Positions 1 through 64,000 of a DNA stretch of 64,000 bases are shown here, one piece after another. The translations under genes were made by a program, and so were the position numbers. Where the stretch lies: positions 1 to 64,000 of IMG/VR virus record IMGVR_UViG_2511231106_000004. One strand, given 5' to 3'. The stretch is from a virus. Its lineage: Duplodnaviria > Caudoviricetes. The notes under the pieces are model-generated. The model ran no database searches, had not been told where the DNA came from, and was given only the letters and a program-made list of their open reading frames with translations. How positions within the stretch are numbered: position 1 is the first letter of the stretch; each line of letters begins with the position of its first letter.

Positions 1-3000
1 CTATTTTTGAATATGGCTTCCGTAAACATCCCGGAACACATTTTGAGCTTTATCATCTTTATCATTTACTCGTACCCGTTCTACCTTATGCCGATCATTA
101 TCTTTCCCGGAAATGCGATCTACACGGAAACGGTCGATATTCTGGACTTTGATCAATTCAGGGCCAAATTCATCTACAGAACGTGTCATGTTACCATCTG
201 AGGGTGCTCCATTTTGCAAAGCACGGTAAATGATGGCCGCGTATTCATAACGTGTCATCGCCCTGTCGCCTTTAAATTCCCCATCTGGATATCCTTTCAG
301 GTAGCCTCGTTCCGCCAGACTCTTAACATACTCATAAGCCCAATGATTTTCCGGGACATCCGGGAAAGTCATAGCTCCGCTTGCAGTAGAAGCCAATTTG
401 ACAGGCTGGCCCGATTCATAATTTGCCAATTTTTTCGTCAATGTTTCAATCTGATTCTTCATAGCCAGCATATCTTTAGCCATGGAAACACGTGAACGAG
501 AGATATGGCTCTTCTGTCCAAATTTCCAGCTAACACCAACATTCACCATGTTCTCTCCGCCGCTAAAGGAACCACCTACGCTGAACATGGTATCTTCGTT
601 AGGACGATAGTATGCACCAATAGCAACGGCATTGGCATTCTTATAGTTGCCATATCCGGCAGCAAAATCCCACTTGTCGTCCGGATCAAAATCCAGCGGA
701 TGTAGCCCAGCCAGAGCCGCTGCCCCAGCACCAACACGATTAATCCGGTTACCCAGACGAGTGATCCGAGTTTCCGTACCATACAGCTGACTGCCGTTCA
801 CCGCATCAGTGCTGGTAGCGGAAACCTCTCCCTTGTGCAGGTGAGTGATCTTGGTGTCTCCCATGTCAATGCCCTGGTTATTCATGGTTACCGTATCCCC
901 GGCCTTGATGGTATCGCCGTAGATGGTGTTCCCCTGAATGGTCACGGCCTTCACCGAGGTAAAGGAAGGAGTATCGCTCATCTTGACGGTGATCTGGCTG
1001 CCATCGACAGAGGTGGACACATTGTGTCCGTTCCCCTTCACAGAAACCGTATCTCCCAGCTGGGCGTTATAGGTAGTGCCGGAGTCAGCGGCAAAGTTCA
1101 GGCCCTTGGCAATATTATCCGCATTCTTCTGGATGTTTTTCTTGTTGATGGCAATGTTCTTGGTGTTTTCCTCCACCTCCACATTGGTGGCATGAAGCTG
1201 GCTGCCGTTTACCGCATCGGTGCTGGTGGCAGAAATTTCGCCGTCTGCCACATTTACCACTTTCTGGCCGTTGGCATTGAGGCCGCTCTTGGTCACGTAG
1301 GCGTTACCGCCTACGGTCAGACCTGTATTATTAATCACCGTATCCCCGGTGGTTACGCTGCTAAGGCTGATATCATCATTAAGATCATATTTTACCATCC
1401 CGTCAGCAGCCACGGAAGCCGAGGTATTCTTCCCATTGGTGAAGTCCAGGCCCTTTTTCAGGCTTACGGTTTTTTCATTCTTGCCGTTGGCCTTGTAAGT
1501 CAGGCTGGCATTTTCGGCTACTTTGGTGTAATCCACCGCCAAGTCGAAATTATTGGAACCGTTGGTATTGGAGCTCTTGGTCACCTTCACGGAGCCGTCA
1601 TTAGAAGAGACGGTAGTGTTGGCGGCATTCACCGCTTCCTGCACCGTATGGTAGGTATTCCCGTTGACTTCCAGATTGGCTTCCACCTTGCCGGTGACGG
1701 CATTTACCGTAGAGCTTCCTCCCAGGGCATCCGCCACAGAACTGAGATCGGCATTCACCGTGTATACCTTCTGGCCGTTGGCTCCCGTAGCTTCATCTAC
1801 CGTCACATTCTTTCCGGCCTTCACTTCCGTGGTAGCCGCTGCTTGGGCGCTCTTCAGCTGGCTTACATTCACCCCGTCGGTCAGGTTTACACCGGCTGCC
1901 ACGTTGGTAATGGTCTTGCCGCCGGCATTGATGCCGGTCTTTGTGATAGAAGGACCGTTCTTAATAGTGAGACCGTTGTCGTTCATGGTAGTATCCCCGG
2001 CATTGACCGTGGTAGCATTGACAGTAGTAGCCGTCACGCTGTTAAGACCCTTCACATCCTTCGAGAGTTTCACGGTGATCTTGTTATTGGCTGCATCGGC
2101 CACTACGCCGATGTTGTTATCGCTCAGATTGCTGCCGTCGGCTCCGCCCAGGATGTACATAGCTTCATCAGAACCCCGATGAAGCACGTTCTGATCGGCA
2201 GCGGCGGTAGAGCCAAGTGTGGAATTATCCCCGGCAAAACGAAGGGGCCGGGTCCGCAGGTAGAGCTGACTTCCATTTACGGCATCGGTACTGGTCGAAC
2301 TGACCAGACCAGCTGCCACGTTTTGCAGACGCCGTTCATGGCCTTTGCTACCGATGGTGACCACGCCATCCGCCTTCTTAGCCGCTACAGCATAAAGATC
2401 ATTGTACTCCCCTGCACCGGCTGTTTCCGCAGTGGCTTCTGCTGTAGCGGCAGAACCCGTTCCCAAATATACGGAATTTCCCAGAGTCGCAGTTACATTA
2501 GAACCAAGAATTTGGATATTGGACAGTGGTTTTCCATCGGGATCATATTTCAACGCAGCCTCAACCGTATTATCATTCCCCAGAATAGTCACATCTTCAA
2601 TGGGAAGCCCATTATCGCTCAGGGTTACTGTATTGTTTGTACCGGTAATATTAATTTTATCCAGTTTGGATGCATCCGCCGCGCTACTGGAATCCGTGAT
2701 GCCCTGCACTGTATTGATATTTCCACTAACGGTGACATTAGTCACAGACTTTGCATCGTTTCGGGTAATTTTGTTCCCATTTCCAACAAGGCTGTTATCT
2801 TTCACCTTGTCGTCATCTTTTCCATTAATAATTGAGTTTTCCGTGCCGAAGACATTGGCATTCACTGCATTTGTTGCAGTGGATTCATTACCAATAACCG
2901 CCGCACTGCTGCCTTTCTCCACATTTGCCTTCGTCCCCATGGCGATGGAGTTAGTAGAAAGGGCATCCGTTGCCTCTGTGCCGATGGCAATAGAGTCTGT

Positions 3001-5514
3001 TCCTGAGGCAGTCGCTCTGTCACCGATAGCATTAGCCCCCTTGGCAATGCCCTTAGCTTCAGCTCCCATTGCTACACCTCGGATATCAGATGTCTCCGCA
3101 AGATATCCGATGGCAATAGATTCCTTGCTGCTGTTAGTAGCAGAACCAGCTTTTTGCTTAACCGCCGCTCTGGTACCGATGGCTAATGAATTATCGCCGG
3201 CAGACTGGGCACCGGCACCAATAGCGGTATTATACTGATAGCCAGTTTCCGCTTTCGTTTCACTGATAGATCCGTCTGTATTCTTGTAGCCCACGCCCAT
3301 AGCGATACTGCCATTACTTTCAGCACTGACATTATTGCCTATAGCCACACTTCGCTCATTCGTAGCCTTAGCAATCACCCCCATTGCCAGAGAGTCACTA
3401 CCCACGGCACCATCATTATTGAAATTATTCTTCGCCGTTCCTGTATCATCAGTCTTTACTGAATAGTAATGTACTTTAGCATCACTGACAGCCTGATCCA
3501 TCTGCCCCTTGTTAACTGCATCGCCAGCATCTACCCCATCTTTCACATTTTTAATCTGTACTGCATTATTGTTATTATCTTTCAGACTGACATATTCATT
3601 ATTCGTTCCCGAATACGTCACCGCATTGCCGCTGCTGCTGCCGGGATGGGCATTGGTAATCTGGGAGGACAGATCTGTCTGCAGTGCTTTCAGCTGTTTT
3701 ACCGTTACTGCATCCTGATCAGCTGCCCCGTCAGCTACATTGACTATCCGACGAAGCCCATTGTCGCTCATTGAAGCACCATTTCCAACAGAAACAACCT
3801 GTGTGGCCATCGTACCTGTCAGATAAGCATTCCCGGAAGCCATTGCTGCTGTAGCCAGGGAACCCCCACCTAAAGCCACATTACCTGTGCCCCGAGCAAT
3901 AGATTCTTCCCCGATGGCCATAGATTTATCTCCTTCTGCCAGAGAAGTAAAGCCTATAGCAGTGGCTCCATTGCCGGTAGCTTTAGAAACAGCACCTACT
4001 GCGGTACTCTGTGTCCTGGCCACCGTATTGGCCCCCAGCGCTGTTGCTTCAGTAATGGAAGTGGCTGCTTCATAATGATTGGCATGATACCCTAGGGATA
4101 CGTCATATCCAGCCAGAGAATTTTGTGTAGAACCAGTGGTATTATCCCCCAGATAGGTACCGGCACCGGAACCGATAGCAATATTATAATTCCCCTTTAC
4201 ATGGCTACCGGCACCGAACCCCAGAGAAATATCTTCGGATCCATCGATATTCTGTCCAGCATTTTTCCCGATAACAACATGAGCACCATTGACATGGTTT
4301 TTGTCCCCAATCATGCCTTTACCGGCCTCTTCACCCATGACAACAGAATATTCTGCATCTGCTACTGCTTTATGTCCAATGGAAACGACATTATCCGCAT
4401 TGGCTGTGGTACCGCTGCCCAGAGCAATAGCCTGATTACCCTTAGATTCCGAGCTCTTTCCGATAGCCACCGTTTCAACATATGATGATTTCGCTTCGGA
4501 ACCGATAGCTACACTGTCCCTATACGTCGCCTCTGCACCGGAACCTACCGCGAGGGCATCTGAGGCCTGTGCTTTTGCCTGGTTCCCGATGGCCGTCGCA
4601 CCTGCACTGCTACCGCTGACTCTGGCTCCATTACCAATAGCCGTACCGTTTTCCGAGACCGTCCGACTTCCTGTACCGATGGCAATGCCATTATTGGTAA
4701 TAGGGTTGGCCGCCGTAGCGTCATTCATGACTACAGCGCCATCTCCTAGAGCGATGGCTGAATTACCTCGGGCATTCGCTCCATTACCAATGGAAATGCT
4801 ATTCGCTCCGCCACCCGCAGCAACCAGCTGAGAACCGTCATCAGCAGTCATACCAGCCCTGGAACCAGTAATAGCCCCTCGCCCCAAGGCAATACCATTT
4901 TTACCTTCTTCAACCACTTCCGTATCAGCACCGATGGCAACAGAATTCTCCGCAGCTGCTTCTGCTCCTTTGTTATTGTCATTTTCTTTCGTTTCTGCGC
5001 CGATAGCAATGGCACCCACACCGCTGGCTTCTGCTTGCGTGCCCATGGCAACAGCCTTATCCTCGGAAGCCCTTGCATTTTTGCCCACAGCAATCGCATC
5101 TACCCCAGTAGCATAGGCATCATAACCGGTAGAATTGGCTCGGAAATATTTCATACCTGCCTTATCTTTATCCAGCCCTAGTACGGCATTGACTGCCTTC
5201 AGGTCAGAGATATCCTCTTTATTCGAATTGATGGCTGAAGCATTGATACCAATTTGTACCGTATTATCAGCTATATTCGCTTTATTGGTATTGATATCTA
5301 CTGTATTAGTACCGATTTGTGCGGTGTTGGCTGCTATATTTGCCTTATTGATATTTAGTTCCGCAGTTGTCGCCAATCCATTAGTTGTTATAGTGATAGT
5401 TTGCGCTGTATCATCCTTAGTCACATTAATATTTGCGCTTCCAATCAAGGTGTCACCATCATTGATAGTCGCTGCATTAGCACCATAACTAGTCCCTAAT
5501 AAAAGCAGTGACAA
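1..5514 (-). CDS. YadA-like trimeric autotransporter adhesin with C-terminal SLH domain; true start probably 5666, currently out of frame at a G7 tract
   Basis: Many YadA head repeats (AIAIG/SVAIG), neck motifs (DAVNGSQL), beta-barrel anchor (GAGAAALAGLH...VGVSWKF) and SLH (FPDVPENHWAY...GYPDGEFKGDRAMTRYE). An ESPR signal (MMNKIYKVIFNRVKGRYEVVSELAK) lies at 5666 in another frame. Confidence 0.93.
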   Translation of the reverse strand: MSLLLLGTSYGANAATINDGDTLIGSANINVTKDDTAQTITITTNGLATTAELNINKANIAANTAQIGTNTVDINTNKANIADNTVQIGINASAINSNKEDISDLKAVNAVLGLDKDKAGMKYFRANSTGYDAYATGVDAIAVGKNARASEDKAVAMGTQAEASGVGAIAIGAETKENDNNKGAEAAAENSVAIGADTEVVEEGKNGIALGRGAITGSRAGMTADDGSQLVAAGGGANSISIGNGANARGNSAIALGDGAVVMNDATAANPITNNGIAIGTGSRTVSENGTAIGNGARVSGSSAGATAIGNQAKAQASDALAVGSGAEATYRDSVAIGSEAKSSYVETVAIGKSSESKGNQAIALGSGTTANADNVVSIGHKAVADAEYSVVMGEEAGKGMIGDKNHVNGAHVVIGKNAGQNIDGSEDISLGFGAGSHVKGNYNIAIGSGAGTYLGDNTTGSTQNSLAGYDVSLGYHANHYEAATSITEATALGANTVARTQSTAVGAVSKATGNGATAIGFTSLAEGDKSMAIGEESIARGTGNVALGGGSLATAAMASGNAYLTGTMATQVVSVGNGASMSDNGLRRIVNVADGAADQDAVTVKQLKALQTDLSSQITNAHPGSSSGNAVTYSGTNNEYVSLKDNNNNAVQIKNVKDGVDAGDAVNKGQMDQAVSDAKVHYYSVKTDDTGTAKNNFNNDGAVGSDSLAMGVIAKATNERSVAIGNNVSAESNGSIAMGVGYKNTDGSISETKAETGYQYNTAIGAGAQSAGDNSLAIGTRAAVKQKAGSATNSSKESIAIGYLAETSDIRGVAMGAEAKGIAKGANAIGDRATASGTDSIAIGTEATDALSTNSIAMGTKANVEKGSSAAVIGNESTATNAVNANVFGTENSIINGKDDDKVKDNSLVGNGNKITRNDAKSVTNVTVSGNINTVQGITDSSSAADASKLDKINITGTNNTVTLSDNGLPIEDVTILGNDNTVEAALKYDPDGKPLSNIQILGSNVTATLGNSVYLGTGSAATAEATAETAGAGEYNDLYAVAAKKADGVVTIGSKGHERRLQNVAAGLVSSTSTDAVNGSQLYLRTRPLRFAGDNSTLGSTAAADQNVLHRGSDEAMYILGGADGSNLSDNNIGVVADAANNKITVKLSKDVKGLNSVTATTVNATTVNAGDTTMNDNGLTIKNGPSITKTGINAGGKTITNVAAGVNLTDGVNVSQLKSAQAAATTEVKAGKNVTVDEATGANGQKVYTVNADLSSVADALGGSSTVNAVTGKVEANLEVNGNTYHTVQEAVNAANTTVSSNDGSVKVTKSSNTNGSNNFDLAVDYTKVAENASLTYKANGKNEKTVSLKKGLDFTNGKNTSASVAADGMVKYDLNDDISLSSVTTGDTVINNTGLTVGGNAYVTKSGLNANGQKVVNVADGEISATSTDAVNGSQLHATNVEVEENTKNIAINKKNIQKNADNIAKGLNFAADSGTTYNAQLGDTVSVKGNGHNVSTSVDGSQITVKMSDTPSFTSVKAVTIQGNTIYGDTIKAGDTVTMNNQGIDMGDTKITHLHKGEVSATSTDAVNGSQLYGTETRITRLGNRINRVGAGAAALAGLHPLDFDPDDKWDFAAGYGNYKNANAVAIGAYYRPNEDTMFSVGGSFSGGENMVNVGVSWKFGQKSHISRSRVSMAKDMLAMKNQIETLTKKLANYESGQPVKLASTASGAMTFPDVPENHWAYEYVKSLAERGYLKGYPDGEFKGDRAMTRYEYAAIIYRALQNGAPSDGNMTRSVDEFGPELIKVQNIDRFRVDRISGKDNDRHKVERVRVNDKDDKAQNVFRDVYGSHIQK

Positions 5515-5534
5515 TAAAATACTTTTAGTTAATA

Positions 5535-5541
5535 CCCCCCC
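5535..5541 (-). repeat. G7 homopolymer in the signal-peptide coding region (likely phase-variation tract, OFF state)
   Basis: The frame from ATG 5666 reads TCG GGG GGG TAT TAA. One extra G gives SGGVLTKSILLSLLLLG, in frame with the 1837-aa ORF. Confidence 0.8.
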
Positions 5542-5706
5542 GAATTAATAAAAGTTCTCAGCAAAGAATTTCCGGACGCTTTCCCACCATTTTTTGCTAA
5601 TTCAGAAACAACCTCGTAACGTCCCTTTACCCGGTTAAATATGACTTTATAAATTTTATTCATCATTCGTTTCCCCTTTCCAATAAAAAACGCCTTTATA
5701 TGAAGA

Positions 5707-5735
5707 ATTATCTCCTCTTCTTACATTTCTGTCAA
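5707..5735 (-). promoter_or_regulatory. sigma70-type promoter of adhesin 1
   Basis: TTGACA-17 nt-GATAAT on the minus strand, upstream of RBS GAAAGGGG and ATG 5666. Confidence 0.6.
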
Positions 5736-5925
5736 TATTTTATGCTAAACTTCGATTCATAAATCTAGCATCATTCTTTGTAATTCTTTCTAAGATCTGA
5801 TTGCTAGCAAGTTAAAGTCTATATCTAAACCCAGGCCATATCGCTCCTATCCCAAATCTTCAATGTCTGCCAAAGATTCATCCATAACTTCATTTAGACC
5901 ACTCTACAAACCCTAGTCATAAAAA

Positions 5926-5969
5926 AAACAAGCCCGATACACAGATTCTCCGTATACCAGGCTTGTTTG
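5926..5969 (-). terminator. Intrinsic terminator after adhesin 2
   Basis: Inverted repeat aaacaagcc...ggcttgttt next to an A run (U tract on the minus strand). Confidence 0.6.
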
Positions 5970-6000
5970 ATTTCTTTTATCTCAGTAAAAGAAGCCTATA

Positions 6001-8736
6001 CTATTTCCGAATATGTGAACCATATACATCTCTAAAATCGTTATTAACCTTATCATTCTTGTCATTGACACGTACCCTTTCGATCTTATGCCGGTCGTTA
6101 TCCTTACCGGAAATACGGTCAACACGGAAACGTTCTACTTCTTGTACCTTGGCAAGTTCTGGTTTAAATTCTTCTACGGCTCGACTCATATCGGCATCAT
6201 TAGGCGCTCCGTTCTGCAAAGCGCGATAAATAACCGTTGCGTATTCGTAACGAGTCATCGCACGATTCCCTTTAAATTCGCCATCCGGATACCCCTCCAA
6301 ATACCCTTTGTCCGCCAAAGACTTCACATACGTGTAAGCCCAATGATCTTTCGGTACATCCGGGAAGGTAACGTCTTTAGTAGACATAGACACCTTACCG
6401 CTCATGAGTTTCTGAATCATTTCATCTTGCTTTGCTACAATCTGCTTTAATTCTAATACATCCTTAGCCAGGGCCACGCGGGAACGGCTCACATGGTTAT
6501 GCTGTCCAAGCTTGAAGGTCACGCCGGCATTCACCATATTTTCACCACCGCCGAAGGAACCACCGACAGAGAACATGGTGTCTTCATTAGGACGGTAGAA
6601 GGCACCTACGGCTACCGCATGGGCATCTTTGTAATTGCCATATCCTGCGGCAAAGTCCCATTTATCATCCGGGTCAAAATCCTGGGGATGAAGAGCTGCC
6701 AGAGCGGCTGCCCCCGCACCAACTCGATCTACCCGGTCACCCAATTTCGTAAGACTGTTCCCTATATGAGTAACTCGAGTATCCAGATTGCTGATGTTAT
6801 CTGCATTATTCTTCACCTGACTATCCAGGATAGTCAGATTTTGGGCTGCCGTATTATCTGCCTTCACATAGGAACCATCGTTCGTTACACGGGTTTCATG
6901 ATATACAGTCCCACCCGTTACGATTCCGGTGTTTCCATTGGCCACCTGTCCATCTGCCTTTACATTGATTGTATAGGTAGAACTTCCATCCGTATTTGTG
7001 GTCTCATCAATATTAACATTTTCTCCGGCAGTTACTGTATTTCTTGTATCGGCGCTGCCGGCAATGGCAGATAAATCCACAGACCCCGTTACGGCATTCC
7101 CTGCTGTATCAGTCACATTCATGGAAAGTGTATTGCCGGAAAGGCTAAGCCCGTTAGCATTAGTTACCAACGTATCATTACCATCAGAAGCTCCGGCAAC
7201 GGCTTTCTTCAACTGCGCCACATTGACAGCGTCGGTATCTGCCGTGCCCGCTGCTACACTGGTAATCTGACGGGTAATACCATTTCCCACATCACCTACA
7301 GATACTGCTGCCGATGTAGCCTTCCATGTGGAATTCGTTTCTGTCGAAGCAGCTCCTGTAGCCGGATCATATCCTGCGGCCCCCTTATCTACCGTAGCAT
7401 TGGACTTGTAACCAAGAGCCACTCCGCCTTCTTTGCTGACTTTTGCATCATACCCGATTGAAGTCGTATTGGCCGCGGAACGGGTATCTGCACTGGAAAG
7501 GCCGCCGATGGCAATCGTATTATTGGCCGTCACGGTATGGTCATTTCCCATGATAATATTATTGGACGCATTAGTTACGGTATTTTTAAAGCCGGATACG
7601 GAATTTAATTTGGCAATATTACCGGCCGTACCCGTAACTTTATTATTAACACCAGTAATTTGTGTTTTCTGGGTATAATCGGCTTTGTTACCGCCACCAA
7701 TAGCCATTGTAGAACCTCCACCATCAGATTCGCTTGTTGCTTCACGCAATATATTTGCTAAATCTTTAGCTGAAGTCGGCGTGGTCGAGAATAGCCCTCC
7801 TGGCAAACCGGATATGGAGGTATAGGAATTGGTAATTTCATTCCCGGCGCCAAAGATCAAAGATCCATTGGAGTTCTGAGTCCTGTTGGCAGTACCAACA
7901 ATGCTATTTGCTATACCGGAATAATAGCCTGAACCTGCACTATCCATCGACTCTATACTGTTCAAAGCACCGGTAATGGTTGCGCCAAAGTTTTTTTGAC
8001 CATTAGCCGATCGTCCACCATTGTATTCACCGGAAATAATGTTATAGACACCGGTAGTCGTGGTAAATGCTCCATTGCTAAAGCTATTCGCACCGACAGT
8101 AGTCGCATAGACATTCAAATTAGAAGTACGCGTAGCAGCGCTATCGACAGTGGTATCCCCAAGGTCCCCACTGTAATTATGGGAGCCGATCATTGTGCTG
8201 CCAGTTCGAGCAAAGGTGTTGTCACCAATAGCGATGCTGCCAACCACTTTCGTCGGATCAGCAGGAATACGAGCACTAGAAAACAAGCTCCCAGAAAAAG
8301 TAGTCTGCCCCAGTGCAAAAGTAGCTTCAGCGCCACCGGCCATATTTTCGATTTTGGCATTTTTGCCAATGGCAATACTACCACCTTGGCTGGCATAGTT
8401 ATTAATATTGGCTCCATTACCTACCACAATGTCTCCAGTAGCTGCACTGGCACCATTAGAATAGCTGATGCTACTTCCCTTACCAATGGCTACGTTTTCC
8501 GCTTTCGGAGCATTACTGCTCGTGCCATAGGCTACGCCAGAACCAGTACCCACTGTCGTATCAGCTGCTCCTGCTACACTCATACTACCACATAACAGGA
8601 CTACACAAAGAGCGAAAGCATTTCGTCTATAACTCCCATGGCTCCGATTATCTTTCGTACAACTTCTCGTCAACTCAGAGACAACTACATAACAGCGTTT
8701 TACTTTGCTCCAAATAACCCGATATACCCTATTCAT
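6001..8736 (-). CDS. YadA-like trimeric autotransporter adhesin (ESPR signal, YadA anchor, SLH domain)
   Basis: MNRVYRVIWSKVKRCYVVVSEL ESPR, head repeats, DAVNVAQL neck; anchor and SLH are paralogous to gene 1. Confidence 0.93.
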   Translation of the reverse strand: MNRVYRVIWSKVKRCYVVVSELTRSCTKDNRSHGSYRRNAFALCVVLLCGSMSVAGAADTTVGTGSGVAYGTSSNAPKAENVAIGKGSSISYSNGASAATGDIVVGNGANINNYASQGGSIAIGKNAKIENMAGGAEATFALGQTTFSGSLFSSARIPADPTKVVGSIAIGDNTFARTGSTMIGSHNYSGDLGDTTVDSAATRTSNLNVYATTVGANSFSNGAFTTTTGVYNIISGEYNGGRSANGQKNFGATITGALNSIESMDSAGSGYYSGIANSIVGTANRTQNSNGSLIFGAGNEITNSYTSISGLPGGLFSTTPTSAKDLANILREATSESDGGGSTMAIGGGNKADYTQKTQITGVNNKVTGTAGNIAKLNSVSGFKNTVTNASNNIIMGNDHTVTANNTIAIGGLSSADTRSAANTTSIGYDAKVSKEGGVALGYKSNATVDKGAAGYDPATGAASTETNSTWKATSAAVSVGDVGNGITRQITSVAAGTADTDAVNVAQLKKAVAGASDGNDTLVTNANGLSLSGNTLSMNVTDTAGNAVTGSVDLSAIAGSADTRNTVTAGENVNIDETTNTDGSSTYTINVKADGQVANGNTGIVTGGTVYHETRVTNDGSYVKADNTAAQNLTILDSQVKNNADNISNLDTRVTHIGNSLTKLGDRVDRVGAGAAALAALHPQDFDPDDKWDFAAGYGNYKDAHAVAVGAFYRPNEDTMFSVGGSFGGGENMVNAGVTFKLGQHNHVSRSRVALAKDVLELKQIVAKQDEMIQKLMSGKVSMSTKDVTFPDVPKDHWAYTYVKSLADKGYLEGYPDGEFKGNRAMTRYEYATVIYRALQNGAPNDADMSRAVEEFKPELAKVQEVERFRVDRISGKDNDRHKIERVRVNDKNDKVNNDFRDVYGSHIRK

Positions 8737-8780
8737 TGTACTCTCCTTTTCCAATCATATGCTCTTTAAAATTCTAATCG

Positions 8781-8812
8781 ATTATATTCTACCCCCCCCG
8801 CGTTTTCGTCAA
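8781..8812 (-). promoter_or_regulatory. Adhesin 2 promoter with a G8 tract in the -35/-10 spacer
   Basis: Minus strand TTGACG-AAAACGC-GGGGGGGG-TAGAAT-ATAAT. Confidence 0.65.
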
Positions 8813-8901
8813 CATTTCGTCTAATTGAAATAGGCTTATAAGCCAGGGGAAATCAGAATAGATTCTAAGGATTGGGAATATACATTTTCACTATAAATAT
8901 A

Positions 8902-8954
8902 AAAAGACAAAACAGTAGTCACCATGTTCTCTGATAACTCCTGTTTTGTCTTTT
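8902..8954 (-). terminator. Intrinsic terminator of adhesin 3 (separated from its gene by the prophage)
   Basis: Inverted repeat aaaagacaaaacag...ctgttttgtctttt just downstream of the displaced stop codon. Confidence 0.7.
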
Positions 8955-8968
8955 CATATTTATACTAT

Positions 8969-9016
8969 TTATTTCTGAATATAATCACCATAAACATCCC
9001 GGAACACATTTTGGAC
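8969..9016 (-). pseudogene. Displaced 3' end of adhesin 3 (VQNVFRDVYGDYIQK*)
   Basis: Matches the C-terminus of adhesin 1 (AQNVFRDVYGSHIQK*) and joins in frame to ...NDKDDK at 63504. Confidence 0.92.
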
Positions 9017-9040
9017 TTGGTTGCCTTACAACATTTGATA
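8995..9040. other. Left attachment junction (TT core 9017-9018)
   Basis: Host half ...cattttggac|TT|ggttgccttacaacatttgata phage half. Confidence 0.88.
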
Positions 9041-9162
9041 CAATTACACGATTATTCCCTTAAATTCTTGAACGATGCACCCTGGGGTGCAAAGTGAAGT
9101 GCACCCCAGAAGCCCCCTGCAATTGCTGTTAAAATTGACATGCCTAGTGTTTTGGACAAAGA

Positions 9163-9200
9163 AAAAACCGCTCTGCATTTCCTGCAAAGCGGCTTCTTTT
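9163..9200 (-). terminator. Terminator after the recombinase operon
   Basis: aaaaaaccgctctgca...tgcaaagcggcttctttt hairpin. Confidence 0.6.
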
Positions 9201-10776
9201 ATGCCTTGATTTCCGTTCCGTCTTGAAAGACCACAGTGACATTCTCTTTGTCTTTCACTACCATCTTGTCGACCAGAACACACCAAAGTGACTGGTCAAA
9301 TTCGGTGAGCAGGCTATCCCGACCTTTCAGTTCCTGAATGAACCGTCCAAGCTGCTCATTCCGATCCTGGCGGTTTTCAATCTTCTCACACAGTTGTTCG
9401 TACTCAGTTTTCATTGCATCATAGCGGCTGATGATGTCATCATACTGTTTTTGGTACTCTTCCTGGTTCTGTGCTACCCGTGCATTCCGTTCCACAGCAT
9501 TCTGGGCCATTTCCACCAGGATGCCGATTTCCTTCTGCATGGCATCTCGTTTGGCTAGAAGGTCTCCGTTGTCACAGATCACCTGCCTAGCATCCTCGAT
9601 TGTCTGGATGATTTCGTCCTTATCCGCGATTATCTGGTTCATCGCTCGGACGAAATACGCCTTGATTTCCTCTTCCGTCAGATGCGGTGTCCTGCATCCC
9701 GTCTTGTTGCGGAACTTGTTGTTGCACTGATAAATGATGCGGCGGTACTTATCGTTGGAGTGCCAGACTTTCGCCCCGTACCACCCTCCGCACTCAGCAC
9801 ACTGGATTTTCGTGGAAAAGATGCTAGTACCACTGAAGTACTTCCGTGCTTTATTTCTATGTTTCAGTTCCGCTTGCACCATTTCAAAAGTCTGAGGTTC
9901 AATAATGGCTTCATGGTCATGCTCTACATAGTATTGGGGGACTTCCCCTTCGTTGATTTTCGTTTTCTTTGTAAGAAAATCAACCGTATAGCTTTTTTGT
10001 AGAAGTGCATCTCCCTTGTACTTTTCGTTTTGAAGGATACTGTAAACCGTACGTGCACTCCATTTGGATTTTCCTCCTGGGGTTTTAAGTCCTCGTTTTG
10101 TTAGTTGCTTGGCAATAGTTGTTGTTCCCAAGCCTTCTAGGAATAGCTTGTAGATGAGCTTGATCGTTGTTGCTTCTTCTGGTACAACTACTAGCCCACC
10201 GTTCGGGCCTTTCTTGTATCCCAGGAAACGGCTGTAAGCGACGCTGACTTTGCCATCGGCAAACCGCTTCCGATGACCCCAGGTGACATTTTCTGAAATA
10301 CTCCGGCTTTCTTCCTGGGCCAGGGAACTCATGATCGTCAGGAGCAATTCTCCCTTGCTGTCGAAAGTCCAGATATTTTCCTTTTCAAAGTAGCACTCTA
10401 TTTTGTGTTCTTTTAATTTCCGAATAGTGGAAAGGCTATCGACGGTATTTCTAGCAAAGCGGCTGACAGACTTTGTGATGATCAGGTCGATTTTTCCTTC
10501 CAGAGCATCATTGACCATTCGCTTGAATCCATCACGATGGCGGGTATTTGTACCAGAGATTCCTTCATCCGTATAGATACCTACAAATTCCCAGTCATCC
10601 CGCCCTTTGATATAGTTTGTATAATAATCCACTTGGGCTTCATAGCTGGTAATCTGATCATCGTGGTCTGTTGAAACCCGTGCGTAACCTGCTACTTTTC
10701 TTTTCTTCCGACTATTAATCGGAGATGATGTATAACGGCTGATTGTTGCCGGAATCGCTCTTACTGTTTTTGCCAT
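9199..10776 (-). CDS. Large serine recombinase (integrase)
   Basis: YARVST catalytic motif, TKSVSRFARN, recombinase domain, Zn ribbon CAECG, coiled coil. Confidence 0.95.
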   Translation of the reverse strand: MAKTVRAIPATISRYTSSPINSRKKRKVAGYARVSTDHDDQITSYEAQVDYYTNYIKGRDDWEFVGIYTDEGISGTNTRHRDGFKRMVNDALEGKIDLIITKSVSRFARNTVDSLSTIRKLKEHKIECYFEKENIWTFDSKGELLLTIMSSLAQEESRSISENVTWGHRKRFADGKVSVAYSRFLGYKKGPNGGLVVVPEEATTIKLIYKLFLEGLGTTTIAKQLTKRGLKTPGGKSKWSARTVYSILQNEKYKGDALLQKSYTVDFLTKKTKINEGEVPQYYVEHDHEAIIEPQTFEMVQAELKHRNKARKYFSGTSIFSTKIQCAECGGWYGAKVWHSNDKYRRIIYQCNNKFRNKTGCRTPHLTEEEIKAYFVRAMNQIIADKDEIIQTIEDARQVICDNGDLLAKRDAMQKEIGILVEMAQNAVERNARVAQNQEEYQKQYDDIISRYDAMKTEYEQLCEKIENRQDRNEQLGRFIQELKGRDSLLTEFDQSLWCVLVDKMVVKDKENVTVVFQDGTEIKA

Positions 10777-12527
10777 CGATTATCCTCTCTCTTCCATTCT
10801 TCTTTCAGCGCAAGCATTATTTTTTTAGCCTCTGGGTCCTTGCGTTTTGCATATTGCATGATTTCATGCATATAAGCCCGATACGCTTCGCTATGACGGA
10901 TTCCCCGTTTTCTTTCTCTATATTGCCTGGTTTCCGTATGGCCATCTTTAAAATGGAATGTTATTTCTCCATTCAGGACAACTGCTTTTTCAAGGGATTC
11001 ATCCATTTTTCCCTCATTGAAAGTGTCCAGTCCCAGCACAGAAGCAGTTAGCTTTTTCATAGTGCTGTCTTTGATGGCTTCATTGCCACATATACCAGCA
11101 CACCGCCAGTACCGTTCCTTTTTTCCATCAGAATATGTAGTTTGTTGGCTCCTGTAATTTTCCCCACATTTCCCGCATTTGATAAACCCCGTGAACTCAT
11201 TGAATATCTTTCGATTGGGATTTGTGCTTTTTAGCTTATGTCTTTCTCCCCATTCCTTCCGGCGTTCACTAGTCCATGCGTCCTTCCGGGCAGTAGAAAC
11301 CCATTGCCGTGTAATCTGCTCTCCATTTTTCATATGAAACACCATCACATGATGTTCCGGAACCACAATTATATCAACCTGATTCAGGAAGACATTTTCA
11401 TCGAATTCGGAAAGCCCCAGGACTTCTGTGCATTCCTTGACTAGGACTTTCTGTGGGATAGCTCCCTTAGAACGGCAGGTTCTTCCTCTCTCTTTATGGG
11501 AAATACAGGTCCAGACATTCTCTTTCTTTTGATCTCTGCGAATACTATGTACATAGCTTTTTCCACAAATTCCACACTTGATTTTACTGGTAAAGCAGCA
11601 GGTATTAATGGACCAATTCGCTAAAGCACCCAGTTCCCTGCGTCTTTCAATTTCTTCCTTTACCTTTTTATAGGTCTCCATGGGAATTATGGCTTCATGA
11701 GTGTTTTCAACAAAATATTGTGGAAGTTCTCCATGATTGATTTTGGCTTTCCCAGTAATGGGATCTGCAATATATGCTTTCTGAAACAACATGTTGCCAG
11801 TATAAGTAATGTTCTGTAATATACCTCGAACGGCTGCATTACCGAAATGTTTCCCATTGTATGATTTTATCCCCATCTGTTCCAGCTGCTTTTCTGTACT
11901 CTCGGCTGATAGGCCCTTCAAAAAGTTATCATAAATGAGCCTTACGATGGCTGCTTCTTTCGGTTCAACAACAAGTTGGTCATCGTTCCAGCGGTAACCG
12001 TAAATTCGGAATCGTCCATTGGGAATCCCTTTTGCAAACCGCTTCCGGGTTGCCCATTTGACATTTTCGCTGATGGAACGGCTCTCTTCCTGGGCAAAGG
12101 ATGCCAGGATGGAAAGCATCAGTTCGCCGTCACCCGTAAGGGAGCGGATATGCTCTTTCTCGAACCGCACTTCTATACCCAGGTCTTTCAAATGCCGCAC
12201 TGTCGTTAAAAGGTCTACCGTGTTCCTGGCAAAGCGCTGGATGGACTTTGTAAGGATAATGTCAATCTTTCCTGCTTCACAGTCCGCCAGCATCTGCTTG
12301 AACCCTTTTCGCTTGTCGATAGTGGTTCCGCTGATACCGTCGTCTGCATAGACACCGGCAAATTCCCATTCCGGGTTTCTCTGGATCAGTCCGTTATAGT
12401 AGCTGATCTGAGCCGATAGGGAATGGTTCATCCGTTCCGACTCCACGGAGACCCGGGCATAGGCTGCCACTTTTTTTCTCCGCGTGATGGTCGGCATGGG
12501 CCGACTGACCCGCGTGATTTTCTTCAT
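10761..12527 (-). CDS. Large serine recombinase with two Zn-ribbon motifs
   Basis: YARVS, TKSIQRFARN, CGICG and CGKCG motifs. Confidence 0.95.
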   Translation of the reverse strand: MKKITRVSRPMPTITRRKKVAAYARVSVESERMNHSLSAQISYYNGLIQRNPEWEFAGVYADDGISGTTIDKRKGFKQMLADCEAGKIDIILTKSIQRFARNTVDLLTTVRHLKDLGIEVRFEKEHIRSLTGDGELMLSILASFAQEESRSISENVKWATRKRFAKGIPNGRFRIYGYRWNDDQLVVEPKEAAIVRLIYDNFLKGLSAESTEKQLEQMGIKSYNGKHFGNAAVRGILQNITYTGNMLFQKAYIADPITGKAKINHGELPQYFVENTHEAIIPMETYKKVKEEIERRRELGALANWSINTCCFTSKIKCGICGKSYVHSIRRDQKKENVWTCISHKERGRTCRSKGAIPQKVLVKECTEVLGLSEFDENVFLNQVDIIVVPEHHVMVFHMKNGEQITRQWVSTARKDAWTSERRKEWGERHKLKSTNPNRKIFNEFTGFIKCGKCGENYRSQQTTYSDGKKERYWRCAGICGNEAIKDSTMKKLTASVLGLDTFNEGKMDESLEKAVVLNGEITFHFKDGHTETRQYRERKRGIRHSEAYRAYMHEIMQYAKRKDPEAKKIMLALKEEWKREDNRWQKQ

Positions 12528-12554
12528 TGTATCAACTCCTTTTGCTACTATTAC

Positions 12555-12580
12555 TCACTCTGAACCGGATTTATAGCAAG
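12555..12580 (-). promoter_or_regulatory. CTTGCTA-N12-AGAGTGA motif upstream of the recombinase operon (copy 1 of 5)
   Basis: Same bipartite motif and spacing at 45840, 46180, 47236 and 48347. Confidence 0.7.
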
Positions 12581-12756
12581 TCGATATCTGCTAATAATGG
12601 GCCGATCACAGGAGAATATTTATTCCGGAGCTGCCGTTCGGCTTTTCCGTATTCAGCTTTTGTAATCAAACCCTTCTGGAGCATTCCCCTGATGAAATGC
12701 ATGGCGGCCAGGTACATCTTCTCCTGTTTCAACTGCTTAGCGTCCATCCTGGCCAC
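12571..12756 (-). CDS. Small SHOCT-like protein preceding the recombinases
   Basis: MLQKGLITKAEY pattern typical of SHOCT; position is typical for these elements. Confidence 0.7.
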   Translation of the reverse strand: MARMDAKQLKQEKMYLAAMHFIRGMLQKGLITKAEYGKAERQLRNKYSPVIGPLLADIDLL

Positions 12757-13144
12757 CTCCGAACCTGTCTTTTACATAGCAAGTGTGGGAGCAGTATTTA
12801 CGCTGCCCGTTCCCGTAGACAATGAATGTCTCATGACAGCAAGGGCATTCCATCTTTCGTACAATCCTATGGTTCACCTTGTCACGATGGCTGTTCCACC
12901 AGGCCATCCGGCAGGCATCGGAACAGAACTTTTTCTCCTTCCGTTTGCCGTTCTGCTCAATAGGTTGACCGCATTGCAGGCAGTGATGGGCTTGTTCTGT
13001 TTCCGGCTCCTTGGGGGATAAAGGATGTCTGCGGCAGTAGGATTTGACGGTATTCTCCGACATACCTGTTTCTTTGGCGATTTTCCGATACCCGAATCCC
13101 TGGAGCCGCAGTTCCCGAATCTGTGCTTTCTGCATATCGTTCAT
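12737..13144 (-). CDS. HTH/Zn-finger protein (sigma-70 region 4-like N-terminus)
   Basis: GFGYRKIAKETGMSENTVKSYCRR HTH; CLQCG, FCSDAC, CPCC and YCSHTC motifs; RBS AGGAGG. Confidence 0.8.
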   Translation of the reverse strand: MNDMQKAQIRELRLQGFGYRKIAKETGMSENTVKSYCRRHPLSPKEPETEQAHHCLQCGQPIEQNGKRKEKKFCSDACRMAWWNSHRDKVNHRIVRKMECPCCHETFIVYGNGQRKYCSHTCYVKDRFGGGQDGR

Positions 13145-13165
13145 GAATAAACACCTCCTGCTTAC

Positions 13166-13198
13166 TAGCCACGGCAGGAGGTGTTTTCTGACGGTTTC
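13166..13198 (-). promoter_or_regulatory. Putative phage-sigma promoter GAAACCGTCAGA-N16-GGCTA (copy 1 of 3)
   Basis: Identical boxes and spacing at 17701-17733 and 57408-57440. Confidence 0.75.
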
Positions 13199-13200
13199 GT

Positions 13201-15189
13201 TCAATCTTTCTGATAAAATTCACATTCATATCCGTCTGCCCGCAGGATCAGCCCTTCCGCCCAGGGAGGGGTCCGGCTCATCTGCTGGCAGATGGCATCC
13301 ACGCTCACATCCTTACGGCACTCGATGATCAGTTCATCGTGGACGTGGCCCACAATGGCACAGCATCGGAGGGTCTGCATGGCATAGCAAAGAATATCCC
13401 TGGCCGTTCCCTGGACGATGTTTTCCACGAACTTGGGCCCATAACTTTCCAGCCGCTCCCACTTCTTGGTGGCTCCGATGCCTTCGTAAGTCACGGACTC
13501 CCCACCGAACTTGTTCTCCCCGATCCGGGGCTTCACATAGGACAGCCTCCGCCCGCTGGGGAGTTCGATGAACAGCATGCCGCTCTTGCAGAAGAACCGG
13601 ATGTTATTCACCCAGACGGGGATCCGCTGCTTGATGGCGGTTTTCACAGCCCCATCCACCTGCCACCAGAAATCCACGATATGAGGATTGGCCGAGCGCC
13701 AGGACTGGACCAGGGAACTCAGCTCCTCTTCCGGTATTCCCATGTCCAGGGCTCCCATAGCCTTTAGTGCCCCAACGGAGCCGCCATAGCAACAGGCCAA
13801 TTCCGCAATCTTCCCCTTCTGGCGCAACTCCCCATTCACCCCATGTTTCACCACGGGCACCCCAAACATCTGGCTGGCCGTTGAGCAATAGATATCCTTC
13901 CCGGCTGCAAAGGCTGCGGATTTCCACTTCTCCCCAGCCATCCAGGAAATGACCCTTGCCTCAATGGCCGAAAAGTCCGAGACCACAAACTTCATCCCCT
14001 CACGGGGCACAAAGGCGGTCCGAATCAGCTGGGACAGCACATCCGGCACAGAATCGTAGAGCAGCTCCAGAGCCTCGTAGTTTCCCTGGCGCACCAGCTC
14101 CCGGGCTTCTGAAAGGTCCGGCAGATGGTTCTGAGGGAGATTTTGAATTTGAATGTGCCGCCCCGCATACCGTCCAGTACGGTTTGCCCCATAGAACTGG
14201 AACATGCCCCGGGCCCTGCCGTCCTGACAGGCGGTTATTTCCATGGCCTGGTACTTCTTCACAGAAGACTTGGCCAGCTTTTGCCGGAGCTGCAACACAC
14301 TGCGGAGAGGCTCCTGGGCCGTTTTCAATAGTTCCTTCACCTGCTTCTTCCCCAGGGAGTCCGACTTTAGGCCACGGGCTTCGAGCCATCTCAGCATCTG
14401 GAGGACTGAATTGGGATTCTCCAGGCCGGTCTTTTCCTTTAGAGCGGCCATCAGGCTCTCCCGGCTTTTGGCATCCATGGCCACTGCCTGCCGGGCCAGC
14501 TCCAGGTCAATGGCGATCCCCCGGTCGTTGATTTCCTGGTCCTGGTGGTATTCTTCCCACACCGTGTCCGGCACCGGATATTTCTGCAGCCTCTCCTGGA
14601 TGGCCATTTCCACTTCCACATCCCGCTTGTTATAGCTCTTGAAGAGATTCCACTTGTCGGGAGCATGCTGGGGCAAGTTCCGGGTCCGTCCCCCGTTGGT
14701 CTTGGTCTCCTTGCAGGGAACGCAGAAATAACGGATCAGGTCCCGGCCTTCTTTCATCTTCTGATTGTCCAGATTCAGCACGGCCCCCACTCCTTCCAGG
14801 GAAAGGGGCAGCCCCATATAGGCGGACCAGACCATGGAGCACTTCCAGCCGGCCGGGTTCAGGAACCGGGCACACTCTTGAGACAGCGGGTGCCGGTCAT
14901 GGAAGGGATCCAGGCTCCTCCCCAGGTCCGTCAGATACCGGGACAGGCACACCCGTTCGAAATTGGCATTGAAGGCCCATTTGGTGATGGAGTCATCGGT
15001 GAGGGCCTCCAGAATCTCTTCCGGGATGGTTTCTTCCTGGGCCAGGTCGACTACTTTCACCTCTCTTCCATCCACCGCATAGCCAAAAAGGAGGATTTCA
15101 AAATCCGGGGACTCGGCATATTTATAGACCCCGCATTTGGCTAAGTTCACATCGCTGTAGGTTTCAATATCGATACTGATGGTTTTCAT
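13201..15189 (-). CDS. Phage family A DNA polymerase
   Basis: DIETYS exonuclease motif, SDFSAIEARV motif A, RQKGKIAELACCYG motif B, HVHDE motif C. Confidence 0.95.
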   Translation of the reverse strand: MKTISIDIETYSDVNLAKCGVYKYAESPDFEILLFGYAVDGREVKVVDLAQEETIPEEILEALTDDSITKWAFNANFERVCLSRYLTDLGRSLDPFHDRHPLSQECARFLNPAGWKCSMVWSAYMGLPLSLEGVGAVLNLDNQKMKEGRDLIRYFCVPCKETKTNGGRTRNLPQHAPDKWNLFKSYNKRDVEVEMAIQERLQKYPVPDTVWEEYHQDQEINDRGIAIDLELARQAVAMDAKSRESLMAALKEKTGLENPNSVLQMLRWLEARGLKSDSLGKKQVKELLKTAQEPLRSVLQLRQKLAKSSVKKYQAMEITACQDGRARGMFQFYGANRTGRYAGRHIQIQNLPQNHLPDLSEARELVRQGNYEALELLYDSVPDVLSQLIRTAFVPREGMKFVVSDFSAIEARVISWMAGEKWKSAAFAAGKDIYCSTASQMFGVPVVKHGVNGELRQKGKIAELACCYGGSVGALKAMGALDMGIPEEELSSLVQSWRSANPHIVDFWWQVDGAVKTAIKQRIPVWVNNIRFFCKSGMLFIELPSGRRLSYVKPRIGENKFGGESVTYEGIGATKKWERLESYGPKFVENIVQGTARDILCYAMQTLRCCAIVGHVHDELIIECRKDVSVDAICQQMSRTPPWAEGLILRADGYECEFYQKD

Positions 15190-15249
15190 ACGTTTCACCT
15201 CGAGAAAAGCGGCGAAGCACAAGGCCCCGCCGCCACCATTTACCACGTC

Positions 15250-15438
15250 TTATTTCCGAAAGGATTCCATCTGTTTGCGATGATATTCTGCTTCCCGTTC
15301 CTCCCGGTTCCGGGCCGCAATTTCATCCCGCTGGTCCTTTTTGATATCCGTGTAGATCATGGCCACAAAGAAGCCGCCAACACACAGGGCAACCAGACAG
15401 TACAGACAATCCAGAATCAATTTCAAAACATTTTCCAT
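15250..15438 (-). CDS. Small membrane protein
   Basis: RBS AAGGAGG, one hydrophobic segment, operon position. Confidence 0.7.
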   Translation of the reverse strand: MENVLKLILDCLYCLVALCVGGFFVAMIYTDIKKDQRDEIAARNREEREAEYHRKQMESFRK

Positions 15439-15450
15439 TATTGTTCCTCC

Positions 15451-16014
15451 TTAGTCCAGGAAATCATCATCGCCTGCCGTAGCAAAGTCGTCTTCTGCCC
15501 GGGGTTTTCCGCCCAGAGGTTCCCCATCACGAATCTTCTGCAGGTTGTTCAGGCCGCAGGCAATGCCCTTGTTGCCGTTGGAGTTGAAGGCGTAGAAGTT
15601 GATGGAGGCTCTTCCATAGACCCCGCTGTACACTTCAGACCGTTCCAGAATCTGCTGGCAGGAAGAATCTACGATGCCGGGCTTTGTGGCAGAATTGGCA
15701 TTAATGAAGTAGCTGTCCTTGTAGGTATCATCCCCAGGCCGTTCCAGATCTCCGTCACGGAGCGGGTTCTTGATGGTTTCCAGCTTCGGCACGATGCGGC
15801 CATTTCCTTTGAGCTTGCCCTGCCCTTCCTCATAGGCTGCTTGGATAGCCGCTTTCACCTTTTCCACGGTCTTTGTATCAGACTTGGGGATGATGAGGCT
15901 CACGCTGTACTTGGGGGTTCCTCCGTTGATGGATTTGGGTTCCCAGACGTTGGCGTAGGACCAGCGGGTATTTGCTCCGGTAATGACTTTGCAAGGGTTT
16001 ACATAATGTTTCAT
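15451..16014 (-). CDS. DUF2815 family ssDNA-binding protein
   Basis: RWSYANVWEPK, LRDGD, GIACGLNNLQK, acidic tail. Confidence 0.9.
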   Translation of the reverse strand: MKHYVNPCKVITGANTRWSYANVWEPKSINGGTPKYSVSLIIPKSDTKTVEKVKAAIQAAYEEGQGKLKGNGRIVPKLETIKNPLRDGDLERPGDDTYKDSYFINANSATKPGIVDSSCQQILERSEVYSGVYGRASINFYAFNSNGNKGIACGLNNLQKIRDGEPLGGKPRAEDDFATAGDDDFLD

Positions 16015-16027
16015 TGTTCGTTCCTCC

Positions 16028-17158
16028 TTAATTTTCACTGCTAAAATCTTCTGCCGCGGTATGCATAGCCGGGCGTTTGTCCGATTCCGGTACCAAGACC
16101 GGTTTGCCTTGGGGCTTTTCAATGAGGCCGGACAGAAGTTCATCAAACCTCCGTTTCCCCAGAAGGCGGGTCAGGGCCGTGATGCCCATGAGTTTCTTTT
16201 CGTAGGGAGAGTATCCGGCTTCTTCCACTTTGGCGGCTACCGCATCGTCATCTACATAACGGCGATTGGAGCGCCCTTCCACCAGTTTCCAGCCAGCCCA
16301 TGCCTTGCCGGAAAGAGCCTGCTGCAAGGCATATTCCTTAATATCTCCCACCCAGGCTACGATGTCATCGGCCTTTTCCAGCACTGCTTCCACTTCTGCG
16401 TCACAGAGAGTGGACGGCATGGCGAAGTCGTACCTGGCAAGTTCCAGGTTATACTCTGCCCGTTTCCGGCAGGTGGCCCTGATCTTGCAGAACCGGCAGT
16501 GCTCACCGGCTTTGTACTCCCCTTCCCCTTTAGCCGCCAGAGCAGCCGTGGGTTTGAGGACTTTCTCCGCCCATTGGAGCAAGTCGCCTTTAGTCATTTC
16601 GTAGGTACTGACATTGTCCCGTCTTGGCTGGAAGATGGTCATGGAGACCCTTTGGATATCGTAAATCCCGTCGAAGATGTCCAGTGCCCCCAGGGCATAG
16701 CACATCATCTGGGGATTCTTCTCCGCACTGACTTCCACACCAAGCCCGTGCTTGTAGTCGATGACGGTCAGGGTATCGTCCGCCACAATGACACAGTCTC
16801 CTGTACCGAACCCGTCCGGAACCCATTTCGAGAAGTCCAACCGCTGTTCTACAAGGACGATGGGATCCTTGCACTCTTTCTTTGCTTCCGCAAGCCTCTC
16901 CATAACGAATTGAGCATAGTCGTCCGTGCATTCAGCCATTTCCTCGCTGTAATAGTCGAGGGTCCCCGTAGGGTTCTGGGCCTTCCTGCCCAGGGCTTCC
17001 TTCACCTTGTATTCGCAGAGAGTATGAGCATCCGTACCCTCCCGGGCAAAGTCGCTTGTGGTATCCGGCCGCTTAGCACACTCCAACGCGGAAGGCGGGC
17101 AGGCCAGCCAGCGGTAGCTGGACGAGGCGGAAAGAACCGCATGTTGCTTATCCGGCAT
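16028..17158 (-). CDS. DUF2800 PD-(D/E)XK (Cas4-like) nuclease
   Basis: HAVLSASSSYRWLACPPS, GFGTGD, IDYKHG, HCRFC. Confidence 0.9.
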   Translation of the reverse strand: MPDKQHAVLSASSSYRWLACPPSALECAKRPDTTSDFAREGTDAHTLCEYKVKEALGRKAQNPTGTLDYYSEEMAECTDDYAQFVMERLAEAKKECKDPIVLVEQRLDFSKWVPDGFGTGDCVIVADDTLTVIDYKHGLGVEVSAEKNPQMMCYALGALDIFDGIYDIQRVSMTIFQPRRDNVSTYEMTKGDLLQWAEKVLKPTAALAAKGEGEYKAGEHCRFCKIRATCRKRAEYNLELARYDFAMPSTLCDAEVEAVLEKADDIVAWVGDIKEYALQQALSGKAWAGWKLVEGRSNRRYVDDDAVAAKVEEAGYSPYEKKLMGITALTRLLGKRRFDELLSGLIEKPQGKPVLVPESDKRPAMHTAAEDFSSEN

Positions 17159-17459
17159 GGCTGATCTCCTCCAGTTCCTTCATAAAGGCTTCATAGTCTT
17201 CCGGCTTTACGCTGGAGAGTTTTTCCGCCCCATATTTTTCAATAAGGGCTTTCACTTCTGCTGTGAATCCCTGGCGGGACTTGTCAGCCGCCGCTTTCCG
17301 AACTTCTTCAAAAGAAAGAGCCTTCCGCTCTGGAACCACCTTTTCCGATTCTGCTGTTCTATTGTTCATCTCGTTTTCCAGAGCTTCTACAATCCGCAGC
17401 AGGGCCTTTGTACAGTTGGCCAGTTCGTTTGCAAGATTTTCTAACTTGTCCTTCGTCAC
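17148..17459 (-). CDS. Phage replication-module hypothetical protein
   Basis: LIEKYGAEKLSSVKPEDY pattern; coupled to DUF2800. Confidence 0.75.
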   Translation of the reverse strand: MTKDKLENLANELANCTKALLRIVEALENEMNNRTAESEKVVPERKALSFEEVRKAAADKSRQGFTAEVKALIEKYGAEKLSSVKPEDYEAFMKELEEISHAG

Positions 17460-17460
17460 C

Positions 17461-17652
17461 TTAGTTTCCTCCTTCGTTAAGTTCTCTGATGGCCAGTTCC
17501 TCTACAGAGTCACCTGGTACGATGATGGTTACTTTTTCCTTCCCGCCCAGCAGGAACCGCAGGACCCGTTCCCGCACGGACACAGACCGCACGGCCGCGA
17601 TATGCCCACCACCCTTTGCCGCTGAAACGCTGATGCTGAGTCGCTCTTTCAT
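17461..17652 (-). CDS. Conserved phage hypothetical protein
   Basis: RSVSVRER...VTIIVPGDSV; RBS AGGAG. Confidence 0.7.
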   Translation of the reverse strand: MKERLSISVSAAKGGGHIAAVRSVSVRERVLRFLLGGKEKVTIIVPGDSVEELAIRELNEGGN

Positions 17653-17700
17653 GGCTTTTCCTCCTTCCTGAGGGTTGGTATCGTTTTCCCCTCCACTCTT

Positions 17701-17733
17701 TAGCCTTGGGAGAGTGGCTTTTCTGACGGTTTC
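17701..17733 (-). promoter_or_regulatory. Putative phage-sigma promoter (copy 2 of 3)
   Basis: GAAACCGTCAGA-N16-GGCTA upstream of the polymerase module. Confidence 0.75.
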
Positions 17734-18061
17734 CTCAAAAATCTTTTAAAAATTTTTCAAGCATACAAAAAGCCGGCATGAGAAGCTGGTGTAGCTCCCA
17801 TGACGGCTAAGCTTTATTATGATTGAATTTGAGACAAAAAATAAGAGGCCCGTCACTTGGACGTTCCTCTTACATCCTGCATTCTCGAAGGTGGAATTTC
17901 TACGCTACATAAATGATTCTTTTTATATCCTTCAGTGAAACCACTATATGGTCTTCTATCTCAGGGCTTTCATCTGTGGGAAATTCCGTTAGCACTTTTG
18001 TCGAAGTCGGAGATATAGATAATCTTCCTTAAACTAGCTTCTATTGTTCGTTTGCAAAGAA

Positions 18062-19429
18062 TTAAAGGTGTTTAGCTATGATCACAACCTCGGTTACTGG
18101 AATGGTTTTTGTTTTAGTTCTTCCCATTCTGCTATGATTATATGGTTTTTTAATCATGGCAATTTCATATTCCAGCTTTTTTCTGACGTCTTCTGAAACT
18201 AAGACTTTCACCATTTCGGCACTTTTATCTTGAAAGAACTCATTACTTCTTTCAAGACTCAAATTGTGAATTTCAGAAGAAATTAATCCAGGATTAAATG
18301 TTTCGCAACAAATTTTAAGCAACTCAGAGAAATCTATAGTGTTAGTTTCGCTATTTGTATAACTTAAAATCATATCTGATTGACAATTGCGAATACCGGA
18401 AAACATTTGTTCAAATGCATCAGACACCTGGGTCTTAATACAATATTCAGACTGATACCGGTCATCTCTGTATCTTCCTTTATACTTTATCTTTGGGTAG
18501 TCATAACGTACTAGTGTTTCGAGGATATGATAAAATCGTGAATAGTGAACAAAACAGTAGGGTGGATCAGCGTAAACTAAGCTACCCTGAGGCAGCCCTT
18601 TTAAACACTCTATATCCGTTTCAGCGCTAGTCCTAAATGTGTATTGATTTTCATTTAACAAGAAATCCTTAAATTCAGCATATTTTCTAATGAAGAAATC
18701 TGTAATATTTTTTCTTCTGTAAATAAGAATATCTTCTTTTGATGAATCTGTCTCTGGAATTCGATATTGTGCATAATGGCCAGTGCTCTGTGAATTATAA
18801 GCCATCGCATAAATCAAACAGGTAAGCAATAGATTATAGAATGGCTCATTTTGTCTGTATTCATCTATAACCTTCCTGTATGAGTCAATCCAAACGCATT
18901 GCTCAAAACTCCAGTAAGTTCCAGAATAATTTTGCGTAAAAAGATAATAATTGTCGAAAGAGCTAAAGGATCTTTCCTTAATCAATTCCCTCTCGCTACT
19001 TTCCATTTCGTTGAATTCAAGTAAGGAAAACTCTCTATCATACTTGAACTTCTCCGCATATTCAGAGTATCTTTGCATAAACAAATTAACTCGTTCTGTC
19101 GCTTTTTCTGTTATCACTGAAATATCAGCGTACTCGTCCCAATTATAATTGCTAAGATAAGTACTCGCAAATACTGCTGAATATTGCTGTATATCATTTG
19201 ATATGATATTTGCTTTATTTCTAAGAGCTCCAGACAATGTAGCTGAACCAGCAAATAGATCACATATCCAGGAATGTTCACCCTCGAAATAATTAATTCC
19301 CTTTTCAATCAAGTCCAGAACATCCGTTTTGGAGCCCATGTATTTTGTTACACTGGGGAAGTCTTTCCGTAAATTCATTAAAATACTTATTCCTTTCCAT
19401 ATTTTCTTGTATATATCACTCTTAATCAA
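18062..19429 (-). CDS. N6-adenine DNA methyltransferase (D12 class); alternative start 19378
   Basis: KYMGSK, DLFAGS (motif I), YADPPY (motif IV). Confidence 0.9.
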   Translation of the reverse strand: MIKSDIYKKIWKGISILMNLRKDFPSVTKYMGSKTDVLDLIEKGINYFEGEHSWICDLFAGSATLSGALRNKANIISNDIQQYSAVFASTYLSNYNWDEYADISVITEKATERVNLFMQRYSEYAEKFKYDREFSLLEFNEMESSERELIKERSFSSFDNYYLFTQNYSGTYWSFEQCVWIDSYRKVIDEYRQNEPFYNLLLTCLIYAMAYNSQSTGHYAQYRIPETDSSKEDILIYRRKNITDFFIRKYAEFKDFLLNENQYTFRTSAETDIECLKGLPQGSLVYADPPYCFVHYSRFYHILETLVRYDYPKIKYKGRYRDDRYQSEYCIKTQVSDAFEQMFSGIRNCQSDMILSYTNSETNTIDFSELLKICCETFNPGLISSEIHNLSLERSNEFFQDKSAEMVKVLVSEDVRKKLEYEIAMIKKPYNHSRMGRTKTKTIPVTEVVIIAKHL

Positions 19430-20082
19430 TCAGAAGTCAAGTTATCCGGCTGATATCCTCGAATGCAACGAGGTGTAATACCAATTGCCAGTATCGGACA
19501 ACCTCCTGACCTTCGACTATCAAGTCTATATGTTAATTTCCCCATCCAAGTTGTACTCGCACCATATTTATTCAATCCATAATGTTTTGGGAAAGTTTTT
19601 AGCTCAGTACCACGGGTTATAATAATCCCCATCGAAATAATATTGAATTCATAGTATGTCCTCATGGCCATAAGATCTCTATCAAATGTTTGATCCTTGC
19701 TATTCCATTCAGTATCAAGAGCAATTTTATTCTTAAAAAAATCAATATTATAGCCGTTTACGTAATCTTGTAGCACAAATGACCTATTCTCTTCTTCCCC
19801 TGACCTTATGGTAAGTTCAATATGTAAGTCGCCATGTACACGAGTCTCTGCCCACCCTTTAGGAAACAATACTTTTTTAAATTTCGGAGGAATAGCAGAT
19901 TCATTACCTCCAGCCTCAAGAATATCATCAATAGATATATCAACATTCCTAAGAGCATCGATGAGTTCATGAAATTCATTCGGGTACGCAGCAGAAAGAA
20001 TTTCAGCAGCATGGTAATAGCTGTATATCTCATATTTCTCTAAAATGTCAGCCGGAAAATATTTATTCAAAGTATTCATCAT
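19426..20082 (-). CDS. BglII/BstYI-family type II restriction endonuclease
   Basis: IDFFKNKIALDTEWNSKDQTFDRDL, YGASTT, GGCPILAIGI; adjacent to the MTase. Confidence 0.85.
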   Translation of the reverse strand: MMNTLNKYFPADILEKYEIYSYYHAAEILSAAYPNEFHELIDALRNVDISIDDILEAGGNESAIPPKFKKVLFPKGWAETRVHGDLHIELTIRSGEEENRSFVLQDYVNGYNIDFFKNKIALDTEWNSKDQTFDRDLMAMRTYYEFNIISMGIIITRGTELKTFPKHYGLNKYGASTTWMGKLTYRLDSRRSGGCPILAIGITPRCIRGYQPDNLTSD

Positions 20083-20355
20083 TGCAATTCCTTTCTTTAC
20101 CCCAGCAAATAACTTCCCATCACTTTCGTTGTTATACCAATTCAAGAATACGACATTTCTCCTATACTTCTTGAATCAAGTTGTTTTGTAAGCCATTTAT
20201 TGTAATCACATATTATTTGTACCAGGTCATCAAGTTTATTTACAATAATTTCTTCATTCCACTTACTTTAAGTTTCTTGATTACTATTAATTATTTCTGA
20301 ATGTAAGAATGAATTTTCTGCTAACCTACAGATAACTAAATCTGCCTCCATTCAA

Positions 20356-20571
20356 CTACTTGTCTTCTTTTGTCGGAATCAGATCCATAATATCCCCGAT
20401 ATTACATTCCAGTGTTTTACAGACTTTTATAAGTACTTCCATGCTTACTGACTCGCCTTTTGAAAGTTTCGTTACAGATGCCCAACTAATACCCGCAGCT
20501 GCTTGAAGATCCTTCTTTTTCATTTCCTTATCGATCAAAAGCTTCCATAATTTTTTGTAACTTATTTTCAT
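20356..20571 (-). CDS. Cro/C1-type HTH regulator upstream of the R-M pair
   Basis: MKISYKKLWKLLIDK... HTH_26-like. Confidence 0.88.
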   Translation of the reverse strand: MKISYKKLWKLLIDKEMKKKDLQAAAGISWASVTKLSKGESVSMEVLIKVCKTLECNIGDIMDLIPTKEDK

Positions 20572-20785
20572 CTTGCCCCCGTTAAATTAAGCTAAAAAAA
20601 AATAGTGTACTTATTTTTATAGTATAACATTTTAAACTGTATGTTACAATGAAATTCTTCACATATACATGAATATTCTTCATACAAACGAGAATTTATG
20701 AAAAGATAAACACTTTATGCACGAAAAAAGTCAGGGGATCATTTTCCCCACCATGGCTTACTCCATATTTTCTATCCAACACCCG

Positions 20786-21517
20786 TCAAAAATCCTTATA
20801 CTCATCCTCCGTCCCGGTCAATTCTGCCCACCTGGCTGCCAGAAGTTTTGCATAATCGATGTAGAAAAGCCCGTAACTCCCTAGGGCATATCCGTCATTG
20901 ACTTCGATGAGCAAAGTCTTCCCGGTATCCGTCAGGCCAAAATCCAGAGAATACCCGGCCGGTGCGGTCTTGTACTCCTGCACAGCTTTTTTGATGATTT
21001 CCGGATCCGGCATCTTTTCCCAGGTTCCCCGATAATGTCTTGCATCCAGGATTCTTCCATAGCGGATAAAACAGCGCCACTCCGTCACAAACCGGACGGG
21101 CTCCGAGCACCATACAGGCACATCGTGCTCCCAGTTTCCGCGTCCCACCAGGTCTTTGGGAGACTGAACAAGCACGCCGGTGATTTCTTTATCCGCAACA
21201 GATTTTACGAATACAGGCCACTGTTCCGGATGGGAATTGATGGTATTGATGGTGGATTTCCAGATTTTCCGTCCCAGGCAGAATTTCAGCTCCTCGGGAT
21301 AATCCAAATCGGGAAAAGAAAAAACCATTTCTTTCAAATGCTGCTGAACCGTATCCACATAGCCAACCATAACATCCGCGGGTGCCGCCTCCCGCATTTT
21401 CTCGGGATTATGGAAAAAACAGATTTCAGCCCCCACTTCTTCAAAACCGCACATGGCCTCAAAAAAATTCTTGTTGGCAGGCCGTTCCCCCTTGTGTGAC
21501 TGTATTCAGACTTTCAT
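20786..21517 (-). pseudogene. ATP-grasp (DUF4343/R2K-like) protein with TGA at codon 4; ORF resumes at ATG 21454
   Basis: RBS then ATG AAA GTC TGA ATA CAG, in frame with PVFVKS, EWRCFI, LDFG..LLIEVNDGYALG. Confidence 0.7.
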
Positions 21518-21577
21518 TTTCTTCACTTCCTTTTCTTTCAGTATATCACATGACCTGGGTAAAAAAGTCGACAGTAA

Positions 21578-21616
21578 AAAAAAGCCATGGCAGGATTTTT
21601 CCCACCATGGCTCTCT
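21578..21616 (-). terminator. Late-operon terminator
   Basis: aaaaaagccatgg...ccatggct hairpin after the lysis genes. Confidence 0.65.
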
Positions 21617-22051
21617 TCATTTCCGCACCCAAGCCGCCAGCAGCACCGTCCCTATCCCATAAGCCAGGTTCCGCTGGGCCTTCAGCCGTTTCTGTGTTCT
21701 ATTGTTTTCTTTCTCGTACGCGGCTAAGGATTCGTTGGCAATCCGCAAGGATTCTTCCTGCCTGATCGAGGTCCTCTCCAGTTCTTTCAACTGATTCCCG
21801 AGCAGACTGGACTGTTTCCTGGCTTTCTGTAATTCGGTCTGCGCTTCGGTCAATTGCGTTTCCAATTCCTCCATGCGTTTCTTCTGTTGACTGGATTCCT
21901 TCTGTAATCTGATGTTGATGGTCTGCAGCTCGGTGATATTCGTTTCCAACCGGGTCAGTTCCTCCTCCGTTATGGTATACGTAGAGGCCCAGGAGACCTG
22001 CGGAAAGGACAACAACAAGCACAGCAATAAGCACCAGGCGCTTTTTCTCAA
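21617..22051 (-). CDS. Signal-peptide coiled-coil protein with C-terminal hydrophobic tail (putative spanin component)
   Basis: Signal ending VSWA, heptad-rich body, AYGIGTVLLAAWVRK tail; last gene of the lysis cassette. Confidence 0.7.
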   Translation of the reverse strand: MRKSAWCLLLCLLLSFPQVSWASTYTITEEELTRLETNITELQTINIRLQKESSQQKKRMEELETQLTEAQTELQKARKQSSLLGNQLKELERTSIRQEESLRIANESLAAYEKENNRTQKRLKAQRNLAYGIGTVLLAAWVRK

Positions 22052-22061
22052 TGATCCCCAC
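21699..22061 (-). CDS. Overlapping-frame type II membrane protein (putative i-spanin)
   Basis: KKR + LVLIAVLVVVLSAGLLGLYVY TM segment, then a helical domain; nested in an alternative frame. Confidence 0.5.
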   Translation of the reverse strand: MGIIEKKRLVLIAVLVVVLSAGLLGLYVYHNGGGTDPVGNEYHRAADHQHQITEGIQSTEETHGGIGNAIDRSADRITESQETVQSARESVERTGEDLDQAGRILADCQRILSRVRERKQ

Positions 22062-22070
22062 CCTCTTTCT

Positions 22071-22160
22071 TCAGATGACCAGGGTAAAGAGAAGCACCCC
22101 GGTCAGGATGCCCAACAGATAGCCCAGAAGAAATTCATCGCTGATCCGCCACATGTCCAT
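22071..22160 (-). CDS. 29-aa single-TM peptide in the lysis cassette
   Basis: MDMWRISDEFLLGYLLGILTGVLLFTLVI*, RBS GAGGA; fills the gap between endolysin and the spanin-like genes. Confidence 0.55.
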   Translation of the reverse strand: MDMWRISDEFLLGYLLGILTGVLLFTLVI

Positions 22161-22165
22161 GGTCC

Positions 22166-22720
22166 TCATCCTTTCTGGGCCACATAATCCGTCACCCCGC
22201 GGGCAATGGCACGGGCAAATTCGTCCTTCCGGTTCATCAGGAGCTGTACATCTTCCTCATTGGTGATGAACGCCGTTTCCACCAGGACCGCCGGCATATC
22301 CGTCTCCCGGAGCACCGCCAGCCCCGGCCGTTCCTTTACGCCCCGGTCCACGGTCCCCAGGCTCTGGACAATCTGGTTCTGGATGCATTCCGCCAGACCG
22401 CAGACTTCTGCACTGTCACTGCTGTACACCAGAGTTTCCGTCCCCTGGGCTTCTTCTGCAGCTGCCGCATTGCAGTGGATGGACAGGAACAGGTCCGCCT
22501 GCCACCCGTTGGCACTGGCACAAATGTTGGTATAATTGGGAGACTCCCCGCAGAGATTGTCGGACTGGACCAGCAGGCAGTTATAACCCACCCGGTTCAG
22601 GTACTGCTGGACTCCTGCCCCGATTTCCTTCACGATACCGGCTTCCGTGACGCCGTATTTGTCATTGACAGCCCCGCTGTCCACACCGGGCATATGCCCT
22701 GGATTGATAAAAATCTTCAT
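22166..22720 (-). CDS. Endolysin, N-acetylmuramoyl-L-alanine amidase (Amidase_3)
   Basis: INPGH, E, FLSIHCNA, AVLVETAFITN Zn-amidase motifs. Confidence 0.95.
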   Translation of the reverse strand: MKIFINPGHMPGVDSGAVNDKYGVTEAGIVKEIGAGVQQYLNRVGYNCLLVQSDNLCGESPNYTNICASANGWQADLFLSIHCNAAAAEEAQGTETLVYSSDSAEVCGLAECIQNQIVQSLGTVDRGVKERPGLAVLRETDMPAVLVETAFITNEEDVQLLMNRKDEFARAIARGVTDYVAQKG

Positions 22721-23031
22721 TTTTTCTCCTCCTTTTCAAAGTGGTCCGGGATGCCGTTCCCGTCAAGATCCACAAAGCAGCCTGCAATGAAGGTGACAAA
22801 CCCCACCATGGCAGGCCCGACCAGTTCCCGCACCATGGCCAGAAGGTCCGGCAGCTGGATTTTCCCCGTCACCGCCAGATACAGCCAGAAGCCATAGTAG
22901 GAAAGCACAAAAAGAAAGACCGTCACAAGATACCCTATGACGATCCATTTGATGGGCTGCTGGAATTGGTTCAGGCGTGCTTTCACCGCATCCAGGCCTT
23001 TAGTCAGTATCCCTTTTACTTTTTCAAACAT
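22717..23031 (-). CDS. Putative holin (2 TM)
   Basis: Two hydrophobic segments and a charged C-terminus; directly upstream of the endolysin. Confidence 0.7.
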   Translation of the reverse strand: MFEKVKGILTKGLDAVKARLNQFQQPIKWIVIGYLVTVFLFVLSYYGFWLYLAVTGKIQLPDLLAMVRELVGPAMVGFVTFIAGCFVDLDGNGIPDHFEKEEKK

Positions 23032-23312
23032 GGCGGATTCCCCAGATTACTGTGATCGTGGATGCGGTCCACTTCTCCCTTCAGGTCCTTGTACCGGTGC
23101 CACAGGTTGTCGATATTGGTCTCGATGCCTGCCTGGGCCACCCGCATTTCGTTGATGAGCCCCGTCAAATCTTCCAGAGCTTTGGTGTTGTTGTCGATGC
23201 TTTTGTGGAGCGCCTGGTTCTCGATTTTTTGTGGCCGCAGGATCAGCCAGCACCCGAAGACTGCCAGGGCACTGATTACCGCGTTCACAAAAGTGTAGCT
23301 AATGAAGTTCAT
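23016..23312 (-). CDS. Holin-like membrane protein (N-terminal TM + coiled coil)
   Basis: TM followed by IDNNTKALEDL; lysis-cassette position. Confidence 0.65.
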   Translation of the reverse strand: MNFISYTFVNAVISALAVFGCWLILRPQKIENQALHKSIDNNTKALEDLTGLINEMRVAQAGIETNIDNLWHRYKDLKGEVDRIHDHSNLGNPPCLKK

Positions 23313-23330
23313 GGTCTTCCCTCCTTTCTG

Positions 23331-23984
23331 TTATCTTCGATCTCCCGAAACATGGAGAGCCCGGCCTTTGTACCGTCCCTTTTCGGTGCCGCAGTACACG
23401 TCTTCCGTAGGACTCCAGGCAAAGGAGAACCAGTTCTCCCCTTGGGTCAGCTCCTGGGTCTGGCCGGCGTGGCTCACATAAACCGGCTCCTTCCAGAAGG
23501 CAGATCGTTCAAACACCAGGCTTCCCTCGATCCGACCGTAATGGATCCGGGCCTTCACATGATGCACACTCCAGCTAAAGGCCCGGTCCAGTTTGTGGAG
23601 GTCGGCCATGGCTACATGAGGAAAACGGGAGAAGTCATGAGTGCGGCTTCGGAGTTCCGGCTGGCCCTTGGGCAGGAATACCTTCATAAAGGTATCCTTC
23701 CCGGACTTGTCAATCTGCACAAAGGAGCACAGACTCAGAGTCCGCAGCAGCTCCTGGGGCCCCAGATCCATCACCTGGAGAATCTCCCGGAAGTTGAACA
23801 GGGGATACACGGACCCTGTGATGGGGTTCTTCAGGATCACCGTGGAGGACCCGCTCCGAAGGGCATCCAGGTTGATGGCCACTCGTTTGTTGCTGCAGGA
23901 GAAGCTCAGTCGCCTTTCTTCCAGATCCAGGGAAATGGTATCCGTTGTCTGCACCGCCTCCGGGAAGATAAAGAGATGGTTCAT
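23331..23984 (-). CDS. Hypothetical protein of the rSAM cluster
   Basis: ATG overlaps the rSAM2 stop (ATGA); 217 aa. Confidence 0.75.
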   Translation of the reverse strand: MNHLFIFPEAVQTTDTISLDLEERRLSFSCSNKRVAINLDALRSGSSTVILKNPITGSVYPLFNFREILQVMDLGPQELLRTLSLCSFVQIDKSGKDTFMKVFLPKGQPELRSRTHDFSRFPHVAMADLHKLDRAFSWSVHHVKARIHYGRIEGSLVFERSAFWKEPVYVSHAGQTQELTQGENWFSFAWSPTEDVYCGTEKGRYKGRALHVSGDRR

Positions 23985-24943
23985 GGCCGGTTCACTTCCT
24001 TCTGGAACCAGGTGTAGAGGGCCTTGTAGAACCGGCACTCCAGAGCATGCTCCTGGCTGACGATGCAGGCCCCGCCGCACGTACCGTAAACGGAACACTG
24101 GCGGCACTCGGGGCTGAGAGCATCCAGAAGGACCTGCTGTTCCTTCAGCCAATCCGTGCCTAGCTTTTCTTTCCGGATGTACAGACAGGGATACGCCTGC
24201 CCTTTGGCATCCACCTTCCGGAGAGTCCGGTTGCTGCAGTAGGTTTCTCCGTACATGTACTGAACCTCCCTGCGCCGTTCCAGGGTCTGGTAAAGTCCTT
24301 CATACCGCAGATCTTTTATCCCGAAGCGTTTCAGCCGGGACAGGTACAGTCCCACGTACTTCTTGTACTGTTCCAGGATGGAATCGTAGTCTTCCCGGGT
24401 CAGGGCATACTTCCGATTCTCCTCGTTGGTTACATGCATGAGATGCGGGAAGAAGGACAGATTCCTGCCGATGACTTTCTCCTTCTCCCGGAACTTTGCC
24501 ATAATGGCTCCCAGGTCCGTATTCCCATGGTACAGGGTGGTGGAAACCGCCAGGTCCGGGTAATCCAATAGATCGGTGAAAGGATCATACCCCCGCAGGT
24601 CCCTTTCTGCCCCATCATAGCTGATGCAGATTTGGAAGTAATGCTCCCGGAAATAATCCAGGTGCTTTTCGATGCCGATGCCGTTGGTGCTGACCGCAAA
24701 CTTCGCCTGGGGCACTGCTTCCACCACTTTCCGGATTTCCTTCATGTAAAGCAGAGGTTCCCCTCCCATGAACTTGATGGCTCTAGGAGGATTCCGTTTC
24801 AATTTTGCCAGAAATTCTTCTGAAATGCCCCCTTCCCCATCCGAAGCCTCCCGGTGGCAGTAGGCACAGTGGAGATTGCACTGGCTACCTAAATAAAGGG
24901 TGATTTGAACCTGTGTCGGCAAATCCATCTTGTTTTTTTGCAT
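23981..24943 (-). CDS. Radical SAM/SPASM-domain protein 2
   Basis: CNLHCAYC, GGEP, STNG; YPC and CRQCSVYGTCGGAC SPASM motif. Confidence 0.93.
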   Translation of the reverse strand: MQKNKMDLPTQVQITLYLGSQCNLHCAYCHREASDGEGGISEEFLAKLKRNPPRAIKFMGGEPLLYMKEIRKVVEAVPQAKFAVSTNGIGIEKHLDYFREHYFQICISYDGAERDLRGYDPFTDLLDYPDLAVSTTLYHGNTDLGAIMAKFREKEKVIGRNLSFFPHLMHVTNEENRKYALTREDYDSILEQYKKYVGLYLSRLKRFGIKDLRYEGLYQTLERRREVQYMYGETYCSNRTLRKVDAKGQAYPCLYIRKEKLGTDWLKEQQVLLDALSPECRQCSVYGTCGGACIVSQEHALECRFYKALYTWFQKEVNRP

Positions 24944-24944
24944 A

Positions 24945-25775
24945 TTACCCCTGCCTTCCAACAAACACCAGATAGTCGTTCCACACCTCGTACCACTTTC
25001 TCCCCAGCTTAATCTTCACCGGGCCTTCGTACCCAAAGGGATACAGCCGGAAACTGCCTGTTCCGTTTACCAACCTGACCCGTCTGTTGTTCACAAGGCC
25101 GGCAGAAGATTCTACAAAGACTTCTTCGTCATCAATATCCCGGGTTAGCTTCTCCTTCGTAGAGAAATCTCCTTTGTACTTTTGGATGGTAAAATCGATA
25201 TAATCCTTATCACCTTCCGGGGTGAAGGGTTCTTCCGGATCTCCATCAATCAGGTATCCTTTCCGGTTGGCCATCAGTTCCCGGTCCCCAGCGGAAAGGC
25301 TGTAGCTGTCCCAGAGTTTCATCCTGGGATGATCCCCCAGGATCAAGTCGCTGGTGTTAAAGGGCAACAGTTCATATTCCTGGTCCGTGTCAAGGGTCAG
25401 GTTTTCCTTCTGCCCGTTGAACATCCGCACCACAATATCCCGCTGGCCTTCCGCCATGATGCCCGTATCGATATCGAGGATGGTGGTATTTCCATAAAGC
25501 TGGGTCAGGACGGCAAAGTCCAGCTTGATGGATACTCCCAGCCGGTTAAGGTCAAGGAACCGGTAGTCCGAGGCCATGGGACGGCGGAACAGTTTCACGG
25601 TCCCGTTTCCTTCTGTAAGAACGTAGGAACTGTAAGGATGCATGGTCTCGATCACATCCGCTCCCTTCCGGCTTTCGCTGTTGCTGGTGCATTCCGCCTT
25701 GCAGTAATCGCCCCGGAGAGTCAGGTGGATCAGGTAGTCAGCATTGGATTCCTCGTTGTAATAGATCTTCAGCAT
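24945..25775 (-). CDS. Hypothetical protein of the rSAM cluster
   Basis: 276-aa ORF coupled to both neighbours; RBS GGAGG. Confidence 0.8.
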   Translation of the reverse strand: MLKIYYNEESNADYLIHLTLRGDYCKAECTSNSESRKGADVIETMHPYSSYVLTEGNGTVKLFRRPMASDYRFLDLNRLGVSIKLDFAVLTQLYGNTTILDIDTGIMAEGQRDIVVRMFNGQKENLTLDTDQEYELLPFNTSDLILGDHPRMKLWDSYSLSAGDRELMANRKGYLIDGDPEEPFTPEGDKDYIDFTIQKYKGDFSTKEKLTRDIDDEEVFVESSAGLVNNRRVRLVNGTGSFRLYPFGYEGPVKIKLGRKWYEVWNDYLVFVGRQG

Positions 25776-26179
25776 ACCCCTTCCTCCTTGTCTGCTACAT
25801 CGTACCCATTGACCAGGACATCCTTGCCACCCTCGATGGTCAGGCGATAGCCGGTGACTTCTTCCTTTTTGATTTTCATCACATCCTCCTGCATCTTTCT
25901 CCCTTCAAAAAGCATCTGGATTCGTCCATTCATAGCCTTCCGCACGCCTTTGAGGGAGATGGCGCTTCGCAACCCAGTAAGGGTGAAAAGAAGGCTGTTC
26001 CCCGCCAGGACCAGGTCTTTGTTCCGTTCAAAATGGAGTGTCTGATGGAGCTGGACCTGTTCTACCATCAGCAGGTTCCTTGCCCGATGGCCCCGGTCCA
26101 CCACCAGCATTCCCGGTTTTAGATTCTCTACCGGCACAGGCCCTTCCGCCGTACTTACGTTTCCTTTTGCAATGATCAT
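25769..26179 (-). CDS. Stand-alone degenerate Hint (Hedgehog/intein) domain protein
   Basis: IAKGNVSTAEGPVPVENLKPGMLVVD resembles Hint block A; GYRLTIEGGKDVLVNGYDVAD resembles blocks F/G; lacks Cys1 and His-Asn. Confidence 0.65.
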   Translation of the reverse strand: MIIAKGNVSTAEGPVPVENLKPGMLVVDRGHRARNLLMVEQVQLHQTLHFERNKDLVLAGNSLLFTLTGLRSAISLKGVRKAMNGRIQMLFEGRKMQEDVMKIKKEEVTGYRLTIEGGKDVLVNGYDVADKEEGVC

Positions 26180-26193
26180 AAGTTGTTCCTCCT

Positions 26194-26565
26194 TTAGCTG
26201 TCATCCGAGCAATTGCAGTTGCAGTCGCAATTGCAGTTCTGGGTCATGTAATACTGGCATTTCTGGCACCCCTGGCAGGTTTGGCACCCTTGACAAGTCT
26301 GGCATTTTTGGCATCCCTGGCATGTCTGGCAAGACTGGCACCCCTGACAAGTCTGGCAGCAGTTGGCCTGGCAACAGTTTCCCGAAAAGGCCTCCTCTAG
26401 TTTGTTCACCGCTGTTTCCAGGGCTGCCACGTTGATTTTCTTCACCTTGTCATAGTTCATCGAGGAAAGGTCGATGGAAATCTTCGTCTTTGTGGCAAGG
26501 GTCTCCAGTCCCGACTGGATGTCCGTCAGGTCCTTCTTCCATACAATCTCGTTCTGACTTGCCAT
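26194..26565 (-). CDS. Cys-rich (CQx)12 repeat protein, putative rSAM substrate (123 aa, 20 Cys)
   Basis: MASQNEIV... ends CNCDCNCNCSDDS; RBS GGAGGAGG. Confidence 0.85.
   Translation of the reverse strand: MASQNEIVWKKDLTDIQSGLETLATKTKISIDLSSMNYDKVKKINVAALETAVNKLEEAFSGNCCQANCCQTCQGCQSCQTCQGCQKCQTCQGCQTCQGCQKCQYYMTQNCNCDCNCNCSDDS
26254..26376 (-). repeat. 9-bp tandem repeat TG(C/T)CAGnnn encoding CQx units
   Basis: Twelve consecutive CQx codon triplets. Confidence 0.85.
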
Positions 26566-26566
26566 C

Positions 26567-26929
26567 TTATGGCCCTCCTCCCGAATCGTCCGAGCAGTTA
26601 CAGTTGCTACAGTTGCAGTTGCAATCGCACTGCCCTCTCGTCTGGCAGGTACAGTTCCTCGAGCTGCACTGGCTGATGCTCTGGCAGGTTTGGCAGGAAC
26701 TGGACTGACATTTCTGGCTCTGACATCCCTGGCAGGTCTGGCATTTCTGGCACGACTGGCAGAAGGTGCAGTTTCCGCAGTTGTCCACATTGGCCCCGTA
26801 GGCATTGAGCTGTTCCAGGGCCGTCTGGAGTTCCGTCACATGGATGGCCTTCACCTTCAGCTCACTGGTATCTGTGAGGGCTGTCGTGTCCGTGAAGGTG
26901 GTTTTATTGATGGTTCCGTTCTTTGCCAT
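26567..26929 (-). CDS. Cys-rich protein, putative rSAM substrate (120 aa, 19 Cys)
   Basis: Helical N-terminus (KAIHVTELQTALEQL), CQx repeats, ends CDCNCNCSNCNCSDDSGGGP. Confidence 0.85.
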   Translation of the reverse strand: MAKNGTINKTTFTDTTALTDTSELKVKAIHVTELQTALEQLNAYGANVDNCGNCTFCQSCQKCQTCQGCQSQKCQSSSCQTCQSISQCSSRNCTCQTRGQCDCNCNCSNCNCSDDSGGGP

Positions 26930-28025
26930 GGTTCTTCTCCAATAGCTTCTGCCCGTACTGCTGGATGGCTATCAGGACCGGAGTGAAAACGGCCCGCTTG
27001 AGCCGGCAGTAGGATCCCTTCCGGGCTTTGTCCCCCACCAGCTTGCAGCCGCCCTGACAGAAGGCGAGAGCTGTACAGGACAGGCACTCTTTTCGATACT
27101 CATGGGTGTGGTCCCCAGCAAGGATCCGCTGCAAGTAACTGAAGTACCCGTCATGGATGGTGCCGGCTTTCCGGGAGGTGTTGTGGCAGGGATACAGATT
27201 GCCCTGGAGATCCAGGTTCAGTACCGTGAGGCCGTTCCCGCAGGCCGCCGTGTACCGGTCCCACTTGCCTTTTCCCGTCAGGTAGAAATCCTTCAGGGAT
27301 CCAAAAAGCTGACGGATGTAGGCTTCTTCCGTGTACCGATCCGGGGGGACCCGTTTCCCAAAGCCGTCCAGGAACTGGAGGGCCATGGCCGTCATCTCCC
27401 GCTTCACCCGGCTGTAGTCTATGTCCAGCAGATTCTTCTTCGGAAGGCCCGTATCCATGATCTCGTCCAGGTTCACGGCAATCTGGTACCCATGGATGAC
27501 ACTGTACTCCTCCGAAATCTTCTGGAATGCCTGAAGCACTTCCCGGGGATAGGCTTTGGCGGAAAGGACGGCAGAAAGACAGAGATGTCCCAGGGCCAGG
27601 ATCCGTTCCCGGGTTTCCGGCACGGAAAACACATCGTATCCCCGGGTTTCCCTCACGTGAGGTCCGTCCCAGGACACACAGACCGTAAAATTCCGGGCAT
27701 TAAAAAAACGGACCATTTCATCCGTGAGGGCCCGGCCATTGGTAATGATCCCAAAGGTCATGTTCAATTTGCGTTTCTTAACAGCAGCCACCACTTCCTG
27801 GATGGTGCCAAAGTACAACAGAGGCTCCCCGCCGTAGAACTGCAGGTGGAGGGGCCGGGAGTTTTCTTGAGAAATCTTTTCCAGGAAGTCGTAGATTTCT
27901 GGGTTGACCTCCCGGGTCAGAGGCTTATGCACCAGAGGATGCTGCAGACAGTAAGCACAGTTCATATTGCAGGAATTCCCCAGCATGAGGAATACCGTGT
28001 TAATGTTCCGTTTTAAATATTTCAT
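26904..28025 (-). CDS. Radical SAM/SPASM-domain protein 1
   Basis: CNMNCAYC, FYGGEP, ITNG, SWDG; CGNG..GNLYPCH..CLSCTALAFCQGGC SPASM; ATG overlaps the tail fibre stop. Confidence 0.93.
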   Translation of the reverse strand: MKYLKRNINTVFLMLGNSCNMNCAYCLQHPLVHKPLTREVNPEIYDFLEKISQENSRPLHLQFYGGEPLLYFGTIQEVVAAVKKRKLNMTFGIITNGRALTDEMVRFFNARNFTVCVSWDGPHVRETRGYDVFSVPETRERILALGHLCLSAVLSAKAYPREVLQAFQKISEEYSVIHGYQIAVNLDEIMDTGLPKKNLLDIDYSRVKREMTAMALQFLDGFGKRVPPDRYTEEAYIRQLFGSLKDFYLTGKGKWDRYTAACGNGLTVLNLDLQGNLYPCHNTSRKAGTIHDGYFSYLQRILAGDHTHEYRKECLSCTALAFCQGGCKLVGDKARKGSYCRLKRAVFTPVLIAIQQYGQKLLEKNHGKERNHQ

Positions 28026-29794
28026 CTTCCACTCCTTACGATGATCTTCACCAGCCGCACGTTTTCTGCGGTATCGTCCTTCACGATCTGTCCCACCGCC
28101 TGGGTAAGACTTTCGCCCGAAAGGGCCATCCGGCCCACTCCCGGCATTTCGGAAGGGATCACCCATCCGCCTTTCTTGGCTTTCCCATACATCCGGACAG
28201 GCACACGGCCGGCCAGGGCTACGGGGATATACGTAGGGAGGTTCACTTTCAGGATGTCGTCCCCCGGAGAAAGGGTCCGGCCACCGATGATGGAAGCGAA
28301 ATCTTCCGTATGGACTCCCACCACACACAGGCTGCCGGCAGTGGCTTTGATATATTGCTCTTTGCCAGAAGTTTCGTCCAGGGCAATGATGTCTCCCCGC
28401 TGAGTATCCCCGCCCCGGGGAAAGAATTCAGCGTAGTCGTTATAGACCGCGTTGTAGACTTTGGTGGCGGTAATCGTACCCGGAAAAGACGTATTCCCAG
28501 AGGCATCCAGCAGCACAGCTTCTCTTACAAGGGCTCCGAAATAGTTATCTTTTTGGCTATCACTCGTATTCCATTTATACTGTCTAACATAGATGGGTTC
28601 GGCATTGTCATCCCCAGTGGCCAATTCTACCCATCCCGCATTCTCAGCGCCTCCTACCCGGATGCGAAACCGGTCGGAAGTACCACATTTTGCGTAAACC
28701 AAATCGGTGGGGGTATCCACAGGAGCTTCGCTTTCCACCTTAGCGGCCTTCGGATACACTGCCGGCTTGTTCTTCACAAAGGCCTTGCTGTTGGTATCCG
28801 TCACATTCCAGTCGGCCTGTACCTGGTTACTCAGAGCCCCGCTTTGGGCATCGCTGGCAGCTTGGGCCATTTCCGTTTTTGTGGCATAAGTCTCCTGGAT
28901 ATTGTTTCCTGCCGCATCGGAGGTTGCCTTTACCGCGGTTCCGTTCTTATCGAGTTTGGTGCTTATGAGATTGGTGATCGTAGCAGCAAAGTTGGGATCA
29001 TTGCCCAGCGCCGCAGCCAATTCATTCAGGGTATCCAAAGTTTCCGGAGTCCCGTTGAGAACGGATTGAATTGCGGCGGTAATGGCAGCTGCCACGAAAG
29101 CCGTGGTCGCTCCCTGGGTATTGTTTGTCCCGGTCGGTGCCGTGGGAAAGGTCACTTTTCCGGTAAAGTCAGCACCGGACAGATTGGCCTTCTTGGGAAG
29201 GTCGTTGTTGACCAGAGCCGTGTATTTATCCGCGGCCGCTTTCGCACTGGCTGCTGCGTTGGCTGCACTCTTCCCGGCATTGGTGGCCTGGGTAGCAGCC
29301 CCTTCCTGGGAAGCCTTGGCTGCCGCTGCACTGCTGGCAGAGGCTTTGGCACTGGTGTCCGCGGCCTTGGCACTGGCAGATGCTTCGGCAGCACTTTTGG
29401 AAGATGCTTCTGCCCAGGTCTTAGCGGACTTGGCTCCGGCAATCCCGTCCGGGTTTCCAGTACTTTCTGCCCAGGCCCGTGCGGTTGCTGCCCATGTCTT
29501 GCTGGACCGGGCATTTGCAATCCCGTCCGGATTGGTATCACTCTCCGCCCACTGCCGGGCTGTATCTGCCCAGACTTTAGAAGATCGGGTTCCTTCCCCG
29601 GCGGGAGGGCTGTCGCTTTCCGCCCAGGCTTCCGCCATGTTCTGGCTGTTGAGGGCATTCTCTGCATATTCCCCGGCTTTGTTTTTGTATTCCCGGGCCT
29701 GGTCGGCGGCATAGGTATCCGCCACGTCTCCCAGTTCCACTTCCGTGTTATTTTGGACGGTCAGCGTCACTTCCACATTGCCAGTATCAGACAT
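28022..29794 (-). CDS. Tail fibre protein with C-terminal Peptidase_G2-like autocleavage/chaperone domain
   Basis: AWAES repeats, Ala-rich shaft, TLDTLNELAAALGNDPNFA fibre motif, NDYAEFF...VALAGRVPVR. Confidence 0.85.
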   Translation of the reverse strand: MSDTGNVEVTLTVQNNTEVELGDVADTYAADQAREYKNKAGEYAENALNSQNMAEAWAESDSPPAGEGTRSSKVWADTARQWAESDTNPDGIANARSSKTWAATARAWAESTGNPDGIAGAKSAKTWAEASSKSAAEASASAKAADTSAKASASSAAAAKASQEGAATQATNAGKSAANAAASAKAAADKYTALVNNDLPKKANLSGADFTGKVTFPTAPTGTNNTQGATTAFVAAAITAAIQSVLNGTPETLDTLNELAAALGNDPNFAATITNLISTKLDKNGTAVKATSDAAGNNIQETYATKTEMAQAASDAQSGALSNQVQADWNVTDTNSKAFVKNKPAVYPKAAKVESEAPVDTPTDLVYAKCGTSDRFRIRVGGAENAGWVELATGDDNAEPIYVRQYKWNTSDSQKDNYFGALVREAVLLDASGNTSFPGTITATKVYNAVYNDYAEFFPRGGDTQRGDIIALDETSGKEQYIKATAGSLCVVGVHTEDFASIIGGRTLSPGDDILKVNLPTYIPVALAGRVPVRMYGKAKKGGWVIPSEMPGVGRMALSGESLTQAVGQIVKDDTAENVRLVKIIVRSGR

Positions 29795-30122
29795 TGTGAG
29801 CCACCCCCTTGATGATGAAAGATTTGGTAAAGAAACAGGTGAGGATCCGTTCCGTCTCGCTGTTCATGATCGCCATGTCGTAGATGTATGCTCCAGGCTC
29901 CAGGGAATCCAGAGCTCCCTTGGGCACCACCACATCCACGAAGTTGTTGTTGGGATTGTAAAAGGTATCCGTATACACTACTTCGGAAGAGTTCGTGGTC
30001 TTCTTGATGGCAAAGACCACTTTGTCCGCATTGGTCAGCTTGTAGTTGCTAAACCGGAACCGGATGGAAAAGGTATCGTATTGGGATACCTGGATATTCT
30101 TGTTTTCGTCAATGACCAGCAT
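29787..30122 (-). CDS. BppU-like baseplate/fibre adaptor protein
   Basis: YDTFSIRF...VFAIKK...GAYIYDM...SFII beta-sandwich pattern; position. Confidence 0.65.
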   Translation of the reverse strand: MLVIDENKNIQVSQYDTFSIRFRFSNYKLTNADKVVFAIKKTTNSSEVVYTDTFYNPNNNFVDVVVPKGALDSLEPGAYIYDMAIMNSETERILTCFFTKSFIIKGVAHNV

Positions 30123-30123
30123 C

Positions 30124-30768
30124 TTAGCCTCCTCCCGAATCATCGCTGCAGTCACAGTTACAATTGCAGTTGCACTGGGAATTCTCTTTCCAGTATTCTT
30201 CCGTATGAGATCGGTTCACCAGTTCCTGCAGGATGCGCCGGAGGGTGTAGGTTCCTGCCGGGATCCCCCGGTGTTTCCGGATATGGTAAGCAGACTTGAT
30301 GGACAGCGGTCTCGGTACCGATGTGGGGCCTGTCTCCACATCCCAGGAATTCAAACCCATCACCCGGGCGTCCTTGTCTGCCTGAGTGCTGGAAGTAACC
30401 GCAATTTCCACCTGATCGATGAGCCGATCATCGGTCAGTGTTCCCATCCCGTTATAGGTAACCTGTACTGTTTTTCCTGCATCTGCGGCAGAAAACTTCA
30501 GGGTCCCGGTATTCCACCCTTCAATGCCGTGCTCCGTAGTCAGGTAATCTGGCCAGTACTGTCCCTGGGCCGGTTCTTCCGACACTTCCGTCAGGAGCAC
30601 CCCATTTTGATATTTCACTTGCAGTGTGGTGGGCGATGTTTTTTGGGGCACTTCCGCCAGCCGGATGGTATAGGGGCTGTTGCTGGGGATCACGTGGGTT
30701 TCGTCGAAGATTTTCTTGATGTCAAAGGTGTTGTCAAAGGGATTGAATCGATAATCATGGATGGCCAT
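30124..30768 (-). CDS. Tail-module protein with C-terminal CNCNCNCDCSDDSGGG tag
   Basis: MAIHDYRFNPF..., coupled (TGATG) to the tail hub gene; tag shared with the Cys-rich proteins. Confidence 0.85.
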   Translation of the reverse strand: MAIHDYRFNPFDNTFDIKKIFDETHVIPSNSPYTIRLAEVPQKTSPTTLQVKYQNGVLLTEVSEEPAQGQYWPDYLTTEHGIEGWNTGTLKFSAADAGKTVQVTYNGMGTLTDDRLIDQVEIAVTSSTQADKDARVMGLNSWDVETGPTSVPRPLSIKSAYHIRKHRGIPAGTYTLRRILQELVNRSHTEEYWKENSQCNCNCNCDCSDDSGGG

Positions 30769-32012
30769 CAGCTTCCTCCTTTCCATTGTTTCAGGGCCGA
30801 AGACTGGGACTGCTCGATATCCTTGGACCGCCGTTCGATTTCTGACAGATACCGGTCCACGGAAAATTGGGGCTCGCCCAGCTCCATTTCGGTCTTGATG
30901 CCCTTTTCCCCGGAGAGGGTGTATTTGATCTTCTTGATAGGATAGGTATCCGCATTCCCATCCAGCCTTCGGATTTCCGCCAGCCCGTAAGTAGACATAT
31001 GTCGGACGTTGAAGGTCCCGTCCGGGTAAGGGTACTCCAGTCGCACCCCGCTGATCTTGGCGGATTTCACAGGAGCCTTGTACTGGCTGATCTGGTTTTC
31101 GCCCCACCTTTTGGCATCGGCGGCATCGTAGGCTTCCGGCAGGTTCCAGACGGCCTGGTGGACCCCGTAGCTGTTCTGGCTTTCCTTATCTTCCACAACG
31201 CACAGCCACTGCTCGCCCTGGTCGTCCACGCTGCCCCCCTTGATCCGAGCCCAGTTCACCAGTTTGGACACATCCCAGGAAGGGGTGTAGGAAGTAATGT
31301 GTTTTCCTACCGTAAGACGGGCCTGTTCGTTCACTGCTGTCTCTCTGCGGCGAAAGTACAGACACCGGTATTCATCCACTCCGTACACGTAATCCACGGC
31401 AAAGTCCGCCAGGGTATTCAGGGCCTCTTTCACCGTCACCCCGTCAAAGACCAGTTTGGTGGGACGGTATCCCACGCTCTGGATCTTGCTGTCGTTGTAG
31501 ACCACCTGCAATGTCTGCCGTTCCACCTGGCGGGCAATGTCCCGGACGATATCTCCCACGTCCGTATTCTCATAGGTCTTCCAGAGCATCACATTCTCCA
31601 GCCGGTTGTAGAAACCATAGCCTTTGTACACGAACTTGGTATCCGTAGTCCCTTCAATAGGCCGGCTGATGATGTACCCGCTGTACCAGGGTTTCCGGTC
31701 TCCGTACAGGTGGATGTCGATACGCTGCATATAGTCCAGCTGGGCGTTATCCGGCTGCCGGTAAAAGGTCATCTGGCACTGGCCACAGCCGGTGCTGGTG
31801 ATTTCAAAGGTCACTTCATTCAGGGTATTGGCCTCGCTGCCCCCGCCAAAAATAGCCGTCCGGGTCCCGTCCTTTTTGTAGGCATAGACCACGAACTGGC
31901 CGGGATAGTACTCATGGACCTTGCCCCGGTCGCTGTTTCCTTCACCGGCCCCAGTAGGACCGGCAAAGATCCACCGGCCGAACAGGCCCCGTCCAAAGAT
32001 GAAATTCGTCAT
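30768..32012 (-). CDS. Tail hub / Tal-like protein
   Basis: Follows Dit; YENTDVGDIVRDI, SQNSYG patterns. Confidence 0.75.
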   Translation of the reverse strand: MTNFIFGRGLFGRWIFAGPTGAGEGNSDRGKVHEYYPGQFVVYAYKKDGTRTAIFGGGSEANTLNEVTFEITSTGCGQCQMTFYRQPDNAQLDYMQRIDIHLYGDRKPWYSGYIISRPIEGTTDTKFVYKGYGFYNRLENVMLWKTYENTDVGDIVRDIARQVERQTLQVVYNDSKIQSVGYRPTKLVFDGVTVKEALNTLADFAVDYVYGVDEYRCLYFRRRETAVNEQARLTVGKHITSYTPSWDVSKLVNWARIKGGSVDDQGEQWLCVVEDKESQNSYGVHQAVWNLPEAYDAADAKRWGENQISQYKAPVKSAKISGVRLEYPYPDGTFNVRHMSTYGLAEIRRLDGNADTYPIKKIKYTLSGEKGIKTEMELGEPQFSVDRYLSEIERRSKDIEQSQSSALKQWKGGS

Positions 32013-32794
32013 ACAAACCACCTGTTGGTATAGGTAATTTCCACCGTGCCCGCTCCTCCTGTGTACAGAAAGAGGTTGGCTCCCGGTTTGGCATGGAGGA
32101 AGGTGCCCGTAAAGGCATTGATGCTGTTGTCTTTATCCCGCCAGACTGTCCCTTCCCGGCCATTCACAATGGAGGTCTTGGGAGCCACCAGCAGTGCATC
32201 CGTCAGGGTGAACTTCTCTTTGGCTTCCTGGTGCCAGACCGTAAGGTTCGTCATCCGGTCCAGGGGAATGAAGCGGAAAGTGAGAGGCGTATCCACGCTC
32301 CCCAGGTTGTGGAGCACCATTTCTGCCTGCACCGTGGCCTGGGGAAAGACGAACACCACCCGGGATTCCTGGGCTTCGTAGCGGAACGGGTCTGCCAAAA
32401 GCAGGGATACTGTGATGTTGCTCCGCCTCTGTTTGAAACCGTTCTCAAACTTGTGCTTGATCTTGGACAAACAGGCTACATGGTAGACCCGGTCCGGTCT
32501 TCCCGCCATCAGGGAATAATCCGTCTGGCCAAAGAAGGTGTAGGCCTCGTTCAGCACTTCGTCATGGTCTTCTTCCGTAGCACCTTCCATGGAAAACTCC
32601 ACCTGGAGAGTCCGTCCGTCAATCTTTCCATCCCCCACTGCATCACTTCCATGGGCAAAGGCCCGGGACTGGAGCTTGCTCCGAAAAGTATAGCTGCCGC
32701 TGTCCGTAAGGCTCCAATGGACCGGCAGCTTGTATTCCACCCCGTCTTTGGTGATGGTAAAATTCTGTTCGTTTTCTTTTCTTTCCGGAAACAT
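32009..32794 (-). CDS. Distal tail protein (Dit)
   Basis: Downstream of the tape measure; ADPFRY, NLGSVDTP, PGANLF. Confidence 0.8.
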   Translation of the reverse strand: MFPERKENEQNFTITKDGVEYKLPVHWSLTDSGSYTFRSKLQSRAFAHGSDAVGDGKIDGRTLQVEFSMEGATEEDHDEVLNEAYTFFGQTDYSLMAGRPDRVYHVACLSKIKHKFENGFKQRRSNITVSLLLADPFRYEAQESRVVFVFPQATVQAEMVLHNLGSVDTPLTFRFIPLDRMTNLTVWHQEAKEKFTLTDALLVAPKTSIVNGREGTVWRDKDNSINAFTGTFLHAKPGANLFLYTGGAGTVEITYTNRWFV

Positions 32795-32830
32795 GCTCTT
32801 TCACCTCCTGGTTCCCACTACCTTTTTTTA

Positions 32831-33133
32831 TCAGTTGTTGGAATCCTGATCAAAGGGAACGAAGTCCCCATGATTAATTTCATACCGGATTACCACGTCA
32901 CCATCCTGTTTGGTGATGGCCACATCATTTTCCACGTAGGATTCAATCAGGTGTCCATTGACCATCCGTTTCTGGTAGCAGGTGGGGTTCCGATCCGTGA
33001 TTCCAGTTCCAGGATCCCCCACGATTTCGCGGATGTCAGTAGCAAAAGCCGTTCCCGCAATGCCAGCTACCAGGGCCAGAGTCATTGCCATCATTTTCAT
33101 GTTCTTCATCGTGCATCTCTCCTTTTTGTGCAT
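32831..33133 (-). CDS. Small secreted moron protein
   Basis: Signal peptide ending TAFA; inserted between TMP and Dit. Confidence 0.7.
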   Translation of the reverse strand: MHKKERCTMKNMKMMAMTLALVAGIAGTAFATDIREIVGDPGTGITDRNPTCYQKRMVNGHLIESYVENDVAITKQDGDVVIRYEINHGDFVPFDQDSNN

Positions 33134-33216
33134 AAAGATAGGGCAGCCGGTTTTCCGGCGCCCTTGTAGAAAGCTATTAAATTCAGGTATAAGTAAAATT
33201 GTTCCAACGGTTGGCT

Positions 33217-36200
33217 TTACGCTCCTCTCAGTCCTGCCAGGACAGCATCGGTGAAGCCATCCATCAGATCATCCAGATCTGCGGCGTTGTTGATGTCTCC
33301 GTAGTTGTTGAACGTGGTGTTCATTTCCCGGTTGTCCGTAGATTCGCTGGAATTTGTGATGCCTTCGGCAATGCTGTCGAACACCGCCCTGTTCAGGGGT
33401 AAGGCCACTTCGTCACCGGCATCCCCCAGGACACCAATAAGAGGTCTTGTAAAATAGCCGCCTTTGGCATAATGAGGAGTCTTCCCCGCTCCCTGGGCCG
33501 CACCGGCAGCCGTATTGGACGCAGCTGCTGCCATGCCGATGCCCACTGCCGCGGACGTACCTCCCGTCAGAAGGCCCGTAGCGATGGGACCTGCAGACGG
33601 GTCGATGACCAGTTTCAGCCAGGCCGCAGGAGCCAGAGCCCCGGCCGCTGCCGTTCCCTGAGCCACCGTCTTGGCGGCACTGGCCGCATTGAGCTTATCC
33701 CCGAAGAGAGCTGTCACCAGCATCCCGGACAGCATCTGGGAGAAATAGCTTGCGATGGTTTTCAGCATGGCCTTTCCCAGATCCAGGAAGGCATCCTTGG
33801 CGTTCTTGGCCCCAGTCAGGATATCCGTAAAGGCTGTCTCCAGACCGCTTAAGGTGGTGGACGCCATGTCCGCGATGAGTTCCAGGGTTCCCATATGGGC
33901 ATTCATATAGGCTTCCTGGTAGGTATCCATGAGAGACTTTTCCGCATCGATGTTGCTTTGCCGGAGGGCCATTTCTGCTGTGAGAGTCTCCTGCAGCATG
34001 GCCAGGGAATTCTGGTTGTAGGCTTCATCCAGAGCTGCCTGGATGTCTTTCCCCTGGGCAAAGTAGGCGTTCCGTTCCTCCATATAGCTTTTGTAGGCTG
34101 CTGCTTTTTCCAGATTGGCCTGTTTGTCAAAGGCAATCTCGTTGGCACTGGCCTGTTCATAGGCAATGCCTTTTTCCTTCAGAGCGTTCAGGAATACAGC
34201 CTTTTCACTGGCCGTCAAAGAAATAAAGTCCTGGGACAGCTTGGCGTACTTGTCATCAATGGACGCCACGGCCTTTTCCATGTCGGACTGCATCTTCATG
34301 ACTTCCTGTTCCTGTTTGGAACCATAGAGGGTAAGTTTGGCAGTAACGGCATCAAAAGACAGGTCCCGGGCTTTGTTCATCAGTTCCCGGTTTTTGGCCT
34401 GTTCTTCCGAAAGGGCGTCCAGGCGCTTCTGGGCATATAGCTCTGCCAGACGGGTCTTATCCCGTTCGTAGTTCTCGTTGGCAGACCGGGATTTTTCCAG
34501 TTCGTCCGTTTCTTCCTTGTACCAACGATCCACCAGGGCACTCTTGGTCTGGAATGTCCGGAACCATTCTTCTTCGATACTCTTGCTGGTCTGAATAGCG
34601 GCATTGGCCAACTGATCTGTTTCTCTGGAGCTTCCTCCCCCTCCGCCACCACCAGAACCACCGCCGCCTCCTCCACCTCCAGAAGGAACTGGGATATCCC
34701 CACCTCCCCCTCGAAGATTGCTGAAGTCCGGCAGCTTAAATTCCCGTTTGGCAGGAGTGCTACTGCCCCCGCCACCTTCTCCACCGCTTTCGCTACCCAT
34801 GGAACCCAGAGCATTGTTGGTTTCCAGGATTTTCTGGATCAGGCTGGAGAGCCAGCTAATGGCTTCGCTGACAAAGTTGGCGATAGTGGAAAGGCCGCTG
34901 GAAGCCCAGGAAGGAAGAATACTATCCGCCATGTCAGACAGAATGCTTCCCACTTCATCGATACAGGAACCGATGCCTTCCACCAGATAGGTGAAGGCAT
35001 TGAGAATCCAGGTCACACATTCACTGAGGACACTGATGAAGTTCAGCACCCCGTTCACCACGGCTCCGATGATCTGGAGGGACGCATAGAAGGCGGCTCC
35101 CATCACGGCAGCCACCAGGGTGAACACCGGCTCCATTGCCTGGAGATTGGCGATGATGGTCTGGGCCGCGGCACTGATCATTGCCTGCACAGAATCCACA
35201 GCCCGGGTGACCGTTTCCATCTTGATGCCCATAGTCCCCAGCACATCTTCCACGGTCATCCCGCTTTTCCAGATGGCATAGAGGGCCGTAGCCACCGCTG
35301 CCGCAGCCGCGATAAAAGGAGCTGCAGCCACTACTGCTGCCACAAAAGGAGCCGCCATCAGGGCCACCTTGGCCACAAAAAGTCCAATGGCCGGAATGGC
35401 AAGGCCAGTGAGAGTACTCACAATGAGGAGGATTCCTGCCTGGAATTCAGGAGGAATGGCTGTCATAAGAGCTTCCGTAAGTCCGGAAGACTGGACGGTG
35501 GCTGCAAAGTTCGTCAGCATATCCCCCAGGGACTGGAAAATCCCCGTCAGGTTCAGGGCTTCCGCAAGCTGGAGCCCTACCTGGGCCGCAGACTGTTCCA
35601 GCCCATCCATCAGGGTGGACCAGGTACCGCTGATGGTCTGGCTCTGCTGATCCATCATGCCCCCAAAGGACTGCTCCATGCCGCCGACTAAGGCCGTGAT
35701 GCCCGTTGCCGCGTCAATGGCTCCCTTGGACACCATGCTCATGGCTTCCGGCACAGACACACCGATCTGGTCTGCCAGCATCTTCCAGGCAGGGATCCCG
35801 GTTTCGGTAAACTGCATCATTTCACCGGCCTGGACCTTGGACTTGGCGGCCATCTGGCCCAAAGCCAGGGTGATCCGGTTGACGCCTTCCGCCCCAAGAC
35901 CGACCCCAGCCGCGGCATCCCCAACTGCCGTAAGGGTCGGTATAACCTGTTCTGCAGAAAACCCAAAGGCGATGAACTTCTGGGCCGCCTGGGACACCTG
36001 GCTGAACTCAAAGGGGGTCTTGGCCGCAAAGTCCTGCATCTTGGCCAGAAAGTCCTGGGCTTTTTCCGCGCTCCCCAGCATATTGGTGAAGGCAGTCTTG
36101 GTACTCTGGAGACTGGCCCCTGCTTTCACAGATGCCACTCCCAGGGCAGCCAGGCCGGCCCCGATGCCGCCTAAGACGGCCAGGGATTTCTTCGAAACGT

Positions 36201-36315
36201 CCAGAGCCTCGCTCCCGAAGGCGGTCTTGATCTGACGTTTGGTTGCATTGAGTTCTTTCCGGAGGTCAGAAGTATCCGCCCCGATCTTTACCAGAAGGTC
36301 AGCGATGGTTGCCAT
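33217..36315 (-). CDS. Tape measure protein
   Basis: IADLLVKIGAD, FAAKTPF, LGQM tape-measure domain; hydrophobic helical middle. Confidence 0.95.
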   Translation of the reverse strand: MATIADLLVKIGADTSDLRKELNATKRQIKTAFGSEALDVSKKSLAVLGGIGAGLAALGVASVKAGASLQSTKTAFTNMLGSAEKAQDFLAKMQDFAAKTPFEFSQVSQAAQKFIAFGFSAEQVIPTLTAVGDAAAGVGLGAEGVNRITLALGQMAAKSKVQAGEMMQFTETGIPAWKMLADQIGVSVPEAMSMVSKGAIDAATGITALVGGMEQSFGGMMDQQSQTISGTWSTLMDGLEQSAAQVGLQLAEALNLTGIFQSLGDMLTNFAATVQSSGLTEALMTAIPPEFQAGILLIVSTLTGLAIPAIGLFVAKVALMAAPFVAAVVAAAPFIAAAAAVATALYAIWKSGMTVEDVLGTMGIKMETVTRAVDSVQAMISAAAQTIIANLQAMEPVFTLVAAVMGAAFYASLQIIGAVVNGVLNFISVLSECVTWILNAFTYLVEGIGSCIDEVGSILSDMADSILPSWASSGLSTIANFVSEAISWLSSLIQKILETNNALGSMGSESGGEGGGGSSTPAKREFKLPDFSNLRGGGGDIPVPSGGGGGGGGSGGGGGGGSSRETDQLANAAIQTSKSIEEEWFRTFQTKSALVDRWYKEETDELEKSRSANENYERDKTRLAELYAQKRLDALSEEQAKNRELMNKARDLSFDAVTAKLTLYGSKQEQEVMKMQSDMEKAVASIDDKYAKLSQDFISLTASEKAVFLNALKEKGIAYEQASANEIAFDKQANLEKAAAYKSYMEERNAYFAQGKDIQAALDEAYNQNSLAMLQETLTAEMALRQSNIDAEKSLMDTYQEAYMNAHMGTLELIADMASTTLSGLETAFTDILTGAKNAKDAFLDLGKAMLKTIASYFSQMLSGMLVTALFGDKLNAASAAKTVAQGTAAAGALAPAAWLKLVIDPSAGPIATGLLTGGTSAAVGIGMAAAASNTAAGAAQGAGKTPHYAKGGYFTRPLIGVLGDAGDEVALPLNRAVFDSIAEGITNSSESTDNREMNTTFNNYGDINNAADLDDLMDGFTDAVLAGLRGA

Positions 36316-36655
36316 TTCCGTCAGCTCCTTTCCGTCTGAATTCCTCGAAGAAGGCATCCCGTTCTGCTACGATTTCACTGCTTGTCTTTTTGGGCAGGAA
36401 GGGTTTCATCAGCTTCTCTGTCCGTACCGGTTTCCGGGTGTGGACGCTCATGAGACAGGCCACCCAATAGGCAGTCGCCCATTTCTTCCGTTCTTCTGCC
36501 TTTACCCGGCACTCGGCCATCCGGTCCAGTTCCAGGGGAGTTAACGCATAAAACTGGGCAGGCAGAAGATGCAGGAGGCCATAGGCTACTTCTTCCGCCC
36601 ACCGCAGCCAGTCGTTAAAAGACGGGACTTCTTCCTGTCCCGCCGTCAGTTTTTT
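36299..36655 (-). CDS. Tail assembly chaperone extension (gpGT-like, -1 frameshift product)
   Basis: Open -1 frame from the slippery site: KLTAGQEEVPSFNDWLRWAEEVAYGLLHLLPAQFYALTPLEL... Confidence 0.75.
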   Translation of the reverse strand, partial: KKLTAGQEEVPSFNDWLRWAEEVAYGLLHLLPAQFYALTPLELDRMAECRVKAEERKKWATAYWVACLMSVHTRKPVRTEKLMKPFLPKKTSSEIVAERDAFFEEFRRKGADGNGNHR

Positions 36656-37020
36656 GGCTTCGCTTTTCCCTTGCCCTGTTCTTTACCAGGGTCTTCTTCC
36701 GGAAAGATAGCATAGTACACTTCTTTCCCCAGAATTCCGGAACCAGCAATAGCCTTCACCACAGGCTGGACGAATTCTTCCATCTCATGCCCCTGGTCAA
36801 TGAGTTCCTGCATCTTGGTGGCATACCACTGGGGATTCTTGATGCCGTGCTGCCGGAGGCCGATAGAAAGAAGGGCCGTCAGGATTCCCAGGTTCAGTTC
36901 CTGGTTCCGGATAATGTCCCCGGCGCTTTTGCCGGTAATGTTTTCCACCTGGATCAGCCGACCGATATCGAAATACAGATACTGGCCGGGACCAAAGACT
37001 TCAAAGTCGATTTTCTTCAT
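36646..37020 (-). CDS. Tail assembly chaperone (gpG-like)
   Basis: Between major tail and TMP; ends KPKN. Confidence 0.8.
   Translation of the reverse strand: MKKIDFEVFGPGQYLYFDIGRLIQVENITGKSAGDIIRNQELNLGILTALLSIGLRQHGIKNPQWYATKMQELIDQGHEMEEFVQPVVKAIAGSGILGKEVYYAIFPEEDPGKEQGKGKAKPKN
36649..36655 (-). other. Programmed -1 ribosomal frameshift site A AAA AAC
   Basis: X XXY YYZ heptamer immediately before the chaperone stop codon. Confidence 0.8.
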
Positions 37021-37038
37021 GGAATGTTACTCCTCCTC

Positions 37039-37521
37039 TCAGCCGCCAGTTACGGTCGCACCGTCCGCACTCTTCAAATCGCTTAAGGGCCCGTCCCCGG
37101 AAATGGTCCCGGACAAGGTGGCTACGTCATCATGAGGGGTGGACAGGCTGCATTCCGTCACGGAGCCCCAGCCGGTCACATAGCTTTTGTCCGGATACTC
37201 GAATTTAATGTGGACCTGCTTTCCTGCAAGGAAAGAGGCTTCCAGGAATTTGGCCCCCTTGTCTCCGGCCAGATACACAGATTCCAGGTCCAGGGACCAG
37301 TTCCGCAGACCGGGGATGGTGGATTTCCATCCGCTGGACGTTTTACTGCTGGCGTCGATTTCGTCTGCCTGCCGGGTCAGGTCACCGCTCCGCTGGCCCC
37401 CTAAGAGCAGCCAGGTGGGGTTAGTATCGGATTCTCCCGCGTTCAGATAAATAAGGTAATCCTTGCCGGCAGTGGCCGTGTTAGAGGCTTCGCTCCGGCT
37501 AGGAAACGTTGTAGTTGCCAT
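37039..37521 (-). CDS. Major tail tube protein (TP901-1 family)
   Basis: GKDYL, GGQRSG, IDASSK, GLRNWS, SGDGPL. Confidence 0.9.
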   Translation of the reverse strand: MATTTFPSRSEASNTATAGKDYLIYLNAGESDTNPTWLLLGGQRSGDLTRQADEIDASSKTSSGWKSTIPGLRNWSLDLESVYLAGDKGAKFLEASFLAGKQVHIKFEYPDKSYVTGWGSVTECSLSTPHDDVATLSGTISGDGPLSDLKSADGATVTGG

Positions 37522-37522
37522 A

Positions 37523-37927
37523 TTATTCCTCCTTATGGATGTTCTGGATGAGAACTTCCAGGGTGATCACCCCGCTGTAGCCGGTCTCATCCTCCGGGTA
37601 GGTTTCGTAGAAATCCACCCCCTGGGCGTTTACGTAAAACTCCTCTCCCGTTAGATCCAGTTGTTCCGTCCCGAACAGGTTGATCAGCTTCTCCGCCAGG
37701 GTGTTGATTTCGTACCGTCCTTTGTAGTTGCTGTAAATGTGGATATGGGCCGAAAGGTGGGTTATATCTTCTATCTTGGTGGACTTATCCTGGACCGTCA
37801 TGGTCCCCAGGGTAATAAACGGCAATACCGCTTCCTGAGGGACATAGTCGTAGACGGCCAGTCCTGTATGGTTTCTCAAAAAGGCCACCAGAGCCTTGTG
37901 TACGGCGTTATTGGGTAATCTTTTCAT
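37523..37927 (-). CDS. Tail terminator (DUF3168)
   Basis: VYDYVPQEAVLPFITLG. Confidence 0.85.
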   Translation of the reverse strand: MKRLPNNAVHKALVAFLRNHTGLAVYDYVPQEAVLPFITLGTMTVQDKSTKIEDITHLSAHIHIYSNYKGRYEINTLAEKLINLFGTEQLDLTGEEFYVNAQGVDFYETYPEDETGYSGVITLEVLIQNIHKEE

Positions 37928-38367
37928 GGTTCCTGGATCACTTTCTTAACCTCTCGAATCAGCTGGGGTTCCACATAGTCATAGGCCGGCTTGAAGAAAG
38001 GCTTCCCAGATTGGGCCGGAATCCGGGACCGTTTCGTAAACACAGGGCCTCCCTTAAAGAACCGGAGGGCCTTTTTCTTCTTGGGCCTTACCGTATGGGC
38101 CCTACTGCCGAATTCCACCAAATGGGCATAGGGCACATTGCTGTACACCTGGCCTTCCAGCTTCACCGTGGAAAACCGGGTCTTGATGGATTTCTTCAGT
38201 TTTCCCGATCGCACCGGTACCCGCTGCCGGGCTTCCCGGGCTACCGCGTTCGTCCCGTTTTTCAGGACTGCTTCCACCCGAAGTCTTGTCTTCCCATCCC
38301 AGGCAGAAATCTGCCGGATGGCCTTACTCAGTTCCCCTTCTGGAACTTTTACCGTAAATACGGCCAT
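37924..38367 (-). CDS. HK97 gp10 family neck protein
   Basis: PVRSGKLKKSI, YAHLVEFGS, PFFKPA. Confidence 0.88.
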   Translation of the reverse strand: MAVFTVKVPEGELSKAIRQISAWDGKTRLRVEAVLKNGTNAVAREARQRVPVRSGKLKKSIKTRFSTVKLEGQVYSNVPYAHLVEFGSRAHTVRPKKKKALRFFKGGPVFTKRSRIPAQSGKPFFKPAYDYVEPQLIREVKKVIQEP

Positions 38368-38369
38368 GG

Positions 38370-38690
38370 CTACACCCCCTGTTCATACCGATGGACGATC
38401 AGCGTGGTACTGTCCCGGTAAGTATTGTCCACGGTCTCGATTTCATAGATTTCCCCCGAAAGCTTGAACTGCCAGCCTCTCCTGATGTCCTTTCGGGGCC
38501 GGATTTTGAGACGCAATTGCTCCCGATTCATGAGAGTCCCCTGGGCTTCCTGTTCGGCATAGTTTGTCTGGATCACCTGGGCCCAGATTTTCCCTTCTTC
38601 TTCATAGTCCGTATGAAAGCCCCCGTACCCGTCTTCGGAAGGAATAGGCCTAAGAAGGGTAATCCGTTTATCCATCTTCCCGATTTTCAC
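38370..38690 (-). CDS. Head closure / head-tail adaptor
   Basis: IGKMDKRITL, DGYGG, IWAQV. Confidence 0.85.
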   Translation of the reverse strand: MKIGKMDKRITLLRPIPSEDGYGGFHTDYEEEGKIWAQVIQTNYAEQEAQGTLMNREQLRLKIRPRKDIRRGWQFKLSGEIYEIETVDNTYRDSTTLIVHRYEQGV

Positions 38691-38974
38691 TAGAAGGCTT
38701 CCTTCCTTTCCCCAAACAAAAGAGAGCGCAGGGTGAGAAGCAGATTGTGATAATCCGCATCCTCCCTGTGCTCATAGAGATAGGCTACCGAAAAAAGGAC
38801 GGCCATTTTGAAGGCCGCCGTTTCTTCCGGTTCTTCTTTCCGCAGGGTGTCCAGACAGAGCCGCTCGGAAGAAGCGATGAGACGGGCAATCAGGTCATCC
38901 TCCTCGTTTCCGTCTATCCGGAGATAGGCTTTGGCTTCCTCAAGCGTTATGAGTCCTGTCACTGCCATGCTCAT
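38690..38974 (-). CDS. Head-tail connector (gp6-like)
   Basis: TLEEAKAYLRID...YLYEHRE. Confidence 0.9.
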   Translation of the reverse strand: MSMAVTGLITLEEAKAYLRIDGNEEDDLIARLIASSERLCLDTLRKEEPEETAAFKMAVLFSVAYLYEHREDADYHNLLLTLRSLLFGERKEAF

Positions 38975-38995
38975 CGCCTCCCTCTAAAGCGGTCA

Positions 38996-40192
38996 TCAAC
39001 CGGCCTGGACCTGCAGGACTTTTACGGTTTCCGGCAGGATCAGGCGGCCATCCACCCGTTCGCTGGCCAGGAATCCGATCTGCCCGTTGGCTGCATAGAG
39101 TTCACTAAGCCGCTTGAACTTCCGGCCCTGACGGTCGGCAATCCAGTAGTAGGAGTAGTCCCCCAGGGCAATGACCTTGTTGCCGGCCGCCAGTTCCGGC
39201 ACGAAAGAAGACGTGCGATACGGCAGGCTAAGGATCCGGTCCGGCTGGCCCACCTGGACAGAAGGCTGCCAGATGTAGTTGCCGTTGTTGTCCTTCAGTT
39301 TCCGGATGGCTTTTACCGTGGAATCGTTCAGGATCCAGGAAGCATTTCTGCGGTAGGGGGTTCTCAGGCTGTGGTACAGATCCATCATGTCATCGAAGGT
39401 GATGGCGGTCTTCCCGGCCGTCACTCCCACTTCCGCTCCCTGGAACACACCCATAGGTTTATGCTGGCCATCGCCCACCAGGAAGGCTTCTTCTTCCTTA
39501 GTGCCGATCCGTCTGGCAAATTCCTGAGTGATGTAGCTTTCCAGGTCAAAGACGCTGTCATTCATCAGTTCTTCGGAGACCCGGATGGCAGTCCCCAGCT
39601 TATGGGCTCCCAAGTTCACCTGGCTGAAGGTGTCATCGCTTTCCGGATAGACACTGCCTTCTTCCATCCAGGCCGCTTCCCCATGGCTGGCTACAACAGG
39701 GATCGTGTGGTCCCCGGAAGACGTGCGGATGGTATGGGCCAGGCTGCGGAAGAAGTTCTCTTCCTGGAGGGCTGCCACCAGAGTGTGTTCGTATTCATCC
39801 GGGACCAGGTACCCGCCTTCGGGATCAGAACCGATGGTCAGGGTGTCTTTGATTTCCTGGATGTTGCCCTTCCCCCGGAAGGCCTGCCAGAAGGCTTTGG
39901 TGTAGGCATCGCTGGCCCGTCCCACTTTGGTGTCCGGTTTCAGGTTTCCGGCACCGGGATTGACCTTGAGTGCCGTATCAATAGTCTTATTCATTTCATC
40001 ATCGATGTTCCGCTGGCGCTCCAGCCGTTCGATTTCTTTTCCCAGGGCCACCACTTTTTCTTCCATCCGGTCGTAAACAGCGCTGTCTTCCGCAGAGACC
40101 ATGCCGTCTTTGTCCCTATGGGATTCCAGGAAGGCTTTAGCCATTTCCCAGGTGTTGGCTCTTTCTTCTCTCAGTTTCAGAATCTGATTCAT
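38996..40192 (-). CDS. Major capsid protein (HK97 fold)
   Basis: GGYLVP, VSEELMND, NGNYIWQP, GDYSYY, RVDG. Confidence 0.95.
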   Translation of the reverse strand: MNQILKLREERANTWEMAKAFLESHRDKDGMVSAEDSAVYDRMEEKVVALGKEIERLERQRNIDDEMNKTIDTALKVNPGAGNLKPDTKVGRASDAYTKAFWQAFRGKGNIQEIKDTLTIGSDPEGGYLVPDEYEHTLVAALQEENFFRSLAHTIRTSSGDHTIPVVASHGEAAWMEEGSVYPESDDTFSQVNLGAHKLGTAIRVSEELMNDSVFDLESYITQEFARRIGTKEEEAFLVGDGQHKPMGVFQGAEVGVTAGKTAITFDDMMDLYHSLRTPYRRNASWILNDSTVKAIRKLKDNNGNYIWQPSVQVGQPDRILSLPYRTSSFVPELAAGNKVIALGDYSYYWIADRQGRKFKRLSELYAANGQIGFLASERVDGRLILPETVKVLQVQAG

Positions 40193-40204
40193 GGATATTC
40201 CTCC

Positions 40205-40918
40205 TTAATGCACAAGAAGGCCCAGCCGCTTCATGAGTTTGTCCGCGGGGACCTTGTCGTTTGCAGGTTCTTTTGTTTTCTTATTGATGGACAGTTTAGT
40301 CAAAAGAGAATTCGTAACGGCTGCCCGACTAAAAAGCATGGCATCTACGTCGGGCTCTCCCTCTTTATTCTCTTCCGTATAGAGAATGGAATCCGCAAAC
40401 CCCATCTCCACCGCTTTTTTGGCGTTGAACCAGGATTCTGCATCCATCAGCCTGGAAATCTTGTTCCGGGACAGGCCCGTCTTGATTTCATAGGCGTTTA
40501 CGATGCTTTCCTTCACTTCAGCCAGCATATCGATGGCTTTCTGCATCTCCTTACTGTCCCCGATGGCCACCGTGATGGGATTGTGGATCATCATCATGGC
40601 CACAGGGGACATTTCCACCTGGCTTCCGGCCATGGCAATGACGCTGGCTGCAGAAGCCGCCAGCCCATCAATCTTCACAGTTACCCGACCGGGATAGTCC
40701 ATGAGCACGTTATAGATCTGGGCTGCCGCAAACACATCTCCCCCAGGGGAATTGATCCAGAGGGTAATATCTCCGCTCCCGGCCATCAGCTCGTCTTTGA
40801 ACATTTTAGGGGTCACTTCATCCCCGAACCAGGTTTCATCGGAGATTTCCCCGGAAAGGTACAGGGTGCGGGCTTCTTCGCCTTCGTTCTTCACCCAGTT
40901 CCAAAATTTACGTTTCAT
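40205..40918 (-). CDS. ClpP-like head maturation protease
   Basis: INSPGG, AASAASVIA, MMIHNP. Confidence 0.93.
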   Translation of the reverse strand: MKRKFWNWVKNEGEEARTLYLSGEISDETWFGDEVTPKMFKDELMAGSGDITLWINSPGGDVFAAAQIYNVLMDYPGRVTVKIDGLAASAASVIAMAGSQVEMSPVAMMMIHNPITVAIGDSKEMQKAIDMLAEVKESIVNAYEIKTGLSRNKISRLMDAESWFNAKKAVEMGFADSILYTEENKEGEPDVDAMLFSRAAVTNSLLTKLSINKKTKEPANDKVPADKLMKRLGLLVH

Positions 40919-40991
40919 TGGTTTCCTCCTTTCAGGCATAAGAAAAGCACCCGGTAGATTACTCCGCCAAGGTGCTGTTAAGAAATCAAGT

Positions 40992-41744
40992 CTAATTCCA
41001 ATACATGCTAAGAGTTATGCTGTTTGGATAGTCATTAAACCACATATATTCTCCAGGCACTACTTTATAACCCGCAAGTACCCCTGCTTTCGGAAGTCCT
41101 CGAAAGCCATAAGCGGATTGAAATTCATAGGGCATATTTTCACAATTAAACCCTGTCCTGTCGAAACGCCGGTTTCCGCTCCGGTAAATTCTAATGGAAT
41201 GAACCCGCTGATACATCATAGTTAATTCCAGACCAATACTTTGATAGCTCCATACAGCACCATTGGTTTTAGGAATAATAGTATCTGGGTTCCCATATTT
41301 TGCACGAACAGCTTCTTCTGTCATATCCAGATAGATCCCGCCTACTGATTCATAGTATTGTGGTTCCAATGTTCTCAAAAGTAAGGTATTCTTACTGCCG
41401 TCCTTAGCATCCCCTTTCAAAATAACATGGGGATGGTAGCTGTCCGGATATAAGCAATCACAATCCAGAGGCAGATCCCGATACCCTTCTGATTCTACGA
41501 TACGGACGATACAGCTGAAATCGCCCCCGCCGCCAGCAACCCGATAGACTCCTATGACCGGACAGCTATTCACCGTATTGTCCTGAAAATCAAGGACAAC
41601 ATTCCCCTCCTTGTCATACCATTGCCCTTGCAATTTGGACAAAACTTTAGCAGTTGGATCATAAGAAGCCATTGCCATTGAACTAAATCCAAGCAGCATT
41701 AGACCGGTAAAAAGCAATAGTACTCCTTTTTTCCACCATTTCAT
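40992..41744 (-). CDS. Secreted moron protein between portal and protease
   Basis: Signal peptide MKWWKKGVLLLF...AMA; AT-richer than its flanks; own downstream hairpin. Confidence 0.75.
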   Translation of the reverse strand: MKWWKKGVLLLFTGLMLLGFSSMAMASYDPTAKVLSKLQGQWYDKEGNVVLDFQDNTVNSCPVIGVYRVAGGGGDFSCIVRIVESEGYRDLPLDCDCLYPDSYHPHVILKGDAKDGSKNTLLLRTLEPQYYESVGGIYLDMTEEAVRAKYGNPDTIIPKTNGAVWSYQSIGLELTMMYQRVHSIRIYRSGNRRFDRTGFNCENMPYEFQSAYGFRGLPKAGVLAGYKVVPGEYMWFNDYPNSITLSMYWN

Positions 41745-41802
41745 AAACCCGCCCCCATACAATTTTAAGATAATTCTATTATATAGAGGCTGCTTTGGAA
41801 AC

Positions 41803-43053
41803 TCAACTTTCTGTTGTTTTACCCGCAAATAGGCCGGCATCTTTCAGTTTCGTCATATTCCCATTGATGAGATACAAGTCCCCGCCCTCTTCTTCCGGGA
41901 TCCGGTTCATGTTCTCCAATTCCCGGATATCGTTGGCGGACAGCCACCCGTTCTGGCGGCCTACAGCATAACCGTTCATCCGGCTTTCGTAGTCACCCCG
42001 AAGGAGGCCATCCACATTGAAGTGGATTTCATACCGGGTCCGTTCTTCCGGGGTCAGGAGGGATTGGCTCATGGCCTGTTCCCACCGGGATACCCAGGGC
42101 CCAAGGGTATACTTCACAAATTCCAGAGACTGCTGCTCGATGTTGGAGAAAGTGGATTTTTCCAGATCCCCGATCATATGAGGAGGTACCCGGAAGATTC
42201 GGGCGATCTCATCAATCTGGAACTTCCTGGTTTCCAGGAACTGTGCCTGATCCGGAGAGATCCCGATGGGAGAATACTTCATGCCTTCTTCCAGGACGGC
42301 CACTTTGCCGGCATTGCTGCTGCCACCAAACTGGGACTGCCAGGCTTCCCGAACCCGCTGAGGATCTTTGATGGTCCCCGGATGCTCCAGGACGCCGCTG
42401 GGAGAGGCCCCATTGGCGAAAAATTTCGCCCCGAACTCCTCGCAGGCGATGGCCATGCCGATGGCGTTCTTGGCCATTGCGATGGGAGAATAGCCCACCA
42501 GGCCGTCAAAGCCAAGGCCGGGAATGTGCATCACGTTCTCCTTCCGGAGCCGGACCGTGCCGTATTCTTTAATTTTTGGGTTTTCGTCTGTGGCTTTGGT
42601 ATAGAGATAGTAAATCTCCCCATCCCCATCCCGGCACACTTCCATCCGGTCCGGCATCAGGGGATACAGGGCTACCACCTGCCCCCTGCCATTCCGAATG
42701 ATCTGGGCGAAGGCATTGCCCCACAGAAGAAGATGGGTCATGAGCGTCTCCCGGAATACGAAACTTGTCATCTCCGGGTTAGGGGCATCGTGAAGAAGCC
42801 CCGCAAGGGGATGCTGGAACTCCCGGACTTTCCCGTTTCCTTCCCGGTTGTACCGGAAGAGATGGAGGGGCAAGCCTGCGATGGATTCTGAAAGGACCCG
42901 GACGCAGGCATAGACCGCCGTCATCTGCATGGCGGACCGTTCATTGACGGCCTTCCCGGAAGAAGAGCCGCCAAAGAAGAACCAGTGCCCGCCGCCCAGA
43001 AGTCTGTTTCTGGGCTTGTCCCTGGATTTGAAGAGTTTGGAAAATAAATTCAT
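41803..43053 (-). CDS. Portal protein (HK97 family)
   Basis: AVYACVRVLSESIAGLP, PNPEMT, IARIFRVPPHMIG. Confidence 0.95.
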   Translation of the reverse strand: MNLFSKLFKSRDKPRNRLLGGGHWFFFGGSSSGKAVNERSAMQMTAVYACVRVLSESIAGLPLHLFRYNREGNGKVREFQHPLAGLLHDAPNPEMTSFVFRETLMTHLLLWGNAFAQIIRNGRGQVVALYPLMPDRMEVCRDGDGEIYYLYTKATDENPKIKEYGTVRLRKENVMHIPGLGFDGLVGYSPIAMAKNAIGMAIACEEFGAKFFANGASPSGVLEHPGTIKDPQRVREAWQSQFGGSSNAGKVAVLEEGMKYSPIGISPDQAQFLETRKFQIDEIARIFRVPPHMIGDLEKSTFSNIEQQSLEFVKYTLGPWVSRWEQAMSQSLLTPEERTRYEIHFNVDGLLRGDYESRMNGYAVGRQNGWLSANDIRELENMNRIPEEEGGDLYLINGNMTKLKDAGLFAGKTTES

Positions 43054-43176
43054 GAAAGACTCCTTTTATTTTTTGGCAACCGACTTTTAGTCGGTTTTCC
43101 CATTGACGACTCGATTTCGCGTCTAGTGACAGAAAAAAAGCCTTGTACTATGCTTGCTAACAGGAGGTAATGTGAT

Positions 43177-43629
43177 ATGAAATTTGGAGAAAAGATTAGA
43201 CGCTATCGAGAAAACAATAACCTGACCCAAAAGGATCTAGGAGATCAGTTACATTTAACAGACGATGCAATCTACAAGTGGGAAGCTGGGAAAAGTTTCC
43301 CAGATGTCCCTATGCTTCGAAATCTTGTTGAACTCACAGGCTATGATGCTGAAACTCTGACAAACGATAACCGTTCTATCGAAGCCTATTACGGGCTTCC
43401 CGTTTCTGCTAAAACGTTCTTGTATGAAAAAACGATCAACGCAAGAGATTCAGTTCATGAAATCTATGATATTGGGTTACGAAAAGGAGTAAAATTACAT
43501 CGTTTTACAAACCGCGGTGGAGAAGAATACTCAGCCATTTACTGTGGTTCAAATGAAATTTTTTCTTGTCCACGAAAAGAAGAAAAGGAAATGATTTATT
43601 ACTGGAACACGAACGAAATCAATTTCTAA
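43177..43629 (+). CDS. XRE-family HTH protein, inserted antisense between terminase and portal
   Basis: LTQKDLGDQLHLTDDAIYKWEAGKSFPD; RBS AGGAGG. Confidence 0.88.
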   Translation: MKFGEKIRRYRENNNLTQKDLGDQLHLTDDAIYKWEAGKSFPDVPMLRNLVELTGYDAETLTNDNRSIEAYYGLPVSAKTFLYEKTINARDSVHEIYDIGLRKGVKLHRFTNRGGEEYSAIYCGSNEIFSCPRKEEKEMIYYWNTNEINF

Positions 43630-43664
43630 ACGTAAGCCCTACTCACAACGAGCAGGGCTTTTCT

Positions 43665-45266
43665 CTATACAAAAAGCAGTCCCCGGGAATCGTAGACGCT
43701 TTCGTGAGCATTGTTCCCGCACCGGATGGCCCGGTCAAGGCCCATGATGGTGGCAATGGCCCCGTCTATTTTTTCCGTGGACTTTTCCTTATCTGCCTTG
43801 ATATTGCCGGCAGGATCTCTCCGGATATAAATATTATCCATCATCCATCGAAGGACTGGATGCCCTCCATGAGCAATTCGCTGCTCCAGCGTGAGCTTCA
43901 TAAGCTCCTTAGTAGGAGGGCTCATGTCCTTGAATCCCTGTCCGAAGGGGACCACCGTAAAGCCCATCCCCTCCAGGTTCTGGACCATCTGTACGGCACC
44001 CCACCGGTCAAAGGCAATTTCCTGTATATTGAACTTTTCACCCAGCTTCTCGATGAACTTTTCAATATACCCGTAGTGGATGACATTTCCTTCGGTTGTC
44101 TGGATAAATCCCTGCTGGGCCCAGATGTCGTACATCACATGGTCCCGCTTTACCCGCAGGGGCAGTGTCTCCTCCGGCAGCCAGAAGTACGGCAGGATGC
44201 AGTACTTATCCTGGTCATCCAGAGGCGGGAATACAAGTACGAAGGCGGTAATGTCCGTGGTGCTGGAAAGGTCCAGACCGCCGTAGCAGATCCGTCCTTC
44301 CAGGTCTTCTTCCCGTACTGGGAAAGCACAGGCATCCCACTTGTCCATAGGCATCCACCGAACAGACTGCTTCACCCATTGGTTCAGCCGCAGCTGACGG
44401 AAAACATTCTCTTCGCTGGGTGTCTCTTTGGCCGATTCACAGGCTGCTTTCACTTTGTCGATCCCTACAGTAATCCCAAGAGAAGGGTTGGCCTTCTTCC
44501 ACACTTTGGGGTCGGTCCAGTCATCCTGCTCCCCAGCCCCGTAGATTACTGGGTAAAATGTGGGATCATGCTTCCGCCCTTCCAGGATGTCCATGGCCTT
44601 TTGATGGACTTCATAGCAGATGCTGTGGGTGTCCGTCCCGGCTGTGGTAATGAGGAAATACAGGGGCTGCATCCGGGCATCCCCGGAGCCTTTGGTCATT
44701 ACATCAAAAAGCTCTCGGTTGGGCTGGGTATGGAGTTCATCGAACACCACCCCGTGGATATTAAACCCGTGCTTGGAATAGGCCTCTGCCGAAAGAACCT
44801 GGTAGAAGCTGTTGGTGGGACGAAACACCATCCGTTTCTGGGAGGACAGAATCTTGACCCGCTTGCTGAGAGCCGGGCACATCCGGACCATATCGGCCGC
44901 TACTTCAAAAACGATGGAGGCCTGCTGCCGGTCTGCGGCACAGCCATAGACTTCGGCCCCTTCTTCCCCGTCCCCGCAGCAGAGCAGGAGTGCCACAGCT
45001 GCGGCCAGCTCACTTTTCCCCTGCTTCTTGGGGATCTCGATATAGGCTGTGTTGAACTGCCGGTAGCCATTGGGCTTTATGGTACCGAACAGATCCCGGA
45101 TGATCTGTTCCTGCCAGTCGATGAGCTCGAAGGGATGGCCCGCCCAGGTTCCCTTGGTGTGGCACAGGCTCTCAATAAAGGCCACGGCATAATCCGCCAA
45201 TTCCTTGTTGTAGGTGGACGTTTTGGCCTTAAACTTTGTCGGTTTGTATTTTTTGAGTTTCCGCAT
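43665..45266 (-). CDS. terL: Terminase large subunit
   Basis: PKKQGKSE Walker A, VVFDELH Walker B, GGLDLSST nuclease, KIDG. Confidence 0.96.
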   Translation of the reverse strand: MRKLKKYKPTKFKAKTSTYNKELADYAVAFIESLCHTKGTWAGHPFELIDWQEQIIRDLFGTIKPNGYRQFNTAYIEIPKKQGKSELAAAVALLLCCGDGEEGAEVYGCAADRQQASIVFEVAADMVRMCPALSKRVKILSSQKRMVFRPTNSFYQVLSAEAYSKHGFNIHGVVFDELHTQPNRELFDVMTKGSGDARMQPLYFLITTAGTDTHSICYEVHQKAMDILEGRKHDPTFYPVIYGAGEQDDWTDPKVWKKANPSLGITVGIDKVKAACESAKETPSEENVFRQLRLNQWVKQSVRWMPMDKWDACAFPVREEDLEGRICYGGLDLSSTTDITAFVLVFPPLDDQDKYCILPYFWLPEETLPLRVKRDHVMYDIWAQQGFIQTTEGNVIHYGYIEKFIEKLGEKFNIQEIAFDRWGAVQMVQNLEGMGFTVVPFGQGFKDMSPPTKELMKLTLEQRIAHGGHPVLRWMMDNIYIRRDPAGNIKADKEKSTEKIDGAIATIMGLDRAIRCGNNAHESVYDSRGLLFV

Positions 45267-45344
45267 GGGTGCTCCCTCCTTTCTTTTTACTGGGTATAAG
45301 AAAAGGAGCCCGGAGGCTCCTTGGTTCTTGCTGTCCCCCGTTCC

Positions 45345-45788
45345 TCAAAGGCTGAAGAGGAAGGCGGGGATTCTTTCGTATTCGTTGCTCATGAATTTCT
45401 GGCCGGATCCGTAGATTTCGGTCATCCCTTTCAATTTGCAACCCAGCTGGGTAAATTGCCAGGCTACCTGGACGGCGCTGGACCAGGTGGAGGAAAAAGT
45501 GAATTCTTTCACCCCAAATTCCCGGAACACTTTGAGGATCTTTTCCGGTTCCTGGTAGGTTCCGGAAAGGTCCAGGAGGCTGTTGCCGTGCTTTTTCATG
45601 TCGCTGTAAAGCCGCATCATGTTCCCGAAGTCTTCCCCTTCTGCCTGGACTTCCTTCACCAGTTCCTGGTAGGCATCCCGGCAGGCCTGCATGGTCTGGG
45701 CATCCCCAACCTTTTCTGCTGCATCGAACTTCTTTTCCAGTTCCTCGCTGCGCCCGTAGAGTTTTTCCATCATTTCCATCTTTGTCAT
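45345..45788 (-). CDS. Conserved phage hypothetical protein
   Basis: GVKEFTFSSTWSS...IPAF; RBS AAGGAGG; own upstream motif. Confidence 0.8.
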   Translation of the reverse strand: MTKMEMMEKLYGRSEELEKKFDAAEKVGDAQTMQACRDAYQELVKEVQAEGEDFGNMMRLYSDMKKHGNSLLDLSGTYQEPEKILKVFREFGVKEFTFSSTWSSAVQVAWQFTQLGCKLKGMTEIYGSGQKFMSNEYERIPAFLFSL

Positions 45789-45839
45789 TTTGTTTTCCTC
45801 CTTGTGGTTGTGTGCTTTGCCTTTTGGCATGTACATACA

Positions 45840-45865
45840 TCACTCTAAAAACAGATAATAGCAAG
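45840..45865 (-). promoter_or_regulatory. CTTGCTA-N12-AGAGTGA motif (copy 2)
   Basis: Repeated upstream element. Confidence 0.7.
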
Positions 45866-45934
45866 CAAATTCTGTGTATTTATTCATTTTTTCTGGAACA
45901 GGGGCCTTTGCTTGGCCCCTGCCCTTCCCCTGTT

Positions 45935-46114
45935 TTACCGGAACTCGATGGTCAGCATTCCGTTTCCCATCCACCAGGTACTTTCTTCATTCGGGTCTTC
46001 TAAAAAGGCTTTCTTGGCTTCCCGGATCATTTTGTTCACGTTGGCCTCTCCGTACATTTCACAGGCTGCTTTCTTACTGATTTTCTTGGCGTCCAGGGTA
46101 ATGATCGTTCTCAT
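45935..46114 (-). CDS. Small hypothetical protein
   Basis: MRTIITLDAKKISKK...; RBS GAGG; preceded by the repeated motif. Confidence 0.7.
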   Translation of the reverse strand: MRTIITLDAKKISKKAACEMYGEANVNKMIREAKKAFLEDPNEESTWWMGNGMLTIEFR

Positions 46115-46179
46115 GGGTATTTCCTCGCTTTCATGTGCTTTTTGCTTTTGGGGGCTGTCCCCTTTGGCATGTCTATTAA

Positions 46180-46205
46180 TCACTCTAAAGGCACATAATA
46201 GCAAG
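46180..46205 (-). promoter_or_regulatory. CTTGCTA-N12-AGAGTGA motif (copy 3)
   Basis: Repeated upstream element. Confidence 0.7.
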
Positions 46206-46286
46206 CGAATTCTGTGTATTTATGCAAGTATACAAGAAAGAAGAACAGGGCCTTACGGCCCCTTCCCCTGCCTGTGGCTACCGCCT

Positions 46287-47195
46287 TCAGGCGGCGTTTC
46301 TCCAGGCGGAATTCCCGGTGAGGTGTTTCAGCATGTGGAGCCGGCAGGTCTTGAATTCTTCCCCGATAAGCCCCAGCCGGAGCATCCAGCACCGGAAGGC
46401 GTATTTCTCGTTGTCCGTCTCCGTCTTTCTGGCGGAGGCTTTCTTCTGGGTCAGTGCCTGATGGGCCACCGCCAGACAGAACTGGATGTATGCCTTGATT
46501 TCCCCGGCGTGGAGGGTGCCGTTGAAAAGCCGGAATTCCACCGTCCCTTTGGTGAAGGTGGCGTGGAGGTTGAGCCCGTGGTACCGGCTGTTGTTGTAAT
46601 GTTCATCCCGACCAAAGGGTGCCTGGATGTACCAGATGTCGGAAAATTCTGCCATGGTTCGGGGCTGCTTCTTGTTCAGTTCCCAGAGGAAGGTTTCATC
46701 TGTCTTCTGGCAGTATCTGGCTTCCCGGAGGGCGTCGATCTGGAGGGCATGGTAGATCATATCTTCCTTGCTGGCCACCAGGTTTACCAGGTTCCGCAGG
46801 GTTTTCGGGGTGAACTTCTCGGCTCCCACATGGATGTGAATCCCGCAGGAGGTGTTCACCAGGGCCCCGGCTTTTCTCAGGGTCCGTACCAGTTCCTGCA
46901 GCTTCGGGATGTCGTCGTAGGAAAGGATGGGGCTTACCACTTCCGTCCGGTAGTCCCGGGTGGCGCCCTCGATCTGGCCGCCCACCTTTCTCTGAGGTCG
47001 GATGCTGGAGTCGCTCATGGCTTTCCAGGTCCGTCCTTGGTTATCCAGGGCGGTGTAGGTATCGTAGGCTCCGCCTTCATAGGTGCCCCGTCCTGTTCCG
47101 AAGAAACCGGCCATCAGGTTGGCAGCCTTTTCTCTCGTAATCCCCGTCATTTCCATTTCAATCCCGAAGTGCAGTGTTTTCATCCTTCTCGTCAT
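46287..47195 (-). CDS. Amidoligase family protein (COOH-NH2 ligase type 2)
   Basis: FGIEMEM, DSSI, EVVSP, SCGIHIHV, TVEFRLF. Confidence 0.92.
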   Translation of the reverse strand: MTRRMKTLHFGIEMEMTGITREKAANLMAGFFGTGRGTYEGGAYDTYTALDNQGRTWKAMSDSSIRPQRKVGGQIEGATRDYRTEVVSPILSYDDIPKLQELVRTLRKAGALVNTSCGIHIHVGAEKFTPKTLRNLVNLVASKEDMIYHALQIDALREARYCQKTDETFLWELNKKQPRTMAEFSDIWYIQAPFGRDEHYNNSRYHGLNLHATFTKGTVEFRLFNGTLHAGEIKAYIQFCLAVAHQALTQKKASARKTETDNEKYAFRCWMLRLGLIGEEFKTCRLHMLKHLTGNSAWRNAA

Positions 47196-47235
47196 CCTTT
47201 CGCTAGGTTTGTGTGTTCTTTGGCATGTGTATATA

Positions 47236-47261
47236 TCACTCTAAACGCACAGAATAGCAAG
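47236..47261 (-). promoter_or_regulatory. CTTGCTA-N12-AGAGTGA motif (copy 4)
   Basis: Repeated upstream element. Confidence 0.7.
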
Positions 47262-47283
47262 GGATTTTGAGAATAGTTATTAA

Positions 47284-47517
47284 TTATTTCGTGTCTTTAT
47301 TCAGTTTTTGCACCTCATCCACCCCATGGATCACATTAAGGTGGGATCCGTTGTCCCAAACCACCAGGAGGGACCCTATATCATCTACGCCGGTCACCGT
47401 GCCTTTCGTACCCAAAGACGGTGCCTGGGGATCGTCCATCCGGGTAAGGCGTACCCGGGTTCCGGGAGGGTATTCCTGCTGTAGAAATTCCAGCAGCTCT
47501 TTATTGGGAAACCGCAT
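47284..47517 (-). CDS. DUF4314 protein
   Basis: YPPGTRVRLTRMDDP...VDDIGSLLVVWDNGS. Confidence 0.88.
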   Translation of the reverse strand: MRFPNKELLEFLQQEYPPGTRVRLTRMDDPQAPSLGTKGTVTGVDDIGSLLVVWDNGSHLNVIHGVDEVQKLNKDTK

Positions 47518-48307
47518 CTTTTTTCCCTCCGTTCCGGAAGGCCGCTGACCCACTGAGCTTTTCCAGCAGGATCTTTCGGCAGTCCTTGTATTCCTTCCCG
47601 ATAAAGCCCAGGCGCAGGAGGAAACACCGGAAGGCGTATTTCTCGTTGGGGACTTCATGTTCTTTGGCCGTGACCCGTTTGGCGTTCTTGGCAAACTGGC
47701 ACAGGGCCTTCACCAGTCTGGAGTAGGCTTGGACCTTGGCGCCGTCCGCTTCGTGGAACCAGGGGAAGTTGATTTTCCCTTCGCTGCGGATGATGGTCAG
47801 GTCATCCGTCCCCAGGGCCTTTTTGAAAAGGCCGGCTTTAGAGGCCACCAGGTTCTGAAGTTTCTCGAAGTCTTCTTCCGTGAAATCGTCCGGAAAGGAA
47901 ATGGTGAGGGTGTCGACTTTCTCAGGAGTTTCTTCCGGTTCCTGGGCTGTTTCAGGTTCCGTCCCTTCTTCCAGTTCAGCCGTTTCCTGGGAAAGTTCTG
48001 GTTCCGGGTTTGCATCCGGTTCTGCCGTTTCCTTTACGGGTTCTTGTTCCGGAGTTTCTTCCGTTGCTGCCTGTTCTGCAGCCGTTTCTTCTGGCTTGAA
48101 TCCTCTGGCTTCCAGTTCTTTTACCACCTTCTGGAACAGTTCTCCGTCTTCACATTCCATGGCACCGTTTTTCCACACCATAATGCTGCCGATCCGGTAA
48201 GCCTTGGTGGGAAGAAAAAGGTACTTTGCCCTTTCTCCCGTAATGGCGCTGATGGCCTGGACCAGTTCTTTTCTCGCTGCACCTTGTCTGTTGTATTCGA
48301 CCTTCAT
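47501..48307 (-). CDS. Phage 'virulence-related' protein
   Basis: RKELVQAI, FPWF, NEKYAFRCFLLRLG C-terminus shared with the amidoligase. Confidence 0.82.
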   Translation of the reverse strand: MKVEYNRQGAARKELVQAISAITGERAKYLFLPTKAYRIGSIMVWKNGAMECEDGELFQKVVKELEARGFKPEETAAEQAATEETPEQEPVKETAEPDANPEPELSQETAELEEGTEPETAQEPEETPEKVDTLTISFPDDFTEEDFEKLQNLVASKAGLFKKALGTDDLTIIRSEGKINFPWFHEADGAKVQAYSRLVKALCQFAKNAKRVTAKEHEVPNEKYAFRCFLLRLGFIGKEYKDCRKILLEKLSGSAAFRNGGKKDAVSQ

Positions 48308-48346
48308 GATTGGTACCTCCTTAGGGTATTTTGGTACTGTTATTAA

Positions 48347-48372
48347 TCACTCTAAAGGCGAATAATAGCAAG
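48347..48372 (-). promoter_or_regulatory. CTTGCTA-N12-AGAGTGA motif (copy 5)
   Basis: Repeated upstream element. Confidence 0.7.
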
Positions 48373-48395
48373 CAAAATGTAGCCCTTTTTGTTCT

Positions 48396-49652
48396 TTATT
48401 TTTCTCCGCCCACAACTTCCTGGTAGGTGTATGTTTTCCCATTTCGCAGGACGGTCACGCTGTCCTGCTCCCCTTCGTGGGAAGCCAGGTACCGCTTCAC
48501 CGCCACATCCACGAACTTGGGTTCCAGCTCCACCCCATAACAGATCCGGCCCAGCTGGTCGCAGGCCATGAGGGTGGAAGCAGACCCCAGGAATCCGTCC
48601 AGCACCACCCCGTTGATCTGGCTGCTCAGCTTGATCAGATAGGCCAGCATGGGCACCGGCTTACTGGAGGGGTGCCCGAAACCGTCCTCTTTGCTGTTCT
48701 TGATCCCGTCAAACTCAAAGACTGCTTTCTGTTTCTGGTCCCCGTACCAGTTGTGTTTTCCGTCTTTCCGCCACCCGAAGATAATGGGTTCCATGTTAAA
48801 CTTCCAGTCGGTGCGCATAAAGGGGGCCTTGGGCTTTTTCCAGATCAGGCCAGCTCCCACTTTGAAACCGGCATCTTCGAAAGCGTCGTAAAAGACCCGG
48901 GCCTTCATGGTGGCGTAGAACACATAGATGGAGGCGTCCGCCGCCATGGCATCATGGAAGCAGGTGAAGGCCTTTTTCAGGAACTCGTACCCTTCCTGGT
49001 CGTTCAGATCATCGTTCCTGATCTTCCCGGAAGTACTCCGGAGGTTGACCAGGTACGGAGGATCCGTCAGGACCAGGTTTGGCTTTACTCCATCCATCAA
49101 CTGAGCATAAGTTTCCGACTTGGTAGAATCCCCGCACAGGACCCGGTGCTTGCCCAGCTGCCAGAGGTCCCCGGCTTTGGAAAACACCGGCTTCTGCAGT
49201 TCTTCTTCCACGTTGAAGTCGTCTTCTTTGGCTTCTGTTTCTTCATCGAAGATATGGGCGATTTCGTCATCGCTAAAGCCGGTGAGGCTCACATCAAAGT
49301 CCGCTCCCTGGAGGGATTCAATTTCCACCCGCAGCATTTCTTCGTCCCATCCGGCATCCAGGGCCATCCGGTTGTCGGCCAGGATATAGGCTTTCTTCTG
49401 GGCTTCGGTAAGATAGTCCACCAGGACGCAGGGCACTTCTTTGATCCCTTCTTCCCGGGCTGCCATCACCCGACCGTGGCCGGCAATGATGTTCTTGTCC
49501 TTATCGATGATCACCGGGTTGATGAACCCGAATTCCCGCAGGCTGGCCCGGAGCTTGTTAATCTGTTCCGGGGAATGGGTCCGGGCGTTATTTACATAGG
49601 GAATCAGCTCATCGACGGGGAGGAGCCTCATCTCTTTGGTTGTTTTCTCCAT
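48396..49652 (-). CDS. ParB-N-terminal DNA methyltransferase (N4/N6)
   Basis: PYVNNARTH/AGHGR ParB domain, TDPPY, HPSSKP, DGFLGS. Confidence 0.93.
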   Translation of the reverse strand: MEKTTKEMRLLPVDELIPYVNNARTHSPEQINKLRASLREFGFINPVIIDKDKNIIAGHGRVMAAREEGIKEVPCVLVDYLTEAQKKAYILADNRMALDAGWDEEMLRVEIESLQGADFDVSLTGFSDDEIAHIFDEETEAKEDDFNVEEELQKPVFSKAGDLWQLGKHRVLCGDSTKSETYAQLMDGVKPNLVLTDPPYLVNLRSTSGKIRNDDLNDQEGYEFLKKAFTCFHDAMAADASIYVFYATMKARVFYDAFEDAGFKVGAGLIWKKPKAPFMRTDWKFNMEPIIFGWRKDGKHNWYGDQKQKAVFEFDGIKNSKEDGFGHPSSKPVPMLAYLIKLSSQINGVVLDGFLGSASTLMACDQLGRICYGVELEPKFVDVAVKRYLASHEGEQDSVTVLRNGKTYTYQEVVGGEK

Positions 49653-49795
49653 GCCATGTTTCTCCTTATAATCGCAGCAAGCCCCCTGCGGGCACCGTTC
49701 AGGTCCCCACAAAGGGCTTGTCCTCGTAATGTTTTGATCTGTTGTTTGGTGAGGGGATATCCCCTCAGCCGGGAAATGAATTCTCTTGCTGTCAT
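49628..49795 (-). CDS. Small conserved phage protein (55 aa; below the ORF-track cutoff)
   Basis: MTAREFISRLRGYPLTKQQIKTLRGQALCGDLNGARRGL... Confidence 0.65.
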   Translation of the reverse strand: MTAREFISRLRGYPLTKQQIKTLRGQALCGDLNGARRGLAAIIRRNMAWRKQPKR

Positions 49796-49796
49796 G

Positions 49797-50342
49797 CTAT
49801 ACCTTCCGCGACCGCAGCAGCCGTTCCATCACGTCATCCTGGGGCGTGTTGCCGGCAAACTCCACGGAGCAGTTTTCCTTCACCACCTGGTAGATCTGAT
49901 ACCAGATCTGGTTCACCTGCTTCATGTAGTTCTGGCCCATGGTCACGTATGGAGAAGCAATGGCCGCATTGGTGGTGGGGTGCTTGGCCAGAAAGCCATA
50001 TTCCGAAATGGCATGTTCGCACTGGATCCACCGGGACACCGCCATGGCGTACTGGCTGATGAGCTGAGGGCTTACCAGTTTCTCGCAGTGCCGGGCTTTG
50101 AGCCACAGCCAGGTTTCCCGGTAGATTTCTTCCGCCTCCAGCTTCCCGCCGTTCCGCTGCTTTTCCTTCATGTAGGCTTTGGGTTCCGGCATATCTTCTC
50201 CAGATAGATCCGCCCCTTCCGGCAGGTCCATCACCTTAAGCGGCCGCTTCCCCGGATTGTCCGGCAGTTTGTCCAGCAGGGCCCTGGGTTTCCGCCCCTG
50301 GCCCACCCGCAATCCCCCTCGCATGGTTCCGTCTTTTGCTAT
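49797..50342 (-). CDS. terS: Terminase small subunit (P27 family); apparent ATA start, first ATG at 50324
   Basis: (I)AKDGTMRGG.R.GQGRK, RWIQCE, HPTT, SPYV. Confidence 0.85.
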   Translation of the reverse strand: MAKDGTMRGGLRVGQGRKPRALLDKLPDNPGKRPLKVMDLPEGADLSGEDMPEPKAYMKEKQRNGGKLEAEEIYRETWLWLKARHCEKLVSPQLISQYAMAVSRWIQCEHAISEYGFLAKHPTTNAAIASPYVTMGQNYMKQVNQIWYQIYQVVKENCSVEFAGNTPQDDVMERLLRSRKV

Positions 50343-50482
50343 TTTTCACACCCCCTTTTTCACCGGGTCAATACCCTTTTTGAAAACGCGTTTTTTTCGC
50401 GCGTGACCCCTCGCCCGTTCTGGCTTTCCGGGCTTCCAGAGATTCATACGCCCCCTGGGTATATCACTTTGTTTCAGATTTA

Positions 50483-50869
50483 TCATTCTGATAGTCCACT
50501 TTTTCTTGTGACTTTTTGGTGCCATCGATCTCCTCTTTGGGCATGAATCCTTGCGTGACAGGCTTTGCACAGGGCAATCAGGTTGTTCCAGTCGTGGGTC
50601 CCGCCTTCCGCCAGGGGCTTCTTGTGGTGGACTTCTTCCGCCACCACGTACCGGCCATTCTTCAGACACAGCTCACAGAGAGGATGGCTGGCCACGTAGG
50701 CATCCCGGATCTTCTTCCAGGTCCTGCCGTACCGTTTCTTCGTACCAGAACTTCGCTCATACTTTTCGTACCGCTTGGCGATGATCTTCTGGTGCTTCTC
50801 ACAGTACCGGCCGTCCGTCAGGTTCGGGCAGCCTGGGAAGGAACAGGGTCGTTTCGGTTTTCTAGGCAC
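50483..50869 (-). CDS. HNH endonuclease (packaging-associated)
   Basis: PCSFPGC, HPLCELC, VHHKKP, NLIALCKACH. Confidence 0.92.
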   Translation of the reverse strand: MPRKPKRPCSFPGCPNLTDGRYCEKHQKIIAKRYEKYERSSGTKKRYGRTWKKIRDAYVASHPLCELCLKNGRYVVAEEVHHKKPLAEGGTHDWNNLIALCKACHARIHAQRGDRWHQKVTRKSGLSE

Positions 50870-50893
50870 AGCTGCCACCTCCTTTCGGACATG

Positions 50894-50928
50894 AAAAAAG
50901 CCCTGCAGGATAGGTCCTGCAAGGCTTG
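50894..50928 (-). terminator. Terminator after the late regulator gene
   Basis: aaaaaagccctgcagga...tcctgcaaggctt. Confidence 0.55.
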
Positions 50929-50984
50929 TCTTTATTATTCCCTTTTCTCGTGATTCTATCATACCACGAAGGGCCTGTTGAATT

Positions 50985-51437
50985 CTAGTGTTTCGCTACT
51001 GCATTTTCCTGCAATGTACTGCGCTCCTCCAAAATTTTTTCAACGGCCGCCACCCCATCACTGTGGACGGCGTAGATCCACCGGATCCCTTTGCCCATGC
51101 TCCGGGCAATGTCCTCCCAGGCATCGAAGTGGATGTACCGGTCCCGGAGGACCAGCCGCTGGGCTTCGTCTTCCACCCGGTCGATGACCTGGCCAATCTC
51201 ATACTTCAGGTCCACCAGCCGGTCCACTTCCCGGTTGATTTCCTGCTCCCGCTCCCAGATCTTCTCGATGGTCCGGACGAAGGGGGCTTCCGTGGGCCGG
51301 TTGGGGTTGTGGCTTTCTTCCAGCCCGGCTGCTGAGATGCCCAGGCAAAGATGCCGGAGCTCGGCCACTTCCCGAAGATTGCTCTCTATTTTCTTATCCA
51401 GGTAGAATCCCTGTTGCAAGTACTCTTTCGCGTTCAT
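50985..51437 (-). CDS. RinA/ArpU-like (DUF1492) late transcription regulator
   Basis: MNAKEYLQQ, LVLRDRYI, WEDIA. Confidence 0.85.
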   Translation of the reverse strand: MNAKEYLQQGFYLDKKIESNLREVAELRHLCLGISAAGLEESHNPNRPTEAPFVRTIEKIWEREQEINREVDRLVDLKYEIGQVIDRVEDEAQRLVLRDRYIHFDAWEDIARSMGKGIRWIYAVHSDGVAAVEKILEERSTLQENAVAKH

Positions 51438-52788
51438 GCTTTTCCCTCCAAATCCGCTTTGACGGCTTCAATGAGATCCGCCTGGGAACTGTCTTTCTTC
51501 TCCAGGGCCTTCAGGATCCGTTCGTCCATGGTGCCTTTCGTCACAATGTGCTGGACGATCACCGTCCGGCTGGTTTGTCCCTGCCGCCAGAGCCGGGCCA
51601 CCGTCTGCTGGTAGAGTTCCAAACTCCAGGTGAGCCCGAACCAGATCAGGATGGACCCGCCCTGCTGCAGGTTGAGGCCGTGCCCGGCAGAAGCCGGATG
51701 GATCAGGGCCACCGGGATCTTCCCGGCGTTCCAGTCGGCAAAGTCCCTGCTCTCCTTCAGTTCCCTGGCTTCCATCCTCTGACAGATCCGTTCCCGGTCG
51801 TGCCGGAACCAGTAGGCCACAAGGACCGGCCGGCCATTGGCGCTTTCCACCAGGTCTTCCAGGGCATCAAGCTTTCGGTCATGGAGATGGATGGTCTTTC
51901 CGTCATCGGTGTAGATGGCTCCGTTGGCCATTTGGGTCAACTTCAGCGTAAGGGAGGCCGCATTGGCTGCCGTCACCTCGCCTCCCGGCAGTTCCAGCAC
52001 GAGAGACTTTTTGAAGTCATTATACCGCTTCCGCTCCGAGTCCGAAAGATTAACCTCGGTTTTCACACGCACCAGGTCCGGCATCTGCAAATAGTCTGTG
52101 GCCTTCATGGACACGGTGATGTCCGCGATCTTTTTGTAGATGGCGTCCTCTGCTCCCGGCAAGGGCTTGTAGGAAAACACCACCATCCCGTTCCGTTTGT
52201 CCGGCTGGAAATAGGTGTTCCGGTACTGGCTGATGTATCTCCCCAGCCGCTCTCCCATGTCCAGGAGCCGGAACTCCGCCCACAGGTCCATAAGGCCGTT
52301 GCCGCTGGGAGTCCCCGTGAGGCCCACGATCCGTTTCACCTTGGGCCGCAGGGCCTTCATGGCTTTGAACCGCTGGGCCTGCTGGTTCTTGAAAGAAGAC
52401 AGTTCGTCCAGGACCACCATATCAAAATCCAGCCGGCAGTTCTTGCAAAGCCACACCAGGTTCTCCCGGTTCACGATGTAAAGGTCTGCTGGCTTCTGGA
52501 GAGCCCGCCGCCGTTCCGTCACGGACCCTACCACCACGCTGCAGGTGAGCTCCTTCAGGTGGTCCCATTTCCGGAGTTCTTCCGGCCAAGTATCTCTCGC
52601 TACTCTGAGGGGGGCCACGATCAAAACCCGGTGGACTTCAAAGGAGTCATACATCAAATCCCGAATAGCCGTCAAGGTCGTCACCGTCTTGCCGAACCTA
52701 AGCCCATATCCAGCAGGAGAGCCGTCACCGGGTGGGTCTTGATGTACTCGATGGCATAGGTCTGGTATGCATGGGGTATGAACTTCAT
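51434..52788 (-). pseudogene. SNF2-family helicase frameshifted in Walker A
   Basis: MKFIPHAYQ...DMGLG from ATG 52788 is out of frame with GKTVTT...DELSSF...LTGTP...ARLWRQGQ. Confidence 0.85.
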
Positions 52789-53087
52789 TGGGCATCACCT
52801 CCTTCCGCGATGGTCTGCAGCAGCCCGGGGATATCTTCCAGGGCATCCAGGACGAACATCCGGAACCCCAGCTCCCGAAGCTTTTCGTGCCTTTTCACCT
52901 GCAGAACCCGTGGTTTCTTCCCCGGTGCCTTCACTTCCACAAAGGCCAGCTTCCCACCAGGAAGAAGGACCAGCCGGTCCGGCATGCCGGAAAAGGAAGG
53001 GGAAACGAACTTCACAGCCAGTCCGCCTTTCTTCCTCGTTTCCGTCACCAGCTTCAGTTCTACTTGTTTCTCATTTAAAAAGGACAT
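52785..53087 (-). CDS. VRR-NUC domain nuclease
   Basis: GMPDRLVL, FVEVKAPG. Confidence 0.92.
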   Translation of the reverse strand: MSFLNEKQVELKLVTETRKKGGLAVKFVSPSFSGMPDRLVLLPGGKLAFVEVKAPGKKPRVLQVKRHEKLRELGFRMFVLDALEDIPGLLQTIAEGGDAQ

Positions 53088-53394
53088 CTGCTGCCTCCTT
53101 TGCCTTTGCCATCACTTCCGCATCCACCGGGGTTCTGGGTTCATGCTTCAGGTCTCCGTAAAACACATTCAGATAGTCATTGCTGACTTCCGGATGGTCA
53201 TGGAACATATTGTCTTCCGCCCGGGACCGCACTTCATCAATCTTTTGCAGGACCCGCATGAATTTGTCCGTATCCGTAGACAAAAGGACCTGAGACATGT
53301 GGATGGCAAGATTTCCACCCAATGTCCGGAACAGCCGCATTTCGGCTCCCACCAGTTTGTACAGTTCAATCGTCCGTTCTTTCTTGTTGATCAT
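53071..53394 (-). CDS. Phage hypothetical protein
   Basis: RBS AAGGAGG; operon-coupled. Confidence 0.75.
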   Translation of the reverse strand: MINKKERTIELYKLVGAEMRLFRTLGGNLAIHMSQVLLSTDTDKFMRVLQKIDEVRSRAEDNMFHDHPEVSNDYLNVFYGDLKHEPRTPVDAEVMAKAKEAADVLFK

Positions 53395-53418
53395 CGCTTT
53401 TCCTCCTTCAGTATGGGA

Positions 53419-53874
53419 GTGACGGTGGTGACACTCTTCAACATACCCTCTCTATAGATCCTTTTTTAAAATCTTCTTTAGGACTTTCAGGTGAGAGTGT
53501 CACTACTGTCACTTTTCATAAGGTGCAGGTGGTGAAGGTCTCCAGCATACCTTTATATAGAACTCTTTTAAAAATTCTTCTTTAGGACTGTCAGTAGTAG
53601 ACCTGCACCCACCTGCACCTTTTAGATTTTTCCATAAATCCCATGGGGTGCAGGTGGTGAAGGTCTTCAACATACCTTTATATAGAACTTCTTAAAAAAT
53701 TCTTCTTTAGGACTGTCAGTAGTAGACCTGCACCCACCTGCACCTTTTAGATTTTTCCATAAATCCCATGGGGTGCAGGTGGTGAAGGTCTTCAACATAC
53801 CTTTATATAGAACTTCTTAAAAAATTCTTCTTTAGGACTGTCAGTAGTAGACCTGCACCCACCTGCACCTTTTA
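53419..53874. repeat. Three 125-bp-period tandem repeats plus one diverged copy (putative replication origin)
   Basis: Units start ggtgcaggt at 53522, 53647 and 53772, each with inverted ends and an AT-rich centre; directly downstream of the primase. Confidence 0.85.
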
Positions 53875-56160
53875 GTCCAGAAAATCCTGTCCTTCTTTCA
53901 ACCGCAGCCCGTGAACAACGATTCCTTTCTTCGTCTTGTGACGGAAGAACCCCGCCTTCTCCAGATTCCCATAGAAATCCGAAGTGCTTCTGGTGTATTC
54001 ACCCGTCTGCATACAGACGATCCGGTACTGCTGGTACAAATCCCCCGACTTCTCCGTGAAGGAGGGATCCACGTCACAATGGGCGTCCAGGAATTGTCCC
54101 AGCCAATCGTTGTCCTCCCGGTATTTCTCTACCGCTTTCCGCACGGCTTCCGGTTCCTCAATCTTGAACTTCTTCCGGATGGCAGCTTCCGCGCCTTCAA
54201 TGACCCACTTCAAAATGGCCGGCCCGGCTTGTTCGAACAGGTAGTCCGAATAGTTCTTGATGTCGTTTTTCCGGGTAATCCTGGCGTTGAAGGGAATGAT
54301 AATCAGCCTCCGCCAGGTGCCGTCATCGTTGGCGGCCACTTTCGGCAGGTGGTTGGTGTAAAGGACCAGTGTGTGGGAGGGGACGAAATGGAAGGGAGTC
54401 TTGAACTTCTTCTCCGCTTCGATGGCGTCCACAGAACAGATCTGCTTCACCATCCCCGTATTGAGCCGCTGGCCTTCTTCCAGTTCGGAAGCGATGATCA
54501 GCCGCTTCCCTTTCAGTTCTGCAATTTCCGGTTTTACGTTTCGCCGGCAGTTCATGGTCATGGTCTCGGCGGAAATCTTGCCGGAATACAACCCCAGCAC
54601 CCTGGCGATGGTGTTCCAGAAGGTAGATTTCCCGTTGGCCCCGCCGCCATAGGCGATAATCATCTGTTCGGCATAGACTCGGCCCACTGCGGCCATCCCC
54701 ACGATCTGCTGCACGTACCGGATCAGCTCCTGGTCCTTGCAGAAAAACAGGTCCAGGCTTTCCTGCCACATGTTTCCTCCCTGGGTTCCGGGAGAGCAGG
54801 CAGTGACTTTGGTGATCATGTCATCCGGGTCATGGGGCCGTTTTCCATGCATCCCTTTGGAAAGGTCGTAGGTGGCTTCCGGGGTGTTCAAAAGTTCCGG
54901 ATCATAGTCCAGCTCGGAAACATCCAGGGCCAGCATGGGGGTGGCGGCATTCTGGACATTGAGGATGTTCTTGTAGTTCCGGTTTTTCATGACGAATTTC
55001 TTGTAAGCATCCGCGCTGAGAAGTGCCGTCAGCAAATGGCCTTTTTCCCCGGGAATCTGGTTGGCCAGGGTCTTGCTTCTGGACTTCACGTCTTCCCGGG
55101 AGATCCCGATGGCGGTCAGGTCATCTTCTGCCTGGCGGATCTTTTCTTCTGCGTCTGCCAGCTGGTCATCCATAAAGTCCTCGATGACGCCCAGAGGCTT
55201 ATGTTCATCTTCATCCCAGTGATTACCCACGTAGGCGATGTACTTCGTAGCACTGGTGTACCGAAGGCGTCCCATACAGGTCCGGGCCAGGACTTTGGCT
55301 TCCCCGATATCCGAGAAGTCATCCGGCTGGAGGGACGGATGGCCAACAGCTTTGTTGTATTCATCCGGGGGCACATACCCCTCGCTTTGCTGGATTTTGT
55401 TCCGGAAGAACTTCAGGGCACTTTTCCAGATGGTGTCCAGCTCTTTTTCCGGAAGCCGCGGTTCGCAATTCTCAGCCCGCTGCAGGTAGGCTTCGTAGGC
55501 TTTTTCCGTATCCCCATACCGCTTCAGCACCCGGCCGGCAAAGTGGGACATGGTGTTGTTCCGGTTGCCTTCCGGGATAGAACTCCCGGTATAGAAGGGA
55601 GGTTCCGTCTGGTCGGGTTCCAAAGGTCCCAGGCCGGCCAGAAAATCCGTGATGGTTTGCTTCTCTTCCTGCCATAAGATAGCTTCCGGCACCACTTCCG
55701 TGCCATACAGGAACCGGGCTGCATCCAGAGCCTGGGCGTCGAAGAAGGGAAACTCTTCCCGGATCCCCTGCTTCAGGGCCGTATAGGCTTTTTCGTCCTG
55801 CACTTCGGTGATGGGAAAATACGCATGGAACCGGGGCCGGGCTTTCCGGCCTTCCTTGGCTTTCCCGCTATTCCGGGACGGGACGATGACCACAGCCACG
55901 TTTGGCAGCATGGCAAGGAGCTTTTCTCCCGTCACCCACTCCTTCGGATTTTCCGTATGGTCGTTGTCGCAGTCCATCACCGCCACATCGGAAGCCAGGA
56001 AGTTATCCCGGCTCCGGTAGTTGTCCTTATAGGCCGCACAAACGTGGTCGAAAGCAGCAGCCGTCCCCAGTTCCCTGCTGCTTGTGATGACTGCTTTATT
56101 AGGATATATGGCATTTCGTTCGTTGCCGGTACAGTCAGCCGTGTAAATCGTAAATCTCAT
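53872..56160 (-). CDS. P4/D5-family primase-helicase
   Basis: MDCDNDH primase, PriCT-like (EGNRNN), GGGANGKST SF3 Walker A. Confidence 0.94.
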   Translation of the reverse strand: MRFTIYTADCTGNERNAIYPNKAVITSSRELGTAAAFDHVCAAYKDNYRSRDNFLASDVAVMDCDNDHTENPKEWVTGEKLLAMLPNVAVVIVPSRNSGKAKEGRKARPRFHAYFPITEVQDEKAYTALKQGIREEFPFFDAQALDAARFLYGTEVVPEAILWQEEKQTITDFLAGLGPLEPDQTEPPFYTGSSIPEGNRNNTMSHFAGRVLKRYGDTEKAYEAYLQRAENCEPRLPEKELDTIWKSALKFFRNKIQQSEGYVPPDEYNKAVGHPSLQPDDFSDIGEAKVLARTCMGRLRYTSATKYIAYVGNHWDEDEHKPLGVIEDFMDDQLADAEEKIRQAEDDLTAIGISREDVKSRSKTLANQIPGEKGHLLTALLSADAYKKFVMKNRNYKNILNVQNAATPMLALDVSELDYDPELLNTPEATYDLSKGMHGKRPHDPDDMITKVTACSPGTQGGNMWQESLDLFFCKDQELIRYVQQIVGMAAVGRVYAEQMIIAYGGGANGKSTFWNTIARVLGLYSGKISAETMTMNCRRNVKPEIAELKGKRLIIASELEEGQRLNTGMVKQICSVDAIEAEKKFKTPFHFVPSHTLVLYTNHLPKVAANDDGTWRRLIIIPFNARITRKNDIKNYSDYLFEQAGPAILKWVIEGAEAAIRKKFKIEEPEAVRKAVEKYREDNDWLGQFLDAHCDVDPSFTEKSGDLYQQYRIVCMQTGEYTRSTSDFYGNLEKAGFFRHKTKKGIVVHGLRLKEGQDFLD

Positions 56161-56585
56161 CTTTCTGCCTCCTCGAGGGTTTCGTTAAAGAATCTCAGCC
56201 GATAGTTCTTCCATCTGGCCCGCCGAATCTCCGCATCCATGCCAGGAGATATGGTATCCCCGAACACCCACACTTCCCGGCAAAGGCCCATCAGGATGTT
56301 GCCGAAATGGAGCCCTGCCTCCCGTTCCTTTGGATCCCGGTCATCCAGGAACTGGGGAAAGAGGAGATGCGGAGCCAAGGGCAGGTACCCTTCTTCAAAG
56401 GCAAAGCGGCAGTACCGCCTTGCTGCCAGGATATTTTTATCCGTTGCCCCGGAATACGGGGAACAGATATATACGAGAGGCCGGTAAGCCCGGAGTGCCT
56501 TCCGCTGGGCTCCGACAGCACTGAGGGCTCTCTGCGGAGTCGGATCCGGATAGTGTTCCTGGTTAAATTTCTCCACTGTCGCCAC
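56157..56585 (-). CDS. DUF4406-like protein
   Basis: VYICSPYSG, PLAPHL, ISPGMDAEI. Confidence 0.85.
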   Translation of the reverse strand: MATVEKFNQEHYPDPTPQRALSAVGAQRKALRAYRPLVYICSPYSGATDKNILAARRYCRFAFEEGYLPLAPHLLFPQFLDDRDPKEREAGLHFGNILMGLCREVWVFGDTISPGMDAEIRRARWKNYRLRFFNETLEEAER

Positions 56586-57360
56586 GCCCCTTTTCGATAA
56601 GCGGATAGTTGCCTTCGGACGTCATCAGCTGATAAATAAACAGTCGTCCCTTCTGGGTCCAGTACATATAAGTGCGGTTATGGGGAATGCCATAGCTATC
56701 GGGAACACTGTATGTCTTGGTGCTGGTGTACCCCATGGGAGCGTATTTCTGGTAGAGCAGCCATATTTTTCCCTGCTTGTACTGGATTCCGTGTTCATGG
56801 AGCCAGTTATTCATATGCCGGGCAGACCATCCATAATCCTTTGCAATGACCGAAGTCGGAACCAGATCTTTGCATTGAAGGACCAGATCGTAGTAGCTTG
56901 CCTTCGGCTGGAGCTCTGCGATCTGCTGCTTCTGAGCAGCTGCCAAAAGTTCCATGGATTCACGCCGTTCCCGTTCTTCCTTGAGCTTAGTAAAGACTGC
57001 AATGGCAAGGTCCGGATTATCAAGGATAGCTTCCGTTGCATACAGACCGGATTGGCGGATAGAAGGAATGACTTTGTGTGTTACCCATCTTTTAAATGCC
57101 CTGGCTTCAGGTTTCCGGCTGCTGAGAATCAGGGTGTAGAGTCCCGGCTCATTCACAACACGTTTTTCCGGATTGCCAGGAATACCCTCGGTTAAAACTA
57201 GGGTATTCTTTTCATCGTCATCCAGCCTCGAAAGAGCATCGCTGGGGTTGGCAATACCAAGGATGCGGCACACATCGGCGGCCACGAACCATGGCTCTCC
57301 GTTCACAACAGCTGTCCGCACATCCATCCCGTTATAAATGAAGTCTTTTGTTGTAGTCAT
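56563..57360 (-). CDS. BRO-N / KilA-C phage antirepressor
   Basis: EPWFVAADVC, EPGLYTLI, FKRWV, IAKDYG, WTQKGR. Confidence 0.93.
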   Translation of the reverse strand: MTTTKDFIYNGMDVRTAVVNGEPWFVAADVCRILGIANPSDALSRLDDDEKNTLVLTEGIPGNPEKRVVNEPGLYTLILSSRKPEARAFKRWVTHKVIPSIRQSGLYATEAILDNPDLAIAVFTKLKEERERRESMELLAAAQKQQIAELQPKASYYDLVLQCKDLVPTSVIAKDYGWSARHMNNWLHEHGIQYKQGKIWLLYQKYAPMGYTSTKTYSVPDSYGIPHNRTYMYWTQKGRLFIYQLMTSEGNYPLIEKGRGDSGEI

Positions 57361-57407
57361 TTTGATGACCTCCTTGAAAGTAAGTTTGGAATTGTTTTCC
57401 TATTCAT

Positions 57408-57440
57408 TAGCCAGGAGAACCCGTCAAATCTGACGGTTTC
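57408..57440 (-). promoter_or_regulatory. Putative phage-sigma promoter (copy 3 of 3)
   Basis: GAAACCGTCAGA-N16-GGCTA overlapping the sigma gene stop. Confidence 0.75.
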
Positions 57441-58038
57441 CAAAAAATTCCTGTAATTTTTTCTTTGCTCGCTTCAGCTTCTGGGTGATATTGTTTTCAT
57501 TGGCACCTGTTCTGGCAGCATATGCCCGGACGGATTCTCCATCGATATAGACAGCAATGACAGCTTCTGCCCATTCCGTTTTCTTGGCCAATGCGATCCT
57601 GATGGTTTGCTTGGTCTCTTCATCGCTGGCTTCGCGATCCCGTTCCACTTCATCCCGGCTCACAAGACTCATATCCGGCATTGCCTTTCCATTCCGTTTG
57701 CATCCGCTCCCAGCAACTGCACAACCGCAGGTATCAGGAGCATCTTCGATGGGATTCGCCAAGCTGATATCTTCTTCATCCCTTCCCTGATAATTCGGGA
57801 ACTCACTTCTTCTGCGGTGCTCCCTGTGCCAATCATTGTAGAGGGGTTTGTTGAAGTCTTCGTTCATGATTTCCTGGGCACTGCGCCGGGTAACTTTTTC
57901 CCCTTCCTTTGCCGCCTGTTTTCTCAGTTCGTAATCCCGCTCGATCATGATCTGACAGTCACCTTCAGGGACTTCCACTACCGTGACCACTGGTGCTTTC
58001 GATTCATCCCAACTGTAGTGTTTGACTCTGATTTTCAT
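57424..58038 (-). CDS. Sigma-70 region 4-like phage transcription factor
   Basis: C-terminal IDGESVRAYAARTGANENNITQKLKRAKKKL HTH. Confidence 0.8.
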   Translation of the reverse strand: MKIRVKHYSWDESKAPVVTVVEVPEGDCQIMIERDYELRKQAAKEGEKVTRRSAQEIMNEDFNKPLYNDWHREHRRRSEFPNYQGRDEEDISLANPIEDAPDTCGCAVAGSGCKRNGKAMPDMSLVSRDEVERDREASDEETKQTIRIALAKKTEWAEAVIAVYIDGESVRAYAARTGANENNITQKLKRAKKKLQEFFGNRQI

Positions 58039-58596
58039 TTTTGGCATCCTTTCCGTCCGTGCCAGAGGACGAAGGGATGCCAAAAAGACCTGCAGGGAAT
58101 GTCCCCACAGGTCCCAAACGGCCAAAATGGCGCACGGAAACAAACGGTGGGGGCATTTCCATTCCTGCCCACCGCATCACTGCGGTGATCCAGAACTGTC
58201 TATGCATCCCATCGTCCTCATGCGCATCTCGGACAACAGAGATTTTTTTCGAGTGCCTGAGCACTCATATGGAAGCAGGACTGCCTGCTGCCGTATCAAT
58301 GTTCAGACTATCCGTCCAGCTTTTGGAATACCCGCTTGCTGGTCGGTCATAATGAAATCGAACTTACTGATTGCAGATTATATTTCTGCATTTGCGGTAT
58401 TCAGATTCACAGCCACACAGAAAATTCCACACATGCATGGTATAATGTTAGAAAACCAGTAGTCACACTTCCTTCCACCTCCCGTCTTCAATTTCTGATT
58501 TCATCCTATTCTTGATAAGGTTACTGTCAATCCGTAGTCCGGGTGGTTAAGGTTACTAACGATACTTAAGCTTACTTTTTTTCAGGAGGTACTGTT

Positions 58597-59988
58597 ATGC
58601 CCTCACAAAACAACTTCCACGTTCCCCATTTATGCGGTGGTATCCTGTTCAATCTTTTACTGGAAACAAGAAAAACACGCGGAAAAATCCGTGACAGGGC
58701 ACATGGCGGAACAGACGGTCTTTCTGATTTGGATGTATATATAGGACTTGTAAATGTTGTAGCTGGCAATGACTGGAAAGATGTTGACGGGACAACAAAA
58801 AATAAATGTGTATCTAACTATAAAAGGTGCGTGGACAGCACAGGTTCATATGTTCCTTTTACTGATGAGGTTTTTAGGAAAGCCTTCGATTCGGAATACA
58901 ATAAAAAAAGCCCTGCCCTCCTTGAAAGGATGGCAAGGTTCATAGAACAGTATTTGAGTCTTGAAAAGTGCAAGTGGCTTGGCAAAGCATTGATTGAAAT
59001 CATGCAAAAAGACCCTTCAATCAATGATGATGCCGAAATTGCTGTAGACTTTGGACAAAATATTTCTGTAAAAAAACTGCATGAGGCAAAGAACATTCAC
59101 TTTTTGCCTTTTTTCCTAAGCGTACTGCATTACGTAATCGATAATTGCCCTGACTGCGAATCCGGGCGGTCCACCTTTGAAACCTGGTATTGCCAAGTTG
59201 GTCCGAAAGCGCCATGGAAACCCAAACATGATGTACTCAGTAAACTCGGTGGCACCATCGGCGATATGGAAGTGTCAGTGAATCTGGAAGTTCAGAAAGC
59301 CATTACGATAAAAGATGCAGAACATAGAAATTCCGAGAGTACATCTTCTGCAGATGAATGCTCATCGGAAAAGCCAGATAAAAATAATGATATTCTTTCA
59401 TCCGAATCCCCGCTTTCCAACCGTGATACCACTCTTTTACCCCGGCTGGCGAAGGGATTCAACAAAATATTGAAGTTTGCCAAAGACACGGACCTCAGTA
59501 TAGAACGTATGCCTTCCGAAATTCTGAATACCTTTGAGACCCTGTATAATGAATGGAAGGATCAAGACACGGACTTTAAAGATCCGGAACTGAATAAATT
59601 GAAATATGACATTCTAAATACATTGTATTGGTATATCAACTTCTGGGGAACTCATCTTTGGCTCAACGATGATTCTGATTGCTTTGTCCACCTAAAAAAT
59701 ACGTACAAAGATTCCTGGAAAAAAGAAGGAGAACTTCGTCAGCAGGCCATGAAGGACAGAGAAGCTTTCACCCGTCTGCATGAAAGGCTTTGTCGGTATA
59801 TCATAGACTTTGATATCGATCTAAACAAAACTGAACCAGTTGAAGCCAAGGTCGTAGAAGAAACGCCGCCTCTGGAAAATAATCAAGGCGGCAGCCGGAC
59901 TACAATTATCGAGCACCAGACCAATATCGGCCACAGTGTGTCAAAGACATATAACATAAAGGACAGCACTGTCACATTTAATGATTAA
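58597..59988 (+). CDS. Hypothetical protein with C-terminal RHIM/BASS-like motif
   Basis: 463-aa ORF, RBS AGGAGG, ends QTNIGHSVSKTYNIKDSTVTFND. Confidence 0.85.
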   Translation: MPSQNNFHVPHLCGGILFNLLLETRKTRGKIRDRAHGGTDGLSDLDVYIGLVNVVAGNDWKDVDGTTKNKCVSNYKRCVDSTGSYVPFTDEVFRKAFDSEYNKKSPALLERMARFIEQYLSLEKCKWLGKALIEIMQKDPSINDDAEIAVDFGQNISVKKLHEAKNIHFLPFFLSVLHYVIDNCPDCESGRSTFETWYCQVGPKAPWKPKHDVLSKLGGTIGDMEVSVNLEVQKAITIKDAEHRNSESTSSADECSSEKPDKNNDILSSESPLSNRDTTLLPRLAKGFNKILKFAKDTDLSIERMPSEILNTFETLYNEWKDQDTDFKDPELNKLKYDILNTLYWYINFWGTHLWLNDDSDCFVHLKNTYKDSWKKEGELRQQAMKDREAFTRLHERLCRYIIDFDIDLNKTEPVEAKVVEETPPLENNQGGSRTTIIEHQTNIGHSVSKTYNIKDSTVTFND

Positions 59989-60001
59989 GGAGAAACAATG
60001 T

Positions 60002-60652
60002 ATGAAGAATTTAACAGCTCCTGGCCCACATCAAGTGCGGCCGATAGCCCAAACGAATATAGGGAATCAGGTCATAAAGACATACAACATTCAGGACAGC
60101 AACGTTAACATCTATAATACGTTTCCACCTAACCAAGGGAATCCATATAGTGCAGCCCAAATGATTGCACTCAATAATTTCAGCAAAGAATATTATCAGC
60201 TCCTCGTTACCTGTGAAACAGATGTCTTTGAAAATAATAACGCCACATTTCCCTTAGACCGTGCGTTAAGTCAAAGGTATGTTCCGGAAGAAATATTAAC
60301 CCGTTGTTCGTCTTTGTCAGAAGAAGGGATTGCCGAACTGAAGACCTTTCCGGCCATTGTCTGTATGGAAAACACAGGGTTCAATGGAATTACAGATCCT
60401 AATCAAACCGCGATATTCGCATATATAACACGAGTAAAAATGGAAGGCTACCAAGTTAGAGTGGCGTTCCAGCCCATTGCACCATTCCATCAAAAAATAC
60501 TTTGTGAACAGAAATATGCTATTTATTTCGACTTGAACATGAGTTGTGCCATTACGGATTTGAATCGCACTGCCTGGTCTATCCATAAAGTGAATCTTTT
60601 TGAAGCTTTCAATGAGTCTGGACTGGGATATCTCCCGCACCCTTCTATTTAA
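60002..60652 (+). CDS. Hypothetical protein with matching N-terminal motif; body resembles defence-associated domains
   Basis: QTNIGNQVIKTYNIQDSNVNIYN; FPAIVCME and LNRTAWSIHKVNL; RBS AAGGAG. Confidence 0.85.
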   Translation: MKNLTAPGPHQVRPIAQTNIGNQVIKTYNIQDSNVNIYNTFPPNQGNPYSAAQMIALNNFSKEYYQLLVTCETDVFENNNATFPLDRALSQRYVPEEILTRCSSLSEEGIAELKTFPAIVCMENTGFNGITDPNQTAIFAYITRVKMEGYQVRVAFQPIAPFHQKILCEQKYAIYFDLNMSCAITDLNRTAWSIHKVNLFEAFNESGLGYLPHPSI

Positions 60653-60664
60653 AGGTGACTGTCT

Positions 60665-63016
60665 ATGAACAGAAAATATCCAAGCGAAATAACAGAAATT
60701 AGAGTGGATGATGCAACCTTTAAAAATACAGGCACTGTCATCACCCCCACCTATATCAACTACTTTTTCGGAAACAACGGCACGGGAAAATCCACTATTG
60801 CCAAAGCAATCCAATCTGGAACTGGCATCAAGTATGCTCCAGGAAGATCTGCCACAGACTACCAGGTATTGGTTTTCAACCAAGAATATATCAATCGAAA
60901 TATGCAGAACTTCCATAACCTTCCAGGTGTTTTTACGATGGCCGAGGAGAATGCAGAAATCCAGGACAAGATTGATGAGGCTGCAGAGCAGCTGGCTGAT
61001 GCACAGGAAAAAGTATCAGATGCCACGGATGAAAAAGAAAAATTAATTAAAATAAAAAAAGAAATCTGTACAAAGTTCTACGATGAAATCTGGCGGCGGA
61101 CTGGAAAACTGCGTAAAACATTTCCAGGCACACAGGCTGGATACCTCAAATCAAAGGCTAATTTAGCCGACAAAGTAAAACTGTGTTCACCCAGCGAATA
61201 TGATTTGGATGATCTTAAACGGATGTATGATTCTGCCTACTCTTCTACAGCACAGAGCTATCCTCGCTTTAATACAATTAGCGATACTACTGTGCTTGAC
61301 AGCATTGAAGGCAGCGAAATTCTATCTGTTGCAATTGTCAATTCCTCAGATACCCAACTTGCAAAATTTTGGAAGAAAATCAAGGCTTCCGAATGGGTGC
61401 GTCAAGGCCATTCTGCATATCATGGCAAAACCGATGGGAAATGCCCTTTTTGTTCACAGCCTTTGCCTTCAGAATTTGAAAAATTCTTGACAGACAGTTT
61501 TGATGACCAATACGAGAAGAACCTTACAAAGCTATCAGCATTCCTTGAAGATTACAGAAACACAGCCAACGCTTTATTTATGCCTTTGTCAAAACTTCCA
61601 GAACCGCTATATCCTGTCCTTGATGAAAAACCCTACAAGGATAAACTGGAAGCCCTAAGAGGTATTATTTCTACAAACATAAACCGGATAAAAGAAAAAA
61701 TAGCCGAACCTTCTAAATCTATTAAATTGGATAATACCGCACCACTACTACAAGAACTCCAAAAAATGATTACAGATTATAATAAACTAATTTCTGATAA
61801 CAACATGGTAGTTGCTGATGCCCCTAAGAAAAAAGAAGAATGCAAAGAAAAAGTCTTTTCTTTCATGTCCTTCATAACAAATGAAACAATCAAGGCTTTC
61901 AACAAAAGTATCTCTGACATTAATAAACAGCTAAACAAGCAACAGGAAATCATTGATACTCAGACAGAGCAAGGTGCGGATATCAGAGAAGAAATCCGTG
62001 TTCTAAACAGCCAGACAAAAGAAACTGAGTCCGCCATGAACAACATAAACCTTATGCTGAAAGATGCCGGATTCCAGGGATTTAAAGTCTGTCCCCACTG
62101 GGAAGAAAGAAGAAATCCGGATGGTTCTGTAAAACGAGTGATTCCTTCGCCGATTCGTAACTATGCTGTAGTCCGTACCGATACCGAAACAGGAGAAGAA
62201 GAAATTGCACATGACCTTAGTGAAGGAGAAAAGAATTTCATCGCCTTCCTGTATTTCCAGCAAACTGTATTCGGGAGCACTGACGCAGACAGCGATTCTC
62301 TGCAAAAAATAGTTGTTATTGATGACCCCGTTTCCAGCATGGACAGTGGTACGCTTTTTATTGTAAGTGCTCAAATCCGTAAGATGATCCATATTTGCCG
62401 AAACAATGTTGACAACCGGCAACCGGCAGCAGATGGAAATTTCATCAAGCAGATTTTCATTCTTACCCATAATGCTTATTTCCATCGAGAGGTAAGTTAC
62501 CTTTATGCCCGACAGTGGAACTTTGTATCTTTTTACCTGGTCCGCAAAATCAACAATAAATCTTCCGTCCAGTTGTTTGAAAAGCAGAACCCCGACTGCC
62601 CTACCAAAATGATGAATGTCAATCCCGTCAAGAACTCCTACGCTGCCCTTTGGGAATCTTATAAGGAAGTCCGGAGCGGTATCCCGTTAAAGAGCACCAT
62701 CCGCAGGATTTTAGAATATTATTTCCTGCAATTATGCGGCTATGAAGGAGACGATTTGAGAAAACGTATCCTGGAAGACCATAAGAACAACTTTCTATAT
62801 GACGAAAATGGCCATGAAACTCCAGAACGATACGAGATGGCTAAGGTCCTTCTGTCTTACATCATCTCCGATAATTCCAGCGTGAATGATGGAATCAACT
62901 ACACGGACGATTTCCTCGATGAACAGCTTTACAGGGATACATTTAAAATGATTTTCAAATACATGAATCAGGAACAGCACTTCAATATGATGATGGGTAA
63001 CGAACAAGGAGAATAA
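60665..63016 (+). CDS. RloC-like (AAA_13) SMC/ABC ATPase with zinc hook
   Basis: GNNGTGKST, CPFC hook in a coiled coil, LSEGE, IDDPVSSMD, LTHN, RRILEYYF. Confidence 0.9.
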   Translation: MNRKYPSEITEIRVDDATFKNTGTVITPTYINYFFGNNGTGKSTIAKAIQSGTGIKYAPGRSATDYQVLVFNQEYINRNMQNFHNLPGVFTMAEENAEIQDKIDEAAEQLADAQEKVSDATDEKEKLIKIKKEICTKFYDEIWRRTGKLRKTFPGTQAGYLKSKANLADKVKLCSPSEYDLDDLKRMYDSAYSSTAQSYPRFNTISDTTVLDSIEGSEILSVAIVNSSDTQLAKFWKKIKASEWVRQGHSAYHGKTDGKCPFCSQPLPSEFEKFLTDSFDDQYEKNLTKLSAFLEDYRNTANALFMPLSKLPEPLYPVLDEKPYKDKLEALRGIISTNINRIKEKIAEPSKSIKLDNTAPLLQELQKMITDYNKLISDNNMVVADAPKKKEECKEKVFSFMSFITNETIKAFNKSISDINKQLNKQQEIIDTQTEQGADIREEIRVLNSQTKETESAMNNINLMLKDAGFQGFKVCPHWEERRNPDGSVKRVIPSPIRNYAVVRTDTETGEEEIAHDLSEGEKNFIAFLYFQQTVFGSTDADSDSLQKIVVIDDPVSSMDSGTLFIVSAQIRKMIHICRNNVDNRQPAADGNFIKQIFILTHNAYFHREVSYLYARQWNFVSFYLVRKINNKSSVQLFEKQNPDCPTKMMNVNPVKNSYAALWESYKEVRSGIPLKSTIRRILEYYFLQLCGYEGDDLRKRILEDHKNNFLYDENGHETPERYEMAKVLLSYIISDNSSVNDGINYTDDFLDEQLYRDTFKMIFKYMNQEQHFNMMMGNEQGE

Positions 63017-63020
63017 TGAA

Positions 63021-63224
63021 ATGCGTATCAGCTACAATAAACTATGGAAGTTGTTGATTGACAAAAATATGACCAAGATGGAATTAAAGGAAGCAGCCGG
63101 AGTAAGTTCCGCTTCGATTGCAAAGCTCGGCAAAGGTGCCAATATTACAACCGATGTCCTGCTTAAAATCTGCGAGGCCCTTCATTGCCGTGTAGAAGAT
63201 ATTATCGAAACGATCAATGATTAA
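63021..63224 (+). CDS. Cro/C1-type HTH regulator
   Basis: MRISYNKLWKLLIDK...; paralogue of 20356..20571. Confidence 0.88.
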   Translation: MRISYNKLWKLLIDKNMTKMELKEAAGVSSASIAKLGKGANITTDVLLKICEALHCRVEDIIETIND

Positions 63225-63271
63225 AAAAAGGACTCCATGTAAACTGATATAGTCTGCATGGAGTCCTTTTC
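63223..63271. terminator. Bidirectional terminator
   Basis: aaaaggactccatg...catggagtcctttt between convergent genes. Confidence 0.75.
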
Positions 63272-63290
63272 TCACATAAACCATGAACGA

Positions 63291-64000
63291 TTACCAAACT
63301 ATTGAACGGTGGTCTTTTATCCTATCGTTCAGATGTTGTGCATTTATGACTTTAGAAAGAATATTCCTGAATACACAGATATTCTTTTTAGGGGAAAATA
63401 AAAAATGAGCCTTCGAAGGAAAATCCTTCAGAAGCCCATATATCAAGCCGCTTTTACTGTTTGGGGTGCGGAAAATTTTTTTATCAATACGGAAAGGCTT
63501 ATTTTTATCATCTTTATCATTTATCCGTACACGTTCTACCTTATGCCGGTCATTATCCTTGCCAGAAATACGGTCCACACGGAACCGATCAGCAGATGCC
63601 ACTTTTTCAACTTCAGGAGCAAATTCGCTCAAAGAACGTCCCATATCTGCATCTACAGGAGCCCCGTTTTGTAACGCACGATAGACAATAGCTGCATATT
63701 CATAACGAGTCATTGCTCGATCGCCTTTAAACTCACCATCTGTATATCCATTTAAATAGCCTCTATCGGCCAAACTCTTAACATACTGATAGGCCCAATG
63801 GTCTTTTGGAACGTCCGAGAAATTAACATTTCTCATAGGAGAAACTGTGCCAGCTTTCATCATGTTTTTCAATTCATCAAGTTCTTGGCGCATTTCCAAA
63901 TTATCATTACGTAAGGCAATAATTTCTTTTGCCATAGATACCTTAGACCGGCTAACAGTACTCTTCTGTCCCAGTTTAAAAGTCACGCCGGCATTAACCA
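63291..64000 (-). CDS. 3' part of adhesin 3 (YadA anchor end + SLH), fused to a 70-aa phage-derived tail; runs off the window
   Basis: VNAGVTFKLG, FSDVPKDHWAY SLH, ...INDKDDK then the unrelated NKPFRID... Confidence 0.9.
   Translation of the reverse strand, partial: VNAGVTFKLGQKSTVSRSKVSMAKEIIALRNDNLEMRQELDELKNMMKAGTVSPMRNVNFSDVPKDHWAYQYVKSLADRGYLNGYTDGEFKGDRAMTRYEYAAIVYRALQNGAPVDADMGRSLSEFAPEVEKVASADRFRVDRISGKDNDRHKVERVRINDKDDKNKPFRIDKKIFRTPNSKSGLIYGLLKDFPSKAHFLFSPKKNICVFRNILSKVINAQHLNDRIKDHRSIVW
63482..63527. other. Right attachment junction (TT core 63504-63505)
   Basis: Phage half tatcaatacggaaaggcttatt|TT|tatcatctttatcattt host half. Confidence 0.88.

Follow-up and report, generated by a model that had tools for sequence, protein, structure and literature searches.

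The question raised by this locus is what two radical SAM enzymes and their cysteine-rich neighbors do in the tail module of a phage. The locus is a prophage of gut Negativicutes, analyzed here within a stretch of 64,000 nucleotides (the window). The first-pass annotation had proposed a RiPP-like system that acts on tail components rather than a secreted bacteriocin, and this proposal was supported by a cysteine tag on the tail-module protein p214, by Asn-Cys-tagged fibres in other phages, and by the co-occurrence of radical SAM genes with such tags. We consider it moderately probable that the locus is a late-expressed maturation module for cysteine-tailed, fibre-type virion proteins; its chemistry is inferred, without experimental data.

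Organization of the cassette

Gene calls confirmed seven tightly coupled genes between the tail-fibre and lysis genes, in the order originally given and all on the minus strand: rSAM1 (373 aa; 26904..28025), CysA (120 aa; 26567..26929), CysB (123 aa; 26194..26565), a Hint-like gene (136 aa; 25769..26179), hyp276 (276 aa; 24945..25775), rSAM2 (320 aa; 23981..24943), and hyp217 (217 aa; 23331..23984). Their starts and stops overlap or nearly abut, and the rSAM1 ATG overlaps the stop of the fibre gene. Upstream on the same strand lie the genes of the tape measure, Dit, and a Tal-like tail protein (30768..36357; PHROG matches), followed by p214 (30124..30768), p111 (29787..30122), and the 590-aa tail fibre (28022..29794). 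The late operon ends with two small genes (98 and 104 aa) and an endolysin gene (22166..23312, minus strand; PHROG E value, 8.5e-61); the small proteins are presumed to be holin-like from their position. A Pfam scan of ten proteins found no exporter, protease, or immunity-type domain, and no leader protease, exporter, or signal peptide was present among the cassette proteins, in agreement with the first-pass annotation, which had seen neither an exporter nor an immunity gene.

p111 matched phrog_1084, a family of unknown function, and was syntenic in all related loci. The 590-aa fibre matched PHROG tail-fibre families and the tail collar fibre of PDB 9d93. Its C-terminal ~160 aa form an intramolecular-chaperone-like domain that travels with the cassette: residues 429–587 share 47% identity with the fibre of locus L036, which passes as Pfam Peptidase_G2 IMC, and this C-terminus was kept in loci whose fibre or tail module otherwise differed.

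The full cassette was syntenic in 22 IMG/VR loci and in 13 genome loci (Acidaminococcus, Megasphaera, Succiniclasticum, and Selenomonadaceae), with identities as low as about 50%. In other phage lineages (L036, L051, L053, and L055), rSAM1 homologues of 33–47% identity adjoined A-type and B-type cysteine proteins, and L051 contained only rSAM1, CysA-Hint, and CysB-Hint ahead of the endolysin. The earlier view of the seven genes as one system needs correction in that the set is not indivisible: the core recurring across phage lineages is fibre, rSAM1, CysA, and CysB. hyp217 had no match in Pfam, NCBIfam, PHROG, PDB, or Atlas; its 93 clusters include named members from Negativicutes only, and it was absent from L036, L051, and L053. 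It is confined to its own lineage, and any role for it is a matter of inference.

Radical SAM enzymes and their cysteine-rich neighbors

A regular-expression search recovered the radical SAM motif and the full set of seven-cysteine SPASM motifs in both enzymes, as had been claimed. CxxxCxxC, CX13GX4C, and CxxCx5CxxxC occupy residues 19–26, 262–280, and 314–327 of rSAM1 (Pfam Radical_SAM and Fer4_12) and residues 22–29, 236–253, and 280–293 of rSAM2. Because the cluster motif starts ~20 residues from the N-terminus, no N-terminal RRE is possible in either enzyme, and none had been seen before. The best NCBIfam family for both was PapB (NF047865; 111 bits for rSAM1 and 57.5 bits for rSAM2, cut-off 340), and the nearest families (PapB, CcpM, QhpD, and SCIFF) are Cys-thioether maturases. 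The best PDB match of rSAM1 was CteB (5wgg). Against the proposal, both enzymes scored far under every curated NCBIfam cut-off, and neither belongs to the large clade formed by the tag-associated radical SAM enzymes of phages; function cannot be transferred to them by orthology. rSAM1 formed a 10-row clade that always adjoined CysA/CysB-type genes. rSAM2 formed a separate 7-row clade adjoining hyp276 and hyp217 homologues, including in locus L163, in which they come directly after a p214-like tagged protein.

CysA contains 19 and CysB 20 cysteines, against a Cys content of 1.5% in the strand's long ORFs, spaced by three in the (CQx) part and then by two in the CxC end, exactly as first described. 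CysA consists of an N-terminal part, a helix, and a Cys-rich part (window 26570–26779) in which (CQx) repeats are followed by a CxC..SDDSGGGP end; its A-type subfamily (..NVDNCGNC..) is always paired with a B-type protein. CysB, whose family of 135 clusters has conserved columns, is composed of two N-terminal helices, NCCQANCCQ, (CQx)11, and NCNCDCNCNCSDDS, with the Cys-rich part at window 26197–26376. AF2 predicted helices at residues 10–27 and 43–62 with moderate confidence, consistent with the helical N-terminal half noted earlier, and the Cys region had a pLDDT <50. Among the points against maturation of virion proteins here are that no confident AF2 structure was obtained for the Cys region of CysB, that neither CysA nor CysB has a recognizable virion-attachment domain, and that Gln at +1 and +4 from Cys matches the spacing of no characterized motif. 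The number of repeats varies freely among homologues.

A third ladder protein is found in the tail module itself. All five cysteines of p214 lie within its last 16 residues as a C-terminal Cys tag (..CNCNCNCDCSDDSGGG, window 30127–30174), in which three of the Cys and two Asp do not vary among homologues as distant as 49% identity. A structural role of p214 is inferred from gene position only, which also counts against the proposal, and its single PHROG match is weak. p214 (30124–30768) is a further tagged protein inside the range originally marked out (23331–30768), in addition to the seven genes. p214, CysA, and CysB have a common end, CxCxC-[S/G/T]-D-D, after an amphipathic helix, and judged by its conservation this tag is under selection in three protein families.

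The product of the Hint-like gene scored 24.9 bits against Pfam Hint_2, under the cut-off of 28.4, and from residue 1 onward it aligned with the active Hint domains that relatives carry fused behind the tag. In the window, the start Met replaces Cys1, and the block-B His is gone. In relatives, the Cys region can have an F5/8-type-C-like domain ahead of it and, directly behind it, an active Hint domain with Cys1 and S/TxxH; these fused architectures suggest, at the level of domain content, a fibre or adhesin role. By alignment, the free-standing Hint domain is a split-off, inactivated remnant of the self-cleaving domain fused to the tag in relatives. Its separation and inactivation may be explained by genes that already stop at the tag, and it cannot cleave anything because it is a separate polypeptide without Cys1 or His.

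The AF2 model of hyp276 (pLDDT 93.8, pTM 0.89) is mostly beta, with an Ig-like C-terminal domain that matched Ig-like domains of intimin, invasin, and GH2 (Z about 9). Its whole-fold matches were uncharacterized phage proteins, including a 295-aa protein of Ralstonia phage RP12 that adjoins three radical SAM genes. The hyp276 HMM weakly matched ORFs in 11 unrelated tagged-protein loci, and hyp276-like ORFs lay directly downstream of the tag wherever coordinates were compared. hyp276 is inferred to be a likely docking or partner protein of the enzyme–substrate system.

Tagged fibres and radical SAM genes in other phages

The isolated Achromobacter phage JWF encodes a T4 gp36-like fibre (gp028) that ends in ..NCNCDCNCNCS and continues into an active Hint domain, with a radical SAM gene two genes downstream, ahead of the endolysin. 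IMG/VR was scanned with the pattern N-C-[ND]-C-N-C-[ND]-C, and the motif lay ≤15 aa from the C-terminus in 49 of 56 coding matches. A tagged protein was assessable when at least 3 kb of downstream DNA was available, and a radical SAM ORF was sought within 4 kb on the same strand. Such an ORF was observed for every assessable Asn-Cys-tagged protein (32/32), compared with only 1/7 internal motifs and 4/23 short ORFs. The Asn-Cys-tagged proteins formed 17 clusters, and five of the eight tested matched PHROG tail-fibre families; some of the ladder proteins are collagen-like, with PHROG tail-fibre matches. Since similar pairs of ladder and enzyme mark true tail fibres in many unrelated phages, the enzymes of the window probably cross-link fibre tips. 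No published account of radical SAM enzymes cross-linking fibre tips was found in the literature. Against the proposal, the homologous region ORF68–76 is missing from the proteins listed for the virion of Ralstonia phage RP31 by gel-based mass spectrometry; that survey was shallow, and the small tagged ORF was unannotated.

Proposed chemistry and competing explanations

The most likely chemistry, by analogy with PapB and CrpC, would be thioether cross-linking of fibre-type virion proteins, which is untested. The substrates would be p214, CysA, and CysB, which have the tag in common; CysA and CysB carry the (CQx) ladder as well. Before lysis, in the cytoplasm, the RRE-less rSAM1 and rSAM2 would abstract hydrogen from acceptor residues, and Cys sulfur would be joined to carbon to give ranthionine-type thioethers like the products of PapB, CrpC, and QhpD. 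The acceptors are inferred to follow Cys: in the tag they would be the two Asp residues or the carboxylate of the C-terminus, and within the repeats they would be Gln or Asn. The product may be a stiff tip or stalk resistant to reduction and proteases. rSAM1 would serve the (CQx)n proteins; hyp276 and rSAM2 behave like the pair of Ig-like partner and enzyme that follows Asn-Cys-tagged fibres in other phages and therefore probably serve the CxC tag. With no RRE in the enzymes, hyp276 may take over substrate docking, or it may cap the tip. This inferred division of work resembles the earlier idea of one enzyme per Cys periodicity, which is compatible with the gene neighborhoods but unproven.

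QhpD, a SPASM radical SAM enzyme, modifies a structural protein subunit and not a natural product, forming Cys-to-Asp/Glu thioethers. Its substrate QhpC, the small subunit of quinohemoprotein amine dehydrogenase, parallels the cross-linking of protein subunits proposed here, but it belongs to a periplasmic enzyme, carries one defined set of links, and has no phage context, and rSAM1 and rSAM2 scored 88 and 38.6 bits against the QhpD family (TIGR03906; cut-off 453). The CrpC study also names QhpD as a parallel (PMC13692751). CrpC of Methanococcus voltae, likewise a SPASM radical SAM enzyme, introduces ranthionine links into CrpA, a Cys-rich protein of 29 kDa that contains C-X-X-Q/D motifs; as proposed for the window, the substrate is a protein and not a short peptide (PMC13692751). 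Like CysA and CysB, CrpA has a non-repetitive N-terminal part and C-terminal Cys repeats, with Gln/Asp acceptors after Cys, and the genes of two related substrate-like proteins are neighbors. However, CrpC, a member of TIGR04463 (rSAM1, 47.6 bits; cut-off 525), possesses an RRE, CrpA carries ten 17-residue C-X-X-Q/D repeats instead of CQx triplets and a CxC-SDD end, and the Crp cluster is cellular and archaeal, lacking a phage context, a fibre, a Hint domain, and an Ig-like partner. PapB forms its link between Cys and the carbon adjacent to a downstream carboxylate, tolerates variable spacing, and accepts Asp, Glu, or the C-terminus (PMC12373016). This linkage, found in the ranthipeptide freyrasin, fits a tag in which Cys is followed by Asp-Asp at the C-terminus; unlike the window enzymes, PapB docks a leader peptide via an RRE, and its substrate PapA, which has CSANDA repeats, is a short peptide of the secreted type.

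In the tip of the T4 long fibre, iron is held by HxH repeats, and CxC/CQx ladders in a trimeric fibre could similarly coordinate metal ions or iron–sulfur centers along its axis, with the enzymes catalyzing another reaction or making only a few thioethers. Spacings of two and three would place all thiols on one strand face, and AF2 would be expected to fail on the region alone if folding depends on a cofactor or oligomer. The authors of the CrpA study also suggest that CrpA may bind metals (PMC13692751). We regard this explanation as unlikely, because metal binding alone could proceed without a dedicated enzyme, whereas the tag was followed by a radical SAM gene in all assessable cases, and the nearest enzyme families all modify Cys covalently. 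Metal loading, like the inferred virion incorporation of CysA and CysB, is hypothetical and untested. The same substrates might instead undergo other Cys chemistry, namely anSME-like formylglycine formation, C-C links, or links between chains or proteins, such as fibre to hyp276. anSME structures and families were among the PDB and NCBIfam matches of rSAM1/rSAM2, homologues in phage annotations are already named “anaerobic sulfatase-maturating enzyme,” and neither enzyme is orthologous to a characterized thioether synthase. The sulfatase motif, C/S-x-P/A-x-R, was not found in the substrates when read by eye, the best-scoring families form thioethers, and downstream acidic or amide acceptors are conserved, which leaves this possibility doubtful as well.

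Small Cys-rich proteins beside SPASM maturases are classic RiPP architecture, and CysA and CysB could be precursors with helical N-terminal leaders whose modified cores are freed at lysis as a toxin or signal against competitors or the host. Lysis could substitute for an exporter, and their N-termini lack a known virion domain. Nevertheless, we consider such a role improbable: protease, exporter, and immunity genes were absent by Pfam, the tag is also the end of a tail-module protein in the window and of true tail fibres in other phages, F5/8-type-C-like fusions suggest adhesion, and the cassette genes are translationally coupled to the fibre gene. It is harder still to credit that the Cys-rich proteins are helpers, for example electron carriers or iron–sulfur scaffolds of enzymes whose target is the fibre or a host molecule. 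Their Cys content is high and radical SAM enzymes require a reductant, but the ferredoxin-type motif, CxxCxxCxxxCP, is absent, the tag also ends large fibres, and a freely varying repeat number is unlike a cofactor site.

Among the closest counterparts are the uncharacterized modules of Asn-Cys-tagged fibre and radical SAM enzyme (JWF gp028/gp030 and Ralstonia phages RP12 and RSP15). As in the window, fibre-type proteins there end in a Cys ladder and have a radical SAM/SPASM gene directly downstream; the Ig-like partner is a relative of hyp276, a Hint domain may follow the tag, and the module closes the tail operon. The window enzymes differ in lying outside the 41-row clade of Asn-Cys-module enzymes and in being shorter, without an N-terminal extension; the main substrates proposed for the window are small proteins that occur in pairs and carry a long (CQx)n ladder, the tag has an acidic S-D-D end, the Hint domain is split off and inactive, and the hosts are anaerobic Negativicutes. 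With two enzyme clades of its own, the window represents a distinct (CQx)n subtype. In the fused relatives, the Hint domain after the tag would cut itself off and leave the tag as the new C-terminus, as do the Peptidase_S74/Peptidase_G2 intramolecular chaperones at the C-terminus of phage fibres and the Hedgehog/BIL Hint domains; the relatives keep the Cys1 and S/TxxH block needed for the N-S acyl shift. The window's own fibre uses a Peptidase_G2-like domain instead.

A cysteine-rich cassette in the late operon

All genes of interest are read on the minus strand, in the direction from tape measure to lysis. Gene calls and PHROG matches identified the tape measure protein (33217–36357), Dit (32009–32794), and a Tal-like protein (30768–32012), which are followed by p214 (30124–30768), a tail-module protein with a Cys tag at its C-terminus, by the small protein p111 (29787–30122), and by a 590-aa tail fibre (28022–29794). 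The seven cassette genes lie downstream: the radical SAM gene rSAM1 (26904–28025), the Cys-rich CysA (26567–26929) and CysB (26194–26565), a Hint-like protein (25769–26179), hyp276, of 276 aa (24945–25775), the second radical SAM gene rSAM2 (23981–24943), and hyp217, of 217 aa (23331–23984). Two small proteins then precede the endolysin (22166–22720). Because starts and stops overlap or almost abut, as where the rSAM1 ATG overlaps the fibre stop, the cassette genes were considered part of the late structural operon. A 111-kb IMG/VR record labelled 'provirus' includes the window.

The first-pass annotation had described these genes and their motifs accurately, as judged by Pfam, regex motifs, and Cys counts and spacing. 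It had also reported no exporter, and Pfam analysis of the ten proteins encoded at 23331–30768 indeed gave no transporter or protease domain. The precursor-like proteins are 120–214 aa in length, and the criteria of a canonical sactipeptide or ranthipeptide cluster (short precursor, cleavable leader, and leader protease and/or exporter) were not met.

CysA and CysB contain 19 and 20 Cys, respectively, or approximately 16% of each protein versus 1.5% in the long ORFs of the strand, and a chance origin of the pattern was rejected on this basis. The Cys are spaced by 3 through the CQx part, where every Cys is followed by Gln, and by 2 at the end. The DNA repeats beneath this periodicity match just 72–79%, which indicates that the periodicity is kept at the protein level rather than being the product of recent slippage. 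In p214, all five Cys belong to the 16 C-terminal residues, where they make up the tag also seen in CysA and CysB, so that all three proteins end in an alternating Cys ladder at the extreme C-terminus. In these tags, three to five Cys immediately precede two invariant Asp and the C-terminus; the p214 tag keeps three Cys and the two Asp unchanged across homologues at 49–97% identity.

The CysB family comprises 135 clusters at 90% identity and has neither a name nor a Pfam domain. Conserved in it are, in order, a helix, NCCQxNCCQTCQ, CQx units that vary in number, and a C-terminus of the form (C-N/D)n-[S/G]-D-D. In an AF2 model of CysB (66 sequences), the Cys-rich half had a pLDDT below 50 and no confident fold, and a tblastn search with CysB against isolated phages returned no match. 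A 233-aa database protein, P0121, is a natural fusion of CysA and CysB in a single polypeptide, which suggests that the two act together.

Directly after the endolysin, two ORFs, 144 aa and 120 aa long (21617–22061, minus strand), overlap almost completely in different frames. A signal-like N-terminus and coiled-coil character mark one of them and an N-terminal hydrophobic stretch the other; the two together look like a spanin-type pair. The GC content drops from ~0.55 to 0.35–0.42 immediately past the lysis genes (window 18000–22000), suggesting a cargo region or the prophage end; a small HTH-like ORF (20356–20571) and a 222-aa ORF (20786–21454) are located there.

Radical SAM enzymes and conservation of the cassette

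Both enzymes passed the Pfam Radical_SAM (PF04055) cut-off of 29.5 bits, with 40.6 bits for rSAM1 and 36.4 bits for rSAM2, and regex searches located the CxxxCxxC motif at residues 19–26 and 22–29, respectively. The SPASM criterion was the C-terminal 7-Cys pattern CX9-15GX4C ... CX2CX5CX3C ... C for two auxiliary clusters. Both Cys blocks, plus a later Cys, were found by regex in each enzyme, and both enzymes align to SPASM maturase models along most of their length. A SPASM-domain model was absent from the Pfam families reported for them at E ≤0.1; rSAM1 and rSAM2 satisfy the SPASM criterion at the sequence level, by motif and alignment rather than by a domain match. The PapB family (NF047865) was the best curated match (111 bits for rSAM1 and 57.5 bits for rSAM2), and its cut-off of 340 was not reached. 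The next-best curated families were other Cys-thioether maturases, with every score far below cut-off. For example, rSAM1 scored 47.6 bits against a cut-off of 525 with the CrpC-type TIGR04463, which was absent for rSAM2 among the 25 best families. The best solved-structure relative was CteB.

The initial reading that neither enzyme carries an N-terminal RRE was supported, since CxxxCxxC begins at residue 19 or 22 and leaves no room for one. This exclusion covers the N-terminus only; a C-terminal or internal RRE was outside the search. In the PapB family, by contrast, an RRE docks the leader peptide (PMC12373016).

The position of the two enzymes was examined in a quick maximum-likelihood IQ-TREE analysis of 77 phage SPASM enzymes, of which only three supported clades were used, the deep branches being weak. 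A 41-row clade (support 98) contained the general tag-associated enzymes, including those of Achromobacter phage JWF and Ralstonia phages RSP15 and RP12. The rSAM1 clade (10 rows, support 99) always occurs beside (CQx)n proteins of the CysA and CysB subfamilies (A-type and B-type), and the rSAM2 clade (7 rows, support 99) occurs beside hyp276 and hyp217. Both window enzymes fall outside the 41-row main clade and therefore represent a distinct branch of the theme.

A scan of IMG/VR with rSAM1 gave 22 related loci. Species genomes searched with a CysB profile yielded 13, which belong to Acidaminococcus, Succiniclasticum, Megasphaera, Selenomonadaceae, and a bin carrying the label Dialister. Contigs that extend far enough show every cassette gene in unchanged order, down to ~50% enzyme identity. 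One Selenomonadaceae genome retains the fibre C-terminus and all seven cassette genes, and no match to the Dit, Tal-like, p214, or p111 genes was found in it. Among 401 Negativicutes species genomes, 16 had a match at E ≤0.001; approximately 10 of the matches were strong, and these carry A-type and B-type pairs side by side.

Three other phage lineages have rSAM1 homologues at 33–47% identity beside A-type and B-type Cys proteins. In the 93-kb low-GC phage L036, which has no Hint, CysB comes after the fibre, rSAM1, and CysA and is followed by an unrelated 262-aa protein and then by a further three radical SAM genes. L051 has the fibre, rSAM1, CysA-Hint, and CysB-Hint, with an endolysin gene ~1 kb further; hyp276, rSAM2, and hyp217 were all not found there. 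Further variants of the arrangement of rSAM1 and Cys proteins are seen in L053 and L055. Judging from gene content, the recurrent core is the fibre, rSAM1, CysA, and CysB, since these recur in L036, L051, and other lineages. Hyp217 is limited to the window's lineage and one relative, L163, in which hyp276, an rSAM2-clade enzyme, and hyp217 come straight after a p214-like tagged protein. This order ties the trio of hyp276, rSAM2, and hyp217 to the CxC tag, not to the CQx ladder.

The additional radical SAM genes beside the core (L036:11453-15367 and L053:3620-7264, three in each) are mutually divergent, and L036 has in addition a 339-aa Cys-containing protein with no Pfam match. Given these extra genes, some phages may use more than two modification steps.

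The Hint domain and the hyp276 partner

The Hint families PF13403, PF05203, and PF01079 were considered. The window's Hint-like protein scored 24.9 bits with Hint_2 over residues 7–52 only, below the cut-off of 28.4. Its nature became clearer from longer CysB relatives, in which three kinds of fusion were found: CysA-CysB; an F5/8-type-C-like domain ahead of the helix and Cys ladder (sub-threshold in Pfam, E ~2e-4, four proteins); and, directly after the tag, a Hint domain that has both the canonical Cys1 and an S/T-G-E-H block. For P0127, a fusion of the second kind, no relative was found in IMG/VR. The free-standing protein aligns with the fused Hint domains from residue 1, indicating clear homology, and has its start Met at the Cys1 position; its His is lost, the His column holding N, G, or D across the free-standing forms. 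The requirements for catalysis (Cys/Ser at position 1 and block-B T/SxxH) are unmet, and the window's protein is best described, from its sequence, as a split-off, catalytically dead Hint. The Hint gene of L033, another related locus, is intact. In the fused forms, self-cleavage would make the tag the new C-terminus, and the window's genes stop exactly at the position where such cleavage would leave it.

Many unrelated metagenomic proteins, some of them collagen-like, terminate in this Hint subfamily as well. In the metagenome loci L047–L130, it is found with the junction ..S/G-C|F-x-x-G-T at the end of dozens of unrelated proteins from marine, freshwater, and sludge contigs, among them collagen-like and Pro-rich ones that lack a Cys ladder and whose loci contain no radical SAM gene. 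By this sequence evidence, autoprocessing by a C-terminal Hint is a broader habit of phage-like surface proteins, because the subfamily occurs without ladder or radical SAM gene.

The hyp276 family has 63 representatives, nearly all of 250–310 aa. The AF2 model of hyp276 (40-sequence alignment, pLDDT 93.8) is mostly beta, and its C-terminal domain (156–276) resembles Ig-like domains from intimin, invasin, and GH2 enzymes, with Z ~9. At the level of the whole fold, the matches are all uncharacterised phage proteins close to hyp276 in size (TM up to 0.6). RP12 has a 295-aa protein that matched less well in BFVD (TM 0.32, E 3.7e-5) and sits between a tagged ORF and radical SAM enzymes. With the family HMM, weak but recurrent matches (E 1e-6 to 7e-3) were also obtained in 11 unrelated tagged-protein loci; where coordinates were compared, the matching ORFs are directly downstream of the tag. 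Hyp276 fits the description of an Ig-like partner between the tagged gene and the enzyme, and the recurrence of fold and HMM matches in tagged-protein loci makes it a conserved partner. It is inferred, without binding data, to serve either as a docking protein or chaperone replacing the missing RRE or as a tip-binding structural protein. For hyp276 and hyp217, the ESM Atlas offered nothing usable, and PDB sequence searches with both were empty or insignificant.

Cysteine-tagged fibres and the proposed modification

Achromobacter phage JWF was reached through distant homologues of rSAM1 in isolated phages. Its gp028 is a 483-aa T4 gp36-like fibre that ends in ..NCNCDCNCNCS followed by an active Hint, and gp030, two genes downstream and before the endolysin, is a radical SAM/SPASM enzyme. 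In Ralstonia phage RSP15, a side-fibre fragment ending in ..NCQCGN lies two genes before a radical SAM gene. In the jumbo phage RP12 (NC_041911), a 73-aa ORF (L134:816-1034) lacks annotation; it lies between the annotated genes gp074 and gp075, with three radical SAM genes downstream and YomR-like proteins beside it. The ORF consists of a helix, SHTH.FYD.Y, and NCNCNCAC, with the end ..SHTHVFYDNYGSNCNCNCACTRGSL. RP12 gp074 is a Cys-free paralogue of this ORF with a shared HTH.YYDYY motif. Virion mass spectrometry of Ralstonia phage RP31, a shallow, gel-band-based survey of only 32 proteins, lists none of ORF68–76 in the homologous region and missed the small tagged ORF, which is unannotated. 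Two papers citing JWF make no mention of its radical SAM or Hint gene.

IMG/VR was scanned for DNA encoding N-C-[ND]-C-N-C-[ND]-C, and 79 loci were read. The motif fell within an ORF of ≥90 aa in 56 of the 79, and in 49 of these 56 it was ≤15 residues from the C-terminus. Where a C-terminal tag in an ORF of ≥90 aa was followed by ≥3 kb of downstream DNA, a radical SAM ORF was present ≤4 kb downstream on the same strand in every case (32/32, of which 29 were outside the window's lineage). The corresponding figure was 1/7 for internal motifs in ORFs of ≥90 aa and 4/23 for ORFs of <90 aa, and the four short-ORF hits include clearly real small tagged proteins. The first-pass annotation had named as its refuter that homologous enzymes occur mostly without Cys-rich neighbours. 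Approached conversely, from the tag, the pairing was seen in all assessable loci.

The scan recovered the window's own lineage (L146, L171, L195, and L211), and the window's radical SAM genes likewise lie no more than a few kb downstream of the tag, on the same strand. The 49 tagged proteins form 17 clusters, and collagen-like repeats and well-known fibre motifs occur among them; PHROG tail-fibre families were matched by five of the eight tested. On the evidence of gene neighbourhoods, the pairing of ladder and radical SAM gene is near-universal wherever a Cys ladder occurs, with examples in gut Negativicutes prophages as well as in isolated Achromobacter and Ralstonia phages. Specific to the window are the paired (CQx)n proteins, the two enzyme clades, the acidic S-D-D end common to three proteins, the fossil Hint, and the anaerobic Negativicutes hosts.

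PapB joins Cys sulfur to the carbon adjacent to a downstream carboxylate, either an Asp/Glu side chain or the C-terminus, with little constraint on spacing (PMC12373016), and CrpC puts ranthionine links into a 29-kDa Cys-rich protein whose repeats contain C-X-X-Q/D (PMC13692751). Given these precedents, and because the Cys of the tags precede Asp and the C-terminus, the ladders have Gln, and the ladder of the wider class stands at the very C-terminus, an end that a Hint domain can generate, the favoured reading is that the radical SAM enzymes install thioether cross-links in fibre-type proteins. We consider it somewhat better than an even chance, in the absence of modification, residue, or virion data. 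The ladders could instead coordinate metal, or the same fibre-type substrates could undergo a different Cys chemistry; both are judged unlikely but possible. A RiPP-like product released at lysis is very improbable, since the same tag is carried by tail proteins and genes for export and processing are absent.

Thioether cross-linking also forms part of a fuller and more tentative reading, to which we give rather less than an even chance, in which a thioether ladder, with or without metal, staples p214, CysA, and CysB through two enzyme clades, an Ig-like partner, and Hint. The (CQx)n and CxC segments would become covalently stapled virion rods or tips through an enzyme-made ladder, possibly accompanied by bound metal, and each of the two dedicated enzyme clades would serve one ladder type. 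The Ig-like partner would stand in for the RRE, and the Hint domain, active in relatives and a fossil here, would set the C-terminus.

Tail fibres set the host range of phages and the survival of particles outside cells. The underlying class of chemistry is already known, and no paper was found in the literature on radical SAM enzymes acting on phage fibres or cross-linking fibre tips. If true, the proposal would mean that phages use RiPP-type radical chemistry for virion structure, extending it from small natural products to virion architecture, and would explain widespread 'hypothetical' genes that end tail operons. The product would be a new covalently reinforced host-recognition organelle, unlike disulfides, isopeptides, or HK97-type links, and protein engineering would gain new enzymes and protein staples proof against reduction. 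With three putative substrates and two enzymes, the window is a compact, well-conserved test case, and the isolated phage JWF offers a tractable comparison.

Another ladder periodicity within the same theme is found in L139 (IMG/VR 3300029236_000010), where a 115-aa protein (ORF ~2762–2785) has Cys at every fifth residue (CNQVQ CNQVK CSNVQ CSQVH); an Asn-Cys ladder follows, the end ..GDSDTDG is acidic, and the locus contains three radical SAM ORFs.

Follow-up and report, generated by a model that had tools for sequence, protein, structure and literature searches.

Closest described systems

The described system that comes closest to the locus considered here is CrpC of Methanococcus voltae, a SPASM radical SAM enzyme (rSAM) that installs ranthionine thioethers on CrpA (Dieter et al. 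2026, PMC13692751). As for the phage enzymes, the substrate is a large, repetitive and Cys-rich protein instead of a short RiPP, and CrpA presents C-x-x-Q/D motifs. However, CrpC has an RRE, its host is a cellular organism (an archaeon) without any virion context, the CrpA repeat is 17 residues long and not a CxC ladder, and the system has no Hint, p276 or p209 proteins such as those described below. PapB, which acts on PapA in freyrasin maturation (NF047865), also forms Cys-to-Asp/Glu thioethers in repeated short motifs, with varied ring sizes being tolerated, and it can use a C-terminal carboxylate residue (PMC12373016). In contrast, PapA is a short secreted-peptide precursor made of C-X3-D units, while the phage substrates range from 120 to >460 aa and carry structural N-terminal domains.

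Moreover, NxxcB, from a streptococcal RaS-RiPP system, makes a Cys-to-Asn beta-thioether in an N-x-x-C motif, and Gln and Asp are tolerated as well (PMC9389541). Each N-C-N-C of the phage ladder formally equals N-x-x-C; nevertheless, NxxcA is a short quorum-regulated peptide with a single cross-link, and the two systems are likened here by description, not by sequence. Finally, the rSAM/SPASM enzyme QhpD cross-links Cys to Asp/Glu in QhpC, a subunit that stays within a larger assembly, being the gamma subunit of the periplasmic quinohemoprotein amine dehydrogenase and carrying a leader; the leader and the partner enzymes QhpE and QhpG are all missing from the phage cassette. In the literature search, no description was found of a virion modification system of the ladder-rSAM kind. 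In the Acidaminococcus prophage described here, two RRE-less SPASM-like enzymes probably install thioether cross-links in tail-tip proteins, a reading that we infer from gene linkage, residue conservation and enzyme class.

Three tagged genes in the tail module

The window, meaning the whole stretch of DNA analysed, comprised 64,000 nt (positions 1 to 64,000 of the IMG/VR record IMGVR_UViG_2511231106_000004). Three of its genes, all on the minus strand, ended with a C[N/D]C[N/D]C ladder and then SDDS(GGG), and the features around them are collected in Table 1. The coordinates and C-termini of these three open reading frames agreed with the first-pass annotation, which had also described the 214-aa protein as otherwise free of Cys; indeed, its five Cys were all inside the tag. 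The tag had further been attributed to three different proteins. Three genes do carry it, but the 120-aa and 123-aa proteins are paralogues (BLASTP E 1e-10), so only two unrelated families are tagged. Similarly, the 214-aa gene had been placed between a tail hub and BppU-like genes, of which the hub was recovered as YQBQ-like, while the label 'BppU-like' was not reproduced.

Table 1. Positions of the tagged genes, their tail-module neighbours and the cassette genes
Feature	Position	Strand	Remarks
Tail hub, YQBQ-like (PF24032)	30768..32021	(-)	directly upstream of the 214-aa gene
214-aa tail protein	30124..30768	(-)	encoded directly after the hub; ladder tag 30127-30177
590-aa tail fibre	28022..29794	(-)	without ladder in this prophage
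rSAM1, radical SAM/SPASM-like, 372 aa	26904..28022	(-)	PF04055 40.6 bits
120-aa (CQx)n protein	26567..26929	(-)	ladder tag 26570-26629
123-aa (CQx)n protein	26194..26565	(-)	ladder tag 26197-26238
Degenerate free-standing Hint-like (bacterial intein-like) protein, 136 aa	25769..26179	(-)	assigned by profile alignment
p276, conserved cassette protein	24945..25775	(-)	modelled as tandem Ig-like beta-sandwiches
rSAM2, second radical SAM/SPASM-like, ~320 aa	23981..24964	(-)	start TTG 24964 or ATG 24943; PF04055
p209 (217 aa), conserved cassette protein	23331..23984	(-)	two beta-sandwich domains, the C-terminal one FN3-like

A plausible start codon was found for each of the three tagged genes, and those of the 214-aa and 123-aa proteins have a GGAGG-type RBS. 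When the 111-kb provirus record was scanned with a degenerate DNA pattern encoding C[ND]C[ND]C, 8 matches were obtained, all of them within the three tagged genes, compared with 0 matches for the reversed DNA pattern used as a control and a chance expectation of ~0.03 matches (own calculation). Moreover, synonymous codons differed among the three tags (TGC/TGT, AAC/AAT), which argues that the tags have been kept at the protein level and do not reflect a recent DNA duplication.

The 214-aa protein comprises an N-terminal domain of ~117 aa, a variable middle part, a conserved helix (GTYTL..ILQ.LVN.SH) and the Cys ladder tag, the N-terminal domain being also present in untagged relatives. In its family (163 homologues), C201, C203 and C205 were nearly invariant, and the tag forms the family's conserved C-terminus; a tblastn search with this protein against cultured and GenBank phages gave no match. 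The 120-aa protein presents a helical N-terminal part, a conserved NVDNCGNC motif, CQx repeats and the ladder tag, while the 123-aa protein has a conserved SGNCCQANCCQ motif and ~11 CQx units before its tag, and the 214-aa protein resembles these two in the tag alone. No longer or fused forms of the N-terminal part of the 120-aa protein were found, which is weak evidence. Regarding the neighbours, the 590-aa protein matched PHROG tail-fibre families and the 122-aa downstream protein matched phrog_1084 (unknown function). From the position of their genes, the three tagged proteins would be components of the virion.

Linkage of the ladder to a radical SAM cassette

The cassette, formed by rSAM1, a putative dead Hint domain, p276, rSAM2 and p209, lies within the tail-fibre module, with the lysis genes downstream of it. 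The genes of rSAM1, rSAM2, p276 and p209 were present in all 43 tagged loci having enough downstream DNA, and cassette genes appeared in none of the 16 relatives having just the N-terminal domain and a Gly-rich C-terminus, although these counts overstate independence, as the loci group by phylogeny (at 70% identity they form 8 tagged and 9 untagged clusters). The first-pass annotation had proposed a portable C-terminal tag linking a structural protein to the rSAM cluster, and had named orthologues of the 214-aa protein keeping the tag without rSAMs as the observation that would speak against it; none was found. The linkage was strict in both directions, since a reverse search seeded on p276 always returned a locus with a ladder protein. 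A broader look at the association between C-terminal ladders and rSAM genes, which had been suggested at the same time, pointed the same way: in an independent IMG/VR scan for ladders with 5 Cys, an rSAM was found in the locus for 25 of the 30 C-terminal ladders (ORFs of at least 75 aa), four of the five misses being truncated loci, and for 3 of the 44 internal or simple-repeat matches.

Furthermore, the module made of the helix and the ladder also ended a 463-aa fibre (locus L010), which is the counterpart of the 590-aa tail fibre, a 367-aa protein (L122) and the fibre gp028 of Achromobacter phage JWF, so the tag is portable, as had been proposed. In phage JWF, this fibre with ladder and Hint adjoins an rSAM gene. 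This case weakens the view of thioethers as a substitute for disulfides specific to phages of anaerobes, as the ladder and the rSAM also occur in a phage of the aerobe Achromobacter. As a separate observation, a subgroup with the pattern NCNCNC..TC was recognised among the ladder proteins.

The whole cassette was kept in L009, which is without (CQx)n genes, and in L010 and L122, where no such genes were found. Some cassettes thus exist without (CQx)n proteins, which makes the ladder-tagged tail protein a sufficient partner, and both rSAMs were present even where a single protein is tagged. A division of labour, with one rSAM for the ladder and a separate one for the CQx repeats, was rejected, given that both enzymes persist in cassettes without CQx proteins. 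The same loci bear on another view of the (CQx)n proteins, in which they would give rise to a secreted RiPP or bacteriocin that the phage carries as cargo, the tag of the tail protein being a coincidence. Small Cys-rich proteins adjoining SPASM maturases are the usual RiPP layout. Nevertheless, Pfam, PHROG and NCBIfam searches revealed no gene for a leader protease, a transporter or immunity in the cassette, the cassette is kept in the loci just mentioned, it sits within the tail-fibre module, and in 8 lineages a tail protein encoded next to the hub conserves the tag at its end. In addition, the features of a RiPP cluster are missing, there being neither an RRE nor a protease or transporter family, and the putative substrates include the 214-aa protein and the 463-aa fibre. 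A cargo role is, therefore, barely credible.

Class of the two radical SAM enzymes

Both enzymes belong to the radical SAM superfamily, with PF04055 scores of 40.6 bits (rSAM1) and 36.3 bits (rSAM2) against a gathering cut-off of 29.5 bits. The CX3CX2C motif was invariant in 12 sequences of each enzyme (C18/C22/C25 in rSAM1 and C23/C27/C30 in rSAM2), and so were seven C-terminal (SPASM-like) Cys in both, including Cx2Cx5Cx3C, while no match to the Pfam SPASM domain at E ≤ 0.1 was listed for either of them. The two enzymes share 39% identity across 124 aa. Moreover, rSAM1 aligned along its full length with anSME (4k36) and with CteB (5wgg) only from CteB residue 96; rSAM1 begins at the radical SAM core, and neither enzyme has an RRE. 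The best family matches of both were thioether-forming maturases (PapB, CteB, QhpD and CcpM). In particular, PapB (NF047865) was the top NCBIfam match of both rSAMs, with 111/56.9 bits against a cut-off of 340, and QhpD (TIGR03906) was the third match of rSAM1 (87.9 bits, E 5.5e-25, cut-off 453). The anSME family TIGR03942 gave 59.4 bits (cut-off 349) and the CrpC family TIGR04463 gave 47.6 bits for rSAM1, which has no RRE (cut-off 525). Both enzymes are far below every curated equivalog cut-off, and their chemistry is not transferable by family membership.

These low scores are also compatible with rSAMs that modify the tag by chemistry other than thioether formation, namely an anSME-like oxidation that turns Cys into formylglycine, C-C cross-linking, epimerisation or consecutive reactions of the two enzymes, and so are the whole-length alignment of rSAM1 with anSME, which like rSAM1 has no RRE, and the constant presence of two different rSAMs. 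However, none of the three tags contains the motif targeted by anSME, C/S-x-P/A-x-R, the highest-scoring families are thioether formers, and the conserved N/D/Q neighbours of the Cys suit thioether acceptors, all of which makes another chemistry unlikely. Regarding substrate recognition, as the rSAMs have no RRE leader-binding domain, they would have to read the C-terminal helix and ladder, which is the sole feature common to the substrates.

Residues of the ladder and proposed cross-linking

The residues between the ladder Cys were N or D in 171 of 181 cases (95%), and Gln followed Cys in 241 of the 270 C..C units (89%). This restriction has to be weighed against a metal- or Fe-S-binding stack at the trimeric tip of the tail protein, with the rSAMs helping to load it or doing something else. 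Such a stack would be analogous to the HxH metal sites of T4-type fibre tips. Runs of CxC and CxxC are well known as thiolate ligands, many family members have a helix with SH(T)H before the ladder, and the ladder is at the distal C-terminus, where fibre-tip metal sites lie, as in T4 gp37 and P2 gpV. Yet the strict need for two SPASM enzymes would be left unaccounted for, and outward-facing positions should vary freely in such a stack, opposite to the conservation of N/D between the Cys and of Q after them in the repeats. A metal stack is, consequently, improbable.

Conversely, the documented thioether acceptors of NxxcB, PapB and CrpC are Asn, Asp, Gln and Glu (PMC9389541, PMC12373016, PMC13692751). 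A docking site, a cross-linking site and a metal ladder had all been put forward for the tag; on the basis of the N/D/Q restriction beside the Cys and of the enzyme family, both read from sequence, we favour a cross-linking site that may double as the recognition element. The ladder, (C-N/D)n-C, here followed by S/G-D-D, and the (C-Q-x)n repeats would together be the substrate of the two prophage rSAM/SPASM enzymes, and probably also what both of them recognise. By analogy with NxxcB, PapB, CrpC and QhpD, the enzymes would remove a hydrogen at the beta or gamma carbon of Asn, Asp or Gln, and this carbon would then be joined to a neighbouring Cys whose thiol sits on an auxiliary Fe-S cluster, yielding a stack of thioether staples resistant to reduction. 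The substrates would be virion parts, i.e. a short hub-anchored protein, the pair of small fibre-like proteins and, in related phages, also the tail fibre, and as a result the tail proteins of this phage of the anoxic gut would have a distal tip that is rigid and resistant to proteases and to redox change.

A broader proposition, to which we give somewhat less than even weight, is that virus-encoded rSAMs cross-link the distal ends of tail proteins by thioethers in phages from widely separated lineages, such as siphophage-like prophages of Negativicutes, Achromobacter phage JWF and many IMG/VR contigs, which would be the first rSAM post-translational modification of a virion structural protein. 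In a trimeric tip, the cross-links may even run between chains, making a covalent 'thioether zipper', in concept like the HK97 capsid chainmail. If true, this would be a new class of virion post-translational modification and a widespread viral means to harden or shape the host-recognition organelle, and the reach of rSAM thioether chemistry would extend beyond the making of small antimicrobial peptides. The 'radical SAM' genes reported under auxiliary metabolic or 'antibiotic synthesis' functions in phage genome papers (e.g. PMC12801897) would then also be accounted for. Thioether ligases that act on proteins, need no RRE and come with a short, portable tag for the C-terminus would, moreover, be useful for protein stapling, and gp028-gp030 of Achromobacter phage JWF offer a cultured system for this reading.

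Accessory proteins of the cassette

The putative dead Hint protein, p276 and p209 would be obligatory accessory parts of the proposed modification system. A Hint profile built from 12 sequences matched the BIL domain 2lwy (E 4e-5) and the gp41-1 intein (E 1.5e-4), while the 136-aa protein scored 24.9 bits with Pfam Hint_2, below its cut-off of 28.4. By profile, its fold would be that of BIL/Hint domains (PDB 2lwy); unlike them, however, the cassette Hint is a separate gene and has neither the catalytic Cys1, residue 1 being the start Met followed by I/V/L, nor the block-B His, whose position is occupied by R, K, M, V or L. As both residues are missing, it cannot self-cleave. A Hint with an N-terminal Cys was found fused directly after the ladder in P0121, P0122 and gp028 of phage JWF, and the fused relatives P0121 and P0122 have Cys1 and TGDH.

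Neither p276 nor p209 belonged to a Pfam, PHROG or NCBIfam family or had a sequence relative in the PDB; structure searches with Foldseek and VIA-align returned just generic Ig/FN3-like sandwiches, and a search of a protein atlas gave no usable match. The p276 model (pLDDT 77) had intimin D0-D1 as its best Foldseek match, with a low TM. An hhalign comparison of p276 with p209 (probability 8%, E 0.004) was only suggestive. Finally, the start of p209 overlaps the stop of rSAM2 (ATGA), and its invariant residues are H123, H130, D133 and H172.

The tag in the window and in the family of the 214-aa protein

The three C-termini were found exactly as written in the first-pass annotation, which had proposed that a portable tag (a C[N/D]C[N/D]C run, or ladder, followed by SDDS(GGG)) ties a radical SAM (rSAM) cluster to a structural protein. 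In the 214-aa protein, all five Cys lie within the tag. In the 111-kb provirus record, a degenerate DNA pattern encoding C[ND]C[ND]C gave eight matches, all within the three tagged genes, and the reversed control pattern gave none. Since synonymous codons differ among the three tags, the match is held at the protein level. The 120-aa and 123-aa Cys-rich proteins, or (CQx)n proteins, are paralogues (E 1e−10), and no relationship was found between them and the 214-aa protein outside the tag. Their genes also contain Gly/Pro-rich, pseudo-collagen-like frames on both strands, which stay open because the CQx coding repeats have a 9-bp period; these frames are almost certainly not genes.

Features of the window in transcription order (the gene region lies entirely on the minus strand), followed by additional frames and features of relatives
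Feature	Coordinates	Strand	Remark
Tape measure protein	33217-36357	-	first in order
Dit-like protein		-	between tape measure protein and hub
YQBQ-like hub	30768-32021	-	directly before 214-aa protein
214-aa ladder protein	30124-30768	-
122-aa protein		-	phrog_1084 match
590-aa tail fibre	28022-29794	-
rSAM1	26904-28022	-
120-aa Cys-rich protein	26567-26929	-	after rSAM1
123-aa Cys-rich protein	26194-26565	-	after rSAM1
136-aa Hint-like protein	25769-26179	-	directly after 123-aa ladder protein
p276	24945-25775	-
rSAM2		-	after p276
p209	23331-23984	-
Holin-like genes and amidase		-	last
Extra open frame	26172-26435	+
Extra open frame	26201-26374	-
Extra open frame	26490-26708	+
Split rSAM2 of L109 (IMG/VR)	4671-5742		two ORFs (266 and 87 aa)
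JWF compact system (L088, NC_029075)	29502-33424		gp028 (fibre, ladder, Hint), gp029, gp030 (rSAM), gp031

Among the closest relatives (L001-L008), the tail fibre is 499 aa long. In the N-terminal third of the window's fibre, an Ala/Ser-rich unit (..NPDGIA.A.S.KTWA..) recurs as several near-repeats, which may account for the difference.

A total of 163 homologues of the 214-aa protein were found in the protein collection, the few with an organism label being assigned to Acidaminococcus intestini and uncultured Dialister. The tag is a feature of this family: almost every full-length member finishes with N-C-[ND]-C-[ND]-C and then [SG]-D-D or a close variant, with three core Cys nearly invariant and a conserved helix (GTYTL..ILQ.LVN.SH) upstream. 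Relatives having only the N-terminal hub-side domain (L016-L018, L063-L077) carry long Gly-rich C-termini whose last residues often form a short hydrophobic strand (e.g. IVIVEW); in their phages, a different tip takes the place of the ladder module.

Linkage of the tag with the rSAM cassette

Loci around the 214-aa homologues were collected from species-representative genomes and IMG/VR, and all their ORFs were scored against the window's proteins, tagged loci being counted only with at least 7 kb downstream. The genes rSAM1, rSAM2, p276 and p209 were all present in 43 out of 43 tagged loci, representing eight clusters at 70% identity (Acidaminococcus, Succiniclasticum, Phascolarctobacterium, Megasphaera and other contigs). 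Thus, a tagged orthologue without the rSAMs, which the first-pass annotation had named as evidence against the link, did not occur among them. Cassette genes appeared in none of the 16 loci (nine clusters, Synergistetes and others) whose homologue has only the N-terminal domain of ~117 residues in common and ends in a Gly-rich C-terminus; in the Synergistetes loci inspected, lysis genes directly follow this relative.

The reverse search from p276 recovered the cassette with at least one ladder protein in all 12 loci examined in detail, which include all newly found arrangements. In L122, the order is a 367-aa ladder protein, Hint, p276, rSAM2, p209 and rSAM1. L009, where the cassette starts immediately after the tagged tail protein, has no (CQx)n gene at all, and none was found in L010, where the helix-plus-ladder module forms the end of the 463-aa fibre itself. 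The tag is therefore portable, and the cassette needs no partner beyond a tail protein that carries the ladder; the (CQx)n proteins are optional as additional, putative substrates. Overall, a functional link between tag and cassette is well supported. The rSAM2 gene is split in L109 and intact (357 aa) in the near-identical L110, the split being either a sequencing error or a sign of a decaying cassette.

Ladders beyond this family

A scan of IMG/VR for five-Cys ladders yielded at least 79 new loci, which were sorted by ladder position, the C-terminal class requiring a ladder end within 12 residues of the stop codon and an ORF of at least 75 aa. Among the matches listed, an rSAM (two rSAM profiles) appeared in the same locus for 25 of 30 C-terminal ladders, four of the five misses having one flank shorter than 2.5 kb, vs. 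3 of 44 internal, short-ORF or simple (CD)n matches (Fisher's test, P ~1e−11, with loci that are not phylogenetically independent). All three of the latter were genuine ladder proteins misfiled by the position filter. Also among the matches listed, many unrelated ladder proteins had a helix of the type L..L.EL..H.H ahead of the ladder, and 21 of 28 of these ladder loci had a single rSAM; therefore, the twin rSAMs with the dead Hint protein, p276 and p209 represent the elaborated variant, found in these prophages.

A cultured example was found in Achromobacter phage JWF. Its gp028 is a T4 gp36-like fibre whose C-terminal end consists of a ladder and, behind it, a Hint domain starting with Cys; the next genes are gp029 and the rSAM gp030. 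The genes gp028-gp031 offer the most practical experimental model of the system. One record annotates gp030 as an anaerobic sulfatase-maturating enzyme. In cyanophage S-SCSM2R, ORF306, a 'radical SAM superfamily maturase' read as an antibiotic synthesis gene in a cyanomyovirus paper (PMC12801897), could be a further member of this fibre-ladder system. The literature search returned no description of phage tail proteins with Cys ladders linked to an rSAM.

Enzymes and putative chemistry of the tag

Both rSAMs scored above the Pfam radical SAM cut-off and kept CX3CX2C plus seven C-terminal Cys, including Cx2Cx5Cx3C, in 12 of 12 aligned sequences. The curated families that they matched best were maturases that form thioethers, PapB ahead of QhpD, CcpM and SCIFF, and every score was far below the equivalog cut-off. 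Against solved structures, rSAM1 matched CteB from residue 96 onward only, that is, without the leader-binding domain (RRE), and anSME over its full length; therefore, both are probably RRE-less SPASM proteins like anSME, which acts directly on proteins. That the (CQx)n proteins are precursors of a RiPP or bacteriocin cargo is highly improbable.

Across 68 distinct C-termini, 57% of the residues between ladder Cys were Asn and 38% were Asp, and Gln followed Cys in 241 of 270 C..C units. As thioether acceptors, NxxcB uses Asn natively and tolerates Gln and Asp (PMC9389541), PapB uses Asp, Glu and C-terminal carboxylate residues (PMC12373016), and CrpC, a SPASM enzyme, uses C-x-x-Q/D motifs and shows that such links can be installed on a protein as large and repetitive as CrpA (Dieter et al., PMC13692751). 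The ladder can be read at once as N-x-x-C (NxxcB type) and C-x-x-[ND], and the CQx repeats as C-x3-Q. By analogy, thioether cross-links in virion tail-tip proteins would be the most likely chemistry, and the full statement, joining the link to the cassette with this product, is considered probable. Of the main rivals, a metal-binding ladder is unlikely, as a purely metal-binding run would not need the N/D/Q restriction beside Cys, and another rSAM chemistry on the ladder is given the same low probability.

Accessory proteins

The 136-aa protein probably has a bacterial intein-like (Hint) fold, by its profile match (2lwy, E 4e−5), and, lacking both Cys1 and the block-B His, is unable to cleave. 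In two homologues of the 214-aa protein, P0121 and P0122 (348 and 371 aa), a Hint domain that has both Cys1 and TGDH follows the ladder without a break; compared with the separate dead Hint gene, these proteins suggest that the ancestor was a fusion able to cleave itself, which was later split and put to another use.

The p276 and p209 genes overlap their neighbours (ATGA for p209/rSAM2). Conservation of both products is strong, 59 alignment columns being invariant in p276 and 31 in p209. Both were modelled as beta-sandwich proteins (mean pLDDT 77 and 88), for which the comparison of models found no specific structural relative. Their N-terminal halves share the same order of secondary-structure elements, and hhalign gave a weak match between them (E 0.004, probability 8%). 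Possibly, the two proteins are remote paralogues, each partnering one of the rSAMs. Finally, H123, H130, D133 and H172 are invariant in p209 and are candidate residues of a metal site or an active site.
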